Source of the DNA: Prorocentrum cordatum
Lineage: Eukaryota
Reading direction: 5' to 3'
NCBI GenBank assembly: GCA_963575745.1
Contig: CAUYUJ010000191.1
Location: 1 to 64,000 of the forward strand
Length of the DNA stretch: 64,000 nucleotides
Part shown: piece after piece, positions 1-64,000 of the stretch
How the letters are laid out: each line of letters starts with the position of its first letter
How positions within the stretch are numbered: the stretch's first letter is position 1
The notes under the pieces: model-generated
Databases searched by the model: none
What the model was told of the DNA's origin: nothing
The model's input: the letters and a program-made list of their open reading frames with translations, nothing else
Made by a program: the position numbers and the translations under genes

Positions 1-3000
1 ACGGCCCAAGAGGCCTCCAAGAGCGCCCCAAGACAGCCCAAGAGGGCCCCAAGACGACCCAAGAGACGCTCAAGACGGCCTACGAGGGCCCGAAGACAGG
101 CCCAAGAGGGGGCCAAGAGGGGGACCAAGGACCGAAAATCCGAGCCTTCCGCCCCAAGAGGGCGCCAGGAGGCCCAAACATGCCCCCAAGAGGCCCCAAG
201 GGGCCGCCAAGAATCCCCCGAAGAGGCCCCAGGAGGCTCCCAAGGAGCCCAAACGAGGCCCCTACAGAGGCCCCAACAGCTTCCAAAATGGCCCCGAAGA
301 GGCCTCGAGCCCGCCTCCGAGCTTCCTCGCCGCGAGGGTGCCAACATGGCCCCAGACCGGCCCAGGACGGCCCAAGGCGCGCTCAAGACGGCCCAAGACG
401 ATTCCAAGACGGTCCCAGGAGGGTGCGCCCATGACGGCCCAAGGACGCGCCCGTTCGGGGCCTCAAGACGGGCCAAGATGGCAAGAGAGTCCCAGCTGGC
501 AAAAATCGTTAATTTTCCATTGTTTACTGTTACACCCATTGCGTTTCCCGCCGTTTCGGCGGTCCGATGCACCAAGAGGCCCCAGAAAGTCCCAGGAGGG
601 TCCGAGGAACCGCCCAGGAAGGCCCCAAGACGGGCCAAGACGGACCCAGCACAACCCAAGGCGCGCTGCGACGGCTCAAGACGGCTCCAAGACAGCCCCA
701 AAAGGGTGCCAACACGGCCCCTGCTGGCCCAGGACGGCCCAAGGAGGCGCACAGGAGGGTCCCAAGACGACTCCAAGGCGGGCCCCTCACGGTCCCAGAC
801 GGCTCCACGACAGCCCCACGAGGACCCCGATGGGCCCAGGACGGCCTACGGACGGCCCATGAGGGGCCCACGACGAACCAAGACGGCCCCATCACGGCAC
901 ACGGTGCCCTCAAGACGGGCCTGGACGGCTCCAAGACGGCCCTTTGAGGGAGCCAACGCGGCCCCATACCCTTCGGGCGCACACTTGGGGGGGCTGGGAG
1001 CTTGCGACAAGTCTCCCACATTCATTGTCCTGCCCCATTCTGTTCGCCTGGAGGCCTCCTCCAACCCTGTGGGCGAACATGAGGAATCCCAGCGGGACGC
1101 CAACCCTGGGGCCCGTGGGCCCCGCGCCGCTTGGGCAGGAGACGAACGCCGGGTCTGACAGGCCAGCTACCGCCCCCCTTTGCCCGATATGCTGTGCCAT
1201 TCTGTTCCCCCAGGGGCCTTGGCAAACTCTTCGGGCCAAGCAGACCGGGCCCCTGGGACAGCAGCCAATTGATATGACCCTGGGACCTCTCCGCATTCTT
1301 CGGACGAGCATCTGGAGGGCCCAGGAGATTCGGACATGTCTTCCCCATTCCTTGCCCTGTCCCGTTCTGTTCGCCCGAATGCCTCCACAGACCCTCTGGG
1401 CGAACAGAATGGGACATGGCGAACAAACCCTCCCGTTGGCGGTGATGCGACTGGATCGCACCATCAAGGCGCGCCCAGAGGTGATGGCCGACCCAACAGC
1501 GGTTTCTCTTAAGAGTTCACTGGATTTCAAATTTTCTTGAAGCTCTCTTGGGCCCTCCCTGTAGATCCTTGCGAGCCTCCCCGGCGCTTTCGGTGGCTTT
1601 CCCCGATGGCCTCCCGAGCCCTTCCGCGAGCGCTCCTGAGACGCCTCAGATGGGATTCGACTTCGACGCACATCCCCGAGAGACTTCGAAACTGTCCTCA
1701 ATAGGAGGGGGGTGAACGAGCAGTGCGCTGGGCCAAGCTGCTCCAGCGCTGCAAGAGCTCGGACACGAAGGCGCGGTCTCGCTGCCGCCGCCCGAGCCGC
1801 CGCCGTGTTTGTAGATTTTCGGTACAATCTGCGCCGTTCCTCCGAGAACCATTCCAGAAAGATGTCGTGGACGGAGTCCACGGGTCAGCCCTAGTCTCTA
1901 CTACATTGCAGGGCCCAGTGCGTGCCAGAAGGGCGCAGGCTCCAATGGGTCAAAACCGCCCCGGGCTGGCCCCGGGCCGCCCCGGTCCGCCCAGGCAGGC
2001 TCCAGGACATGTCGGGAGGGCCCCCAGAAGCCCCCAAGACGGCCCCGGAGAGCCCCGGCACGCTTAAAGATGGCCCAAGACGCCCGAGATTCGCCCCAGG
2101 CGGCCCAAGAGGCGTCCAAGACGCCCGAAGAGGCCTCCCAAGAGGCCTCCCAAGAGGGCCCCGAGCGACAGAAATAGTAGATTTCTACTGTGTTTTTCGA
2201 TGTTTTCGGCCTCCTCGCCTCGTCGGCTTCCCGACGCTCCAAGACGGCCCAAGAAGCCCCCCCGACCACTCCAAGACGGCCGAAGAGGACCCCAAGATAG
2301 CCCCAAGACGGGCCAGGAGGGCCCCCAGACGGTCCCAAGACGCCCCAGGACGGCCCCCGGACGGCCCAGGAGTCCCCCAAGACGGCCCAAGAGGCACCCA
2401 AGACGGCCCCAGGAGCGGCCCAAGACGGCCCAAGACAGCCCAAGAGCGCCCAAGACGACCGAGATTCGCCCCAGGAGGCCCTCGAGGCGTCCAAGACGCC
2501 CGAAGAGGCCTCCCAAGAGGGCCCCGAGCGACAGAAATCGTCGATTTCTATTGTGTTTTTCTATGTTTTCGGCCTCCTCGCCTCTTCGGCTTCCCGACGC
2601 TCCAAGACGGCCCAAGAAGTCCCCCCGACCGCTCCAAGACGGCCGAAGAGGACCCCAAGAGAGCCCCAAGACGGGCCAAGAGGGCCCCAAGACGGTCCCA
2701 AGACGCCCCAGGACGGCCCCAGGACGGCCCAGGAGGCGCCCCAGACGGCCCAAGAGGCACCCAAGAAGGCCCCAGGAGCGGCCCAAGACGGCCCAAGACA
2801 GCCCAAGAGGCGCCGAGGCGGGCCTCAGACGGCCCCAAGACGGCCCAAGAGGCACCCAAGACGGCCCGAGAGGGCCCTAAGAGCCCCCCGGGAGGCCCAA
2901 ACGAAGGCCGAAGAGGCTCCGAAACGGCCCCCACAAAGCCTTCAGTGCCTTCAGAATTCCCTCCAGGAGCGGGGGAGCGGACGAGAGGCGACAGGCATAT

Positions 3001-5826
3001 CGCAGGCAAAAACGCCCCAAGAGATCCCCAAACGGCCCCCACGAAGCCCTAAGTGGCTTCAGAATTGCTTCCAGGAGGGGTGGAGCGGACGAGAGGCGAC
3101 CGGTATATCGAAGGCACAAAAGAACAATGTTGGACGCTCCGAGGGCCTTCGATGTTTCTCCGTTGGGGAGAGTCGTCGTAGGATCGACGATTGCCGACCG
3201 AGGGCAGCGAATCCAGTGGAGGCCCAAGAGGCCCGCAGGAGCCCAAAAGAGATCCCCAAGAGGTGCCACGGGGCTTAAAAACTGCTTCGAAGCGAGGGGG
3301 CGGACGAGGGGACCGCCTCAGGAGGTTTTGGACGGTTTTGGGCCTCAAAATCGTCCGCTTTACGACGGTTTTGGAAGGATTTTGGCCTTCTCGCCTTTTC
3401 CGCTTTCCGACGCTCGAAGACGGCCCAAGAGGCCTCCAAGAGCGCCCCAGAACGGCCCAAGAGGTTTCCAAGAGCGCCCCAAGACAGCCCAAGAGGGCCC
3501 CAAGACGACCCAAGAGACGCTCAAGACGGCCCACGAGGGCCCGAAGACAGGCCCAAGAGGGGGCCAAGAGGGGGACCACGGACCGAAAATCCGAGCCTTC
3601 CGCCCCAAGAGGGCGCCAGGAGGCCCAAACAGGCCCCCAAGAGGCCCCAAGGGGCCGCCAAGAATCCCCCGAAGAGGCCCCAGGAGGCTCCCAAGGAGCC
3701 CAAACGAGGCCCCAACAGAGGCCCCAACAGCTTCCAAAATGGCCCCAAGAGGCCTCGAGCCCGCCTCCGAGCTTCCTCGCCGCGAGGGTGCCAACACGGC
3801 CCCAGACCGGCCCAGGACGGCCCAAGGCGCGCTCAAGACGGCCCAAGACGATTCCAAGACGGTCCCAGGAGGGTGCGCCCAGGACGGCCCAAGGACGCGC
3901 CCGTTCGGGGCCTCAAGACGGGCCAAGATGGCAAGAGAGTCCCAGCTGGCAAAAATCGTTAATTTTCCATTGTTTACTGTTACACCCTTTGCGTTTCCCG
4001 CCGTTTCGGCGGTCCGATGCACCAAGAGGCCCCAGAAAGTCCCAGGAGGGTCCGAGGAACCGCCCAGGAAGGCCCCAAGACGGGCCAAGACGGACCCAGC
4101 ACAACCCAAGGCGCGCTGCGACGGCTCAAGACGGCTCCAAGACAGCCCCAAGAGGGTGCCAACACGGCCCCTGCTGGGCCCAGGACGGCCCAAGGAGGCG
4201 CACAGGAGGGGCCCAAGACGACTCCAAGGCGGCCTCCTCACGGTCCCAGACGGCTCCAAGACAGCCCCACGAGGACCCCGATGGGCCCAGGACGGCCTAC
4301 GGACGCGCCCATGAGGGGCCCACGACGAACCAAGACGGCCCCATCAGGGCAAACGGCGCCCTCAAGACGGGCCTAGACGGCTCCAAGACGGCCCTTTGAG
4401 GGAGCCAACGCGGCCCCACACCCTTCGGGCGCACACTTGGGGGGGCTGGGAGCTTGCGACAAGTCTCCCACATTCATTGTCCTGCCCCATTCTGTTCGCC
4501 TGGAGGCCTCCTCCAACCCTGTGGGCGAACAAGAGGAATCCCAGCGGGACGCCAACCCTGGGCCCGTGGGCCCCGCGCCGCTTGGGCAGAAGACGAACGC
4601 CGGGTCTGACAGGCCAGCTACCGCCCCCCTTTGCCCGATATGCTGTGCCATTCTGTTCCCCCAGGGGCCTTGGCAAACTCTTCGGGCCAAGCAGACCGGA
4701 CCCCTGGGACAGCAGCCAATTGATATGACCCTGGGACCTCTCCGCATTCTTCGGACGAGCATCTGGGGGGCCCAGGAGATTCGGACATGTCTTCCCCATT
4801 CCTTGCCCTGTCCCGTTCTGTTCGCCCGAAGGCCTCCACAGACCCTCTGGGCGAACAGAATGGGACATGGCGAACAAACCCTCCCGTTGGCGGTGATGCG
4901 ACTGGATCGCACCATCAAGGCGCGCCCGGAGGTGATGGCCGACCCAACAGCGGTTTCTCTTAAGAGTTCACTGGATTTCAAATTTTCTTGAAGCTCTCTT
5001 GGGCCCTCCCTGTAGATCCTTGCGAGCCTCCCCGGCGCTTTCGGTGGCTTTCCCCGATGGCCTCCCGAGCCCTTCCCCGAGCGCTCCTGAGACGCCTCAG
5101 ATGGGCTTCGACTTCGACGCACATCCCCGAGAGACTTCGAAACTGTCCTCAATAGGAGGGGGGTGAACGAGCAGTGCGCTGGGCCAAGCTGCTGGAGCGC
5201 TGCAAGAGCTCGGACACGAAGGCGCGGTCTCGCTGCCGCCGCCCGAGCCGCCGCCGTGTTTGTAGATTTTCGGTGCAATCTGCGCCGTTCCTCCGAGAAC
5301 CAATCCAGAAAGATGTCGTGGACGGAGTCCACGGGTCAGCCTTATAGTCTCTACTACATTGCAGGGGCACGTGCGTGCGGGAAGGGCGCAGGCTCAAATG
5401 TCTCAAAACCGCCCCGGGCTGGCCCCGGGCCGCCCCGGGCCGCCCAGGCAGGCTCCAGGACACGTCGAGAGGGCCCCCAGAAGCCCCCAAGACGGCCCCG
5501 GAGAGCCCCGGCACGCTTAAAGATGGGCCCAAGACGCCCGAGATTCGCCCCAGGCGGCCCAAGAGGCGTCCAAGACGCCCGAAGAGGCCTCCCAAGAGGC
5601 CTCCCAAGAGGGCCCCGAGCGACAGAAATAGTAGATTTCTACTGTGTTTTTCGATGTTTTCGGCCTCCTCGCCTCGTCGGCTTCCCGACGCTCCAAGACG
5701 GCCCAAGAATCCCCCCCGACCGCTCCAAGACGGCCGAAGAGGACCCCAAGAGAGCCCCAAGACGGGCCAGGAGGGCCCCCAGACAGTCCCAAGACGCCCC
5801 AGGACGGCCCCCGGACGGCCCAGGAG
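1..5826. repeat. ~3.45-kb tandem duplication built from CCAAGA/GGCCC-rich degenerate short repeats plus a unique core
   Basis: CCAAGAGCGCCCCAAGACAGCCC occurs at 17 and 3468 (offset 3451). The core at ~940-1890 recurs at ~4390-5340. The second copy is truncated near 5826. Confidence 0.92.
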
Positions 5827-5929
5827 ACGAGCCGCCGCCGTGTTTGTAGATTTTCGGTACAATCTGCGCCGTTCCTCCGAGAACCATTCCAGAAAGATGT
5901 CGTGGACGGAGTCCACGGGTCAGCCCTAG

Positions 5930-6034
5930 TCAGCTACAGCGCTGGGGTCAGCGCGTGCGCGAAGGGCGGGCAGTGGCAGCCAGCGCTGGCGCTGCTGAGC
6001 GAGATGGGTAAGGCGAAGCTGGAGCCCGACGTCA
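5930..6034 (+). pseudogene. Single pentatricopeptide repeat (PPR) module, exactly 105 nt
   Basis: Translates as SYSAGVSACAKGGQWQPALALLSEMGKAKLEPDV(I), matching the PPR consensus. Preceded by AG at 5928-5929. No flanking coding context. Confidence 0.8.
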
Positions 6035-6179
6035 TTTGTGCCACAATTTTGGCTGAAGCGCGTGCGAGAAGGTCTTTTGTTCGAAGACCCGCCCTGGGGT
6101 GCCTCGAGAGCCCGCGGGGCATGCGAAAAACACATCTGGGACGCCAAACCACACCCTTGGGCGCCTCCAGGACGCCCCC

Positions 6180-6660
6180 CGACAGCTCTGGAAAGCCCCT
6201 GGGCCGCTCGTCGACGGCTCCTGGGCCCGCAGCGCGGCTCCCCCGAGCCCCGACACCTCCAAAAGGCCCCTGGGCCGCTCGCCGACGGCTTCCTCGCCCC
6301 CAGCTCTGCCCAAGACGGGCCCCCAGACGGCTTCCCGCAAGCCCCAAACCAAACCCCACACCCCACACCGAGCCCCCGACACCTCCAGAAAAGGCCCCTG
6401 GGCCGCTCGCCGACGGCTCCCTCGCCCCCAGCTCGGTCCAAGACGGCCTCCCAGATAGCCTTACGCACGCCTCCCGACGGCCCCAGGTCCCTGGGCGCTC
6501 GCCGACGGCTCCACAACATGCGCATCGCCCCGAGACGGCTTCACGCAAGCCCCAAACCAAGCCGCATACGCAACACAGAGCCCTCTCGCCCCCCGACGGC
6601 CTCCCAGATGACCTCCAGGACGCCCACCAACGGCTCCAGAAGGAACCTTCCATGACGCCA
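6180..6660. repeat. Degenerate minisatellite with GCCCCTGGGCCGCTCGCCGACGGCT core
   Basis: Core recurs near 6195, 6266, 6394 and 6489 with irregular spacing. Confidence 0.7.
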
Positions 6661-7109
6661 GAAGTTGCTCAACTCCATCCCAGGCCCTGGAGCATTCTGA
6701 ACTTCCCCAGACCCTCTCGGGAGCTTCTTGTCGACCCCAGCAGCGGCCGCGGCATACCTTCACGGTTTCAGATACTGTTGTTACCCAGGCCTCGTAGTGT
6801 TGGTGACACGGGGGGGGCCTTTCTCAACCGCCTCGTGTCGCTCCACAGCCGCACCACGCTCCAAACCCCGCCCTGGCGCCCAGACCACTCCGACCACTCT
6901 AACCTGCCGCACGCACCACCTGGAGCCCTAGACCATTCCAAGCTGCCTCAGGCCCTCTCAAGCGCCTCCTGTCGTACCCCAGGCGCACCATGCCCCAGAC
7001 CCCAGCCCAGACCCTGGACCACTCTGAGCTCCCCCTGCCCTCCTCTAGAGCCTCACGCGCGGGTTCCGGACCTCTGAGCCCTCGGAGCTCTTGCCGGGGG
7101 CCCCCAAAC

Positions 7110-7310
7110 GGTGTGGTGACCACACCGTGCGGTGAGTCGGTAGGGATTCGGGGCCACCGCACGGTTTTGGGACTCGGGCCGTTCTCCGAGGTCGGCTCGG
7201 GCGACGGGGGCCTCCAGGGTCCCAAGGCCGTGCGGTCTCGGACCGTGCGGTGAGGCCTTGGGGGATCTCGAGGTCACATCGCACGGTCCGTCACCGCACC
7301 TTCTGGGGAC
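7110..7310. repeat. Dispersed repeat with GGTGTGG-TGA-CCACACC palindrome and (A)CCGTGCGGTGA/TCACCGCACGG motifs; second copy near 42696-42840
   Basis: GGTGTGGTGACCACACCGTGCGG.GAGTCGGT.GGGATTCGGGG.CACCGCACGGT.TTGGGACTCGGG is shared between 7110 and 42696. Confidence 0.8.
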
Positions 7311-7496
7311 TCCAAGAGTCTCGAAGACCCACAGCTTCGCGAAGCTTCCCAGGTCCGACGGGCTGTCCTGCGGCGGCTCCGTCGCGCCTGCCTTGGATGT
7401 ATGCGCTCCGCGGGCCGCCCGGCGAGTTTGCCAGGGCGCCCGGCCCCAGAGCGAAGATCCCTCAGACCTTCACCCCAGGCGCCCAGGCTTATGTCG

Positions 7497-7658
7497 GGCG
7501 TGTCCCCCTACAGGGGGAGCTTCGACGAAAAATAAGCAATACCCCCAAAAATACCCCAAGAAGGTCAAAACATAGTAAAAAATAATCCGCAGTTTGGACT
7601 TTTTTTGGATTCTTTTTTGGGTATTTTTTATGTTTCGTCCCTGCAGGGGGACAGGCCT
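7497..7658. mobile_element. MITE-like AT-rich inverted-repeat element; related copy at ~8478-8630
   Basis: Termini TGTCCCCCTACAGG ... CCTGCAGGGGGACA are imperfectly complementary, with an A-rich left half and T-rich right half. Confidence 0.55.
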
Positions 7659-8094
7659 GACTTAAACCCAGGCAGGGGTGACAGGGGGCACCTTCCCTGG
7701 GTCCAGAAGCCCCCAAACAAGCCCTGGACCCCACACCATGCCCTCTAGACCGCTCCGACCGGCCCCAGAGCCCCTCAGAAACCGTCGGATCGTGGACCCT
7801 CATCTCCAGTACTGCTCTTCTCCTCCTCCTCCTCCTCCTCCTCCTCCTCCTCCTCCTCCTGCAAGCGGCTGCAGCGAGACTGGACTGCGGGAGGCCTTCG
7901 ATACCACAAGAACCCTCCAGGGACCACCCCGAGATAGTCCAGACCCTCCAAGGACACTCGAAGACAGTCACCAGCCCTGGAGCCTGGAGCTTGCAGCAAA
8001 GCATTGAGCAAACCCGCAGGCGTCGGGAACACATGGGCGTTCGGGACCAATACATTGACTTGCCAGCCGTGAAATCTCTACGGGTTCACACTAG

Positions 8095-8304
8095 TCAGCT
8101 ACATCGCTGGGATCAGCGCGTGCGAGAAGGGCGAGCAGTGGCATTGGGCTCTGGCGCTGCTCGGCGAGATGTGGGGGGCGAAGTTGGAGCCCAACGTCAT
8201 CTGCTACCAAGCTGGGATCAGCGCGTGCAGAAACAGCGAGCAGTGGCAGCGTGTTCTGGCGCTGCTCAGCGAGATGTGCGAGGTGGAGTTGGAGCCTGAC
8301 ACCA
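8095..8304 (+). pseudogene. Two tandem PPR modules (2 x 105 nt) followed by an in-frame stop
   Basis: SYIAGISACEKGEQWHWALALLGEMWGAKLEPNVI-CYQAGISACRNSEQWQRVLALLSEMCEVELEPDTI, then TGA-TAC-AGC (start of a third unit carrying a stop). Confidence 0.85.
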
Positions 8305-9159
8305 TCTGATACAGCCGAAACCGAGAATAGGGATGGGCAGCCTTCCCACAGGTACCCTTGCATCCTGGCCTCTTCGGTCTATCCTGAACCGCTTTCGATG
8401 GCCAGCCCCGCTCAGAAGGCTTCGACACTGGCAGCCAAGGGTCTTGTATCCCTGTCGCGCATCCTAACTATTATGTGGGGCCTGTCCCTCTACCGGAGGA
8501 ATATAAAAAATGGTCAACAGATAATCTGGGGACGATTTTTTGTTTGCTATTTTTGCCAATTTGGGGGATATTTTCTGACTATCTTTTGTTTCTCGCCCAA
8601 AAGATCCCCCTGTATGGGGACACGCCCGGCTTAGCCTTACTACCAGTTTTGACCCTACGCAGCGCTGGGGGTCGTGCGTGCGAGATTGGCATCCGTGTGC
8701 TGCCGGCTCCGCTCGGGCCGCGCCGCCGATCTGGGCGCTCCGAAGGTCGCCAGGCGGCTCCGGGTCGGCGTCAGGGACCCTGGGATTGCGCTCGAGAGGC
8801 CCCGCGAGGCCCCACGAGGCGAGCGTGAGGTCCCAAGAGAGGCCAGCAGGAAGCCCCAAGACAGGCCCCGGGCAGCAAATATACTTGAGCACCGCCGGGC
8901 TTTCCGCTGTTTGTGGCGTCCCGGCCCTTTCGGCTCGAGATCGCCTCAGGAGGTCCTCGCACGGCCTCGGAGTGCCCCAAGAAGCCTCCAAGACAGCCCA
9001 CGACTTCCTTCAGAGAGTCCCAAGAGAGGGCCCCAGATTGTCCAACAGAACTTTCTTCTCGACGGCCCAAGATGTCTCCAAGAGAGCTTCGAGACAGACC
9101 CTCCCCCTCAAATGCTGACACTAGCGCCCAACAGAGCCCCAGCACTGCCCTCAGATCCA

Positions 9160-9600
9160 GCAGCTGCAAAGCCAGCAGCAGCCATGCACAGCCGGCAGCA
9201 GCGAGCAGCAGCCAGCAGCAGCCAGCTGCAGTAATCAACAGCAGACAGAACTGGGAGCAGCCCGCAGCAGCAAGCAGCAGCAAACTGCAGCAGATTACGA
9301 GCGCATCACGCATGGACAGCAGCAGCAACCGACAGCAAGCAGCAGCGCCACGCCGTGGGAAGCATCAGCAAGCACCAGCAAACGGCCGGTAGTAGCAGCA
9401 ACATGCAGCACGTATCAGCAAACAGCACGAAGCGTCAGCAAGCGACAGCGAACGGTCTAGCAACTAATGGCGCATGTCAAGACATCAGACAAGCATACCG
9501 GCACGCAAGACATCAAGCAGGAGAGACATTTATCAGTCCAGCATTCCAGCAGCCACACAAGCAGGACAGCATGCCGGCAAGCAAGCAAGCGATCCTCACA
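9160..9600. repeat. CAG/AGC-rich low-complexity tract
   Basis: Degenerate (CAG)n/(GCAA)n sequence. Confidence 0.7.
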
Positions 9601-9650
9601 TTCGCATGCGAGCAAGCTTTCGCGCACGCACGTCCCTGGGTCAGCCCCAG

Positions 9651-9730
9651 TCATCTACAGCGCGGCTTTGAGCGCGTGCAAGAAGGGCGAACAATGGCAG
9701 CGTGCTGTGGCGGTGCTACTGAAGTTTTAG
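9651..9730 (+). pseudogene. Truncated PPR module
   Basis: IYSAALSACKKGEQWQRAVAVLLKF-stop, starting directly after CCCCAG. Confidence 0.75.
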
Positions 9731-10728
9731 CCCAGCGCCATCTTCTGTATTGCCAGATGCAGCGCGGGCCAGAAGAGTGTTATCATGAAGTGGCCCAAGA
9801 TCGTCGGGCCGGCCACAGGGTCGCAGCGGGCGGGCCCTCAGATGGCCCGCTTTACGGCGGGCCCTCAGATGGCCCGCTGTACGGCCTCAAGAGGCCCCCC
9901 ACGACGGCCCAGACGTCACGCGTGAGGGCCCCAGTAGATCCCAAGAGTTATTTTGTTTAAAATGGTCGAAGGGGCCCTGAAGAGGACCAGAGAGCTTAGG
10001 ACTGCCTCTGGGTGGCCCCTGATGGTCCCAGAATTGTCTCAGTGGGCCCATCAAAGCACCCCAGCCATGAATACTTCAGCATTGGATACTTCAGCACCCC
10101 AGCAATGAAATTATCTGGCGAGGACTCAGCCCCCCAAGAGACGCGAAGAGGCCGAGAGGACTCCCAGATGCCAAGATGTTCCCAGCGGGCTCCCAACACC
10201 AATCGGTCGTTGAAAGTAGGTAGTTTTGGATTCCCAGAACCCAATCTACTTCAAGCGCCTTCCTACTCCAAGAATCGATGCGGTTTGGCTGTCGTTTGTT
10301 GTCCTTCTGGCGGGCCCGAACCCAATCTACTTTATCCGCCTCTCTACTCTGTGCTTTTACTTACTTCTTCTTCCGACCGGCGCGTGCGGCTCAGGAGGGC
10401 GCCAGGACGACGCCCCCCGAGACAGCGCGAGAGGGTCCCGTGAGGCCCCATGATGGCCAAGGAAGTCCAGGAGGGCCCCAAGAGGCACCAACGCCAGCCC
10501 GGGAGGATCCTGCTCTCAAGGGAGTCCCAAGACGCTGCAATGGGGGCCTTCCACAATCCCTCTTAAAGGCCCCCCAGGAGGCCCAAAGTCAGCCTGGGAG
10601 ATGGCCGCCAGAGAGCCCCCAGAGGCCCGGAAGGAGGGCTCGTATATATCGTTCCTCCTCTTCACCTCCGCTTGCTCCCTAGCATCCCATGCAGTGAACT
10701 CTTGTTTGCGCGCTACATCCACTAGGAG

Positions 10729-10757
10729 CCGTAGCCATTTCGCCATTTCGGCTCAAG
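10729..10757 (+). promoter_or_regulatory. Relic dinoflagellate spliced leader (DinoSL) with internal 8-nt duplication
   Basis: CCGTAGCCATTTCGCCATTTCGGCTCAAG versus canonical DCCGTAGCCATTTTGGCTCAAG; ends 69 nt upstream of the ATG. Confidence 0.9.
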
Positions 10758-10826
10758 TTCTGGCCCACGCGCAACGACCACAAGGCATCGGCAGCGCCGC
10801 TACTTCCCGAACCCCAAGCAGCAGGG

Positions 10827-11135
10827 ATGGCGCCAATGATGAAGTCCACGGTCATGACCAAGGGCGCCCTCACCGCAGCGCTCGCGGAGGCCTGCGAGGT
10901 GAAGAGGGGCGTGATCAGCACTGCCTTGAGCACTCTCGCGAGCATCGCAACGACAGAGGCGAAGAAGAACGGCAAGTTCGTCATCCCGGGCGTTGTGATG
11001 ATCAAGACCCGCCAGAAGAAGGCGACCAAGGCCGGGAAGCGCGAGATCTTCGGCAAAGTCGTCATGGTGAAGGCGAAACCGGCTAAGACTATCGTCAAGG
11101 CCTTCCCCGCGAAGGCCCTCAAGGACGAGTTCTGA
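10827..11135 (+). CDS. Dinoflagellate histone-like protein (HCc / HLP, major basic nuclear protein; bacterial HU-related), 102 aa, intronless
   Basis: MTKGALTAALAEACEVKR...GKFVIPGVVMIKTRQKKATKAGKREIFGKVVMVKAKPAKTIVKAFPAKALKDEF matches the HCc family pattern I recall. GC-rich third codon positions, intact start and stop. Confidence 0.95.
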   Translation: MAPMMKSTVMTKGALTAALAEACEVKRGVISTALSTLASIATTEAKKNGKFVIPGVVMIKTRQKKATKAGKREIFGKVVMVKAKPAKTIVKAFPAKALKDEF

Positions 11136-11666
11136 TGTCCCCCCGGTCTTTGGTGAGCCCTGCGAAGGGGCTCCGCGTGTGTTCCCCCCGCTCGTCCATT
11201 TTCCTCCTTCCCTCCGAGGAAACACCGTGTATTTTGTCTTGGTTCGCTGGAGGGTGCGTGGTCATGCATGGCCTTCCATCCCAGGTCGCTCGGCGAGAGC
11301 GATCACATGTACTCTATCTCCGTCTCGCCGGGAGAAACAAAACAACTAGGAGCGGGCCATCCTCAGTTATTTCGGGAAGGCAGAAACCATCGCAGGGCTC
11401 CGCACCGAACTCCAAGCCCCGTTGAAGCAGAACCGCTCGAGCCCGTCCGCAGATGATCAGCTTGCGCACTCCGAACGGAACGGCTCCCAGCACAGATGGA
11501 AGATCTCACTCGAGAGGGACCAACGACCGTGTGGCCTGTCGCACTGGCGCCGCCAGCTCCCGGAAGTCACTGCTGCGCGGCGGCGACGGAGGAGGGAGGG
11601 AGGCATCGAGCAGCGAGCAGACGACAGCGAACGCGCAGAGGCAGGAGGAGCATCGAACAGCAAGAT

Positions 11667-14600
11667 ATCGAAGACGCCTACGGCGAATCACCGCCGCCCC
11701 CTGCCTTTTTGGAAACGCCGATGTGGCCGAAAGTTGGACTAGAGCTTGGCCAAGCTATCGGACCATGAGTTCCCCGAGTCGGTTTGGAAAGCTTTCGGGG
11801 AACACATGGGAGAGAATGATTATGAACAGGAAGAGGAAGAGGAAGAAATAGAGTAGGAGGATGAGGGTTGTTAGGAGTCTCTTGGGGCACCCTTGGGGTC
11901 TGTTGGGAGCTTCTTGGGGGCCTCTTCGAGGCCTCTTGGAGGCATCTTGGGGGCCTCCTTGGGCCTCTTGGGGGCCTTTGGGGGCTTCCTGGGGGTCTCT
12001 TTGGCCGTCTTAGGGCGTTCCTGGTCCGTCTGACGCCGTCTGGAGCCGTCTTGGGGGCCTCTCTGGGCCGTCTTGGGGCCCTCTTGGGGCGCTTCAGGGC
12101 CGTCTTGGAGGCCATGTTGGGCGTCTTGGAGGCCTCTTGGGCCGTCTTGGGGCGCTCTTGGGGCCGTCTTGGGGGGCCCTTGGGCCGTCATAGGGCCTTC
12201 TTGGAGGCCTCTTGGGCGATCTTGGGGGCCTCTTGGGCCGTCGGAAGGCCGAAAAGAGAAAACGCAAAAAACCTTCAAAAACCTAAGGAAAACCAATGAT
12301 TTTGGCCTCTTCGGGCTCTCCTGGAGAACGTCTTGGAGGCCTCTTGGGCCATCTTGGAGGCATCTTGGGGCCATCTTGGCCGTCTTGGAGGGCATCTTGG
12401 GCCGTCTTGGAGGCATCTTGGAGCCATCTTACCCGTCTTGGAGGCCATCTTGGCCGTCTTGGAAGCATCTTGGAGGCCATCTTGGGCCATCTTGGCCGTC
12501 TTGGAGGCCATCTTGGGCCAAGTTGGGGCAACAAAGGCATTGACAGACGGATTTTCGGAAATTTACGGGTGGCCGGCGGGACGGGCCGAAGCCCACTGGG
12601 GAGTTCTTTTAGAAAAAGAACCAAAACCAAAACCTGAATCATCCAGCACGCCGTGCACCCCTGCAAGCAGGGGGCGGCGGATCGAAGACGCCTACGGCGA
12701 ATCACCGCCGCCCCCTGCCTTTTTGGAAACGCCGATGTGGCCGAAAGTTGGACTAGAGCTTGGCCAAGCTATCGGACCATGAGTTCCCCGAGTCGGTTTG
12801 GAAAGCTTTCGGGGAACACATGGGAGAGAATGATTATGAACAGGAAGAGGAAGAGGAAGAAATAGAGTAGGAGGATGAGGGTTGTTAGGAGTCTCTTGGG
12901 GCACCCTTGGGGTCTGTTGGGGGCTTCTTGGGGGCCTCTTCGAGGCCTCTTGGAGGCATCTTGGGGGCCTCCTTGGGCCTCTTGGGGGCCTTTGGGGGCT
13001 TCCTGGGGGTCTCTTTGGCCGTCTTAGGGCGTTCCTGGTCCGTCTGACGCCGTCTGGAGCCGTCTTGGGGGCCTCTCTGGGCCGTCTTGGGGCCCTCTTG
13101 GGGCGCTTCAGGGCCGTCTTGGAGGCCATGTTGGGCGTCTTGGAGGCCTCTTGGGCCGTCTTGGGGCGCTCTTGGGGCCGTCTTGGGGGGCCCTTGGGCC
13201 GTCATAGGGCCTTCTTGGAGGCCTCTTGGGCGATCTTGGGGGCCTCTTGGGCCGTCGGAAGGCCGAAAAGATGAAAACGCAAAAAACCTTCAAAAACCTA
13301 AGGAAAACCAATGATTTTGGCCTCTTCGGGCTCTCCTGGAGAACGTCTTGGAGGCCTCGTGGGCCATCTTGGAGGCATCTTGGGGCCATCTTGGCCGTCT
13401 TGGAGGGCATCTTGGGCCGTCTTGGAGGCATCTTGGAGCCATCTTACCCGTCTTGGAGGCCATCTTGGCCGTCTTGGAAGCATCTTGGAGGCCATCTTGG
13501 GCCATCTTGGCCGTCTTGGAGGCCATCTTGGGCCAAGTTGGGGCAACAAAGGCATTGACAGACGGATTTTCGGAAATTTACGGGTGGCCGGCGGGACGGG
13601 CCGAAGCCCACTGGGGAGTTCTTTTAGAAAAAGAACCAAAACCAAAACCTGAATCATCCAGCACGCCGTGCACCCCTGCAAGCAGGGGGCGGCGGATCGA
13701 AGACGCCTACGGCGAATCACCGCCGCCCCCTGCCTTTTTGGAAACGCCGATGTGGCCGAAAGTTGGACTAGAGCTTGGCCAAGCTATCGGACCATGAGTT
13801 CCCCGAGTCGGTTTGGAAAGCTTTCGGGGAACACATGGGAGAGAATGATTATGAACAGGAAGAGGAAGAGGAAGAAATAGAGTAGGAGGATGAGGGTTGT
13901 TAGGAGTCTCTTGGGGCACCCTTGGGGTCTGTTGGGGGCTTCTTGGGGGCCTCTTCGAGGCCTCTTGGAGGCATCTTGGGGGCCTCCTTGGGCCTCTTGG
14001 GGGCCTTTGGGGGCTTCCTGGGGGTCTCTTTGGCCGTCTTAGGGCGTTCCTGGTCCGTCTGACGCCGTCTGGAGCCGTCTTGGGGGCCTCTCTGGGCCGT
14101 CTTGGGGCCCTCTTGGGGCGCTTCAGGGCCGTCTTGGAGGCCATGTTGGGCGTCTTGGAGGCCTCTTGGGCCGTCTTGGGGCGCTCTTGGGGTCGTCTTG
14201 GGGGGCCCTTGGGCCGTCATAGGGCCTTCTTGGAGGCCTCTTGGGCGATCTTGGGGGCCTCTTGGGCCGTCGGAAGGCCGAACAGAAGAAAACGCAAAAA
14301 AACTTTCAAAAACCTAAGGAAAATCAATGATTTTGGCCTCTTCGGGTCCTCCTGAGGACCTCTTGAGGGGCTCTTGGACTGTGTTGGAGGCCTCTTTGGG
14401 GCCTCTTGGGCCATCTTGGGCCATCTTGAGGCTATCTTAGGCCGTCTTGGGTACATCTTGGGCCGTCTTGGAGGCATCTCAAGGCCATCTTAGCCGTCTT
14501 GGAGACCAGCTTGACCATCTTGGAGGCATCTTGGAGGCCATCTTGGAGCCGTCTGGGGCAGGAAATTGGGGAATTGAGGTCCTGGAAGGGTGGCCGGCGG

Positions 14601-14702
14601 GACGGGCCGAAGCCCACTGGGGAGTTCTTTTAGAAAAAGAACCAAAACCAAAACCTGAAACATCCAGCACGCCGTGCACCCCTGCAAGCAGGGGGCGGCG
14701 GA
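11667..14702. mobile_element. Three head-to-tail copies of a ~1.01-kb non-coding element with 14-bp asymmetric inverted repeats and a TCTTGG-rich interior
   Basis: Units start ATCGAAGACGCCTACGGCG at 11667, 12681 and 13696. CCGCCGCCCCCTGC (11691-11704) is the reverse complement of GCAGGGGGCGGCGG (12667-12680). Confidence 0.9.
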
Positions 14703-15403
14703 CCTAGTGGCCCTCGGCCCATCCCGCCACCGTGCCTGGGTTGTGGCTTAGAGGCCTCTTGGATGTTCGTTTGGGTCTAGTGGGGGAAGGCCTCTCGGGG
14801 GCCTCTTGGATGCAGTTTTGAGGCCTCTTGGGGGCCGTTTGGGGTCCTTTCGGGGCATCTTTTTGGGCCTCGTGGGGCCTTTTGGGGCCTCCTGGGGACC
14901 TCTTGGGGCGGAAGGCTCGAATTGTCGGTTCGCGTTCCCCCTCGTCTTGGGACCCTCTTGGGCGATCTTCTGGGGCCATCTTGGTGCCTCGGAAACCAAA
15001 CGCGAGAACGCGGGGCACATCGAACAACACACGGGAAATCAATGATTGTTTGCCTCTTTGGGCCCTCTTGAGGGTCATCTTGGAGCGCTCTTGGGGCTTC
15101 TTTGGGGCCTCTTGGACCGTCTTGGTGCCATCCCGGGCGTATTGGAGCGCTCTAGGGCTGTCTTGGAGGCCTCTTGGAGGCCTTTTGGGCGCTTCTTGGG
15201 CACCTCTGGGCCCGTCTGGGGGCCCCCTGGCCTTTGGAAAAGTCACGCGAGGCAGCCCAGGAGCGCGCGGGAGCGCCCAGGAAATTTGAGGAATTTTGGG
15301 CCCCAGCCCTTGGAAAACTATATTCCCAGAGTCTTGAGTACAGTGAACAGAGGACACATGAGAGCGGGGGGGCCACTTCGTGCCTCGAGGCACGGTGGCG
15401 GAT
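14703..15403. mobile_element. ~0.7-kb non-coding element with a different 14-bp asymmetric inverted repeat and the same layout
   Basis: CCGCCACCGTGCCT (14724-14737) pairs with AGGCACGGTGGCGG (15388-15401). 3' hairpin CGTGCC-TCGA-GGCACG. TCTTGG-rich interior. Confidence 0.8.
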
Positions 15404-15420
15404 TCGGAAATCATAATTTA

Positions 15421-15554
15421 TCGGAGGTCCGCGCGTATTTCTTGGATCGGCGTTGGGCCCCCCTGTCGGCGCCTCTGGCGCCGCCTCTGGCGCACTCCGC
15501 GCACTAAGGAGGGGGGTTCCAGCGCCGATCCAAGATCTCCGCGCGAACCTCCGA
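15421..15554. mobile_element. MITE-like element (~135 bp, ~32-bp imperfect TIRs)
   Basis: TCGGAGGTCCGCGCGTATTTCTTGGATCGGCG ... CGCCGATCCAAGATCTCCGCGCGAACCTCCGA. Confidence 0.75.
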
Positions 15555-16193
15555 GAAATGGTGTTTATGCCATGTGGTGTTTCTCCAGCAGGGGTGGGAG
15601 AGGAGGAGGAGGAGGGAGAGGGGAGCAACCGCAGGCAGGCGGGCCAGAGCAGGGGCCTGCTCCTCCTTGCCCCCCGCTCGCTGCTCCCTGCTCCCTCTTC
15701 CCCCCTCCTCCTCCTCTCCTCCTCCTCCTCCTCCTCCTCCTCCTCCTCCTCCTCCTTCCCCTCCTCCTCCTTCTCCTCCTCTTTGATTCCTCCTCCCTCC
15801 CTCAGGACGTTTCGGGCCTCGGTTTCTCACTCGGCTGCTGTCCCTCCGCCGTTGTGTGCTCCCTCTGGCCCTCGCTCGCTCGTCCTCGTCGGGCCCTCGT
15901 TCGGTCCTGTGCTGCTGGGAGTTGGCGCTTGACTCCAACCCACGCCCAAACAAAACCCCCTTCCTCAGGACACGACCGCAGGTGGCACCCCCGTGCTGTT
16001 GAGGGCGCAGCTTCGTACACGCGCGCGCGCTCCTCCCTCCCGTCAAGCACCCAGCCGCTGGCGCGCCGCAGGGCCACGTCAGCGAGCTGACGGAGGTACT
16101 CCCCGCACACCGTGCCGCTGCCCCGCGCGCAGCCCCAGACGGAGAGCGCACCCGTCAGCTGCTTCTGGGGCCGCTTCCGCGGCCGACCCCCAG

Positions 16194-16271
16194 GAGCGCC
16201 GCCTCCTGGACAACGGCGGCCTGCGCGAGATGGTCGGCGACAGCCCCGCCCTGGACTCAGCGGAGGAAAAG
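16194..16271 (+). CDS. Candidate micro-exon (ERRLLDNGGLREMVGDSPALDSAEEK), gene unassigned
   Basis: CAG|G acceptor, AAG|GTAACC donor, 78 nt with GC3-rich codons. No recognised homology. Confidence 0.4.
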
Positions 16272-17353
16272 GTAACCGTGCTGCTACCCTTCCCTCTGTG
16301 TCCTCTTTTAGGCGTCCTGGGAGACCCTCGTCGCCACCGCTGGATTCGCCTCGGACTTCCGGTCAGAACGCACCCCAGGAGAGGTCAGGGGAGTAGTGGT
16401 ATCGGTGCCTTTTGGTCTCCCCAGTCCTGGACAGTGTCCATGCGTCGTCCTGAACAGCGCGCCGCAGGTCATTCCCGCGCCCCACGGCGCCCGTCGGGGC
16501 TTGCACGTGCACCATTTCCACGCTTCCCTGCGGTCATGCACCTGAGCCGGTTCGTGGGGGCGGCTCCCTGCGGAGACCACGTCCGCCCTTCGACGACCGC
16601 CAGCACGCATCGATGTTGATCGATGCCAGTGCCGCAGGCGACCTGGCAGCTCCCCCTCGTCACGCATGGTGAGGCAAGCGAACGACGATGGCGTTGGCGC
16701 TCCTCCTTGTCCCGTCAGCGATGCCAGTCGGCACGAGGACCACTCGGCTCCCAGTGCGAGGCGAGTAAAAGACGATGGGGCGGCCCTCTCTCTCGCTCTC
16801 TTTCTCTGATCCGCGGGTTCGAAGCCAGTCTGGATGGCCAGCTACCCTGTCGGCCCCGAGCCCAATGATCTCAGATGGAGCCGCGCCCCTACTGTGCGAC
16901 GCACACGTCGCCACAGCCAGCACCCTCCGGCACGGAAAACGAGGTAGGCTCAGGTTGACGGGTGGCGCGCGCGCGCATTTGCGGCGCCCCACGCCCGGTG
17001 GCCTGGCCCCGTGGGCGGTTCCAGCACGAAGCCGAAGCGGTTCGAGCGGTCCGCGCGGTTTTGCTGCGGGGTCTGAGCGTCTGTGCCAGGCCTCCCGCGG
17101 GCCTTCGGCTCGTCCCCTCGGATCCCTTGCGTCAGCTCGTCGCCTGACCCAGGGGGCCGAGCGGCGGGGCCAGGCCGCGCGAGACCGACCCCGCCACGCC
17201 GACCCGGAGTCCCTGTGCCCAGAGTCCGGGTACCACCTCTGCCAGATGCCCTTGAGCCCGCCGAGCTCCCAGGCGTGCGCGTTCCCCCGGTGCTCGCTGA
17301 GGATGCCGCCCCGGAAAGCAGCCCACATCCTCGACATGGAGGCTCGGCCGCAG

Positions 17354-17415
17354 GAGTGGCGCCAGCGCGCACATCTGTGGAGCCTCCCGCGCTCCGCACG
17401 AGGGCCCTGACCGAG
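17354..17415 (+). CDS. Candidate micro-exon, possibly the centrin N-terminal arm (VAPARTSVEPPALRTRALTE)
   Basis: CAG|G acceptor and GAG|GC donor. Ends in LTE, the motif that precedes EF-hand 1 in centrins. The linking exons were not found. Confidence 0.35.
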
Positions 17416-17572
17416 GCGCTCGCGCAGCGCCGCCTCAACCGCGCCGCCGCGGCCCCGAGGACACATCCAGCGGTGGGATGGACAATGCGACGGCGGAGCT
17501 GGATTGTGAATGTTTCCCTTTTCTCCATTCGAGCCAGAAATCGAAGAAGAAAACACGCCATAAACATAGACT

Positions 17573-17711
17573 TTTGGCGCTTCGCGCGGATTTCTCGGAT
17601 CCGCGCCTGGGGTCCCCCCCGGGCGGCGCCTCCGGCGCCGCCCCTGGCGCGCTCCGTGCGCCAGAGAGGGGGGGCCAGCGCGGATACAAGAAATCCGCGC
17701 GGAGCGCCAAA
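17573..17711. mobile_element. MITE-like element, same family as 15421-15554
   Basis: TTTGGCGCTTCGCGCGGATTTCTCGGATCCGCGC ... GCGCGGATACAAGAAATCCGCGCGGAGCGCCAAA, with shared core GGCGCCTCyGGCGCCGCCyCTGGCGCrCTCCG. Confidence 0.75.
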
Positions 17712-18252
17712 CGTTTAGGTTTACGCCGTTTTTGTTCTTCCAGAAAGGATCTCATTCGAGCCGGAACGCTGCCGACACGAAGGAGGAAAACAAAGCCGAT
17801 GGCGGAGGTGTGCGGACGAGAGAGGTGGAGGGTGGAGGATGGTGGATGATGACGGCGATGCGTGCCAATGATAATGGTGATCACGATTTTGGAGCAACAT
17901 TTGTCAGACTTGTGATTCAGAAGAATTTGGTTTTCAATGCTACCTGATCTGTCCAGCTTACACATCGTTACTGACCAACCATGTTTGTTTGGTAACTTTG
18001 GCCCGATGTTGGCATGTCCGCCCAAAGGGCAACCTATTCTAGATAAAACACGCTACTCGGCATCGCGATGGCAGCCGCATGATCTTTCGCATTACGATAG
18101 CCTGACTTAAACGAGACGCCATTCGGGAAACACATCGGATCGCTGGGAATTCGCTCAAGATCCCTTCCCAGGGTCCATCCTTGCCAGTTTCACGCGCCGC
18201 TTCCAGCCGTGGCGACGCCAGCGCCTCCAAGAGCGCCCACAGACCTCTCAAG

Positions 18253-18334
18253 CGACGACGACGTCATCGACGGTCGTCGCCGCCGCCGCTGCCGCCTCCG
18301 CCGCCTGCGCCGCCGCCGTCGCCGTCGCCGTCGC

Positions 18335-18400
<66 letters not shown>

Positions 18401-18438
18401 GGTGGACGTGGTCGTCGTGGTGGTGGTGGTGGTGGTGA

Positions 18439-18506
<68 letters not shown>

Positions 18507-18545
18507 ATCGCCGTTCGTGATCGTCTTCGTCTTCGTCGTCGCCCG
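18253..18545. repeat. Compound microsatellite (GCC/GTC/GTGGTC/GCCGTC)n
   Basis: Directly visible. Confidence 0.95.
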
Positions 18546-19057
18546 CCTCGCCGCCGAGGCAGCGAGCGCGCGGGCTGCGCTCGCGCGGGCGCGGCGCCGC
18601 CGAGCCGCGCTGGGGTCGCGGCGGCGCGGTCGCGGTCGCCCCGGCGCGTTCGTCTGCGGGGGAAGACGGGCGCCGCCGAGCAAAAGGGGGCGAGGGCGCG
18701 GCGGGGGGGCGGGGAGGGCGGGCGCGCTGCGCACGGCGGGCGCCCGGGCCGCCCGCGGGGAGGACTGGGACTCGTGTGCTCGCAGTCGCGGGCGAGGGGT
18801 CTCTGGGGGCAAGGGGGCCTGCGGGTTGTCGCCGCTTTCGGGCGAGGGCGTGATCACTCGCCCCAGATGCGGGTGTGATGCGCGCAGTGATGCGCGCAGA
18901 CCTCCATGCGCTTGTCGGCCTGCGCGGTCCTAGTCGCTCTACCTCAATGTTCGTTTGTTTCAATCGAAGCGGTCATGCTTTGCAGGAGGAGCTTTGTGTA
19001 CGTGTTGCCGCCTTGGGTTGTGCTCCATTCCAGAGAAAACCTAGCCGCGCGGGTCAA

Positions 19058-20365
19058 TTTCCCAACCCTCCCTTGATTGGGTTCTCGTTCTGAATAGAGC
19101 AGCAGTGGGGTCTCCACCTTCTCCTCCTCGCCCCCCGCCGCTCTCCCCTCGGCCCTCTCCTCTCGCCTGCCTGCGCCTGTCTGCACCTGCCTGCTGGGGG
19201 AGCAAGCTCTGTCCCCCTCGCGCCTGCCTGCTGGAGGAGCCAGCACAGTGGGGTCCCACGCAGATCCAAATGAGACCTCGCCATCCCTGCGGGCTGCGAA
19301 GTGTGAACCTGTCGCCACTTTCGAGGGCTGCTGGGGGGGCCAGCGCAGTGGAGTCCCACGCAGATCCAAGTGAGACCTCGCCATCCCTGCGGGCTGCGAA
19401 GTGTGAACCTGTCGCCACTGTCGAGGGCTGCTGGGGGGGCCAGCGCAGTGGGGTCCCACGCAGATCCAATTAGGACCTCGCCATCCCTGGGGGCTGCGAA
19501 GTGTGAACCTGTCGCCACTGTCGAGGGCTGCTGGGGGGGCCAGCGCAGTGGGGTCCCACGCAGATCCAATTAGGACCTCGCCATCCCTGGGGGCTGCGAA
19601 GTGTGAACCTGTCGCCACTTTCGAGGGCTGCTGGGGGGGCCAGCGCAGTGGGGTCCCACGCAGATCCAATTAGGACCTCGCCATCCCTGGGGGCTGCGAA
19701 GTGTGAAATTGTCGCCACTTTCGAGGGCTGCTGGGTGGGCCAGCGCAGTGGGGTCCCACGCAGATCCAATTAGGACCTCGCCATCCCTGGGGGCTGCGAA
19801 GTGTGAAATTGTCGTCACTTTCGAGGGCTGCTGGGTGGGCCAGCACAGTGGGATCCCACGCAGATCCAATTAGGACCTCGCCATCCCTGGGGCTGCGAAG
19901 TGTGAACCTGTCGCCCCTTTCGAGGGCTGCTGGGGGGGCCAGCGCAGTGGGGTCCCACGCAGATCCAATTAGGACCTCGCCATCCCTGGGGGCTGCGAAG
20001 TGTGAAATTGTCGTCACTTTCGAGGGCTGCTGGGCGGGGCCAGCACAGTGGGATCCCACGCAGATCCAATTAGGACCTCGCCATCCCTGGGGGCTGCGAA
20101 GTGTGAACCTGTCGCCACTTTCGAGGGCTGCTGGGGGGGTCAGCGCAGTGGGGTCCCACGCAGATCCCAACGGGACCTTGCCATCCCTGGCGCAACTTTC
20201 GAGGGCTGCTGGGGGGAGCCAGCGCAGTGGGGTCCCACGCAGATCCAACCGGGACTTCGCCATCCCGGGGGGCTGCGAAGTGTGAAACTGTCATCTTTTT
20301 CGAGGTCTGTTGGGGGGGCTAGCACAGTGGGATCCCACGCAGATCCCAAAAAGACCTCGCCATCA
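19058..20365. repeat. 100-bp tandem array (~11 units) behind a conserved TTTCCCAACCCTCC head
   Basis: CAGCrCAGTGGG at 19441, 19541, 19641, 19741 and 19841. The head at 19058-19105 is homologous to 62725-62770. Confidence 0.93.
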
Positions 20366-21659
20366 TCTCGCAGCTTCTACCGAGGTGATTGTTCTTCCAC
20401 CCCGATGTCTTCCTTTTGCTTCGCATTCCCGGTACAATGCCTCCTGGTGTTTGTACCTCTGTTCTGCGAGTCGGCCACGCACAGTTCGCACGACATGGAT
20501 ATCCGCCGTGCACCGTCTTTTGCAGTGTTGCTGTCGTTGTCGGCACACCTTCTATCATCCCCTGGGTCATGTCATTGGCTATGTGTGGAAAGGTGGGGGT
20601 TCTTGGCCCGCTGACTCTTGTCCGTGTTGCCACTGCTATTCGCTGCCCTCCTGTCCTCCTGGTGCTCACCCTCGGAGGAGGGTGGGGGGGCCGGGCGGGG
20701 CTCCCACCTGTCCTCTCGGGAGCCTCGACACGGGGGTCACTGCAAACGGGGGTCAGCCAGAGCGCCGGATCTTGCAGGATCCTGCAGCGCCAGGAGCGTG
20801 ATGACCCGGGTCAGCGCGCAGGATCTTGCAACATCTTGCAGGATCTGGCAGATCCCGACTTGCCCGGGCCGGTGCATCCCCGGGCCGCGAGGAAGCCTCC
20901 AGAAGCAGGCGGGTCGAGGTTTCTCGGGGCTAGTGGAAGCTCTCGAACCTCGGGCCGTGCTCCCGCTCTGGGAGGCCTGCCCTTCTGGCCCCAGGGGCCG
21001 TGAGGAGGGGGCCAGTCACGCGCAGAGAGGGGGTTAGGGGGGGAGGGGGGGAGGTCTTCTCAGAAGCACCCTGCTTCTTATTCGGCGCGGGCCGTATCTA
21101 TAGATGTAGGGCTGGCGCCTTCTAAGGAGCAGCCTCCTTCTAAGAAGCCTTCCCCCCTCCCTCTACCCCTTCTGCCCCCTGGACAGGCCCGTCCTGAGCC
21201 CAGGAGCTGTGTGCACGCCCTCCTGCCCAAGCCAGGAGGGGCGTGACGCACACGCCGCTGCTGGGCTCAGAGTGGGGCTGGCCAGAGAGCAGTGGACATG
21301 CACAGTTTTCGTCGCCCTACGGAGGTTCGGCCTCCAGAGGCCCCGTTCGGGCCTCTGGAGGCCGAACAATGTTCGGGGATGGAGAGCCAGTCCGTGAAGG
21401 GGTCGAAAGGTCCAGGATCACGCATCGAACGCATCACGATGTTTTTTCTTCGATAAGGCGGACCCGCCCGCTCTGCTGGGCCGCGCCCGCGATAACGGCC
21501 GCCGTTGGGGTCCAGAGGGTGGTTCCAAACCTCTGTCTCCCTCGGGTCTGAAGGGTGTTCGCAACGAAGCGCTTTCGCGACCCTCGTTCTCTGCGATCCC
21601 AGACGCTGTGGTCGCACTCGACTTCTTCCTCTCCCGCTGCTACCCCGCACCCTACTCGT

Positions 21660-22192
21660 ATCTAGCGGCTTTTGACCCATCCCGCCACCAGCCACCGTGC
21701 CTGGGTTGTCGGTCCGAGGCCTCTTGGATGCCTGTTGGGGTCTCTTGGGATGCCTCTCGGAAGCCTCTTATAGGCCTCTTGAGGGGGCTCTTGGGGTCTC
21801 TCGGGGGCCTCTGGGGTTTGGCGCTTCGGGGGGCTCTTGGGGGCATACTGGGGGTCTTGGAGGCAACATGTGGGGAAAAGGCTCCAAAGGGCCCTTCGCT
21901 TTCCCTCTGTTGGGTCCATCTTGATGCGCCTTTGGAGGTATCTTGGGCCGTCTTGGGATCCTCCTGGGGCCTTCTGGGCAGTCTTGGGGCAATCTTTGGG
22001 GCCTCTTTGGTCGCTTTGGAGTGTCGGACGCCCGAAAAAGTGAGAACGCCAAACTTGAGGCGCATCAGTGGTTTTGGCCTCTTGGAGCCCTTTTGGGGCT
22101 CCTTTTGGGGCCCTCTTGGGGCGTCTCGAGGGGCAGAGAGCTCGAAAGGACCCGAGTACGCTTCTTTCAGTGCCTACGCCGCGCTGGCGGAT
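21660..22192. mobile_element. Degenerate TCTTGG-rich element related at its 5' end to 14703-15403
   Basis: CCCATCCCGCCACC(AGCCACC)GTGCCTGGGTTGT at ~21676 matches ~14718. Ends in GGCGGAT at ~22186-22192. Confidence 0.6.
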
Positions 22193-22220
22193 CCCTCTCC
22201 CGCACTCAGAGTGCCTTAAG

Positions 22221-22373
22221 CAGCGTCGGGGGGGGCGTCACCACCGCCGACAGCCCCACATCGACCCCCGTCGCGGGCAGCCACCGCGCGCCGAAGGCGC
22301 TCCGACCCCCGTCGCGGCGCGACGACGAGGCGAGGTTGACCCCCGTCGGGGGGGGGGGTACCCCCCCACGCTG
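22221..22373. mobile_element. MITE-like ~150-bp element; second copy at 37288-37434
   Basis: CAGCGTCGGGGGG ... CCCCCCCACGCTG termini; interior nearly identical to the 37288 copy. Confidence 0.8.
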
Positions 22374-23876
22374 ATTCATAAACCCAGAGTCTTCGTATCT
22401 GCTCCCACTCTGTCACCTTGCCAGCCGACAAGGGGTTCCAAGAGGGGGTGCCCTGCTATGTACACCACGAGAGTGACATGATTTCGAGGTCTTCCTTTTG
22501 TTTTTTTCACCATGAAGCGTCTCCGCCGTCCTTGCAAAACGCGTTGCAGGAAAGCGACGCGCATCGCGCGCGACGTGCCAAAATGTCGCTCTCGCCTCAG
22601 CGACGCCACTTCGTCGAGCGCGCGCGCGCGCGCGAGCGAAACGTAGTTCTCGCCCAGGTGCCGCGCAGACTTCGCCCGACGGAGGCGCTCCTGCCTGGGC
22701 GCGGCGTATGTTTTTTGGGCTCGCCCTGCCGTTGGAAGCGGGGCCGCGCCCGCGATAGCGAAAAGATGCTATCAATTTCGCGGAGGTCGTTCGCAAGTTG
22801 GGCCCTCCCCCGTGGTGCGGCGTGCGTACGTTGGTTGAGCGGAAGGGGTGGTGCAGTGCAGACCCATGTCAAGAAACGCCCTGCTTGCCTCCAGGCTGCC
22901 CTGGGTTTCTTGGGTTTCGATTGTTCTGCTATGGAAAGCGTAACGTTCCCACACCGGAAATCAGTGGACGTCCTGGGGTCTCAGGATTGTGTTTCTTGCG
23001 GAAGGTTTCTTGTGGTCGAGCCCCTACTGTACTAGTCAGTACAGCGGAAAGCCACCTTGTGCGTGGTAATGGCGGACTTTCCGCGATGCTCTGCAGCGCT
23101 GTCGCCAAAGCCTCCGGGGTCCCGGCGGCCTGCCCCTTGAGAGCACTGTGCGACTGGGGCATTGACCCGCCAGATGCTCGCAGCGGCCCGCTGAATCCGA
23201 ACGCATGTGCGGTGATGATTGAGGATCGAACTACGCGCACCCATACCCGTAGGGGGGACGGATGGGGGCTATGGGTGCGTGTTGTTAGATGGGGGCCCTC
23301 GTTCGAACAGGAGCCTGCCCCAGGGTCCGACAGCCCGCGCCCATACCCATAGCCAGTCCTCCTCTCTCCGACCCTCCTATGGGTACGGGCGTGTGTCGTT
23401 CGTTCGTCAATGATGGTGGTGAAGCTGGAGGGAACGGGTGCTTCAAGTTCACATCAACCTATCGATCCTATGATTCTCGCGCGAGTTGTAGCTGAAGTTG
23501 AGGCAGCTTCTCCCTGCTCGACACTGAGCGAGGGATCTGCGGTCGAAACCGCCACCATTCACTGCCCTTTGACTGCGCCGCCGCCCCATTTGCCAGGAAG
23601 CCCCGGCCTCGCTCCCGCCCGCGTGCTCTGTCAGAGCGGGCCGCTGCCCTTCTCTTCCTTGGTTCAAGGGCATAGAAATCGCCCCTACCCTGGTTTACGA
23701 GGCGCTGTGCGCTGAAACTCCTGTGGGCTGACAGGGTAAACCGTAAACCCTGCGTGATGTGCCGCGTCCTGGCGGCTCTAGGCTTTGGGGGTTCCCAGGA
23801 GGCTTACAGACCACGCACTTGTAACCTAGGGTAGGGTCGTTTTTTCATCCGCCAGATTGGGCCCGCTTGCCGGCAG

Positions 23877-23926
23877 GTACTCCCATCGGCTTCGAGGATT
23901 TCCTGGACGCCATCACCGCCAAGCTG
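23877..23926 (+). CDS. Centrin (caltractin) exon, end of EF-hand 2: (G)TPIGFEDFLDAITAKL
   Basis: CAG|G acceptor and CTG|GC donor; joins in frame to 24959. Confidence 0.9.
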
Positions 23927-24082
23927 GCGCGCAGCGCGCGCCCCGCGCCGTGCCGCCGGCGCATTCGGAGGGCTGCCGCCGCGCCTGCTGCTGTTGCTGC
24001 TGCTGCCGCTGCCGCCGCCCCGGCCTCCTGCAGCCCCACTGGCGACGAGAGAGAGAGCAGTAAAACGAGACTGAGCACGACC

Positions 24083-24242
24083 TTCAGGAGGGAAAAAGCA
24101 CACACAGACACAATTAATCGTCGATTCCCCAGAAAATATAGGAAAATATGGCAAGTGGGGGGGGGGGGAGACAAAAGACCCAGAAAATACTGGAAAATAT
24201 GGGGAGTCTTTTTATTTGTGTCTACTGATTTGTGTGTCCCAG
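24083..24242. mobile_element. AT-rich ~155-bp dispersed repeat (MITE-like); second copy at ~42848-43000
   Basis: TTCAGGAGG..ACACACAGACACAATTAAT..CCCAGAAAATA..GGAAAATATGG..ATTTGTGTGTCCCAG occurs in both copies. Confidence 0.8.
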
Positions 24243-24958
24243 TTCCCCTTCAAACCTCTCGGACGATGGCGCACGGTCGTTCCGCCGGCGCGCCGGACCC
24301 TCTCCCCGCCCCTCGTGTTCGGCGCAGCCCTTCTGCGCGCTTTGCGCGCCGTGTGTGTGTGTGTGTGTGTGTGCGTGTGTGTGTGTGTGTGTGCGTGTGC
24401 GCGTGTTTTGATTTGTTTGTGTCTGTACGCTTGTTTTGAATTTGTTTATCCAATGTTTGCCCTCTTGTTTTCAGGGGAAGGCCAGACGGCTGGTGCCGCT
24501 GACCCTGCTCGCGGGACCTCCCCCAGGACCTCCGATGGCGACCACCCTCAGGACCTTCCGGAGCCCCGGGGGGGCGGTATTCTGATCTGGGAGCCCCCCC
24601 CCCACACCTCGCACCCTGCCGCCCCAGGGATCCCCCCACCCCCCGGGCGGGGAAGGGATCAAAGGGAAAGGGCTTTCCTTCGACTGAAGTGCGGCGTTCC
24701 TCAATGTCCCTGTGGCTGCTGGCGGTTGTTGAGGAGGGCCCAGGGAAACAGCAGAGTGCGACAACGGCGACGACGACGACGACGACGGCGACGGGGCGGC
24801 GACGGCGACGGCGACGGCGACGACGAGTCAAACGGTACAGCGTCTCCCACGCCGACGGGTTCGGCGGGTTAAATGTCTTTGTTCTTCCTCTCCCTCCTCC
24901 TTCCGTCCTCTCCCTCCTCCCTTCTTGCATATACCACCGCATCTCCGCGCCGCCGCAG

Positions 24959-25023
24959 GGGGACAAAGAGACGCGCGCGGGCATCTACAAGATCTTCGAC
25001 CTCTTCGACGACGACAAGTCGGG
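24959..25023 (+). CDS. Centrin exon, EF-hand 3: GDKETRAGIYKIFDLFDDDKS(G)
   Basis: CAG|G acceptor and GG|GA donor; FDDDKSG is a calcium-loop motif. Confidence 0.92.
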
Positions 25024-25072
25024 GACTCCCTTCTGTCCGCTTGCCTGGGTCGCCACGGCGGAAAAGCTGAGT

Positions 25073-25162
25073 CAGGAGGGAGGAGGAGGAGGAGGAGGAG
25101 GAGGAGGAGGAGGAGGAGGAGGAGGAGGAGGAGGAGGAGGAGGAGGAGGAGGAGGAGGAGGA
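25073..25162. repeat. (GGA)n microsatellite
   Basis: Pure run; similar GGA/TCC runs are scattered through the window. Confidence 0.95.
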
Positions 25163-25769
25163 AGAGTAATTATTTGGAGGGGCAGGAGGATATTCATAGG
25201 CGATGTGGAGGGGGAGGAGGAGGGAGGAGGGAGGAGATCGTCGAAACGCTGGGGACCACAGGGCTTCCCTGGGCACTCTCGCCGAGCCTGTGGCCGGAAG
25301 GGGTTCGACCCTCCTGGGGTAGGGTGATTGATGGAGGCGTTTGCTTTGTCACCCCAGCCTCCTTTCCCTCGCCCCTGCTCCCCCTCGCCCGCGAGGGAGG
25401 ATGGGATGTGGGGCTGGTGGGACCATATTGGTGTGCAAAGACGGTCTGGCAGGCGAGCCAGGAGCCGACCGACTCCCACCTCCCTCCTTTTCCCCCTTCC
25501 TTCCACCCAGTCGTTACGGGCGCCTCTGGGTGATCCCATGCAGAAGGCAGAACCAAGAATTCCCTGCTCCCTCCACGTTGTCCACCTCGTCGTCCTCGCC
25601 ATCCTCATCCTTGTCCTACTCGTCGTTCTCGTCATCCTCGCCCTCTGTTTCATGGTCGCCGTCGCCGTTGTCGTCGTCGTCGTGGACACTGTCGCCGCTA
25701 AGATCCGCGACCATTCGACTCACGAGGGAGCTCCCGGTGTGCGAAGCTACGTGTATTTCGGGAGGAGGG

Positions 25770-25776
25770 TGATGAC

Positions 25777-25859
<83 letters not shown>

Positions 25860-25953
25860 GGATGAGGATGAGGATGAGGATGAGGATGATGATGGTGCTG
25901 CTGATGATGATGCTGCTGATGATGATGATCATGATGATGATGAGGATGATGAT

Positions 25954-25996
<43 letters not shown>

Positions 25997-26168
25997 TTGA
26001 TGATGATGATTCTGATGATGCTGATGATGATTATGATGATGATGATTCTGATGATGCTGATGATGCTGCTGCTGCTGATTATGATGCTGATGATGATGAT
26101 GCTGATGTGGAGGATGATGCTGATGATGCTGATGATGCTGATGAGGATGACGATGATGATGCTGATTG

Positions 26169-26215
<47 letters not shown>

Positions 26216-26461
26216 CTGATGATGATGATGCTGCTGATGATGATGATGGAGAAGACGAAGGTGGTGGGGATGGCTGCTGTTGCTGACTATGATGTTGATC
26301 ATGCGGATTATGCCGAATGTGATGATGACGATGATGATGATTATTATGCTACCGAGGTCAATGATGCTGCTGATGTTTTTGATGATGATGATGATGATGA
26401 CTATGATGAGGATGATGATGCTGATGCTGCTGATGATGATGACGATGATGATGATGATGAC

Positions 26462-26498
<37 letters not shown>

Positions 26499-26794
26499 GT
26501 GATACTGATGACGAATGTGGTGGAGATGCTGCTACTGATGATGATGATGCTGTTGATGACGACGATGATGATAATGCTGACGATGCTGCTGATGATGATG
26601 ATCATGCTGATCCTGATGAAGATGATGATGATGATGAGGATGACGATGATGCTGATGATGTTGATATTGATGCTGATGATGATGATGGCGATAATCATGC
26701 TACTTATGCTGATGATGACGATTCTGATGACGCTGCCGCTGATGATGATGAAGGTGGTATGATGCTGCTCATGATGATGATGCTGATGATGATT

Positions 26795-26825
<31 letters not shown>

Positions 26826-27379
26826 CTTTGATTATGGGTATGGTGATGCTGATGCTGATGGTGGTATGGTGATGTTGCTGCTGCTGATGATGCTGCTGAT
26901 GATGATGATGATGATGATGATGTTGATGATGACTCTTATAATGCTGCTTATGCTGATGATGCTGCTGCTGATGATTATGCCTCGGCTGATGCGGATGCTG
27001 ATGACGAGGAATAGAAACATGAAGCCGAATGCAACTACGACGATGCTGCTGATGATGATACTGCTGATGTTGCTGATGATGCTGATGATGATAATGATGC
27101 TGATGATGATGATGAGGATGATGATGATGGTGATGGTGCTGCTGCTGATGCTGATGATGATGATGATGATGATGATGCTGATGATGATGATGATGATGAT
27201 GATGATGCAGCTTATGGTGCTGATGATGCTGATGATGCTGATGATGATGCTGGTGATGGTGAGGGTGATGACGATGATGATGATGCTGATGCTGCTGCTG
27301 CTGCCAATGATGATGCTGATGATGCTGATGATGAGGAGGAGGATGGTGACGATGAGGATGCAGATGATGGTGCTGAATC

Positions 27380-27435
<56 letters not shown>

Positions 27436-27558
27436 AACGATGACGATGATGATGATGATGATGATGAGGATGAGGATGAGGATGAGGATGATGATGATGA
27501 TGATGCTGCTATGATGATGATGATGATTATGATGCAGATGAGGATGAGGATGAGGATG

Positions 27559-27602
<44 letters not shown>

Positions 27603-27636
27603 GATGATGATGATGCTGCTGATGATGATGATGATT

Positions 27637-27669
<33 letters not shown>

Positions 27670-27933
27670 CTGATGATGATGATGATGACTTTGATTATGG
27701 GTATGGTGATGATGATGCTGATGGTGGTATGGTGATGTTGCTGCTGCTGCTGATGATGATGATGATGGTGATGTGGATGATGACTCTTATAATGCTGCTT
27801 ATGCTGATGATGTTGCTGCTGATGATTATGACTCGGCTGATGCGGATGCTGATGACGAGGAATAGAAACATGACGCCGAATGCAACTACGACGATGCCGC
27901 TGATGATGATACTGCTGATGATGATGCGGATGC

Positions 27934-27969
<36 letters not shown>

Positions 27970-28333
27970 GGATGATGATGATGATGATGATGGTGATGTT
28001 GCTGCTGCTGATGCTGATGATGATGATGATGATGCAGCTGATGGTGCTGATGCTGCTGATGATGATGATGATGCTGGTGATGGTCAGGGTGATGACGATG
28101 ATGATGATGCTGATGCTGCTGCTGCTGCCGATGATGCTGATGATGCTGATGCTGAGGAGGAGGATGGTGACGATGAGGACGCAGATGATGGTGCTGAATC
28201 ATGATGATGATGCTGATGCTGCTGATGATGATGAGGATCAGGATGATGATGATGATGATGATGCTGATGATGATGATGATGATGATGATGAGGATGCTGA
28301 TGATGATGATGATGATGCTGATGATGATGATGC

Positions 28334-28414
<81 letters not shown>

Positions 28415-28440
28415 GATGATGATGGTGATGATGAAGATGA
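25770..28440. repeat. Interrupted (GAT)n microsatellite field with internal ~860-bp duplication
   Basis: GACTTTGATTATGGGTATGG at 26825 and ~27687; GAGGAATAGAAACATGA at 27006 and 27857. Confidence 0.95.
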
Positions 28441-28499
28441 ACATGGAGGACGCGGAAGAGGAGGAGGAGGAGAAGGAGGAGGAGGAGGAGGAGGAGGAG

Positions 28500-28775
28500 A
28501 CGGTGGGTTGCTTGGGCTGTGGTCGAAGTGTCTCGATTATGGACAGGCTCATCGCCCACCGTTGCACTGGATGCCCTGCCGTCCCTGTCAGGGCCCACCC
28601 GTTTCACAAGCCGTGGTGGGCGGGATCTGTCATGAGCGGCATGGCCTGGTGTTCTGCCTGCGGGACTCACGGTGCCGGGCAGGCCCTTACGATCGGCGAG
28701 ATTGGCCAGGCGCCGACAGCTTGGGGCCTTCGATCTGCCAAGTCGTTGAGGACAGGAAACAAGGATCCTTCCAGC
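28500..28775 (+). mobile_element. Probable decayed C-terminal Cys/His region of a non-LTR retrotransposon ORF
   Basis: CLGCG...C...HPFHKPWWAGSVMSGMAWCSACGTHG...PTAWGLRSAKSLRTG; paired CxxCG motifs. Assignment is by pattern recall only. Confidence 0.5.
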
Positions 28776-30799
28776 AGGCGGCGGCCCCTCCCACGCGCCT
28801 TCCCTGTCCCCGTCCCTCTCTCATGTCGGGACCCCGTCGAGGTGGCTGCCCAGCTGGTGGGCCCAGGCACTCACTGGCGGGCGGGCGCGGCCTCGCGAGG
28901 CTGCGCCCTCCCTTGAGGCATGCAGGCATGTATGAGGAGGAGGAGGAGGAGGAGGAGGAGGAGGAGGAGGAGGAGGAGGAGGAGGAGGAGGATAATTGGC
29001 CTCGCGAGCAAGGGGTTGGGCCGTTGGTGCAGCCTTTCAATAAGGCAGGTGGCTCTGTAGACTGGCCCAGAGGCTTCTAATGCTTCTCAGGTGGCGGATG
29101 GGCTTCTAAGAGCCCCCTGCCTTCTTGGAAGGCTCCCCCTCGTTCCACCCACTGTGCGCCGCCACGAGGAGGAAGGTGCCAGGATTCTCGTGGGGGTTTC
29201 GGAGAGGTTGTTTGGGAATTCTGGTGGGTTCTGGGGGCTTCTGGGAGGGAGGAGGACGAGGAGGAGGACAAGCAGGAGGACCAAGGACCAGAGTAAACTC
29301 AAGATGAACCAACGATGCTGCAATATAACCTCCCGCCCCAAGTTCCTTCCTCGTAAGTCCATACTGGCCTTCATTTTCACTACAAGAAGCGTCTGACAAA
29401 CAAGCGCCCAGTGGGCCTGCAATTGAGGCGAGAGCACCGTTTTGAAAAGGAACTGTCTTAAGGAAGCGCCCCCCATCCGTGTCAATATTGCGCAAGTTTA
29501 CGCTCCTGGTCAGGAAATTTGAAGAAACCCCGGGTGTCAGCCTTATTTCTGAACAGGCGCCGCTCTGCATCCGTGTTGCTGTTGCACACGTTGACGCGCG
29601 TAGTTGTTTTTTTGCAACGGAGTTCTCAGACGAGAGCCCCATTTTGAAAACGAATTGGCCTCCATTCGTGAACCTGCTGCACATTCGTACGCTGGCTGTA
29701 ATTACTTACGGGGGAATCTCAGGCGAGCGTCCTATTTCGAACAAGTTTCGATCGAACTAATGCTCAAACATTTTTGCTGGTGATCTGTGAAGCTTCAGGA
29801 TCGCAGTTTGCAAGGAAGTCTCAGGGGAACTGCCCAGGTCGGCCTACGGACACGTCTGGTGCGACAGGAGGGAGGAGTTATTTTGAAGGACGTGGGACGG
29901 AGGAGGAGGAGGAGGAGGAGGAGGAGGAGGAGGAGGAGGAGGCGGAGGAGGAGGGGAGGAGGAGGAGCAGGAGAGGAGGAGGAGGGGCGGAGGAGGAGGA
30001 GAGGAGGGAGGAGTTATCCAGAAGGAGATCTGGAAGGCGTGCACGGAGCGCAGAAGGAGGAGGAGGAGGAGACAGCGAGCCTGCTCCTCCGACCACGGCG
30101 GGGCCTCCGCCGCCCCCCCCCCCCCCTACCCCGCGGCGGGCCGGCGCCTCGAGGCCCCGGCCGCGTGCGCTGCGCCGGGCTCCCTCCAGCGCCGCGCGGG
30201 GGGGGGCGCCCGAGGGTCGGCGCCGCTGCTCCTCCTCCTCCTCCTCCTCCTCCTCCCCTCCTCCTCTTCGTCCTCCTCTCTCTCTCCTCTTCGTCCTCCT
30301 CCTCCTCCTCTTCGTCGTCCTCCTCCTCCTCCTCCTCCTCCTCCTGCACGCTGCGCGCTGCACGAGTCCAGGTCGACCGACGGCCCTGCCTGAACAAGAC
30401 TCCCGCACCGTGTCGAAAGCTGGGCGAGGGCTGCTAAAACCGTGGCTGCTGAAACGGCCCTCCCGGAAGGATAAAACAACTTCCCAGAATTGGGCGCGGC
30501 ACGCGAAACAGTCAACGGGCTTCTTCCCGGAAGGACGAAGACAACTTCCAAGAGGTCGATTTTAGCAGCCACGGATTTAGCTAGCAGCCCTTGCCCGGCT
30601 TCCGACCGTGGCCTCGAAAGGACGTCCTTGCGTCCTCAACGGCAAGGTGTGATCTAGAGGGTGTGGGGGTGAAAGGCAGCTGCGGAGCCGAGGACGAAAA
30701 GAGGGGCCAGGGGTCAGAGATCTTCTGTCCAGCACCTCCTGGAATAATGCCCTACCAAAATCTCCTCAGATCTGACTTGGATGTGGGTTTTGGGCGACA

Positions 30800-31730
30800 C
30801 GGGCCGAGGAGCTTCCATCGACGGAGGAATATCAAAACACTTTGCATTCGCAAGCTGCCTGGCCCCTCGTCTGTGGCACACTTGGCACACTTGGCACACC
30901 CAGTTCACACCATCCCACACCGGAGTATGTGGTCGCGGAGGGGCGGAAAAGGCAATAGATTTTCGTACCCTGGGCAACTCCCCAAATCTATTTGAGGGGG
31001 GCCACAAGGTCAGAATTTGGAGCTTGTTCTCTGGAACTTGCCTGTACAGCTTACGTGCATCATTAAATGCCTTGAGGTCCGCATTGCACATGTTGTTGCC
31101 ACGAGCTGCTTTCTTAGCTTCACGGTCCGCCCACGCGTTGCCTCGGATATCGCATAGCTCTAAAAGCCTCTCAGCGTCAGACTCCGAACGGTGTCCCTTG
31201 ACCTTGACAGCATACGTGGGCCTGCCAGCTATCCTCCAATAGCCAGCATGTGCTGCCGAGTGACGCTTGGCTTGCAGGAGATGGGCCGCTCCCCAGATCA
31301 CGGCTTGGCAGTCCGCGTGCAAGATCCCCGATGCGATGCAGGGCTGCGCTGCTTCCCACCCTCCGAAGACCTCCGGAAACCTCAAGGGGACTCCCCCTCC
31401 TCCCCTCCTGCTCCTCCAGGCGTCGACCAGATCGGGCCGGAGTGCGTGCACGCCCCCGGTCCCGCCGCATGATGCGGCGGGACCGCGTTTGCCGTCGCCG
31501 ATGCATCGGCGATGCCATCGCCCATGCATCTGCGGTGCGGCGGGATCCGCGATTTTTCCAGTTTCCAGCGTCGCCGGCGCATCCTCGGTGCAACGGCGAT
31601 TTTGTGGTCCAGTCTGCTCTCCAACCCCATGCAGGATGCCCCTGGACTGCTGGGGCTGAGACGCTGCCTGATTGCAGTTGAGCCCCCAGCCAAGAGCGGC
31701 CGGAGGCGTACGACTGCCTTGATCGTCGTC
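30800..31730 (-). mobile_element. Non-LTR retrotransposon fragment: RNase H domain plus downstream Cys/His motif, interrupted by a ~280-bp insert
   Basis: Minus strand reads AALGWG...GILHGVGEQT, [insert ~31323-31600], LHADCQAV...YW...KVKGH...GNAWADREAKKAA, then H..W...WVCQVC. These are RNase HI-family motifs. Confidence 0.82.
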
Positions 31731-31800
31731 GTCTGCCCGACCGCATAGGAGGCCTGCGCAGCAGGACTTCGCTGCGGTTTCTCTGCGCACCGCCCCGCAG

Positions 31801-31864
31801 GAAGATCACGCTGAAGAACTTGAAGCGCGTGTCTAAGGAGCTGGGCGAGACGATGACGGACGAG
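31801..31864 (+). CDS. Centrin exon: (G)KITLKNLKRVSKELGETMTDE
   Basis: CAG|G acceptor and GAG|GA donor; NLKRVxKELGE is the centrin signature. Confidence 0.93.
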
Positions 31865-32859
31865 GACGCCTCGCCCGTTCCCTGACATTCTTCAGTTTGG
31901 GTGTTGCGAGGACAAAAAGTAATACTGGAATTTCCACTTGTTCGGGTCCCAGGGCCCTCAAGGATAGGGACATATCGTATTGAGATGGTGTCGAGGGACC
32001 TCGGGCCGTTTCCTGTTTGGTCTTCACGACGTCGTAGCACAAAAACAATATATATACATTGTCGGACGTCGGGGTTCGTGATCCCTAGGCGGTTTCTTTC
32101 GACCGCTGCGCCAGGGCGGAGGCTCACTGACGTGGGCGACCCTCGTTCTAGATGTAATCGCGCTCATCCTCCCTCTCTTCCCCTCCTCCCTCTTTTCCTT
32201 CTCGTTTTCCTCCTCCCTCTTCCTTCTCCCTCCTCTCTCCGGTCTGCCCTCCCCCTCCCGTCCCTCTCCCATCTCCCTTCCTCCTCCTCCTCCTCCTCCT
32301 CCCTTCCCTTTCTCTCCCTCCCGCCCTTTCTCCTCCCAACTGTCCCCCCTCCCCTCCCCTCGCCTCCGTCCCTCCTCTCCAGAAGGGGACTGCCTCGTTT
32401 CGAGGGGGCTGCAGCGGCCCTCTGGCCGCGCCCCCCCCCCTGTTTCTCCTCATCCAGCGCGTCTCCACAAGGGAGGGTGACACCTCCTCCTCCTCCTCCC
32501 CCACCTCCTCCTTCACGTCCTCCACTTCCTCTTCTCCCTCGTCCCCATCAGCGTGACTGATGGCGAGCAGGACCGACAGGCAAGTCTTGCTCAATCTGAG
32601 GCCAAGGCCTCCACACCGTGCGCGGATGGACGGGCTCCCCAGCAGGGCGCACGCGCGACTCCGGCGCTCGGCCCGGCTCTTCCTCGCACCGCCCCCGCGC
32701 TGCTCCGGGGAGTTACAGTCCAGGTGACTGCAGTCCAGGCTGCACTTCATTCTCTGCTGCATTGAGCCATGGTGCGAGAGCTTCGAAAAATGACGACGGC
32801 CAGATGTTGATGGTCATCGGACTCGAGAGAGCCCAGCCCGGCGCCTGAAGTCCACACGG

Positions 32860-33140
32860 CTGCGGGTGGGAACCCAGGTGGCTGGACACCTGGTGATGCC
32901 GCGCCCTGGCCCCCGAGCTGGCCGACTTGTGTGGCGGCCAGCGCTAGCAGTGCCAAGTCGGCCCGATAGCCCTGCCATTTTGTTCTGTGGCACAGCCGTC
33001 CACCACACCCGTCTGCTCTGTGCCGCCGGCTTCCTGCTAGCCTTTCCATTCGTGGCGCACCGCATGCCCAGATCGGCTCGCCGGTCGACCTCGTGTAGCA
33101 AGCTGCAGCCGAAGTCTTTGCCGACGAGCTCGCTGGCGAC
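32860..33140 (-). mobile_element. Possible highly decayed non-LTR C-terminal fragment
   Basis: GEPIWAC...RLC...TKWQG...L..L pattern, frameshifted; loosely similar to 28500-28775. Confidence 0.25.
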
Positions 33141-33319
33141 CGACTGACCTCGCAGCTTTGCGTGGTTGTGGCTGTCGCGGCATCTTGCGAACACCAACGT
33201 GGCCAGCGCACCGCAGGCCGCTGCTTTGTACGGCTGCCAGAATTCATGTGTGTCTGGAGTCAACCTGGAGTCACGCGACCCTGCAGAGGATGAGGCATAG
33301 AATGAAGCGGCGCGGGCCG

Positions 33320-35342
33320 ACTTGGGGTACTCTTGGGGGCTGGCTTGGAGCTATCTTGGAGGCCTCTTGGAGGCTTCTTGGGCCGTCGTGAAATGCATGA
33401 TTGCGGTGCTGATATGAATGCAGTGTAGCATAACGTGCAGGCGAGCAAGCAGCATGTGCGGATACTCCTGCGGAAGATTAAAGGCCTTTCCGTATCCATT
33501 TGGTTCAATCTTTTTCAGGGCTTTTGAGCTTGGGCGTTCGTCAGAGACATTCGCTTGCCTTGATAAGTCAAATACCTTCGCCGGTCTTTGCGCAGAGTGC
33601 CCCATCATTTGCATATCATAACCTTGCGGCTATCTTCGCTCACGAACCCCTCTTTGCAACGCTGGATCTGCAGCCGTCTTGGGCGGTCGGGAACCGGAAC
33701 AGGTGATCACTTCATAATCTATCAAACACTTAAGGAACATCAGCGGGTTTGGCCTCCTCGGACTCTCTAGGAGGGCCTCTTGGAGACCTCTCGGGCCGTC
33801 TTGGGGGCTTCTCGATATGTCTTGAGGCCTTCTTGGGGGCCTCCTCAGCCGTCGTGGGCCATCTTGAGCCATCTTGGCGTTATCTTGGCTGCCTTTAGCG
33901 CAGTCCTGGAGGCCATGAGGCTCCCAAGAAGGCCTCAAGACAGATTTAGAGGTCCCCGGGACGGCCGAAGAGGTCTCCAAGATGCCCTCCAGGAGAGTCC
34001 GAATCTGCCAAACCATTGATTTCCGCAGGTTTTTGTTGAAGGATTTTGACGTTCTGATATGTTCGGGTTCCCGACCGCCCGCGGCAGCCTGCGGGGCCTC
34101 TCTGGGCAGTGTTGACGCTCTCCTGGAGTGTTTCGCGGCTGTCTTGGGGCCTTCCTTTGGAGCCCTTTTGGGCGACCTTTGGGTTCTCTTGGGCCGACTT
34201 GGCGCCCTCTTGGGGGCCTTGTGCGCTGCCTTGGAGCTACAGTGGATGCCTCTTGGAAACCTCTCGGGCCGCCTTGGGCGCATCTTGAGCCGTTTTGTTG
34301 TCGTCATAGTTCTCTTGGAAACTGTCTTGGAGGCCATCTTGGCCGTCCTGGATCTCGTGGGAGGCCTCTCGGAGGCCTCTTGGAGACAGTTTTGAGGCCT
34401 CTTGGGGGCTGTTTCGGGGCCCCTCGGAGCCTTTTTTTGCGCCCCTTGGGGGTCTCTTGTGGCCTCTTGGGGGCTTCTTGAGGGCCTAGTGGGGCCTTCT
34501 GGGCGCCTCTTGGGGCGGAAGGCCAGGATTTTCGGTTCGTATTGTCTCTCCGTGGCCCCGTTTGGGGCCGCCTTGGGGCCCTCTTGGGCCGTTTTGGGCA
34601 CCTCTTGGGCCGTTTTGGGGCCCTCGTGGGCCGTTTTGGGGCCCTCTTGGAGGCCTCTTGGGCCGTCTTGGGGCTCTTGGGAGCCTCTAGGGACGTCTCG
34701 GAGCGTCGGGAAGCCGAAAAGGCGACAACCGAAGGAATATTAATGATTTTGGATTGTTGGGGCCCTCTTGGGAGGCCTCGTGGAGGCCTCTTTGGGCGTC
34801 TTATCCTGTGCCGTCATTGGGGGCCATCCTGAGCGTCTTGGAGCGATCGTTCGGCGACTCGGGGCCCTCTTGGACTGTCTTGGGGGGCCTCTTGGGGCCC
34901 TCTTGGCCCGTCTTGGGGTCCATCTCGGGCCCGAATCATTTATGCGACGACACGTCCCGGAGCCCAGGGGGCACGCGGGAAGCCCCTGAAGATTGGAGAG
35001 CGAAAGGGCCGAGCCCCTGAGAGACTCCTCGGGAGTGAGGATTGAGGCTCAGAGGACTGGGCCCAGGACCTGAGATACACTCCAGGCGATGCTTAAAAAA
35101 ACCCAAGTTTTCGGCCAGAGTCTCGATTATTCTTAATGTTTCAATGTAAATCCTAACATTTGAATAGACATTCTGGGTTTGATTTCAAATTCTGAGACTA
35201 TGAATTTCTTAACACATGATTTCTAAAGCATTTCGCAGGGTGTACGCCCACTCCGTGCCCAGAGCCACAGTGGCGGACCAAACCTCCCAATCAACAGACG
35301 AGCATTCCAACACGCCCACTCCGTGCAGGCACGGTGGCGGAT
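33320..35342. repeat. Composite TCTTGG-rich (reverse CCAAGA) repeat ending in two ACGCCCACTCCGTGC...GTGGCGGA terminal motifs
   Basis: Interior resembles 14750-15230 and the reverse complement of 1-5826. Terminal motifs lie at ~35245-35278 and ~35312-35342. Confidence 0.75.
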
Positions 35343-35574
35343 AGCTTCACACTTGCCCAGGTACGTGAAATACGATGGAGCACGGCAGATATCAGGTTGC
35401 AGCTTGCCTTGATGAAGTTGCGTTCGAATTGTCATGTATTCCTCATTCCCTCTTCCTTCCCTCCGTGATCCTTTGCATGAGCTGTTGCGCCCTGCGCAGC
35501 AAGGCCAGCGGGAGGTGGGGAGGTGGATTATGGGGATTGGGATCTGAGAAAGAGCGTGTTCTACCGCTGCTGGC

Positions 35575-36530
35575 GGAAAACCGAGGGGGGGGTCACTACC
35601 GGTTCGAACCCCTTCCCCCCCCCCCCTCCGGAAAACCGGGGGGGGTCACTACCGGTTCGAACCCCTCCCCCCCCCCCCCAGCTCATCATGAAAAGGGGGG
35701 GGGTCACTACCGGTTCGAACCCCCCCCCCCCCCTCGAAAACCGAGTGGGGGTGCGGACAGTGGTGGGGACGGTGTTGGTGGGGACAGTGGTGAGGGGACA
35801 GCGGGACAGTGGTGGGGACAGTGGGGGGACAGTGGGACAGTGGTGGGGACGGTAGTGGTGGGGACAGTGGTGGGGACAATGGTGGGAACAGGGGGGACAG
35901 TGGACAGTGGTGGGAACGGTGGTGGTGGGGACAGTGGTGTGGGGACAGTGGGAATGAGGTGGAAACACTGGGACAGTGGAGGGTACAATGGTGGTGGGGA
36001 CACTGGTAAAGGCGGTGGCGAGGACGGCGGTGGGACAATGGGACAGAGGTACAGTGGGGACAGTGGTGGGGACAGTGGGGACAGTGGTGGGAACAGTGGG
36101 ACAGCTCAGTGGGACAGCGGAGGAGTCAGTGGGACAGTGGGGACAGTGGGGATAGGCAGTGGTTGGGTCCGTGGAGACAGTGGGGAGAGTGGAACCGTGG
36201 TGGGAACAGTGGTGGGAACAGTGGGGACAGTGCGACAGTGGTGGGGGCACTGGTGGGGACAATAGGGACGGTGGTGGAACCAGTGGGGACAGTGGTGGTG
36301 AGGACAGTGGTGCTGGGAACAACAGTGGGGGATGTGATGCGAGCGGTGGTAGGGACCGGGAGTCGTTTGCTGGCGGTGCGTGGGGGGGGGGCGAACCGGT
36401 AGTGACCCCCCTCCGGTTTTCGAGGGGGGGGGGGGGGGTAGTGACCTCCCCCGGTTTTCCGGATCTGGAGGGGGGGGGGGGGGAGGGGTTCGAATCTGTA
36501 GTGACCCCCCGGCTTTCGAGGGGAGGGGGG
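35575..36530. mobile_element. Foldback-like element: iterated inverted arms around a GGGACAGTGGT minisatellite
   Basis: Three GGGGTCACTACCGGTTCGAACCCC on the left (35590-35725) mirrored by three GTAGTGACC(C/T)CCC..TTTC on the right (36393-36520). Centre 35755-36330. Confidence 0.8.
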
Positions 36531-37287
36531 GGGGGGGGGGGGAGGGGTTAGAGGAGGGGGGGGTTTTGCCGGGAGGGAGGGGAGGGGGGGGGGAGGGGTT
36601 CCAGCAGGGGGGGGGGAATTTTCGGAGGGGGGGGGGGGGAGACCCCCGGGTTCCGGAGGAACAGGTCGGCAATTTTCCAGTAAAGCGGCGGTGGATCACG
36701 CTCTCTCGGATCTGAGGAAGTGCTGGTAGCTGGCACCAGTACGTTGCTCCCACTACTCCATGATCGCCCCGCCACGCCACAACAAAGTGTGGCCCGTTAC
36801 AGGCCCGATACGTGACACACGATTGAGCACGGCAGGTATCGGGCTGATGCTCGCCCTCGTGAGGTTGCGTTTGAACTGCCTCTCCTCCGCCCTTCGGAGG
36901 GACTGTCTCGGTGCAAAGGCGCTGAGAGTAAGTGAACATTCCGGCACGGTTTTGTTTGTTTTCTGTTTACATATAATGATAATGATATATATATATATAT
37001 ATATATATAATTGTATACAATTATGCATAACTCCTGTGATGGCGGTAATCCTGGTGGTCCTTTGCGTGAGTTGCTGTGCGTCAGCTCAGCAAGGCCATCC
37101 ACAACAGGGGGGGGGGATTCCAGTGGGGCAGGGCGTCGCAGGTGCATGCTGCTGGCTTGGGGCGATACTTTCACTCGGCGTGTCGTTCTTGAGCGGCACC
37201 GCCTCCACGGTCCCACGAGTCTCACGGGAAGGACGGATGCTGAATTGTGGCATGTGCGGAATCTTGTAAGATTACTCCGAGATTCTT

Positions 37288-37434
37288 CAGCGTCGGGGGG
37301 GCGTCACCCCCGCCGACAGCCCCACATCGACCCCCGTCGCGGGCAGCCACCGCGCGCCGAAGGCGCTCCGACCCCCGTCGCAGCGCGACGACGAGGCGAG
37401 GTTGATCGCAGTCGGGGGGGTACCCCCCTACGCT
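37288..37434. mobile_element. MITE-like copy of 22221-22373
   Basis: Near-identical sequence. Confidence 0.8.
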
Positions 37435-37630
37435 TTTTGGTGTGTGTGTGTGTGTGTCCAAGTGCCAGTCTGTTCTTGGAGGGATGGCTGTCCTCTGCCT
37501 CCTCCAACTCCCCCCTCTCTCGTCCTCCTTGTCCTACTCTCTCGTTCCGTGCGCGTCCTCTCGGCCACCCCCTCCACCCTCGCATCTCAGTCCCTCCTGC
37601 TCCTCGGCGGGTTTCTGGTCATTCCCATAG

Positions 37631-37690
37631 GAGCTCAAGGAGATGATCGAGAGAGCAGACTCGAACGGAGACGGCGCCATCACTCCGGAG
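37631..37690 (+). CDS. Centrin exon, EF-hand 4: ELKEMIERADSNGDGAITPE
   Basis: TAG|G acceptor; DSNGDG loop. Donor is either GA at 37691 or GT at 37694. Confidence 0.92.
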
Positions 37691-38844
37691 GAAGTGTTCG
37701 AGGGAGGAATATTCTCGCAGGGGGGGGGGCAAACGGGAATTCGGCGGGGCCAGTGTCTCATTCACTCGAGCCAATTTCGCCGAGTGAGGGTTAACTTCCA
37801 GACGACGCGTTCGGATCGCGTGGCGTCCATGTGTTTCAGGACCAGCGGGTGTGACTTTGCATTGCTTTCATACGTTATTGGTTGAAGGGCCTGCGCTGTT
37901 AGCCAAAGCACCACGCGCGGTTGATTCGAGCAGCCTCCGCACGACAACATTTGACTGGAGGTCGGTGGTAGCAAGAGGAGTTGTGGGGGGACGCAGTACG
38001 AGGGGGACAAGAAGGGGGTATAGCAGTCGGCGGAGGAGGAGGAGGAGGAGGAGGAGGAGGAGGAGGAGGAGGAGGAGGAGGAGGAGGAGGGACGAGGAGG
38101 AGGAGGAGGCGGAGGAGGAGGAGGAGGAGGAGGAGGAGGAGGAGGGGCAGGCTCCCGTGAGTAACATGATTTGTCCATCAAGTGGGATGCTGAGCATTCC
38201 TCATTTTTCCGACGGCTGGGAATTATCGGAGGTGGCCTGTTTGTGGTGGCATGGACGCGTCGTATTTTTTTGGCAAGTCGGCTTCCTGGAGTTCGCGGAG
38301 AGGGTCCAGGTGAGGAGGGAGGATGCGAAAGAGGAGACGGAGGGGGAGGGAAGGAGGGATGGAGGAGAGGGGAGGGAGAGGAGAAGGAGGGATGGGAAGG
38401 GCCCAGGGGCTCAAACACGTTCCATCAGGAGTCCCAAGCCGAGGGGACAGCAGTCCGAATGGAAACGAGCAACTTAGAATGAGGGTCTACCTTCCATGCT
38501 GGATGTTCCATAGCGTCTAGATGCCCTCGCGATGCCATCGCGATGCCTCGCCGCCTCGCGCGCGCGCGAGTCGCCCGCGCCTTGGCCTCGTGGCTCGAGC
38601 GGTTCACCCGTTTCTGCCCGAGTACGGCCGCAGCCGTGTACGCGCGCCTGCAGGCGAGCGTTGGCGAGGAAGGGACGGTGACGAGGAGGACAGAGGCCTG
38701 AGGTTACGGGTTTCGGATAGCATGTTGAACGAGGAGCGAAGGCACGGCTGACGAGCGGGAGGCGGAGGACGAAGAGGAGGGAGAGGAGGGGGAGAGGGGG
38801 AGGGGGGATCGGGAGGGAAGGTGGCGAGGAAGAGGAGGATTACT

Positions 38845-39464
38845 TCATGATGATTCCGATTCCGACGATGCTGACGACGACGACGATGTTGCTGATGAGG
38901 ATGATGATGATGCCGATGAGGACGATGGTGAGGATGAGGATGGTGGTGGTGTTGATGGTAAGGATGATACATGATGCTAATGCTGGTTAATATGATGACG
39001 ATGATGATGATGCTGATGCTGCTGCTGATGCTGATGCTTAGTATGACGATGGTAGTGATTATGACGATGCTGATGCTGCTGCCGATGCTGATGCAGATGC
39101 TGCTGATGATGATGCTGATGCTGATGCTGATGGTTATGATGATTGCTAAAGTAATGGTGGTGATGATGGTGAGGATGATGCTGCTGACGATGAATTTGAT
39201 GGTGGAGGTGGTGATGGTGTTGATGATGATGGTGTTGATGATGAGGATGAGGACGATGCTGATCATGTTGATGATGATGATGCTGATGATTATGATGGTG
39301 GTGATGCTGGTTCTGCTGATGATGTCGCTGATAAAGATGATGATGACGATGACATTGATGGTGATGAGGACGCTGAACAAGAGGCTACATCTGATGATCG
39401 TGATGATGCTGATGATGATGATGATCACGACGATGATGATGCTGATACTGATGATGCTGATGAC

Positions 39465-39507
<43 letters not shown>

Positions 39508-40950
39508 CTGATGATGATGATGTTGATGATGATGATGGTGACCATGTTGATGCTGATGCTGATGCTGATGATGATGGTGATGGCGCCGATGCCGACGCTG
39601 ATTATGATGCTGGCATGACGTGGATGATAGTGGTGGTGATGGTGACGATGCTGATGCTGACGAGGATGCTGACATGACGGATCTGCTGGCGGTGATGGTG
39701 ACGATGACGATCAAGATGATGAGATGATGAGATGATGAGATGATGATATGATGCGATGATGGGATGATGAGATGATGATGATGACAATGACGCTGATGAT
39801 GGTGATGATGATGATGTTGATGATCATGCTGATGATGATGATGATGATGATGATGCTGATGATGACGATGATGCTGGTACTGATGGTGATGGTGATGATG
39901 ATGACAATGACGCTGACGGTGATGATGATCCTTCCTCCTCCTGTCGCCTCCTCCCCTTCTCTTCCCCCTTCTGGCTTGGTAGCAACCAGGGTCGTTTTCC
40001 TTTTCACGCGCAGCTTGGCAATGAGTGCAGGATTTGCCATTTATCGGCAGCCGTGGGCGCATTCAGGAGCGGTGCGATTGATGTTCATCCTCCCGCTGTG
40101 TCGACATTTGCTCGCTTGGAGTAGGGCTCCAAGAGCATGGAATGACCTTCACAATCAGCGTCACCCGAGTCCGGGGCCATTGCAGGTCTTTGCTTTCACG
40201 GCCTCACGGCGTTGCGGTCGCCTTTGTCGGATAGCCCCCTGGAGGGGCAGCGGATTCCTCCTTCTCCCCCGCCTGTTTACCGTGAAAAAAAAACTGATGG
40301 TGATGGTGATACTGATGATTTTGATGATGATGATGATGATGATGATGACGATGCTGCTGACGATGATGATGCTGGTGGTGTTGATGATGATCATGATTAC
40401 GATGGATATGGTGGACGTGATGACGATGATACTGATGATCGTGGTGACGACGATGATGATGCTGACGATGATGACGATGATGATGTTGATAATGAAGATG
40501 CTGATGAGGATGCAAATTATGATGTTGTTGATGATCATGATGACGATGATTGTGGTAATGATGATGGTAAATATGATGGTTGTGCAGATAATGATAATGA
40601 TGAAGAAGAAAAAGAGGCAGCTGACGACGCTTATGATGACGATGATGATGATGAGGACGAAGATAACGATGATGCTGCTGATGATAATGATGATTATGAT
40701 GGTGGTGATGGTAGTGATGATGCTGCTGATGATTACGATATGACGATGATGATGACGACGATGATGATGCTTATTATGATGATGATGATGATGCTGATGC
40801 TGATGCTGATGCTGCTGATGATGCTGATGATACTGACGACGATGATGATGATGCTGATGCTGCTGATGATGATGATGATGATACTGATGACGATGACGAT
40901 GATGATGGTGATGAAGATGATGATGATGATGATGCTGACGATGATGATGC

Positions 40951-40982
<32 letters not shown>

Positions 40983-41055
40983 CTGATGATGATGATGACG
41001 ATGATGATGATTATGATGATGATGACGATGATGATGATGATGATGATGATGATGC

Positions 41056-41111
<56 letters not shown>

Positions 41112-41215
41112 CTGATGATATTGATGCTGATGATGATGAGTATGCTGGTGGTGGTGGTGATGTGATGGTGATGGTGATGCTGATGCTGATGCTGATGATG
41201 TGTATGCTGATGAGG
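38845..41215. repeat. Interrupted (GAT)n fields (38845-39930 and 40295-41215)
   Basis: Directly visible. Confidence 0.95.
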
Positions 41216-43573
41216 AGGATGAGTCGGCGGGGGAGGAAAGGGAGTGGGAGGAGGAGGAGGAGGAGGCGGAAGAGGAGGAGGAGGAGGAGGAGGAGGAGAA
41301 GGAGGAGGAGGTGGAGGAGGAGGGGGAGTAGGAGGAGGAAGAGGAGGAACTGGAGGAGTAGGAGGAGGAGGATGAGGATGGAAAAGAAGACGACGACGCC
41401 TCGTTGAAGTTGTCCTCCTGCTACCCTCCCTCCCTCCCACTTCGCGCTCCCTTCTGATCTCTTCGCAATCGCTTGCGCCCGTGCCCTCCCGACCGGGACA
41501 GGCGCGCTGAGCATGTTGACCTGCTGACATCCAGGCCCGATGACGATGATCCAGCGACCTCCCCGCGCGCCTGAGTCCCCGCGGCACAGCAAGAGGAGGG
41601 GCGGGCCATCGTGCTTCTTTGCTGACGTTTGGCCAGGGCCACCAGTCCGCGGGGCAGAGGGAGCAGGGGCGAGCGTGTGAGAGGGAATGCGTCGCAGGAG
41701 GAGAAGGAGGAACTGGTTGACGACGAGTAGGGTCGGACCGAAGTATAAGGTCGAGGTCGGTTCGGGGAGGGTACCCAAATCTTCTTCGTGCTTGTTGGAT
41801 GTTCTTGTGCATCCTGGGGCAGGGTGCCCTCGAATATTCTTCAGTTTGGCCAGCGGAGGGTCTCATGTTCTTGTGGGATGTCCTTCTGTGCTAGGTCTGG
41901 CCGTACCAGCGTGACCTGCGGTCCCCGTCCCTTCCGCGCTTCCCCCGCCTTCCCGCCTCTCCCCCCTCCCCTGGCCGCCGCCCCCAGGGTATCGCGTGCT
42001 GCTGGAGGTGCCCCTGGCTTAAGGTGCCCCCTGCTGCTCCCTCCATCTTGGAGCCGCTGGGGCCCTCGGGGCCCCGCGAGGGGTGCGCTGGAGGCCGTCT
42101 GGCCCGCCCCCCCCCGAGAAAATCCTGGGGGGGGCACCTCGGGCCTGGGGCACTTCTCTTGGCAGCGCCCCCCCAGAAAAGGGGGCAGGGCGCTCCAGAG
42201 CTCGCTCTGGGCGGCCTGGCCCCCCCCCCGCCGGTCGGGCGCCTGGAGGGCGAGGCGGGCGCCGCTCCCGTGGCCCTCCTCCCGGGCGGCCCCGGGCGGC
42301 CCCGGACGGCCTCGCGCCCTCTTCGGGGGCCCCCAAACGGTGTTCGGAGGTGGACAGACCTCCTACTCCAGATTTCGCAATAAAAGGGAGGGGGTCTGGA
42401 CCCTCCAAGACAAGCCATTTCAGACCCCCCCCGTGGGAGAACCCTCCAAAACATCGTCCCCAGAACCCCCCAGGCCCTCCAAGATAGCTTGGAAAAGACA
42501 CCCCCCGAAATGAGACCCCCCTCCCTTTATTACGAAATCTGGAGTACCCTGGCACGTCGATCAAGGAATTGGCCGTTTGCGGTTCGCGAGAGGGCGTCGC
42601 GGCCGTCCTTTCTGCGGGTCCGAGTCCGTCGGTTTCGGTCCCAGGCCGTTTTCACTAAAGGGAGGTTTGCTTAAGGGAGGTTTGGCCACCGCCGAGGTGT
42701 GGTGACCACACCGTGCGGCGAGTCGGTGGGGATTCGGGGTCACCGCACGGTCTTGGGACTCGGGTCCCTCTCCGAGGATGTCTCGGGCGACGTGGGCCTC
42801 CCGGGTCCCAACACCGTGCGGTGACGGACCGTGCGGCGAGGCCTCTTTCAGGAGGAAAAGAAACACACAGACACAATTAATTCTCGATTCCCAAGAAAAT
42901 ATGGGAAAATATGGGAAGTGGGGGGGAAGACAGAAACCCAGAAAATATAGGGAAATATGGGGAATCTGTTTATTTGTGTGTATTTATTTGTGTGTCCCAG
43001 GACCCCTTCACTCTTGGGGTTCCGAGGTCACCGCACGGTCTGTCACCGCACCGTTTCGGGACTCCAAGCCTCTGGGGTCGGCCTCTCGGCGGGTCGCTCG
43101 GCGGCCCCTGCCGGAAGGCTGGGGGGGTGGGGGTGGCACTCGTCGTCGCCCCGTCCTCGTTCCCTCGGGGGCAGCGACAGAAAGGGGGGAACAGGCACAG
43201 GGGGGGGGATGCATCGTCCCCCAATCGTCAATTCATCGCCGACGTTGGGCCCGATAGCCCTTTTCCCACCCAGGAACGGGGGGATTTGCTGCCGTGGGTC
43301 TATCGCCGATCTATCGGCGATGTATCGCCGATCCCCTCTTTTCAGGAGCGAGAGAAGGACGTACACGTACAGAAGTCCACGCTGGTTTCGAGCGTACGCA
43401 CTGCGCGAACTTTCGTCTCACGAGGCTGGTCTCGCGGACTGGGGGGCCGTATTCATGTACAGTCAGGGCGTGTAGTAAGGATGAGCGACTTTCCAAGGTT
43501 ACACTTGCATCCTTCCTTCTTGGCCCACCCTTGGCCACTTTTGCTGGCCGCGCCGAGCTCGAACAGTGTCGGC

Positions 43574-43921
43574 ATGGCCTTCCAAGGCGCTTGCAGCCTC
43601 ACCGAGCATCCTTATCATGCGCCTCGACTGTGTACGTGGCTTGGCGCGTGTGTCCTCTGCAGGCTCCCCGTCTTTCCCCTCCCCTCTGCGCCCCTCGTCG
43701 TCGGCCCCTCCCGGGGGTGCCGGAGGCCAGCCGCGGAAGGGAGCCCTCCGCGGCTCCCCGGTGGCAGTGGAGAGTGGGAGCGCTGGCCCCCCTCTCGGAC
43801 GGGGTCCGCGCAGAGGGCGCGGCACTCCCCGTCCTCCTGCCCCCCTGCCCTGCACACGGGGCTCCCCCGCGGCGCGCTGGCCCCCGACGCGCTGTGCAGC
43901 CACGGGTTCTCCTGCATGCCG
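43574..43921 (+). CDS. Speculative 5' exons of the CCCH gene (43574-43586 and 43663-43921)
   Basis: ATG GCC TTC CAA G|GC ... CAG|GC ... CG|GCACGC. Open frame and phase-compatible with the exon at 53377, but the peptide is low-complexity with no recognised homology. Confidence 0.25.
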
Positions 43922-46079
43922 GCACGCACGTGGTCGGCTCCTCCTTCGTAACGCTGCCAGGCGTGTCGGTGGGACCGTTTCGCCCTAGGCGTCGACGCAA
44001 CTTGTGATCCTGAACATGGAGCTTCAAACAGCTACTTGGATGGAGGGCAGGCCGTTTTCAATACGTGGTTCTCGCCCCAGTGCCGACCACATTCGTCTTC
44101 GAATGATCAATTGTCACACTGACGGAGGTGAGGTCGTTTCAAAATGCGGCTCCCGAGTCGGCGCCGCGCACAGTTGTCTTAACAGTTTCAAGCAGTCACA
44201 GGGATGGAAACCGGCTTCTTGCTCAAGTGGGGCTCTCGCTTGAGACTTCGGATAACCGACGGGGCACAGTTAATAGTTGAGGCCTGGTGCACTGGTGTGC
44301 ATAAGATTTGCGGTATTCGCCGTTCGTCTCGGGGGCATTTCCTCCCTACGTCACGTTGGGTGGACCCACCGTCGTCGGCTGGGGGCTGTGCGGTGCTGGT
44401 TGCCGTGGACATGAGAAGGGTCGGGTCGGAGGTGTTCAAGGAGCGCCGCCTGAAATCTGGATGCGGGCTCTGGACTCGGATACAAGCACGGCGGGTTTGT
44501 ATTTCTGGGCGGGTCGGGTAGGCCCGCTGGGATGACGTTTCACGAGCGTGACCAGCGTTCACCAGGAACCCATGACCTCTCCAACGCCCTGCGGGGTCTC
44601 CCACGCGGACGCTTGGGGGCATCGTCGAATCCTCTTCCCCACTCCTTGGCGAGGGTCACCGTCTGCCTCTGCCCTTCATGTTGTCACCATCGTCGGCTGG
44701 AGGAGGAAGAAGAAGAAGAAGAAGAAGAAGAAGAAGAATAAGACTCGGCATTGCGTGTGGTCTCATCCGCTGTGACCTGCAAGCGTCGAGCGTCTGTGCT
44801 CGACCCAAGGCTGTACCTCGCACAATCCCTGGTGAGGCGCTCATCCAAGGGATAGATTTTCGGAATGTCGATGTTGGGGTTGCGCTGGATAGAAGTAGAA
44901 CGCCTGACATTTTCTGACATTACCTCAAGCCGCCAATAGAAGCCCACTTCAAAATATGGGCCACAACGCATTGCGGCTTTAACTGCGAACCTCACATGTC
45001 GGGAGCGGCCATAGCGAATGTCGCACATTCAACGCGCGAGAACCCGCATGCGCAATGCGCGTTCGCATGACCATGCCCAACCAGCGCCGCCGCGCGCCCG
45101 CGTGCGCGACGCACCCTTCGGCTCGAGCCGCGCGGAAACACCGATCAAACAACGCGCGGGGCAATTTCCCAATCTGTTGCTCGCGCGAAGCATGTGCAGG
45201 CGGCGCCATGTCTCGGGCCGCAGGGGCCACGCGTGGCTTTCAAAGGGGCCCGCGGGGGGCCCTGGGATGGCCCGCGGAGTCAACCGGAGTAGAGCACCTT
45301 AAGCGGCAGTTTCAGATGGTCCTGTCTGGCTCGCTCTCGGTTCCTTGCGGGGCCTCCCGAAAGCTTCGCGGGCGCCTCAAAGGACGTCAAGACGGCCCCC
45401 TGGCCGACCGGAGCTGAGAATTTGAGCGGATCGTTTCTGAAGCTGGCTCGATGACGGGGTCCATTGGAGCCTTTTCAGGTTCCTTTTGTGGCCATCTAGA
45501 AGTCCCTCGGAGGCCCGCAGGCTTCGAGAGGCACTAGGGCGCCCCCATCAGCCGACCATAGGGGGGCGCTTGAAACGGCCGTTTCAGATGCCCCGTCGCG
45601 GGTCGCTCTCGGAGCCGTCTTCGGGCCTTCTTGGGGCCATCTCGCCCGGGGGGTCTTGAGCGGGCCGTGGGGCGGCCCCAGCCAGACAGAGTGCGGCCTT
45701 TCAAGGTGATTGCTGTTCTGGCTCGCTTTCGGCGCCCTGCGGGGCCCAGTTGGAGGAACCTTGGGAACCCGAGGCGGCGCTGAGGGGGGTTGGGAAAAGG
45801 CTCCAGAACGGCCCAGCACGCAAACCTGATTGGAGCAATTGAAAAGTCGCGTCAGATGTCCCAGCCCCACCCATGCCCGAGACGCGAATATCAGCACGGA
45901 CCCGCCCAATGAAAACATAACTTGGGAGCAGTGTCGGGGCGACTGTGCGCCGGCAGACAGGCCCTCGGGAATGCGGGCCACAGGGCAGCGTTTCGTGGCC
46001 CCATAGGGAGCCCCACCGAAAGCGGCACCCACAACGCGTTACGAACAATTGCTTATGGTTGGGTCCTTCGCCAGGATGA

Positions 46080-47442
46080 TTTTTTCCCAACCATCCTGTG
46101 GTGTTGGGTCTTCGTTTTGAAGAGACAGCGCCCCGCGTCCCACCTTCCTCCTCCTTCCTCCTCCTTCTTCCTTCCTCCCCCCTCCCCTTCTTTGCCTCTG
46201 CTCTCGGCACACCTTTCACACGTTTCGTAGCCCCATAGGGAGCTCCACCGAAGGCCCCAGTGGTTGCTCTCGCATGCGTTTCCCCCGCCCTGGGCAGCGT
46301 TTCGTGGCCCCATAGGGAGCTCCACCGAAGGCCCCAGTGGTTGCTCTCGCACAAGTTTCCCCCACCCTGGGCAGCGTTGCGTGGCCCCATAGGGACTCCA
46401 CCGAAGGCCCCAGTGGTTGCTCTCGCATGCGTTTCCCCCACCCTGGGCAGCGTTTCGTAGCTCCATAGGGAGCCCCACCGAAGGCCCCAGTGCTTGCTCT
46501 CACATGCGTTTCCCCCACCCTGGGTAACGTTTCGCGGCCCCATAGGGGGCTCCACTGAAGGCCCCAGTGGTTGCTCTCGCATGCGTTTCCCCCACCCTGG
46601 GCAGCGTTTCGTAACCCCATAGGGAGCTCCACCGAAGGCCCCAGTGGTTGCTCTCGCATGCGTTTCCCCCACCCTGGGCAGCGTTGCGTAGCCTCATAGG
46701 GAGCTCCACCGAAGGCCCCAGTGGTTGCTCTTGCATGCGTTTCCCCCACCCTGGGCAGTGTTTCGTAGCCTCATAGGGAGCTCCACTGAAGGCCCCAGTG
46801 GTTGCTCTCGCACAAGTTTCCCCCACCCTGGGCAGCGTTTCGTAGCCCCATAGGGAGCTCCACCGAAGGCCCCAGTGGTTGCTCTCGCATGCGTTTCCCC
46901 CACCCTGGGCAGCGCTTCGTAGCCCCATAGGGAGCTCCACCGAAGGCCCCAGTGGCTGCTCTCGCATGCGGTTTCCCCCACCCTGGGCAGCGGGCCCCAT
47001 CAGGAGCTCCACCGAAGGCCCCAGTGGTTGCTCTCGCATGCGTTTCCCCCACCCTGGGCAGCGTTTCGTAGCCCCAAGGGAGCTCCACCGAAGGCCCCAG
47101 TGGTTGCTCTTGCATGCGTTTCTCCCACCCTGGGCAGCGTTTCGTAGCCCCATAGGGAGCTCCACCGAAGGCCCCAGTGGTTGCTCTCGCATGCGTTTCC
47201 CCCACCCTGGGCAGCGTTTCGTAGCCCCATAGGGAGCTCCACCGAAGGCCCCAGTGGTTGCTCTCGCATGCGTTTCCTCCACCCAGGGCAGCGTTTCGTG
47301 GCCCATGGGGGGCTCCACCGAAGGCCCCAGTGGCTGCTCTCGCATGCGGTTTCCCCCGCCCTGGGCAGCGTTTCGTGGCCCCATCGGGAGCCCCACCGAA
47401 AGCGGCACCCACAACGCAATGGTTGGGTCCTTCGCCTGGATA
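46080..47442. mobile_element. Element carrying a 77-bp tandem array (~15 units) with 9-bp subterminal inverted repeats
   Basis: CCCCATAGGG at 46231, 46308 and 46385. CCCAACCAT (46086-46094) pairs with ATGGTTGGG (47419-47427). A second 3' end at 45985-46079 abuts the head. Confidence 0.88.
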
Positions 47443-47467
47443 TTTGTTCACAAAAACACAAATGACA

Positions 47468-48498
47468 TTATCCCAGTGCGACCCTACCTAGGAGTTGGAG
47501 CATTTAGGAAAGCAACATCTACATCTACACCGACAGCTACATGTACATATACACCTGCATCTACATCTACATCACCATCAACAGCGAGACTCACATCTAC
47601 ATCGACATCTACATCTACATCTACATCTACATCTACATCTACACATCTACATCTACATCTACATCTACATCTACATCTACATCTACATCTACATCTACAT
47701 CTACATCTACATCTACATCTACATCTACATCTACATCTACATCTACATCTACATCTACATCTACATCTACATCTACATCTACATCTACATCTACATCTAC
47801 ATCTACATCTACATCTACATACATCTACATCTACATCTACATCTACATCTACATCTACATCTACATCTACATCTACATCTACATCTACATCTACATCTAC
47901 ATCTACATCTACATCTACATCTACATCTACATCTACATCTACATCTACATCTACATCTACATCTACATCTACATCTACATCTACATCTACATCTACATCT
48001 ACATCTACATCTACACATCTACATCTACATCTACATCTACATCTACATCTACATCTACATCTACATCTACATCTACATCTACATCTACATCTACATCTAC
48101 ATCTACATCTACATCTACATCTACATCTACATCTACATCTACACCTACATCCAAATCTACACCTACACCTACATCTACATCTGCACTTTCGCATTGGATT
48201 TGCTTTTGCTTTGCATTGCCTTTGCTTTTGCTCTTGCCTTTGCCCACGTACCACGCTAGAGGAGGCTAAGCTTAGCTAAGCTAAGCTAAGCTAAGCTGTT
48301 TTATGCTATGCTAGGGTGTGCTAGGCTGCGCTATGTTATGCACTGCAGGTCCGGCTGGGGGAACTGGGGGAACCGCGGGGCGGATAATGGGGGAACCGCG
48401 GGGCGGATACTGGGGGAACCGCCAGGGGCGCTTTCCACTGCCCGGCCCCTTTAAGCCAAGAGAGTAAGAACTCTTGTAGGCAGAGCCCAGGTCGGGAA
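47468..48498. mobile_element. Microsatellite-cargo element, copy A: (ACATCT)n, (TTTGC-type)n, (GCTAA)n
   Basis: Head TTATCCCAGTGCGACCCTACCTAGGAGTTGGA; tail GGGGGAACCG...TTCCACTGCCCGGCCC...GGCAGAGCCCAGGTCGGGAA. Confidence 0.88.
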
Positions 48499-48509
48499 AC
48501 AATAAATGA

Positions 48510-49500
48510 TTATCCCAGTGCGACCCTACCTAGGAGTTGGAGCATTTAGGAAAGCAACATCTACATCTACACCGGCAGCTACATGTACATCTACACCTGC
48601 ATCTGCATCTACATCAACATCAACAGCGAGACTCACATCTACATCTACATCTACACCTACATCTACACCTACAGCTACATCTACATCTACGTCTACACCT
48701 ACATCCACATCCACACCTACATCTACACCTACATCTACATCTACACTTTCGCATTGGTTTTGCTTTTGCATTGCATTGCCTGTGCTTTTGCTCTTGCCTT
48801 TGCTTTTGCCTTTGCCTTTGCTTTTGCTCTTGCTTTTGCTGTTGCTTTTTGCTTTTGTTTTTGCTTTTGCTTGATTCTGTTTTTGCTTTGCCTGCGCACA
48901 GACGCACACACACACACGCATGTTTTCGGATTCGCTCACCGCTATGCTGCGCTATGCACACGCATTTCGCTATGCTGCGCTGTGCTATGCTAAACAATAC
49001 TATGCTATGCTATGCCATGCTATGCTATGCTATGCTATGCTGCGCTATGCTATGCTATGCTATGCTATGCTGAGCTATGCTATGCTATGCTATACTATGC
49101 TATTCTATGCTATGCTGTGCTAATGCTGCGCTGCGCTATGCTGCGCTAAGCTAAGGTAAGGTCAGCTAAGGTAAGCAAAGCTATGCTATGCTAAGCTAAA
49201 CTAAGCTAAGCTAAGCTAAGCTAAGCTAGGCTAGGCTAAGTTAAGCTGAGCTAAGCTAAGCTAAGCCAAGCTAAGCTAAGCTAAACTAGGCTAAGCTAAG
49301 CTAAGCTAAGCTAAAATGAGATAAGCTAAGCTGAGTTAAGCTAAGCTGAGCTTAGCTAAGCTGAGCTGGGTGAACCCAGGGGCCGCAACTGGGGGAACCG
49401 CGGGGCGGATACTGGGGGAACCGCCTGGGGCGTTTTCCACTGCCCGGCCCTTTTAAACCCAGAGAGTGTGAACCCTTCTAGGCAGAGCCTAGGTAGGGAA
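48510..49500. mobile_element. Microsatellite-cargo element, copy B: ACATCT/ACACCT, TTTTGC, GCTAT and GCTAA tracts
   Basis: Same head. CCCTACCTAGG (48524-48534) pairs with CCTAGGTAGGG (49488-49498). Confidence 0.9.
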
Positions 49501-49516
49501 TACAAAGAAAAACATC

Positions 49517-49558
<42 letters not shown>

Positions 49559-49606
49559 CTAGTAGTAGTAGTAGTAGAAGTAGTAGAAGTAGTAGTAGAA
49601 GTAGAA

Positions 49607-49645
<39 letters not shown>

Positions 49646-49646
49646 C

Positions 49647-49702
<56 letters not shown>

Positions 49703-49759
49703 TTCGTAGATGTATTCGTAGCAACAGTCGTAGTAGTAGTAGTAGTACTAGTAGTAGTC

Positions 49760-49840
<81 letters not shown>

Positions 49841-49853
49841 AAAAGTAGTAGTG

Positions 49854-49890
<37 letters not shown>

Positions 49891-49982
49891 AAGTAGTAGT
49901 AGTAGTAGTAGTAGTAATAGAACAGTCTATCTCGTAGCTGAGCGCGCGAGACAGCGCACCCACAACCAAGCAATGCAACTTA

Positions 49983-50049
<67 letters not shown>

Positions 50050-50068
50050 CGTAGTCGTAGAAGTAGTC

Positions 50069-50147
<79 letters not shown>

Positions 50148-50782
50148 TAGTAGTAGTAGTAGTTAGTATTAGTCTTACTAATATTATTATTATCAGTAGA
50201 AGTCGTAGTAGTAGTAGTAGTAGTAGCAGTAGTGGTAGTAGTAGTAGTAGTAATAGTAGTAGTAGTAGTAGTAGTAGTACAGGTAACAATTTAGTAGTAG
50301 TAGTAGCAGTTCAGTAGTACTTAAGTCCTAGTTTTTAGTGGTAGTAATAGTGAAAAAGCTAGAAAAACCAACAGTAAGAAAGTAGACGAATGTCAGTAGT
50401 ACTGAGTAATAGAACAAGAAGAACGTCAGAGTCCTAGTAGTCGTACGTAGTCGAGGTTAGATAATCGTAGACTTAGTCGTAGTAGTAAGCAAGTAGAAGT
50501 CGTTCGTAGTGTAGTAGTAGTAGCAAAGTCGTAGTAGTAGTGGAGTAGTAGTAGAAGTAGTATTCGTATTAGATAGTAGTAGAAGTAGTAGTAGTAGATA
50601 GACGTAGTAAGAAGTAGTATCAGTAGTAGTATTATAGAGTAGTAGTAGTAGTAGTAAGTAGTCGTAAGTTAGAGAAGTAGTAGTAGTAGTAGTAGACGTA
50701 CGGAAGGAAGTAAGTAGTAACTAGTGTAGTAGTAGTAATATTCAGTATTAGTAATAGCACAGCAGTAGTAGTAGTAGTAGTC

Positions 50783-50822
<40 letters not shown>

Positions 50823-50955
50823 GAGTAGGAGTATTCGTAGTGGTAGTAGTAGTAGTAACATTCGTATTCGTAGTAGTAGGTTTAGTAGTAGTAGTAGTAG
50901 TAGTAGCAGCAGTAGTCGCAGTACTCCCAGTAGAAGTAGTAATAATAGCAGTAGA

Positions 50956-51011
<56 letters not shown>

Positions 51012-51026
51012 TCGTAGTAGTAGTAA

Positions 51027-51061
<35 letters not shown>

Positions 51062-51305
51062 AGAGTATATTATATAGCCGTGGTAGTAGTAGTAGTAGAT
51101 AGTAAAGAGAAGGGAAGTACTAGCAGTCGTAGTAGTAGTAGTAAGAGTATTGGTGGTGGAGGTGGTAAGTAGTAAGTATAGTAGTAAGCAGTTGTAAGAG
51201 TAGTAGTAAGTAGTAGTAGCAGTCGTAGTCGTAAGTCGTAGTCGTAGTCGTCTCGTAAAGTCGTCGTAGACGTAGTCGTCGGTAGTACTTGTAGTAGTAA
51301 GTAGT

Positions 51306-51362
<57 letters not shown>

Positions 51363-51453
51363 CAGCAGTAAGTAGAAAATAGTAAGTAGTAAGTAGTAAG
51401 TAGTAAGTAGTAGGTAGTAAGTAGTAAGTAGTAAGTAGTAAGTAGTAAGTAGT

Positions 51454-51517
<64 letters not shown>

Positions 51518-51993
51518 CGTAGTCGAAAGTAGTATTAGTAGCAGTTTAGTAATAGTAGTAGTGAAGTATAAGTAAGTAGTAGTAGTAAGTAGTAGGTAGT
51601 AAGTCGTAGATAATAGTAGAAATTTATATAGTATTAGTAATAGTAGTAGGGGTAGAAGTGGTTAGAGTAGTAGTATCAAAGATAAAAGTAGTAGAAGAAG
51701 TGTAGAAGTAGTAGACGAGAGTATGTATGTTGAAGTTAGGTAGTAGTAGTAGCGTAGTAGTATAGTAAGTAGGAAGTAAGTAGTAAGTAGTTGTAGAGTA
51801 GTAAGTAATGGCAGTAATAGCAGTAACAGTAGTAGTCCGAAGTAGTATAGTAGTAGTAGTACAGTTGTAGTAGTAAGTAGTAGCAGTTGTAGTCGTAGGA
51901 GTAGTAGTAGTTGCAGTAACAGCAATAGTAGCAGCAGTAGTAGTAGTAGTAGTAGTAGTCGTAGTAGTCGTAGTCGTCGTCGTAGTAACAGTC

Positions 51994-52046
<53 letters not shown>

Positions 52047-52085
52047 CTTAGTGGTTTGAGTAGTAGTAGTAGTAGTATTAGTAGC

Positions 52086-52156
<71 letters not shown>

Positions 52157-52320
52157 TAGTAGTAGTAGTAGTAATAGACGAAGAAGTCGTAGTACTAGTA
52201 GTCGTAGTAGTAGTAGTAGAAGAAGAAGAATCATATTAATAAGAATAGTACTAGTAATAATAATATTAATATTACTAGTAGTAATATTAAGAAGAATAGT
52301 AAGAGCAATAAGAAACACTA
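49517..52320. repeat. (TAG)n microsatellite field, partly degenerate
   Basis: Directly visible. Confidence 0.95.
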
Positions 52321-52321
52321 A

Positions 52322-53016
52322 TTATCCCAGTGCGACCCTACCTAGGAGTTGGAACCCCTAGGAAAGCAGCATTAGTAGTATCAGTAGCGCTAAGCTAAAG
52401 CTAAGCTAAAGCTAAGCTAAAGCTAAGCTAAAGCTAAACTAAAGCTAAGCCACAGCTAAGCTAAAGCTAAGCTAAAGCTAAGCTAAAGCTAAGCTAAAGC
52501 TAAGCTAAAGCTAAGCTAAAGCTAAGTTAAAGCTAAGCTACAGCTAAGCTAAAGTTAAGCTAAAGCTGAGCAACAGCTAAGCTAAAGCTAAGCTACATCT
52601 AAGCTAAAGTTAAGCTAATGCTAAGCTAAAGCTAAGCTAAAGCTAAGCTAAAGCTAAGCTAAAGCTAAGCTACAGCTAAGCTACAGCTAAGCTAAAGCTA
52701 AGCTAAAGCTAAGCTACAGCTAAGCTAAAGCTAAGCTAAACGCTAAGCGAACAGCTAAGCTAAACGCTAAGCGAAAAGCTAGGCGATACGCTAAGCGAAA
52801 CGCTAAGCTAAAGCTAAGCTACAGCTAAGCTAAAGCTAAGCTAAAGCTAAGCTAAAGCTAAAGCTAAAGCTAAAGCTAAAGCTAAAGCTAAAGCTCCCAG
52901 GGGACTGGGGGGAACCGCGGGGCGGGGTCTGGGGGAACCGCCCGGGGCGCTTTCCACTGCCCGGCCCCTTAAGCTAACAGAGTAAGAACCCTTCTAGGCA
53001 GAGCCTAGGTAGGGAA
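52322..53016. mobile_element. Microsatellite-cargo element, copy C: 11-bp (GCTAAGCTAAA)n
   Basis: Same head. CCCTACCTAGG (52336-52346) pairs with CCTAGGTAGGG (53004-53014). Confidence 0.9.
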
Positions 53017-53376
53017 TAATAACATTAATAATAATATTGATAATAATATTTTAAAACTAATAAGAAGAATAAGAAGACGAAGAAACATAATCATGAACAT
53101 AATCATAAGTAGGGGGAGAAGGAGGAGGAGGAGGAATATGAGGAAGCACGCGGAAAGAGGAAGGCGGCTGTCTTTCGAGGGAGGCTGCGTGGCGCGCTTG
53201 CCGCGGTTGTCCCGCTACCTCTCGGCGGATGGGGCCCACAGTATCACGTAGTACGTGTGTATACCCTGTTGTGCAGCGGCGCTCTGGCCCAGCGAGGATT
53301 TTCTCGCTCGACTGTTTTTTGTGTGTCTGCCCGTCCCCTTGAAATTGGCAGTGCCGCCGTGGAGCGGCGGCGGCAG

Positions 53377-53443
53377 GATCTCCGTGCGCAAGAAGCACGC
53401 CCTGCAGCTCTTCAAGACAGACCTGTGCAAGCTGTTCCAGCAG
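53377..53443 (+). CDS. CCCH zinc-finger protein exon: ISVRKKHALQLFKTDLCKLFQQ
   Basis: CAG|G acceptor and CAG|GC donor. FKTxLC is the lead-in of TTP/ZFP36-type fingers. Confidence 0.88.
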
Positions 53444-53500
53444 GCCGCTCATGGCAAGCTGCTTTGCCGACATGCCCGCGGGGGAATGAGGATCGGGGGA

Positions 53501-53932
<432 letters not shown>

Positions 53933-55516
53933 CATGGCGGTCTTGGAGGCGTCTGGGGCCTTCTTGGAGCGTTGGAGAGCTGCAAAGGCGAAAAGGATGA
54001 ACACCTTGAGAAACCTGGAGAAATCAATTATTTTTGCATCTTGGGACGCCTCTTGGAAGCCTCGGGGGGCGTGTTGGGGGCATCGAGGGCCATCGTGAGG
54101 TCATCGTGGGCCGCCTTGGGATGTTATTGGCATCTGGCCGTGGGGCCTGCCACTGATTTGACGGCTTATTGGGCCGCTCCTGGACGGTTCCAGAGGCCCC
54201 CAGGCCCGCGCCGAAGAGATCTGGCATTTTTGGGGTGGAGTTGCTGGACTTGCCCGGGGTACTTTTCGCTCCGGGACCCCCAGAGGCCGCCACGCGCGCG
54301 CGCGCGAATTTGAATATTGTTACTTTGTTACCGGAGGTCTTAGCACGCCTCTAGCCCGTTGTGCTGGCGAACTTATTCCTTTCCTGGCTAGTCCGTCCTC
54401 GCTACGTGCATCAAGTTTCCTTGATTGCCTTATCAGGCGCTTGGTCCCGTCAGAGTTTCATCCGGGTAGAATCGAGGCCAGTTCCATGTGTATATGATCG
54501 CGCGCCGTGGCACACATCTACGTGCGGAGCTTACGTGCGGAGATATCGAGAGATGCAACAACCCGCAGTTCTCCTTACACGCGCGTACTTGTACATGGAC
54601 ACCCATACAGATAGATATAACAATGCAGTGGAATGTACGCGTGTAGAATTTCGATGTCTGACTACATGCCCATTTTCCGATGCAGGACTGTTATACACGA
54701 TATTTGTTCTCTACGAAATGCATTTGAAGTTGCATATGTATACGTCTATATCCATTCTACATCGTACACACATGTGTGTTGAGGAACGCTGGCTCATAAC
54801 CTGACATACCGAAACATACGCATATATATACGTGCATGTGCGCATGAAGATATCGATGACTATCTACATGTACTTTTGTCTACTCTCGCAGTTTGAATAT
54901 ATTCACACACTTGTGTGTATACGTCTTCGCAGTCATGTATTCGTGCACATACTTTTGCACACACACACATCGACCGTGGAACATATAAATGGCTTTACAT
55001 GTATAGGTTGCGGTGGAGAACTCTCCTACTTCGGTTAGGATATTGCCTGACAGCACTGGCGCTGCTACTTGGGTTAGGGGATTGCCTGACAGCACTGGCG
55101 CTGGTCCCTTGCCGGAGGAAGCGCGCTCGGCTTGCCTGGCTTGTGCAGGTGGAGCCGTGCGACCGTGCGACAGCGGTGGCGGAGGACGGGGAGGGAGGAG
55201 GAGGAGGAGGAGGAGGAGGAGGAGGGTGCAGAAGGAGGAAGGGGGGGAATTGAGGAGGAACAGTGTTGAAGGGAGTATGAGGGCGGGAGGAGTACTGGGG
55301 ACCTCCCAAGCACCCAGGAGCCCCGAGAAGGCTTTTATAAGCCCTCTTTCAATTTCTCGAATCTCCTCCTCCCCCACTCGTGCTCTCCTCTACTCCCTCC
55401 CTCCTCCCCTCCCTCCCTGTCCTCGTCCCCCTTCTGGAGGGGCCTTAGAGTGGGGCGGGGGGGGGGGGAATGCCTGTGACGGGTGTCGGGCGCGCTTGGG
55501 GTACGGGCCGGAGCAG

Positions 55517-55567
55517 GGCATGTGCAAGCACGGCGAGTTGTGCGCCTTCGCCCACAACACCGACGAG
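55517..55567 (+). CDS. CCCH zinc-finger protein exon: GMCKHGELCAFAHNTDE
   Basis: CAG|G acceptor and GAG|GC donor; completes C-x7-C-x5-C-x3-H with the previous exon. Confidence 0.9.
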
Positions 55568-56477
55568 GCCGCCAGGGCCCCTTCTGCGGGGGCACCAGTC
55601 GGGGAACTGCTCGACGACGTCGACGATGGCACCTCCAGCGGATGGCCTTGTCACTCTCGGCTTTTCCTCTTTTCTTCTTTTGGCCTCCAGGGTCAGTTTC
55701 GGGGCCACCATATGTGCAGAGTTCTTGGGCCCACGGATTGAAGCAATAGAGATGCTGGAGGTTTTGGTCAGCGAGCTTGGAGATGACGGAGATGACAGTG
55801 ACGACGATTTCAAGGGAACGGCGACCAGGATGGTAGTGACGGCGGAAACATGAGTTCGAGCCATCAATACGGGTGGCGGTCAACATCTCTCTAGAATCTG
55901 CGGCGGTTGAGGAGGATGAGACGGAGGAGGGTGAGGAGGAGGAGGAGGGCGGAATTTGAGTGGGGAATGAGGACGGGTGGGGAATGTGGAAATTGAGGAG
56001 GATGAGGCGGAGGAGGAGAAGGAATTGGATGAACAGGAGTAGGTGGTGGTGGCGGTGGTGCTGGTGACGATGAGGAGACGCACGATGCTGCTGCTGCTGC
56101 TGCTGTTGCCGATGATGGATTGTGGTGGTGGTGGTGGTGATGATGGTGGTGGTGATGATGGTGCCGATCTCCTGCCTCCTCCTCCTCCTCCTCCTTGACG
56201 CTTTGGCGCTGTGATTGACCTTAATGCCAGCAGCGCCAGCGCCAGGGTGAGGAGGAGGACAACGCAGAGCCCGTAAGCGGGTGGCCAACAGAGGCGTCCA
56301 CCCCAGGGCGCACCGAAACGCCATTCCAAGAGCGGCAGCGCGCAGCGATAATGCAAAGACTTGCGTCCCTCGGCCTGGCAGCAGACCAGCATTGTGGCTG
56401 CCATGGACTCGGTTGATAGTGGTACACGGCGGGATAGGCCGGAACACCACCTCTCGCAAGTGGGTTTGGGCGCCGCG

Positions 56478-56629
56478 TAATGGGGGGGTCACAAATGGGG
56501 GGGGTGTCGCGGGTGGTCCGAAAAGGTACCCAAACGGTACCTAAACGAGCCCCCTGGGGCTCCGGAGGGGCCCGAAAGGGGCACGAAAGGGGACCTTTTT
56601 TGACCCCCCAATTTGTGACCCCCCCATTA
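56478..56629. mobile_element. MITE-like element with perfect 19-bp inverted repeats
   Basis: TAATGGGGGGGTCACAAAT (56478-56496) pairs with ATTTGTGACCCCCCCATTA (56611-56629). Confidence 0.85.
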
Positions 56630-56777
56630 TGCCACGCCCAATGGGTCCTTGATCCACGGTGGGAGCGACCATCGAACCTCTCGCCCTCGGTCATCGCCGA
56701 GGGCGAGGGAGGAGACGAGTTCTTCGGTGGCACAGAGGTGGGGGGGTGGCTCCGGGGGCGGCCGACCCCGCCGCGAG

Positions 56778-56832
56778 GTGCGCCACAAGCCAGACCTGAC
56801 TCGGACCAGCATGTGCAGAGTCGTGCTGCAAG
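56778..56832 (+). CDS. CCCH zinc-finger protein exon: VRHKPDLTRTSMCRVVLQ(G), linker and start of finger 2
   Basis: GAG|G acceptor and AAG|GC donor; in frame with 55567. PDLxxTxxC linker is typical of tandem CCCH proteins. Confidence 0.85.
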
Positions 56833-56851
56833 GCCCCTGGGGGCGGCGGCG

Positions 56852-56892
<41 letters not shown>

Positions 56893-58276
56893 TGGGGAGG
56901 ACGAGCATGAAGAGGAGGAGGAGGAGGGGGAGGAAGAGGAGGAGGATGAGGAGGGAGAGGAAGGGGAGGAGGAGGTGGTGGAGGAGGAGGAGGAGGAGGA
57001 GAGGAAGCATGAGGGAGGATGGGAAGGGGAGGTGGAGAAGCAGGGGGAAGGAGGGGTGATCCGACGAAGCGGTCGGTGGAGCCCCCAACACCTGCACACC
57101 CACATCTTTGCTTCCTCGCCCGCCCTCCGTATACGCATCCTCGTCCTCCTCGTCCTTGGTTCTCCCTCGTCCTCGTCTTTCATTTTCCCTCCCTTCTTCT
57201 TCTTCCTCTTCGCCCGCTTGATCCTACCCCCTCCCTCCTTCTCCTCTGCCTCCCCCTCCTTCGTCCCTCAACGCTCTTTCCTGCTGCGTCCCCCCCTCTC
57301 CTTTGCGGCGCCGCCTCCTTGCCCCTCTCCTTCTCCCTCCCTCGCCAGCGCGAGTGCGGGGGCGGTAGGGGGGGGAGGGCGGGAGGAGGGAGGTGGGGGA
57401 GCGAGGAGGGATAAGGGAGGAGGGGGGAGGAGGGAGTGGGGAGGGGGGGGAGGAGGGAGGGAGGGAGGGAGTAGTGCTTAGTTGCGCACCTTTCATACTC
57501 ACCCGAGTCCCGAATCACTTTCGAAGTCCGCGGTGCCTGTACATCCCGACACGGCCCAACTTTCGCTCTATGCGCTAGGTTCCAGCACATGTAAAACGCG
57601 AGTAAGCGTGACGTGCGCGCATTTGCTCTAAGCAAGCACAGGCCCCTCTGAGGGGCAGGCGACCCACACAAACTATAGACCTGGGTAGTACGGCATGTTC
57701 GCGCTGTCTGGACCTGGCGCGACGCCAGCGCCGGCTTTCAAGGTTGACCCTCCCAGTATTGAAACCCCCATAAAACAACGCACGGCGCGAAATCCCAGAG
57801 ATATTGAGTCGAATCTCTGGGGACCTCCGAGAAATAAGATCGGTTAGATTGAACGGTTCACGCGGTGGTGGAAACCAGGGCCCACATCGTCAAGACAATA
57901 GTCTATTGTAGTGGCATTCGTTTGAGTCCTGATCCCGACCTGCCTACATACCCCAACAAACACAATCAGTTTCGCTGGTCAGTCGGCGGGTTTTGCCCTG
58001 GCCTCATGATCGGAGCTCACGCGTGGATCCTCAGGACAACCGAACCCCCGACACTCCACTATGCTTACAATCTTGGTCTGCAGCTCTGGACAGTCTTACA
58101 ATGGGCACTCGGGCCCTGGCACATGCTGTCCAATCGGGCAGGCTCGGCCGTGCATGCCTGGTACAGAGAGACCATGGAGGCTTCGCTCGGCCCAGATTGC
58201 TCACCAGAGAGCTTGCAGAGCTGGTGGTGCACGCAGTTGGTTTAGTCCCCGATGGCAGGTAATAGCGCAAGCAGAA

Positions 58277-62724
<4,448 letters not shown>

Positions 62725-64000
62725 TTTTCCCAACCCTCCTGCGTTGGGTTCTCGTTTTGAATAGAGCACTGCTCGCGCGAACCTTCCTTCCCGTCCCTCT
62801 CTCCCCCCCTGCCTTTCACATGGCTCGTCGCTGCGTTTCGAGGGCTGCTGGGGGCTGCGATCTGTGAAACTGTCGCCACTTTCGAGGGCTGCTGGGGGGG
62901 CTGCGATCTGTGAAACTGTCGCCACTTTCGAGGGCTGCTGGGGGGCCCAGCACAGTGGGTACCCACGGCGGATTCAAATGGGACCTCGCCATCCGGGGGC
63001 TGCGATCTGTGAAACTGTCGCCACTTTCGAGGCCTGCTGGGGGGCCCAGCACAGTGGGTACCCACGGCGGATTCAAATGGGACCTCGCCATCCGTGGGGG
63101 GCTGCGATCTGTGAAACTGTCGCCACTTTCGAGGCTGCTGGGGGGCCCAGCAAAGTGGGTACCCACGGCGGATTCAAATGGGACCTCGCCATCCCTGGGG
63201 GGCTGCGATCTGTGAAACTGTCGCCACTTTCGAGGCCTGCTGGGGGGGGGGGGGCAGCACAGTGGGTACCCACAGCGGATTCACATGGGACCTCGCCATC
63301 CCTGGGGGGCTGCGATCTGTGAAACTGTCGCCACTTTCGAGGGCTGCTGGGGGGCCCAGCACAGTGGGTACCCACGGCGGATTCAAATGGGACCTCGCCA
63401 TCACTGGGGGGGCTGCGATCTGTGAAGCTGTCGCAGCTTTCGAGGGCTGCTGAGGGGGCCCAGCACAGTGGGTACCCACGGCGGATTCAAACGTGACCTC
63501 GCCATCCGTGGGGGGTTGCGATCGGTGAAACTGTCGCCACTTTCGAGGCCTGCTGGGGGGCCCAGCACAGAGGGTACCCACGGCGGGTTCAAATGTGACC
63601 TCGCCATCCCTGGGGGGCTGCGATCTGTGAATCTGTCGCCACTTTCGAGGCCTGCTGGGGGGGGGCAGCGCAGTGGGTACCCACGGCGGATTCAAGTTAG
63701 TCATCGCCATCCCTGGGGAGCTGCGATCTGTGAAAGTGCCGCCACTTTCTTACCTCGCTCGCCGCTGCGTTTCGAGGGCTGCTGGGGGCTGCGATCTGTG
63801 AAACTGTCGCCACTTTCGAGGGCTGCTGGGGGGGGGCCCAGCACAAGGGGCACCCACCGCAAATTCAAATGGGACCTCGCCATCCCTGGGTGGCTGCGAT
63901 CTGTGAAACTGTCGCCACTTTCGAGGCCTGCTGGGGGGCCCAGCGCAGTGGGTACCCACGGCGGATTCAAGTTAGACCTCGCCATCCTTGGGGGGCTGCG
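62725..64000. repeat. ~102-bp tandem array related to the 19.2-20.4-kb array, with homologous head; runs off the window end
   Basis: Head TTTTCCCAACCCTCC..TTGGGTTCTCGTTTTGAATAGAGCA. Units share GACCTCGCCATCCCTGGGGG.CTGCGA..TGTGAA.CTGTCGCCACTTTCGAGG. Confidence 0.92.

What the first reader, a model, noticed from the sequence alone, without database searches (positions are those of the whole stretch)
10721..11353. Complete retroposed mRNA of a histone-like protein gene: TSD, spliced leader, CDS, A-tail, TSD
Seen: identical ACTAGGAGC at 10721-10729 and 11345-11353 brackets a near full-length DinoSL, a 69-nt 5'UTR, an intact intronless ORF, a ~200-nt 3'UTR and AAACAAAACA. Established: dinoflagellates recycle trans-spliced mRNAs into the genome, and TSD plus poly(A) are hallmarks of LINE-type target-primed reverse transcription. 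Inference: an event with both boundaries still readable, pointing to non-LTR machinery (fragments of which lie in this window). The intact ORF beside an eroded tail suggests purifying selection.
Basis: partly seen in the sequence, partly recalled or inferred. Interest (0 to 1): 0.8.

Follow-up and report, generated by a model that had tools for sequence, protein, structure and literature searches.

The report
Retroposed dinoflagellate histone-like gene copy
A dinoflagellate gene for a bacterial-type DNA-packaging protein sits in the genome as a DNA copy of its own mature mRNA, still carrying the spliced leader, a short A-rich tail and a 9-base duplication of the insertion site: a clean example of a known process.

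Summary
ACTAGGAGC occurs only twice in the window (10721-29, 11345-53). It brackets 615 bases: a DinoSL relic (one T>C, one internal 8-nt tandem duplication), a 69-nt 5'UTR, an intact 102-aa HU-like (MBNP/HLP) ORF, a 199-nt 3'UTR and AAACAAAACA.

The relic ends exactly where the leader is joined in paralogous transcripts. Homology to a related contig (L001) starts inside the relic. A related cDNA-like contig (L002) ends in an A-run within 2 nt of the window's A-tract. Contigs of four public runs cover only 10737-11339.

Exact 9-mer repeats are common by chance (6 pairs in 1.5 kb). One abutting both independently defined ends has P of about 2e-4 to 1.4e-3.

Best reading: a trans-spliced, polyadenylated MBNP mRNA inserted at a staggered break, as in target-primed reverse transcription.

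No reverse transcriptase or endonuclease domain was found in 410 ORFs of the window, and selection on this copy cannot be measured without its parent. Empty site, parent and genome-wide generality are untestable because no genome is held.

This is a new member of a known kind. The target-site footprint is the modestly new detail.

The parts
10721..10729 (+). Left copy of the 9-nt direct repeat (putative target-site duplication). Its last two bases, GC, could equally be the first two bases of the spliced leader.
   Evidence: family D11; positional statistics.
10728..10757 (+). DNA-encoded DinoSL relic GCCGTAGCCATTTCGCCATTTCGGCTCAAG. With the duplication removed it matches the 22-nt leader at 21 of 22 positions (T>C).
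   Evidence: Leader consensus as quoted in PMC5585692.
10735..10750 (+). Tandem duplication of the 8-mer CCATTTCG inside the relic. Both copies carry the T>C.
   Evidence: Read directly.
10758..10826 (+). 5'UTR, 69 nt. It starts at the same AAG|TTC junction where the leader is joined in paralogous transcripts.
   Evidence: P0014, P0009; alignment to L001; contig cover begins in bin 10737-10803.
10827..11135 (+). Intact intronless ORF, 102 aa plus TGA: HU-like major basic nuclear protein / histone-like protein.
   Evidence: Pfam PF00216, E 4.4e-6, 27.3 bits against a cutoff of 22.4. Identity of 99% to transcript-derived proteins and 98% to a Prorocentrum cordatum protein.
11136..11334 (+). 3'UTR, 199 nt, alignable to the 3'UTRs of L001, L002 and L003.
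   Evidence: Contigs with 0 other letters at 11181-11269, and at 11109-11270 with one extra T.
11289..11332 (+). Predicted 10-bp stem-loop just before the A-tract. It is a weak feature of unknown meaning.
   Evidence: z -2.36; 5 of 200 shuffles fold as well; inverted repeat I6.
11335..11344 (+). A-rich tail AAACAAAACA (8 A, 2 C), a putative remnant of the poly(A) tail.
   Evidence: The terminal A-run of L002 begins at the column of window 11333.
11345..11353 (+). Right copy of the 9-nt direct repeat.

Best explanation
A mature mRNA of a highly expressed dinoflagellate major basic nuclear protein (MBNP/HLP, HU-like) was reverse-transcribed and inserted into repeat-rich intergenic DNA. The mRNA was trans-spliced with the DinoSL at its 5' end and polyadenylated at its 3' end.

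Shown: the genomic copy is colinear with the mRNA from the leader to the polyadenylation site, and identical 9-mers abut both ends.

Inferred, mechanism: integration at two nicks staggered by 7-9 nt, as in target-primed reverse transcription by a non-LTR retrotransposon acting in trans. The bottom strand would be nicked at ...ATCC|ACTAGG..., and cDNA synthesis would run from the tail to the capped end. The 5' junction would be resolved either at a 2-nt GC microhomology or with loss of the first two leader bases. Fill-in would then produce the duplication.

Inferred, fate of the copy: it is either very young or is itself transcribed and re-trans-spliced at an AG of its relic. The parts that would appear in a mature mRNA match expressed contigs almost exactly. 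The parts outside a mature mRNA (relic and tail) carry changes.
For: 1. The leader relic is real. There is one exact core match in the window, against 0.19 expected with up to 2 mismatches.
2. The junction is right. Proteins translated from transcripts show the leader joined to the same UTR start: P0014 reads AILAQ|VLAH..., P0009 reads WLK|FQPTR.... They are two of the four hits, among the 120 listed, whose N-terminal extension translates the leader; the other two are more distant paralogs.
3. 5' boundary. Homology to L001 (87.6% over 437 nt) begins at window 10746 inside the relic, and the sequence upstream is unrelated.
4. 3' boundary. The L002 3'UTR aligns to the window up to its terminal A-run, which begins 2 nt before the window's A-tract. 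Four of the 14 JGI loci end in A-runs of 6 or more, as poly(A)+ cDNA assemblies do.
5. Contigs of four runs cover bins 10737-11339 at very high summed depth. The best run holds 0.51 of the sampled words of 10500-11600, about what the mRNA-like part alone would give.
6. The 9-mer occurs only twice in 64 kb. A 9-mer abutting both ends has P of 2.2e-4 analytically and 270 of 200,000 empirically.
7. The copy is solitary. There is no other HLP gene and no copy of its flanks in the window.
8. The protein is an MBNP/HLP, among the most highly expressed dinoflagellate genes according to passages of PMC11453091. That fits a frequent retroposition template.
Against: 1. The tail is only 10 nt and holds 2 C.
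2. The target is not A/T-rich, so it is not L1-like.
3. Exact 9-mers are common by chance (6 pairs in 1501 nt), and 2 of the 9 bases may belong to the leader.
4. No reverse transcriptase or endonuclease domain was found in 410 ORFs of the window.
5. Only one paralog (L002) informs the poly(A) site. Its A-run is 6 nt, at a contig end.
6. The laid runs are contigs of unstated type, so starts, ends and strand are not shown.
7. No empty site, no parent gene and no genome are available.
8. L006 shows that a leader relic can be copied at the DNA level together with about 230 nt of upstream sequence. A relic alone therefore does not date a retroposition.
9. The Prorocentrum cordatum protein P0008 also translates a ...CGGCTCAAG-like relic (RLK). 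The T>C may therefore be inherited or come from a leader variant, and need not be decay in this copy.
Confidence: 0.65

Rival explanations
1. This is an older retrogene that was later copied at the DNA level (segmental or tandem duplication, then rearrangement). The relic would be inherited, and the 9-mer pair would be a coincidence.
For: Six exact 9-mer pairs occur by chance in 1.5 kb. In L006 a relic plus about 230 nt of upstream sequence is repeated in front of two different genes. P0008 and L001 show that other family members also carry relics. The relic here carries two changes.
Against: The repeat abuts both independently defined ends, with P of 2e-4 to 1.4e-3. Homology to L001 stops inside the relic. 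No other copy of the gene or its flanks lies in 64 kb.
Confidence: 0.15
2. The cDNA was made by some cellular or retroelement reverse transcriptase and captured during repair of a staggered double-strand break (end joining with fill-in), without an endonuclease-driven target-primed reaction.
For: The target is not A/T-rich and only one T could pair with the tail. There is a 2-nt microhomology at the 5' junction and the tail is short. No LINE domains lie nearby.
Against: Recalled, not tested: repair-mediated capture usually gives deletions or filler rather than a clean 9-nt duplication. The insert runs exactly from the leader to the tail.
Confidence: 0.12
3. It is an ordinary, non-retroposed gene with a chance leader-like sequence, or an assembly chimera that contains cDNA.
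For: None specific. The window is a repeat-rich assembly of unknown quality.
Against: A 15-nt exact leader core, plus CCGTAG upstream of it, sits at the exact trans-splice junction. A chimera would not be flanked by a duplication of unique flank sequence.
Confidence: 0.03

Closest known systems
Dinoflagellate retrogenes tagged by DinoSL relics ('recycled processed cDNAs': Slamovits & Keeling 2008 as cited in PMC6050394; Song et al. 2017, PMC5585692; PMC12014239)
   Same: A DNA-encoded leader lies directly upstream of the 5'UTR of an intronless gene. The template is a highly expressed gene. The relic supplies AG acceptors for renewed trans-splicing.
   Different: Here both insertion boundaries are readable: a 9-nt flanking duplication and an A-rich tail. 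Passages and term counts of the three retrogene papers show 0 mentions of target site, TSD, direct repeat or target-primed reverse transcription. The relic is near full-length and carries an internal 8-nt duplication, rather than the usual truncated CCATTTTGGCTCAAG form.
LINE-1-mediated processed retrocopies of mammals
   Same: It is intronless and colinear with the mRNA, has a 3' A-tail, and is flanked by a direct repeat of 7-20 nt.
   Different: The target is ...ATCC|ACTAGG..., not TT|AAAA. The tail is 10 nt and impure. The 5' end is complete rather than truncated. No LINE was found in the window. The L1 features are recalled, apart from the abstract of PMC7692494 listed.
HU-like histone-like proteins / major basic nuclear proteins of dinoflagellates (HCc, HLP, MBNP; Pfam PF00216)
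   Same: The protein passes the Pfam gathering score and is 98-99% identical to Prorocentrum-type MBNP sequences.
   Different: Nothing notable in the protein itself. It differs from the commonest expressed variants at G13 and S31, both of which are seen in other expressed members.

Membership tests
DinoSL-relic retrogene | Genome-encoded DinoSL sequence immediately 5' of the UTR, at the junction where the leader is trans-spliced in mRNAs. | tested here: met
   The relic ends at 10757. P0014 and P0009 show the leader joined at the same AAG|TTC.
DinoSL-relic retrogene | Colinear with the mature mRNA, with no introns. | tested here: met
   The alignment with the cDNA-like contigs L001-L003 is unbroken across UTRs and CDS, apart from a 3'UTR indel that differs among paralogs. 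The only joints laid within the mRNA-like part are that 3'UTR indel (11135 to 11234/11241) and CDS 'goes back' joints at 11038. Whether the parent has introns is unknown.
DinoSL-relic retrogene | An identifiable parent gene elsewhere in the genome. | not testable with these tools
   No genome is held for this window.
Target-primed (non-LTR/LINE-type) retrocopy | Target-site duplication directly abutting both ends of the insert. | tested here: met
   A 9-nt exact repeat, with only two copies in the window. Positional P is 2.2e-4 and 270 of 200,000. Only 7 nt are certain if GC belongs to the leader.
Target-primed (non-LTR/LINE-type) retrocopy | Poly(A) tail at the mRNA's polyadenylation site. 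| tested here: inconclusive
   The A-rich tract is 10 nt with 2 C. Its position agrees within 2 nt with the terminal A-run of the single informative paralog, L002.
Target-primed (non-LTR/LINE-type) retrocopy | Empty (pre-insertion) site in a related genome. | not testable with these tools
   No dinoflagellate genomes can be searched. No joint skipping 10730-11353 appeared in the four runs laid, but these look like RNA.
Target-primed (non-LTR/LINE-type) retrocopy | Autonomous non-LTR element (RT plus endonuclease) available in the genome. | tested here: inconclusive
   None among 410 ORFs of 90 aa or more in the window. The genome was not searched. Passages of PMC12014239 and PMC10235124 say such elements are abundant in dinoflagellates.
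L1-clade-type integration specifically | A/T-rich nick site (TT|AAAA). | tested here: not met
   The inferred nick is ...CATCC|ACTAGG.... The L1 consensus is recalled.
HU-like MBNP/HLP (PF00216) | Bac_DNA_binding domain above the gathering score, and near-identity to named dinoflagellate members. | tested here: met
   (27.3 bits against 22.4). P0008, 98%, 'Major basic nuclear protein', Prorocentrum.

The most novel reading that the evidence does not exclude
This locus is a base-resolved footprint showing that dinoflagellate mRNA recycling uses endonuclease-dependent target-primed reverse transcription. It has a 7-9-nt target-site duplication, a copy complete to the capped leader, a short tail, and a non-A/T-rich nick site, which implies a non-L1-like endonuclease. 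The copy is a live retrogene. Its mRNA-visible parts match expressed RNA exactly, while the parts spliced off or lying beyond the poly(A) site have drifted. That would make the long-assumed but undocumented machinery of dinoflagellate retroposition directly testable by a genome-wide screen for such duplications.
Probability: 0.4. Interest if true: 0.5.

Novelty: new member of a known kind. Interest (0 to 1): 0.35.

Why it matters
Retroposition of leader-tagged mRNAs is held to be a major driver of gene-family and genome expansion in dinoflagellates. The machinery, however, is only presumed. Passages of Song et al. 2017 (PMC5585692) say the activities are 'presumably provided by LINEs', mention an LTR candidate, and say the evidence suggests a machinery that differs from the one in humans.

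A retrocopy with both junctions intact gives concrete, screenable parameters: duplication length, nick-site sequence, tail length and completeness of the 5' end. On its own it is one anecdote of an expected process. Its value is as a template for a genome-wide test.

Tried and rejected
- Whole genome: none is held. No search for a parent, paralog flanks or an empty site was possible.
- Earlier findings of this scan: nothing by place, sequence or words.
It was replaced by stop-free ORFs of 170 aa or more and of 90-169 aa. These gave only sub-threshold, low-complexity hits and one weak PPR hit, with no RT or EN. Fragments under 90 aa or split by frameshifts would be missed.
- Two other leader-like matches (6044-6058, 8925-8939; 2 mismatches each). 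By eye they are chance or part of a PPR-like ORF, and they were not pursued.
- Screen of the window for other 'A-tract followed by a direct repeat' insertions. It is uninformative: 6,371 of 20,000 random control positions also score, because of satellites.
- Search for transcripts that translate this locus's own relic and UTR (residues 1-46 of the 145-aa open frame): 4 candidates, none scored. The exact 102-aa protein is not in the 15-billion collection. Neither result says the locus is silent.
- Viral-contig scan for relatives: none.
- Read laying: there was no cover at 10402-10736 or 11340-11406 in any of the 4 runs, and no joint across the insert. These are contigs of probable RNA, so the holes prove nothing about DNA.
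- The bacterial promoter/terminator scan is irrelevant here.
- The L001 upstream ORF gave no Pfam hit.
- The empty-site sequence was not searched as a typed pattern, because it would be a joined sequence.

Full report
**What is there**

The window is GC-rich (57%) and full of satellites. At 10721-11353 the + strand reads as follows:
- ACTAGGAGC (10721-29).
- CGTAGCCATTTCG CCATTTCG GCTCAAG (to 10757).
- A 69-nt leader-less 5'UTR.
- ATG...TGA, 102 codons (10827-11135).
- A 199-nt 3'UTR.
- AAACAAAACA (11335-44).
- ACTAGGAGC (11345-53).

If the last GC of the left 9-mer is counted, the leader-like block GCCGTAGCCATTTCGCCATTTCGGCTCAAG is the complete 22-nt DinoSL. The consensus DCCGUAGCCAUUUUGGCUCAAG is quoted in PMC5585692. 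The block differs from it by one T>C and a tandem duplication of the 8-mer CCATTTCG. Both copies of the 8-mer carry the C. So the substitution, or a variant template, came before the duplication.

**The gene**

The ORF hits Pfam Bac_DNA_binding above the gathering score (E 4.4e-6, 27.3 bits against 22.4). In the protein search, 2,303 of 2,321 candidates scored E of 1e-3 or better. The best are 99% identical. The closest named one is a Prorocentrum cordatum 'major basic nuclear protein', 98% identical.

Passages of PMC11453091 state that MBNP, HLP and HCc are one family and among the most highly expressed dinoflagellate genes. The organism is therefore probably a Prorocentrum-like dinoflagellate. 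This is an inference from protein identity only.

**Is it a copy of an mRNA? The 5' end**

Many database proteins are translations of transcripts that read through the 5'UTR. Four of the 120 listed hits translate the leader itself: P0014, P0050, P0114 and P0009.
- In P0014 (97% identical) the leader peptide AILAQ runs straight into VLAH..., which is the window's TTCTGGCCCAC... in that frame.
- In P0009, WLK runs into FQPTR..., the L001-type UTR.

So the leader is joined to these mRNAs at exactly the base where the genomic relic ends (10757|10758).

The JGI contig L001 is 87.6% identical over 437 nt. Its match begins at window 10746, inside the relic, where L001 has a degenerate GTGTTTTGGCACAAAG. 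It is unrelated upstream. The P. cordatum gene model P0008 also translates ...RLK before its UTR and is unrelated before that.

Three loci thus lose homology inside or at a leader relic. Separate mRNA-derived insertions predict this. Segmental duplication does not.

**The 3' end**

Only one close relative reaches the end of the 3'UTR. L002 aligns to the window up to ...CTCGCAGAT and then ends in AAAAAA at its contig end. That A-run starts at the column of window 11333, and the window's A-tract starts at 11335.

Four of the 14 JGI loci (L002, L009, L012, L014) end in A-runs of 6-12 nt, as poly(A)+ cDNA assemblies do. L001 stops 20 nt short of the tail. L003 and L014 diverge earlier and look chimeric.

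**Public runs**

None of the 24 listed runs holds more than 0.51 of the sampled words of 10500-11600. Words lying wholly inside the mRNA-like part would give about 0.51-0.54.

I laid four runs on 10000-12000 at 90% likeness or better. Their contigs cover only the bins 10737-11339. Summed depths reach millions and thousands of variant contigs were laid (7,493 in X1). This fits a very large, very highly expressed family.

Some contigs match the window exactly: 11181-11269; 11109-11270 with one extra T; 10887-10975; 11049-11120.

These are contigs of unstated library type. The uncovered flanks are therefore recorded only under Tried and rejected.

**The repeat: chance or footprint?**

An exact 9-mer direct repeat somewhere in this region means nothing. 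There are 6 such pairs in 1501 nt against about 6.1 expected.

ACTAGGAGC, however, occurs only twice in 64 kb, and it abuts both ends as defined by the leader and by the tail/poly(A) alignment.
- With +-3 nt slack at each end, the analytic probability is 2.2e-4.
- With a looser right end (147 offsets) it is 6.5e-4.
- Random position pairs in low-repeat parts of the window reach 9 nt in 270 of 200,000 trials. Over the whole satellite-rich window they do so in 8,121 of 200,000.
- If only ACTAGGA is duplication and GC is leader, P is about 2.4e-3.

I take the repeat as a real target-site duplication of 7-9 nt, with odds of about 3:1.

**Mechanism**

A clean staggered duplication, an insert running from the first (or third) leader base to a tail at the poly(A) site, and no foreign sequence at either junction make up the anatomy of target-primed reverse transcription in trans.

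Three things depart from the mammalian L1 picture, which I recall rather than tested:
- The inferred first nick, ...ATCC|ACTAGG..., is not A/T-rich.
- The tail is 10 nt with two C.
- The copy is 5'-complete.

No reverse transcriptase, endonuclease or RNase H domain was found in 169 ORFs of 170 aa or more, or in 241 ORFs of 90-169 aa. Shorter or frameshifted remnants would be missed.

**Age and selection**

In run X1, 17 of the 21 variant positions inside the CDS are synonymous. That is family-level constraint.

At 8 positions the window differs from more than 80% of the laid depth: 6 synonymous and 2 replacements (G13, S31). Both replacement states occur in other expressed members such as P0001. 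They are inherited variants, not decay.

The mRNA-visible parts match expressed contigs almost exactly. The relic (one substitution, one duplication) and the tail (two C) are altered. Two readings fit:
- A very young copy whose end anomalies arose during reverse transcription or integration.
- An older copy that is itself transcribed, re-spliced at a relic AG and polyadenylated at the old site, so that only the non-mRNA parts drift.

I cannot separate the two. The search for proteins translating this locus's own relic found nothing, and the exact protein is not in the collection.

**Caution from relatives**

In L006, from a more distant dinoflagellate, a block of about 230 nt ending in a near-complete relic (TCCGTTTCCATTTTGGCTCAAG) is repeated in front of an HLP gene and in front of a cyclophilin-like ORF. 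Relics can therefore travel by DNA-level duplication.

This is why the flanking duplication and the homology breakpoints carry the argument here, not the relic alone.

**Literature**

Three full-text searches found the dinoflagellate retrogene papers. I read passages of them through term look-ups:
- PMC5585692, PMC6050394 and PMC12014239 have 0 occurrences of 'target site', 'direct repeat', 'TSD' and 'target-primed reverse transcription'.
- PMC10235124 has 0 occurrences of 'target site'.
- In the search listing, PMC7789003 (Amoebophrya) has one occurrence of 'target site duplication'. By its title it concerns intronic elements. I did not open it.

The passages say the activities are 'presumably provided by LINEs', that an LTR element was also proposed, and that evidence is lacking. 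Subscription papers such as Slamovits & Keeling 2008 (cited), and supplements, were not seen and may hold such observations.

**Verdict**

It is not supported in two side claims.

This is a well-preserved new member of a known kind. The duplication footprint is a useful but single-locus hint about the integration machinery.

Noticed in passing
window 11667-14701: Three tandem units of 1,015 bp (99.7%, 100% and 91.7% identical), each built largely of an 11-nt CTCTTGGGGGC-type satellite. The array starts 313 nt downstream of the retrocopy. Related satellite stretches lie at about 1-5800 and 33900-34900.
   Followed up: partly
window 5635-7074, 8106-8296, about 9640-9730: PPR-like repeat fragments: a weak Pfam PPR_2 hit (E 2.9e-4, below the cutoff) and a 105-nt (35-aa) tandem period. 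They may be remnants of a pentatricopeptide-repeat gene upstream of the retrocopy.
   Followed up: no
L001 2-1660 (JGI contig Ga0314713_10000910): A 552-aa, 5'-open ORF with a GDD motif has no Pfam hit. Its protein-language-model neighbours are all viral RdRp clusters (score 0.97). On the same strand it is followed by a leader-like CCATTTTGGCTAAAG (1700-1714) and then by an HLP gene with a degenerate relic. It may be an expressed endogenous RNA-virus element beside a retrogene, or a chimeric assembly.
   Followed up: partly
L006 15-247 and 1195-1407: A block of about 230 nt ending in a near-complete leader relic is repeated in front of two different genes (HLP and a cyclophilin-like ORF). This is a DNA-level spread of a 'relic plus upstream' cassette in another dinoflagellate.
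   Followed up: no
P0008 (Prorocentrum cordatum gene model, 143 aa): The annotated protein is extended at its N-terminus by translation of the 5'UTR and of a leader-relic remnant (…VRLK…). This looks like gene-model over-extension. It also shows the CGG (T>C) form of the relic in a second locus.
   Followed up: no
window 11289-11332: A predicted 10-bp stem-loop lies immediately before the A-tract (MFE -24.2 kcal/mol, z -2.36). Only about 5 of its pairs are kept in L002.
   Followed up: partly
window 26000-28000, 48000-53000, 58000-62000: AT-richer, highly repetitive blocks (GC 0.36-0.45) contrast with the roughly 0.6-0.67 GC of the rest of the window.
   Followed up: no
window 11136-11233 vs L001/L014: The paralog 3'UTRs differ by an indel of about 60-100 nt. 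X1 contigs skip 11135 to 11234/11241, and L001 and L014 lack the segment. There are therefore at least two 3'UTR subfamilies of this gene.
   Followed up: no

What the first reader, a model, noticed from the sequence alone, without database searches (positions are those of the whole stretch)
11667..15403. Two stacked element families with different sequence but the same end architecture (Helentron/Helitron2-like)
Seen: family 1 (3 copies) has a 5' mini-hairpin CGCC-TAC-GGCG, a 14-bp IR starting 24 nt inside, and a 3' hairpin CCCCTGC-AA-GCAGGGG overlapping the complementary 14-mer and ending GGCGGA(T). Family 2 begins exactly at that end: mini-hairpin GGCC-CTC-GGCC, a 14-bp IR ~21 nt inside, 3' hairpin CGTGCC-TCGA-GGCACG, ending GGCGGAT. 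The IR sequences differ between families but stay perfectly complementary within each. No TSD is visible between units. Related ends occur at ~21680, ~22190 and ~35245-35342. Established: asymmetric TIRs, hairpins and head-to-tail arrays typify non-autonomous rolling-circle elements. Inference: the pervasive CCAAGA/TCTTGG repeats are cargo of such elements, possibly an uncharacterised dinoflagellate superfamily. No transposase is visible in this window.
Basis: partly seen in the sequence, partly recalled or inferred. Interest (0 to 1): 0.75.

Follow-up and report, generated by a model that had tools for sequence, protein, structure and literature searches.

The report
Stacked Helitron2-type transposons carrying minisatellites
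The flagged stretch is a head-to-tail stack of four small non-coding jumping genes of the rolling-circle (Helitron2) kind in what looks like a dinoflagellate genome, a known kind of element that is little described in this group.

Summary
Window 11668-14702 is three head-to-tail units of about 1014 bp (F1). 14703-15402 is a 700-bp unit of a second family (F2). The units abut with no base between them.

Read on the minus strand, each unit fits the published Helitron2 end layout:
- a 5' T, then a 14-nt inverted repeat that also forms a 5' hairpin;
- the complementary 14-mer 19-23 nt from the 3' end;
- a 4-bp mini-hairpin after that 14-mer.

F1 and F2 differ at 7 of the 14 repeat positions, and all 7 are compensated at the other end. 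No TSD is seen. Host flanks are A (5') and T (3').

A metagenome contig shows the same F2-then-F1 order with unrelated flanks. Four public runs each give thousands of look-alike contigs.

I found no RepHel or other transposase in the window, and no genome was held. The autonomous partner, genome-wide covariation and empty sites are therefore untested.

Verdict: these are non-autonomous Helitron2/HINE-like elements, a new member of a known kind rather than a new superfamily. The claim that the minisatellites are cargo is only partly supported.

This scan had already noted Helitron2-type, satellite-carrying elements on other pieces of the same genome.

The parts
11668..12681 (-). F1a, family 1 unit (1014 bp). 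The 5' T is at 12681 and the 3' end ...TCTTCGA is at 11668. The host base after the 3' end (11667) reads T on the minus strand.
12682..13696 (-). F1b, family 1 unit (1015 bp), 99.7% identical to F1a.
13697..14702 (-). F1c, family 1 unit (1006 bp), about 92% identical to F1b.
14703..15402 (-). F2, family 2 unit (700 bp). The 5' T is at 15402 and the 3' end ...CACTAGG is at 14703. The host base before the 5' end (15403) reads A on the minus strand.
12667..12680 (-). F1 5' inverted repeat (5'-ATIR, CCGCCGCCCCCTGC on the minus strand), 1 nt from the 5' end. The same repeat lies at 13682-13695 and 14688-14701.
12649..12679 (-). F1 5' hairpin, which includes the 5'-ATIR: outer stem CGCCG/CGGCG, inner stem CCCCTG/CAGGGG.
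   Evidence: -10.4 kcal/mol, z -1.47, 17 of 200 shuffles fold as well
11691..11704 (-). F1 3' inverted repeat (3'-ATIR, GCAGGGGGCGGCGG on the minus strand), 23 nt from the 3' end. The same repeat lies at 12705-12718 and 13720-13733.
11675..11685 (-). F1 3' mini-hairpin CGCC-GTA-GGCG, between the 3'-ATIR and the 3' end.
   Evidence: Read. It forms inside the loop of the junction fold. Alone it is no better than shuffles (z -0.74).
15388..15401 (-). F2 5'-ATIR (CCGCCACCGTGCCT on the minus strand), 1 nt from the 5' end.
15372..15399 (-). F2 5' hairpin: GCCAC-CGTGCC-TCGA-GGCACG-AA-GTGGC.
   Evidence: -10.8 kcal/mol, z -4.62, 0 of 200 shuffles fold as well
14724..14737 (-). F2 3'-ATIR (AGGCACGGTGGCGG on the minus strand), 21 nt from the 3' end.
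14709..14719 (-). F2 3' mini-hairpin GGCC-GAG-GGCC.
   Evidence: present in the minimum-energy fold; the region has z -0.30
21661..22191 (-). F2b, a decayed F2-like full copy (531 bp). It starts TCCGCC, and its 3' tail GGCGG-GAT-...GCTAGA aligns with that of F2. Only 6 nt of the ATIR pairing remain. The host flanks are A (5') and T (3').
35300..35341 (-). Lone F2-like 5' end (TCCGCCACCGTGCC..., with a hairpin), preceded by A.
35236..35277 (-). A second F2-like 5' end, 64 nt downstream of the first on the minus strand, preceded by G.
33300..35235 (-). TCTTGG-type minisatellite blocks and spacers behind those two 5' ends. Probably one or more decayed elements. I found no 3' end.

Best explanation
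The stretch is a head-to-tail stack of four non-autonomous rolling-circle transposons of the Helitron2 (HLE2) type, all on the minus strand. They belong to two related families.

Layout of each unit (shown):
- It starts with T, followed by a 14-nt repeat that folds back on the next bases as a 5' hairpin.
- Inside are two blocks of CCAAGA-type minisatellite on either side of a conserved spacer of about 80 nt.
- It ends with the complement of the 14-mer, a 4-bp/3-nt-loop mini-hairpin and a short tail.

How it most likely works (inferred):
- A RepHel transposase (HUH nuclease plus Pif1-type helicase) encoded elsewhere in the genome nicks one strand just 5' of the T.
- It peels the strand off 5' to 3'.
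- It stops where the 3' repeat and mini-hairpin mark the end. The two repeats may pair at this step, as Bao and Jurka proposed.
- The single-stranded circle is then pasted between an A and a T without a target duplication.

How the stack arose (inferred): either new copies land at the A|T edge of a resident copy, or the stop signal is read through so that neighbours move as a composite. Unequal crossing-over could have added the nearly identical pair F1a/F1b.
For: 1. Layout. [quoted passage not shown] The 14-nt pairing was reached in 0 of 1000 shuffles in each of these. The published ranges are 0-2 nt and about 20-30 nt (PMC3627910, passages).

2. 5' hairpin. The 5' repeat is part of a 5' hairpin:
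- F2: z -4.6
- L002 F2-like: z -2.8
- L002 F1-like: z -2.0
- F1: z -1.5

3. Covariation. F1 and F2 differ at 7 of 14 repeat positions. All 7 are matched at the 3' repeat and in the falling arm of the 5' hairpin.

4. Shared ends.
- All 7 of the 7 5' ends aligned start TCCGCC.
- The asymmetric 3' tail is conserved between separate loci: F2, F2b and L002 all carry GGCGG-GAT-hairpin-tail. The tail therefore belongs to the element and not to the host.

5. Flanks.
- No direct repeat abuts the stack or F2b.
- The host base before an unstacked 5' end is A in 4 of 5 cases (15403, 22192, 35342, L002 1480). It is G at 35278.
- The host base after a 3' end is T in 2 of 2 cases (11667, 21660).

6. Independent locus. 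Contig L002 has an F2-like unit (1481-1641) directly followed by an F1-like unit (from 1642). The F1-like unit is 76% identical to F1 over 414 bp. The flanks are unrelated to the window's.

7. Many diverged copies. The contigs of 4 of 4 public runs laid on the stretch number 16983, 71320, 1265 and 1960. They spread over the 90-95%, 95-99% and 99%+ likeness classes. For example, up to 77 contigs of run X20 cover the non-satellite place 11715.

8. Joined ends. The tandem junction folds into a 14-bp stem that encloses the mini-hairpin (-27.8 kcal/mol, z -4.5, 0 of 200 shuffles).

9. Literature (passages read):
- Internal tandem repeats can fill about half of non-autonomous Helentron-associated elements (HINE/DINE-1; PMC4067079).
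- Tandem Helitron insertions are on record in several organisms (PMC5148889).
Against: - No RepHel gene was found: 0 of 174 ORFs of 130 aa or more matched. I dropped 106 further low-complexity ORFs before scanning, and ORFs split by introns could be missed.
- No genome was held, so no autonomous partner with these ends could be sought.
- Only two families, plus one decayed copy and one outside contig, carry the covariation.
- The flanks (A before, T after) are those of canonical Helitrons. HLE2 elements are described as inserting at T|T or T|C (PMC13085455 and PMC11417382, passages).
- The 3' mini-hairpins are no more stable than shuffles (z -0.3 to -0.7). In isolation the F1 3' region prefers a different fold.
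- F2b has lost both the repeat pairing and the mini-hairpin.
- No empty site and no circle junction was seen. The joints all lie inside minisatellite, with sides of 21-31 nt.
- A 10-nt direct repeat (CCTCTCCCGC) lies near F2b, 24 nt off on one side. I could not explain it.
Confidence: 0.78

Rival explanations
1. An ordinary miniature inverted-repeat element (MITE) moved by a DDE cut-and-paste transposase. On this view the 14-mers are its terminal inverted repeats.
For: Perfect 14-nt inverted repeats lie near both ends. The same genome is said to hold several DDE transposon kinds (earlier notes; not checked by me).
Against: - The repeats are not symmetric. One lies 1 nt from its end and the other 19-23 nt from its end.
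- The extra tail is conserved between separate loci, so it is part of the element.
- No target duplication abuts the stack, F2b, or the repeat-to-repeat core.
- Units abut with 0 nt between them.
Confidence: 0.06
2. A plain satellite. On this view a roughly 1-kb unit was multiplied in place by unequal crossing-over, its palindromes have no role in movement, and the 'second family' is just neighbouring repeat DNA.
For: F1a and F1b are 99.7% identical neighbours, as local duplication would give. The interior is minisatellite.
Against: - The array holds a whole number of units and starts and stops exactly at the ends defined by other loci.
- The same ends occur at 21661-22191, at 35341 and in contig L002, each with other flanks.
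- Thousands of diverged look-alike contigs occur in 4 of 4 runs.
- The 14-mers covary between families.
Confidence: 0.05
3. A rolling-circle element served by another HUH nuclease rather than a RepHel. Examples would be a Rep of the small-circular-virus type, or an IS200/IS605-like single-strand transposase. On this view the units are integrated multimers of a small replicon or its satellite.
For: - There are hairpins at both ends.
- There is no TSD.
- The joined ends form a stem-loop like a replication origin.
- The units are about 1 kb.
Against: - The exact layout (terminal 5' repeat within a hairpin, subterminal 3' repeat followed by a hairpin, 5' T) is the published Helitron2 signature.
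- I saw no origin-type nonamer in the loop. The nonamer motif itself is recalled and was not tested.
- Earlier notes report RepHel genes and helicase remnants in satellite-carrying elements of this genome (e1-7626887, e1-7625408; not checked by me).
Confidence: 0.08

Closest known systems
Helitron2 group of Helitron-like elements (HLE2), e.g. Helitron-1N1_CRe and CRe-1/2/3 of Chlamydomonas (Bao and Jurka 2013, PMC3627910, passages read)
   Same: - Short asymmetric terminal inverted repeats (14 nt here; 8-15 published).
- The 5' repeat is 0-2 nt from the end and lies inside a 5' hairpin.
- The 3' repeat is about 20-30 nt from the end and is followed by a hairpin.
- The 5' terminal base is T.
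- Compensatory changes keep the repeats paired.
- No regular TSD.
   Different: - The flanks here are A before and T after, not TTTT|T/C.
- No RepHel partner was seen.
- The interior is minisatellite.
- The host is a dinoflagellate-like genome.
HINE / DINE-1, non-autonomous Helentron-associated elements (Thomas et al. 2014, PMC4067079, passages read)
   Same: - Non-coding.
- 12-15 bp subterminal inverted repeats.
- A small 3' stem-loop.
- Central tandem repeats or microsatellites that can fill about half of the element.
- Very high copy number.
   Different: - HINEs prefer TT sites and carry runs of T at their edges.
- Their partners carry an AP-endonuclease domain. The partner here is unknown.
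Helitron2-like element of Symbiodinium microadriaticum (RepHel reported by Heringer and Kuhn 2021, PMC8788227, passages read)
   Same: A dinoflagellate host. The authors describe the element as structurally closer to Helitron2 and as lacking the endonuclease domain.
   Different: That report concerns the protein and its position in the tree. I saw no terminal sequences to compare, and no protein is present here.
Canonical Helitrons (HLE1)
   Same: - They begin with TC.
- They insert between A and T.
- No TSD.
- A small hairpin lies near the 3' end.
- F2 and F2b end in CTAG plus one base.
   Different: - Canonical Helitrons have no terminal inverted repeats and no 5' hairpin.
- Their CTRR 3' end is not met by F1 (…TTCGA) or by the L002 element (…CAGTC).

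Membership tests
Helitron2 / HLE2 | Short (8-15 bp) 5' inverted repeat lying 0-2 bp from the 5' end | tested here: met
   14 nt at offset 1 in F1 (3 copies), F2 and the L002 F2-like element. Reached in 0 of 1000 shuffles.
Helitron2 / HLE2 | 3' inverted repeat about 20-30 bp from the 3' end, just upstream of a hairpin | tested here: met
   19-23 nt from the end. It is followed by a 4-bp/3-nt-loop hairpin in F1, F2 and the L002 element. The hairpin is lost in F2b.
Helitron2 / HLE2 | 5' terminal hairpin that involves part or all of the 5' repeat | tested here: met
   z -4.6 for F2, -2.8 for the L002 F2-like element, -2.0 for the L002 F1-like element, -1.5 for F1 and -0.4 for the end at 35341. None in the decayed F2b.
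Helitron2 / HLE2 | Compensatory changes keep the two repeats complementary | tested here: met
   F1 and F2 differ at 7 of 14 positions, and all 7 are compensated. This rests on only two families plus one outside copy.
Helitron2 / HLE2 | 5' terminal T | tested here: met
   7 of 7 aligned 5' ends start TCCGCC.
Helitron2 / HLE2 | Insertion within T|T or T|C, with no target duplication | tested here: inconclusive
   No TSD. The base before the 5' end is A in 4 of 5 unstacked ends, and the base after the 3' end is T in 2 of 2. This suggests A|T rather than T|T, but the sample is very small and there are no empty sites.
Helitron2 / HLE2 | Autonomous partner with the same ends that encodes Rep (HUH) plus a Pif1-type helicase and falls in the HLE2 clade | not testable with these tools
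   None among 174 ORFs in the window. No genome is held. Earlier notes report RepHel genes in this genome; I did not check them.
HINE / DINE-1 (non-autonomous Helentrons) | Subterminal inverted repeats, a 3' stem-loop, central tandem repeats, and no coding capacity | tested here: met
HINE / DINE-1 (non-autonomous Helentrons) | TT target with T runs at the edges, and a Helentron partner carrying an AP endonuclease | tested here: inconclusive
   No T runs at the edges and an A before the 5' end. The partner could not be sought.
Canonical Helitron (HLE1) | 5' TC, 3' CTRR, no terminal inverted repeats | tested here: not met
   The 5' TC is present, but 14-nt inverted repeats are also present. The 3' ends read TTCGA, CTAGG, CTAGA and CAGTC.
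TIR MITE (DDE transposase) | Symmetric terminal inverted repeats flanked by a fixed-length target duplication | tested here: not met
   The repeats lie 1 nt from one end and 19-23 nt from the other. No abutting direct repeat.

The most novel reading that the evidence does not exclude
These are members of a dinoflagellate lineage of Helitron-like elements that joins Helitron2-type ends to the A|T target of canonical Helitrons. That combination would fit the intermediate tree position reported for a Symbiodinium RepHel. The lineage would home to the edges of its own resident copies, so building one-way stacks. It would also be the main vehicle that spreads the genome's dominant CCAAGA minisatellite, and so a large part of what inflated this genome.
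Probability: 0.25. Interest if true: 0.55.

Novelty: new member of a known kind. Interest (0 to 1): 0.35.

Why it matters
Dinoflagellate genomes are huge and full of repeats, and most of that repeat content is unclassified.

- Clear end rules for an abundant non-coding family would let annotators classify a large share of the 'unknown' repeats and minisatellites. The rules are a TCCGCC start with a paired 14-mer, and a GGCGG-GAT-hairpin tail.
- The same rules would allow a search for the RepHel partner.
- They would allow a test of whether rolling-circle elements spread minisatellites and stack on each other in this group.
- The A|T flanks combined with Helitron2-type ends, if they hold genome-wide, bear on how the two Helitron groups are related.

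In itself the finding is a solid example of a known kind of element. It is not a new mechanism.

Tried and rejected
- **Whole genome:** none is held. I did not build a covariance model, because there was no genome to search with it. A pattern scan of the window (TCCGCC[AG]CC, up to 1 mismatch) found no further convincing ends.
- **Viral contigs:** a 17-mer gave 1 hit that is unrelated coding DNA. A 24-mer gave 0 hits.
- **Prokaryote genome contigs:** the 24-mer gave 0 hits. A 21-mer gave 14 hits, and none of the 14 shows any further likeness to the elements by BLAST. They are chance hits.
- **Reads laid on the stretch:**
  - No listed contig spans the stretch or bridges the flanks.
  - The joints listed lie within minisatellite with 21-31 nt sides, so they say nothing about empty sites or copy number.
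  - Bins without cover (11376-11569 and 15644-16225) prove nothing.
  - Shares of words in the runs were 0.13-0.30. I name no habitat or strain from them.
- **End alignments:** the MAFFT alignments of the ends are not structure-aware and served only for the shared start and tail.
- **RNA genes:** Rfam gave 0 matches in the window and ARAGORN found 0 tRNAs.
- **The end-like site at 29090-29098:** it reads ATCCGCCACC on the minus strand but has no hairpin and no partner. I treat it as a possible chance match and did not count it.
- **Earlier findings by sequence and by place 'near':** nothing was returned.
- **Papers:** searches for Helitron with dinoflagellate, with Prorocentrum, and with Symbiodiniaceae plus repeat listed no paper that describes the ends of non-autonomous Helitron-like elements in dinoflagellates. 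I judged this from listings and abstracts only. The Prorocentrum cordatum genome paper has 0 occurrences of 'Helitron' in its main text. I did not open its supplements, and they may hold repeat tables.
Full report
**1. What is in the sequence**

Window 11667-15403 holds four repeat units that abut with no base between them.
- Self-BLAST gives 11667-13696 against 12681-14702 at 95.8%.
- The first two units are 99.7% identical. The third is 91.9% identical to the second.
- The fourth unit (14703-15402, 700 bp) is a different family. It shares only the minisatellite-and-spacer plan with the others.

The repeat finder reports perfect 14-nt inverted repeats:
- Family 1: CCGCCGCCCCCTGC at 11691, 12705 and 13720, against GCAGGGGGCGGCGG at 12667, 13682 and 14688.
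- Family 2: CCGCCACCGTGCCT at 14724, against AGGCACGGTGGCGG at 15388.

I shuffled the first and last 45 nt of each unit 1000 times, keeping dinucleotide content. None of the 1000 shuffles reached 14 nt for any of the four units; the longest was 11-12 nt.

**2. The layout reads best on the minus strand**

On that strand each unit begins with T followed by the 14-mer (offset 1 nt). Its complement sits 23 nt (family 1, F1) or 21 nt (family 2, F2) from the 3' end.

The 5' 14-mer also pairs with the bases just downstream, giving a 5' hairpin:
- F2: GCCAC-CGTGCC-TCGA-GGCACG-AA-GTGGC, -10.8 kcal/mol, z -4.6, 0 of 200 shuffles as good.
- F1: CGCCG-CCCCTG-...-CAGGGG-...-CGGCG, -10.4 kcal/mol, z -1.5, 17 of 200 shuffles as good.

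Between the 3' 14-mer and the 3' end lies a mini-hairpin with a 4-bp stem and a 3-nt loop: CGCC-GTA-GGCG in F1 and GGCC-GAG-GGCC in F2.

This is the layout that Bao and Jurka gave for Helitron2 (PMC3627910, passages read):
- asymmetric terminal inverted repeats of 8-15 bp;
- the 5' one 0-2 bp from the end and forming a 5' hairpin;
- the 3' one about 20-30 bp from the end, upstream of a hairpin;
- a 5' T.

For a non-coding copy the direction can only be set by structure.

**3. Covariation**

The two 14-mers differ at 7 of 14 positions. All 7 differences are matched in the 3' repeat and in the falling arm of the 5' hairpin. So three stretches change together. This is the kind of compensatory change Bao and Jurka reported for two mosquito families. 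Here it rests on two families only.

**4. Weak points of the structure**

- Folded alone, the 3' regions are no more stable than shuffles (z -0.74 for F1, -0.30 for F2, -0.60 for the L002 copy).
- The F1 3' region prefers another small fold when isolated.
- The case for the mini-hairpins rests on their fixed place in F1, F2 and the outside copy, with different letters. It does not rest on energy.

**5. Other copies**

In the window:
- A decayed full F2-like copy lies at 21661-22191. It has the same TCCGCC start and the same tail (GGCGG-GAT-...-GCTAGA). Only 6 nt of repeat pairing remain, a value reached in 285 of 1000 shuffles, and the mini-hairpin is lost.
- Two F2-like 5' ends lie at 35341 and 35277, 64 nt apart. 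Minisatellite blocks follow them down to about 33300, and I found no 3' end.

Outside the window, one scan of metagenome contigs with a 22-mer from the non-satellite part of F1 gave one contig, L002. It holds:
- a 161-bp F2-like unit (1481-1641) with an intact 14-nt pairing (0 of 1000 shuffles), a 5' hairpin (z -2.8) and the GGCC-GAA-GGCC mini-hairpin;
- directly after it, from 1642, an F1-like unit that is 76% identical to F1 over 414 bp.

Its flanks are unrelated to the window's. All 7 of the 7 5' ends aligned begin TCCGCC. The 3' tail is conserved across separate loci. The asymmetry therefore belongs to the element.

**6. Abundance**

Sequencing-run look-up found 20 rows that hold part of the stretch, none with more than 0.30 of its sampled words. 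I laid the contigs of four runs on 10600-16400 at 90% likeness. This placed 16983, 71320, 1265 and 1960 contigs, spread over the 99%+, 95-99% and 90-95% classes. Most of them fit two places of the stretch. The non-satellite parts are also covered by many distinct contigs; for example, a variant at 11715 is carried by 17, 77, 3 and 5 contigs in the four runs.

A recurrent loose end in run X20 at 12668 (27 contigs) shows a subfamily with a longer loop in the 5' hairpin, like the F1-like unit of L002. These are large, diverged families in those samples. Because summed contig depth is not a copy number, I give no copy number. No listed contig bridges the flanks, so no empty site was seen.

**7. 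Flanks**

- No direct repeat abuts the stack or F2b.
- The base before an unstacked 5' end is A in 4 of 5 cases (window 15403, 22192 and 35342, and L002 1480, read on the element's strand). It is G at 35278.
- The host base after a 3' end is T in 2 of 2 cases (11667 and 21660).
- In the four stacked junctions the next base is the T of the following unit.

This fits insertion between A and T without a duplication. That is the target of canonical Helitrons, whereas HLE2 elements are described as using T|T or T|C (PMC13085455 and PMC11417382, passages). Fusarium Helitron2 elements use TNAT|A (PMC5148889, passages). The sample is too small to settle this, and the A could instead be the first base of the element.

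A 10-nt direct repeat near F2b, offset by 24 nt on one side, stays unexplained.

**8. Coding capacity and context**

- I scanned 174 of the 280 stop-to-stop ORFs of 130 aa or more against Pfam. The other 106 were dropped for low complexity.
- None matched Helitron_like_N, PIF1 or any transposase family. The units themselves gave nothing.
- Rfam gave 0 matches and ARAGORN found 0 tRNAs.
- One ORF just upstream (10698-11132, +) passes the Pfam cut-off for the bacterial HU-type DNA-binding family (25.7 bits against 22.4). From my own knowledge, this family includes the histone-like proteins of dinoflagellates. Together with 60-65% G+C and kilobase-long microsatellites, it fits a dinoflagellate.
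I did not test that. The published genome has 59.7% G+C (PMC10666404, passages).

**9. How it most likely works**

Shown: the layout, the covariation, the lack of a TSD, the stacking, the many diverged copies and the lack of genes.

Inferred, from what is established for Helitrons (reviewed in the passages):
- A RepHel made elsewhere nicks just 5' of the T.
- It unwinds the strand 5' to 3'.
- It ends at the 3' repeat plus mini-hairpin.
- It joins the ends into a single-stranded circle.
- It integrates the circle at an A|T.

The natural tandem junction folds into a 14-bp stem that encloses the mini-hairpin (-27.8 kcal/mol, z -4.5, 0 of 200 shuffles). This is what the joined ends of a circle would look like, and it fits Bao and Jurka's idea that pairing of the two repeats marks the end point.

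**10. How the stack arose**

The stack could arise in three ways that I cannot tell apart:
- landing of a new copy at the A|T edge of a resident copy;
- read-through of a stop signal, so that neighbours move as a composite;
- local unequal crossing-over, which is plausible for the 99.7% pair.

The same F2-then-F1 order, with unrelated flanks, occurs in L002 at 76-90% identity. This speaks for either homing to copy edges or movement as a composite, and against a mere local accident. Tandem Helitron insertions are on record in bat, Drosophila, rice, maize and Metarhizium (PMC5148889, passages).

**11. The 'cargo' claim**

The hexamers are about ten times over-represented: 175 TCTTGG and 131 CCAAGA on the + strand, against about 17 and 13 expected.
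- Of the 175 TCTTGG sites, 121 lie in the five bounded units and 34 in 33300-35341, behind the lone 5' ends.
- Of the 131 CCAAGA sites, 99 lie in 1-5830. This is a 3.45-kb tandem duplication with the same minisatellite-spacer-minisatellite plan on the other strand, but with no end of the TCCGCC type.

That region does hold, three times, a roughly 100-nt motif that ends in a hairpin (GTGGAC-GGA-GTCCAC), 9 nt, CTAG and then T. Text that reads like pentatricopeptide (PPR) repeats follows it (PPR_2 hit). This looks like a canonical-Helitron type 3' end. The claim is therefore supported for the flagged units and plausible, but open, for the rest. Central tandem repeats that fill up to about half of an element are known for HINE/DINE-1 (PMC4067079, passages).

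**12. Comparison and novelty**

The units work like, and by five of the seven Helitron2 features listed in the membership test belong with, Helitron2/HLE2 non-autonomous elements. In build they are closest to HINE/DINE-1.
- The target dinucleotide is inconclusive and may differ.
- The defining protein partner could not be tested.
- A Helitron2-like RepHel of Symbiodinium microadriaticum is in print and was placed outside Helitron2 plus Helentron (PMC8788227, passages).
- My three searches listed no paper describing the ends of such non-coding elements in dinoflagellates (listings and abstracts only).
- HELIANO's main text does not mention dinoflagellates.

This scan itself had already noted, on other pieces of the same genome (AI notes that I did not check):
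- satellite-carrying Helitron2-type copies;
- a RepHel-coding Helitron;
- LINEs inserted in the end hairpin.

I file the finding as a new member of a known kind, not a new superfamily.

**13. Verdict**

- Observation: confirmed.
- Interpretation: partly supported.
- Best explanation: a stack of non-autonomous Helitron2-type elements, confidence 0.78.
- Interest: 0.35.

Noticed in passing
window 1797-1894, 5248-5345, 5832-5929 (+): A roughly 100-nt motif occurs three times. It ends in a hairpin GTGGAC-GGA-GTCCAC, then 9 nt, then CTAG, then T. Text that reads like PPR repeats follows each copy (PPR_2 hit in ORF 5635-7074).
   Followed up: partly
window 1-5826: A 3451-bp tandem duplication (1-2372 against 3452-5826, 97.7%). 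It is full of CCAAGA minisatellite blocks and spacers on the + strand, with an inner 363-bp repeat at 2140-2814.
   Followed up: partly
window 15409-15566: A fold-back element right beside the F2 5' end. It has 55-nt arms that are 80% complementary and 48 nt apart. Many contigs of the public runs match it, and in run X6 they begin to differ at 15421. Probably a separate MITE-like repeat.
   Followed up: partly
window 35587-36510: A 20-nt inverted repeat (GGGGGGTCACTACCGGTTCG) occurs three times at 35587, 35640 and 35698 and faces one copy at 36392-36411. Further 13-18 nt inverted repeats lie nearby. Probably another transposon with repeated subterminal motifs.
   Followed up: no
window 10698-11132 (+): An ORF matches the bacterial HU-type DNA-binding family above Pfam's cut-off (25.7 bits against 22.4). 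Possibly a dinoflagellate histone-like protein gene just upstream of the stack.
   Followed up: no
window 19228-20364 and 62895-63749: Two related satellites of 100-102 bp (about 10 and 8 copies). Each unit holds a 12-nt palindrome, GTGGGATCCCAC or GTGGGTACCCAC.
   Followed up: no
window 25770-28440, 38867-41222, 49517-52219, 58278-62725: Kilobase-long, impure trinucleotide arrays (TGA, GAT, GTA) with a strong G-over-C skew. There is also a 77-bp satellite at 46221-47400.
   Followed up: no
window 21631-21640 and 22195-22204: A 10-nt direct repeat CCTCTCCCGC on both sides of F2b. On the left it lies 24 nt outside the element's end. It may be chance or a trace of an odd insertion event; variable TSDs are reported for some Chlamydomonas Helitron2 copies.
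   Followed up: partly
L002 1-600: The outside contig also carries a (CA)n run, a tandem repeat of about 60 bp rich in GGCGGCAACGAGG, and a short CCAAGA block at about 690-770 upstream of its two elements.
   Followed up: no
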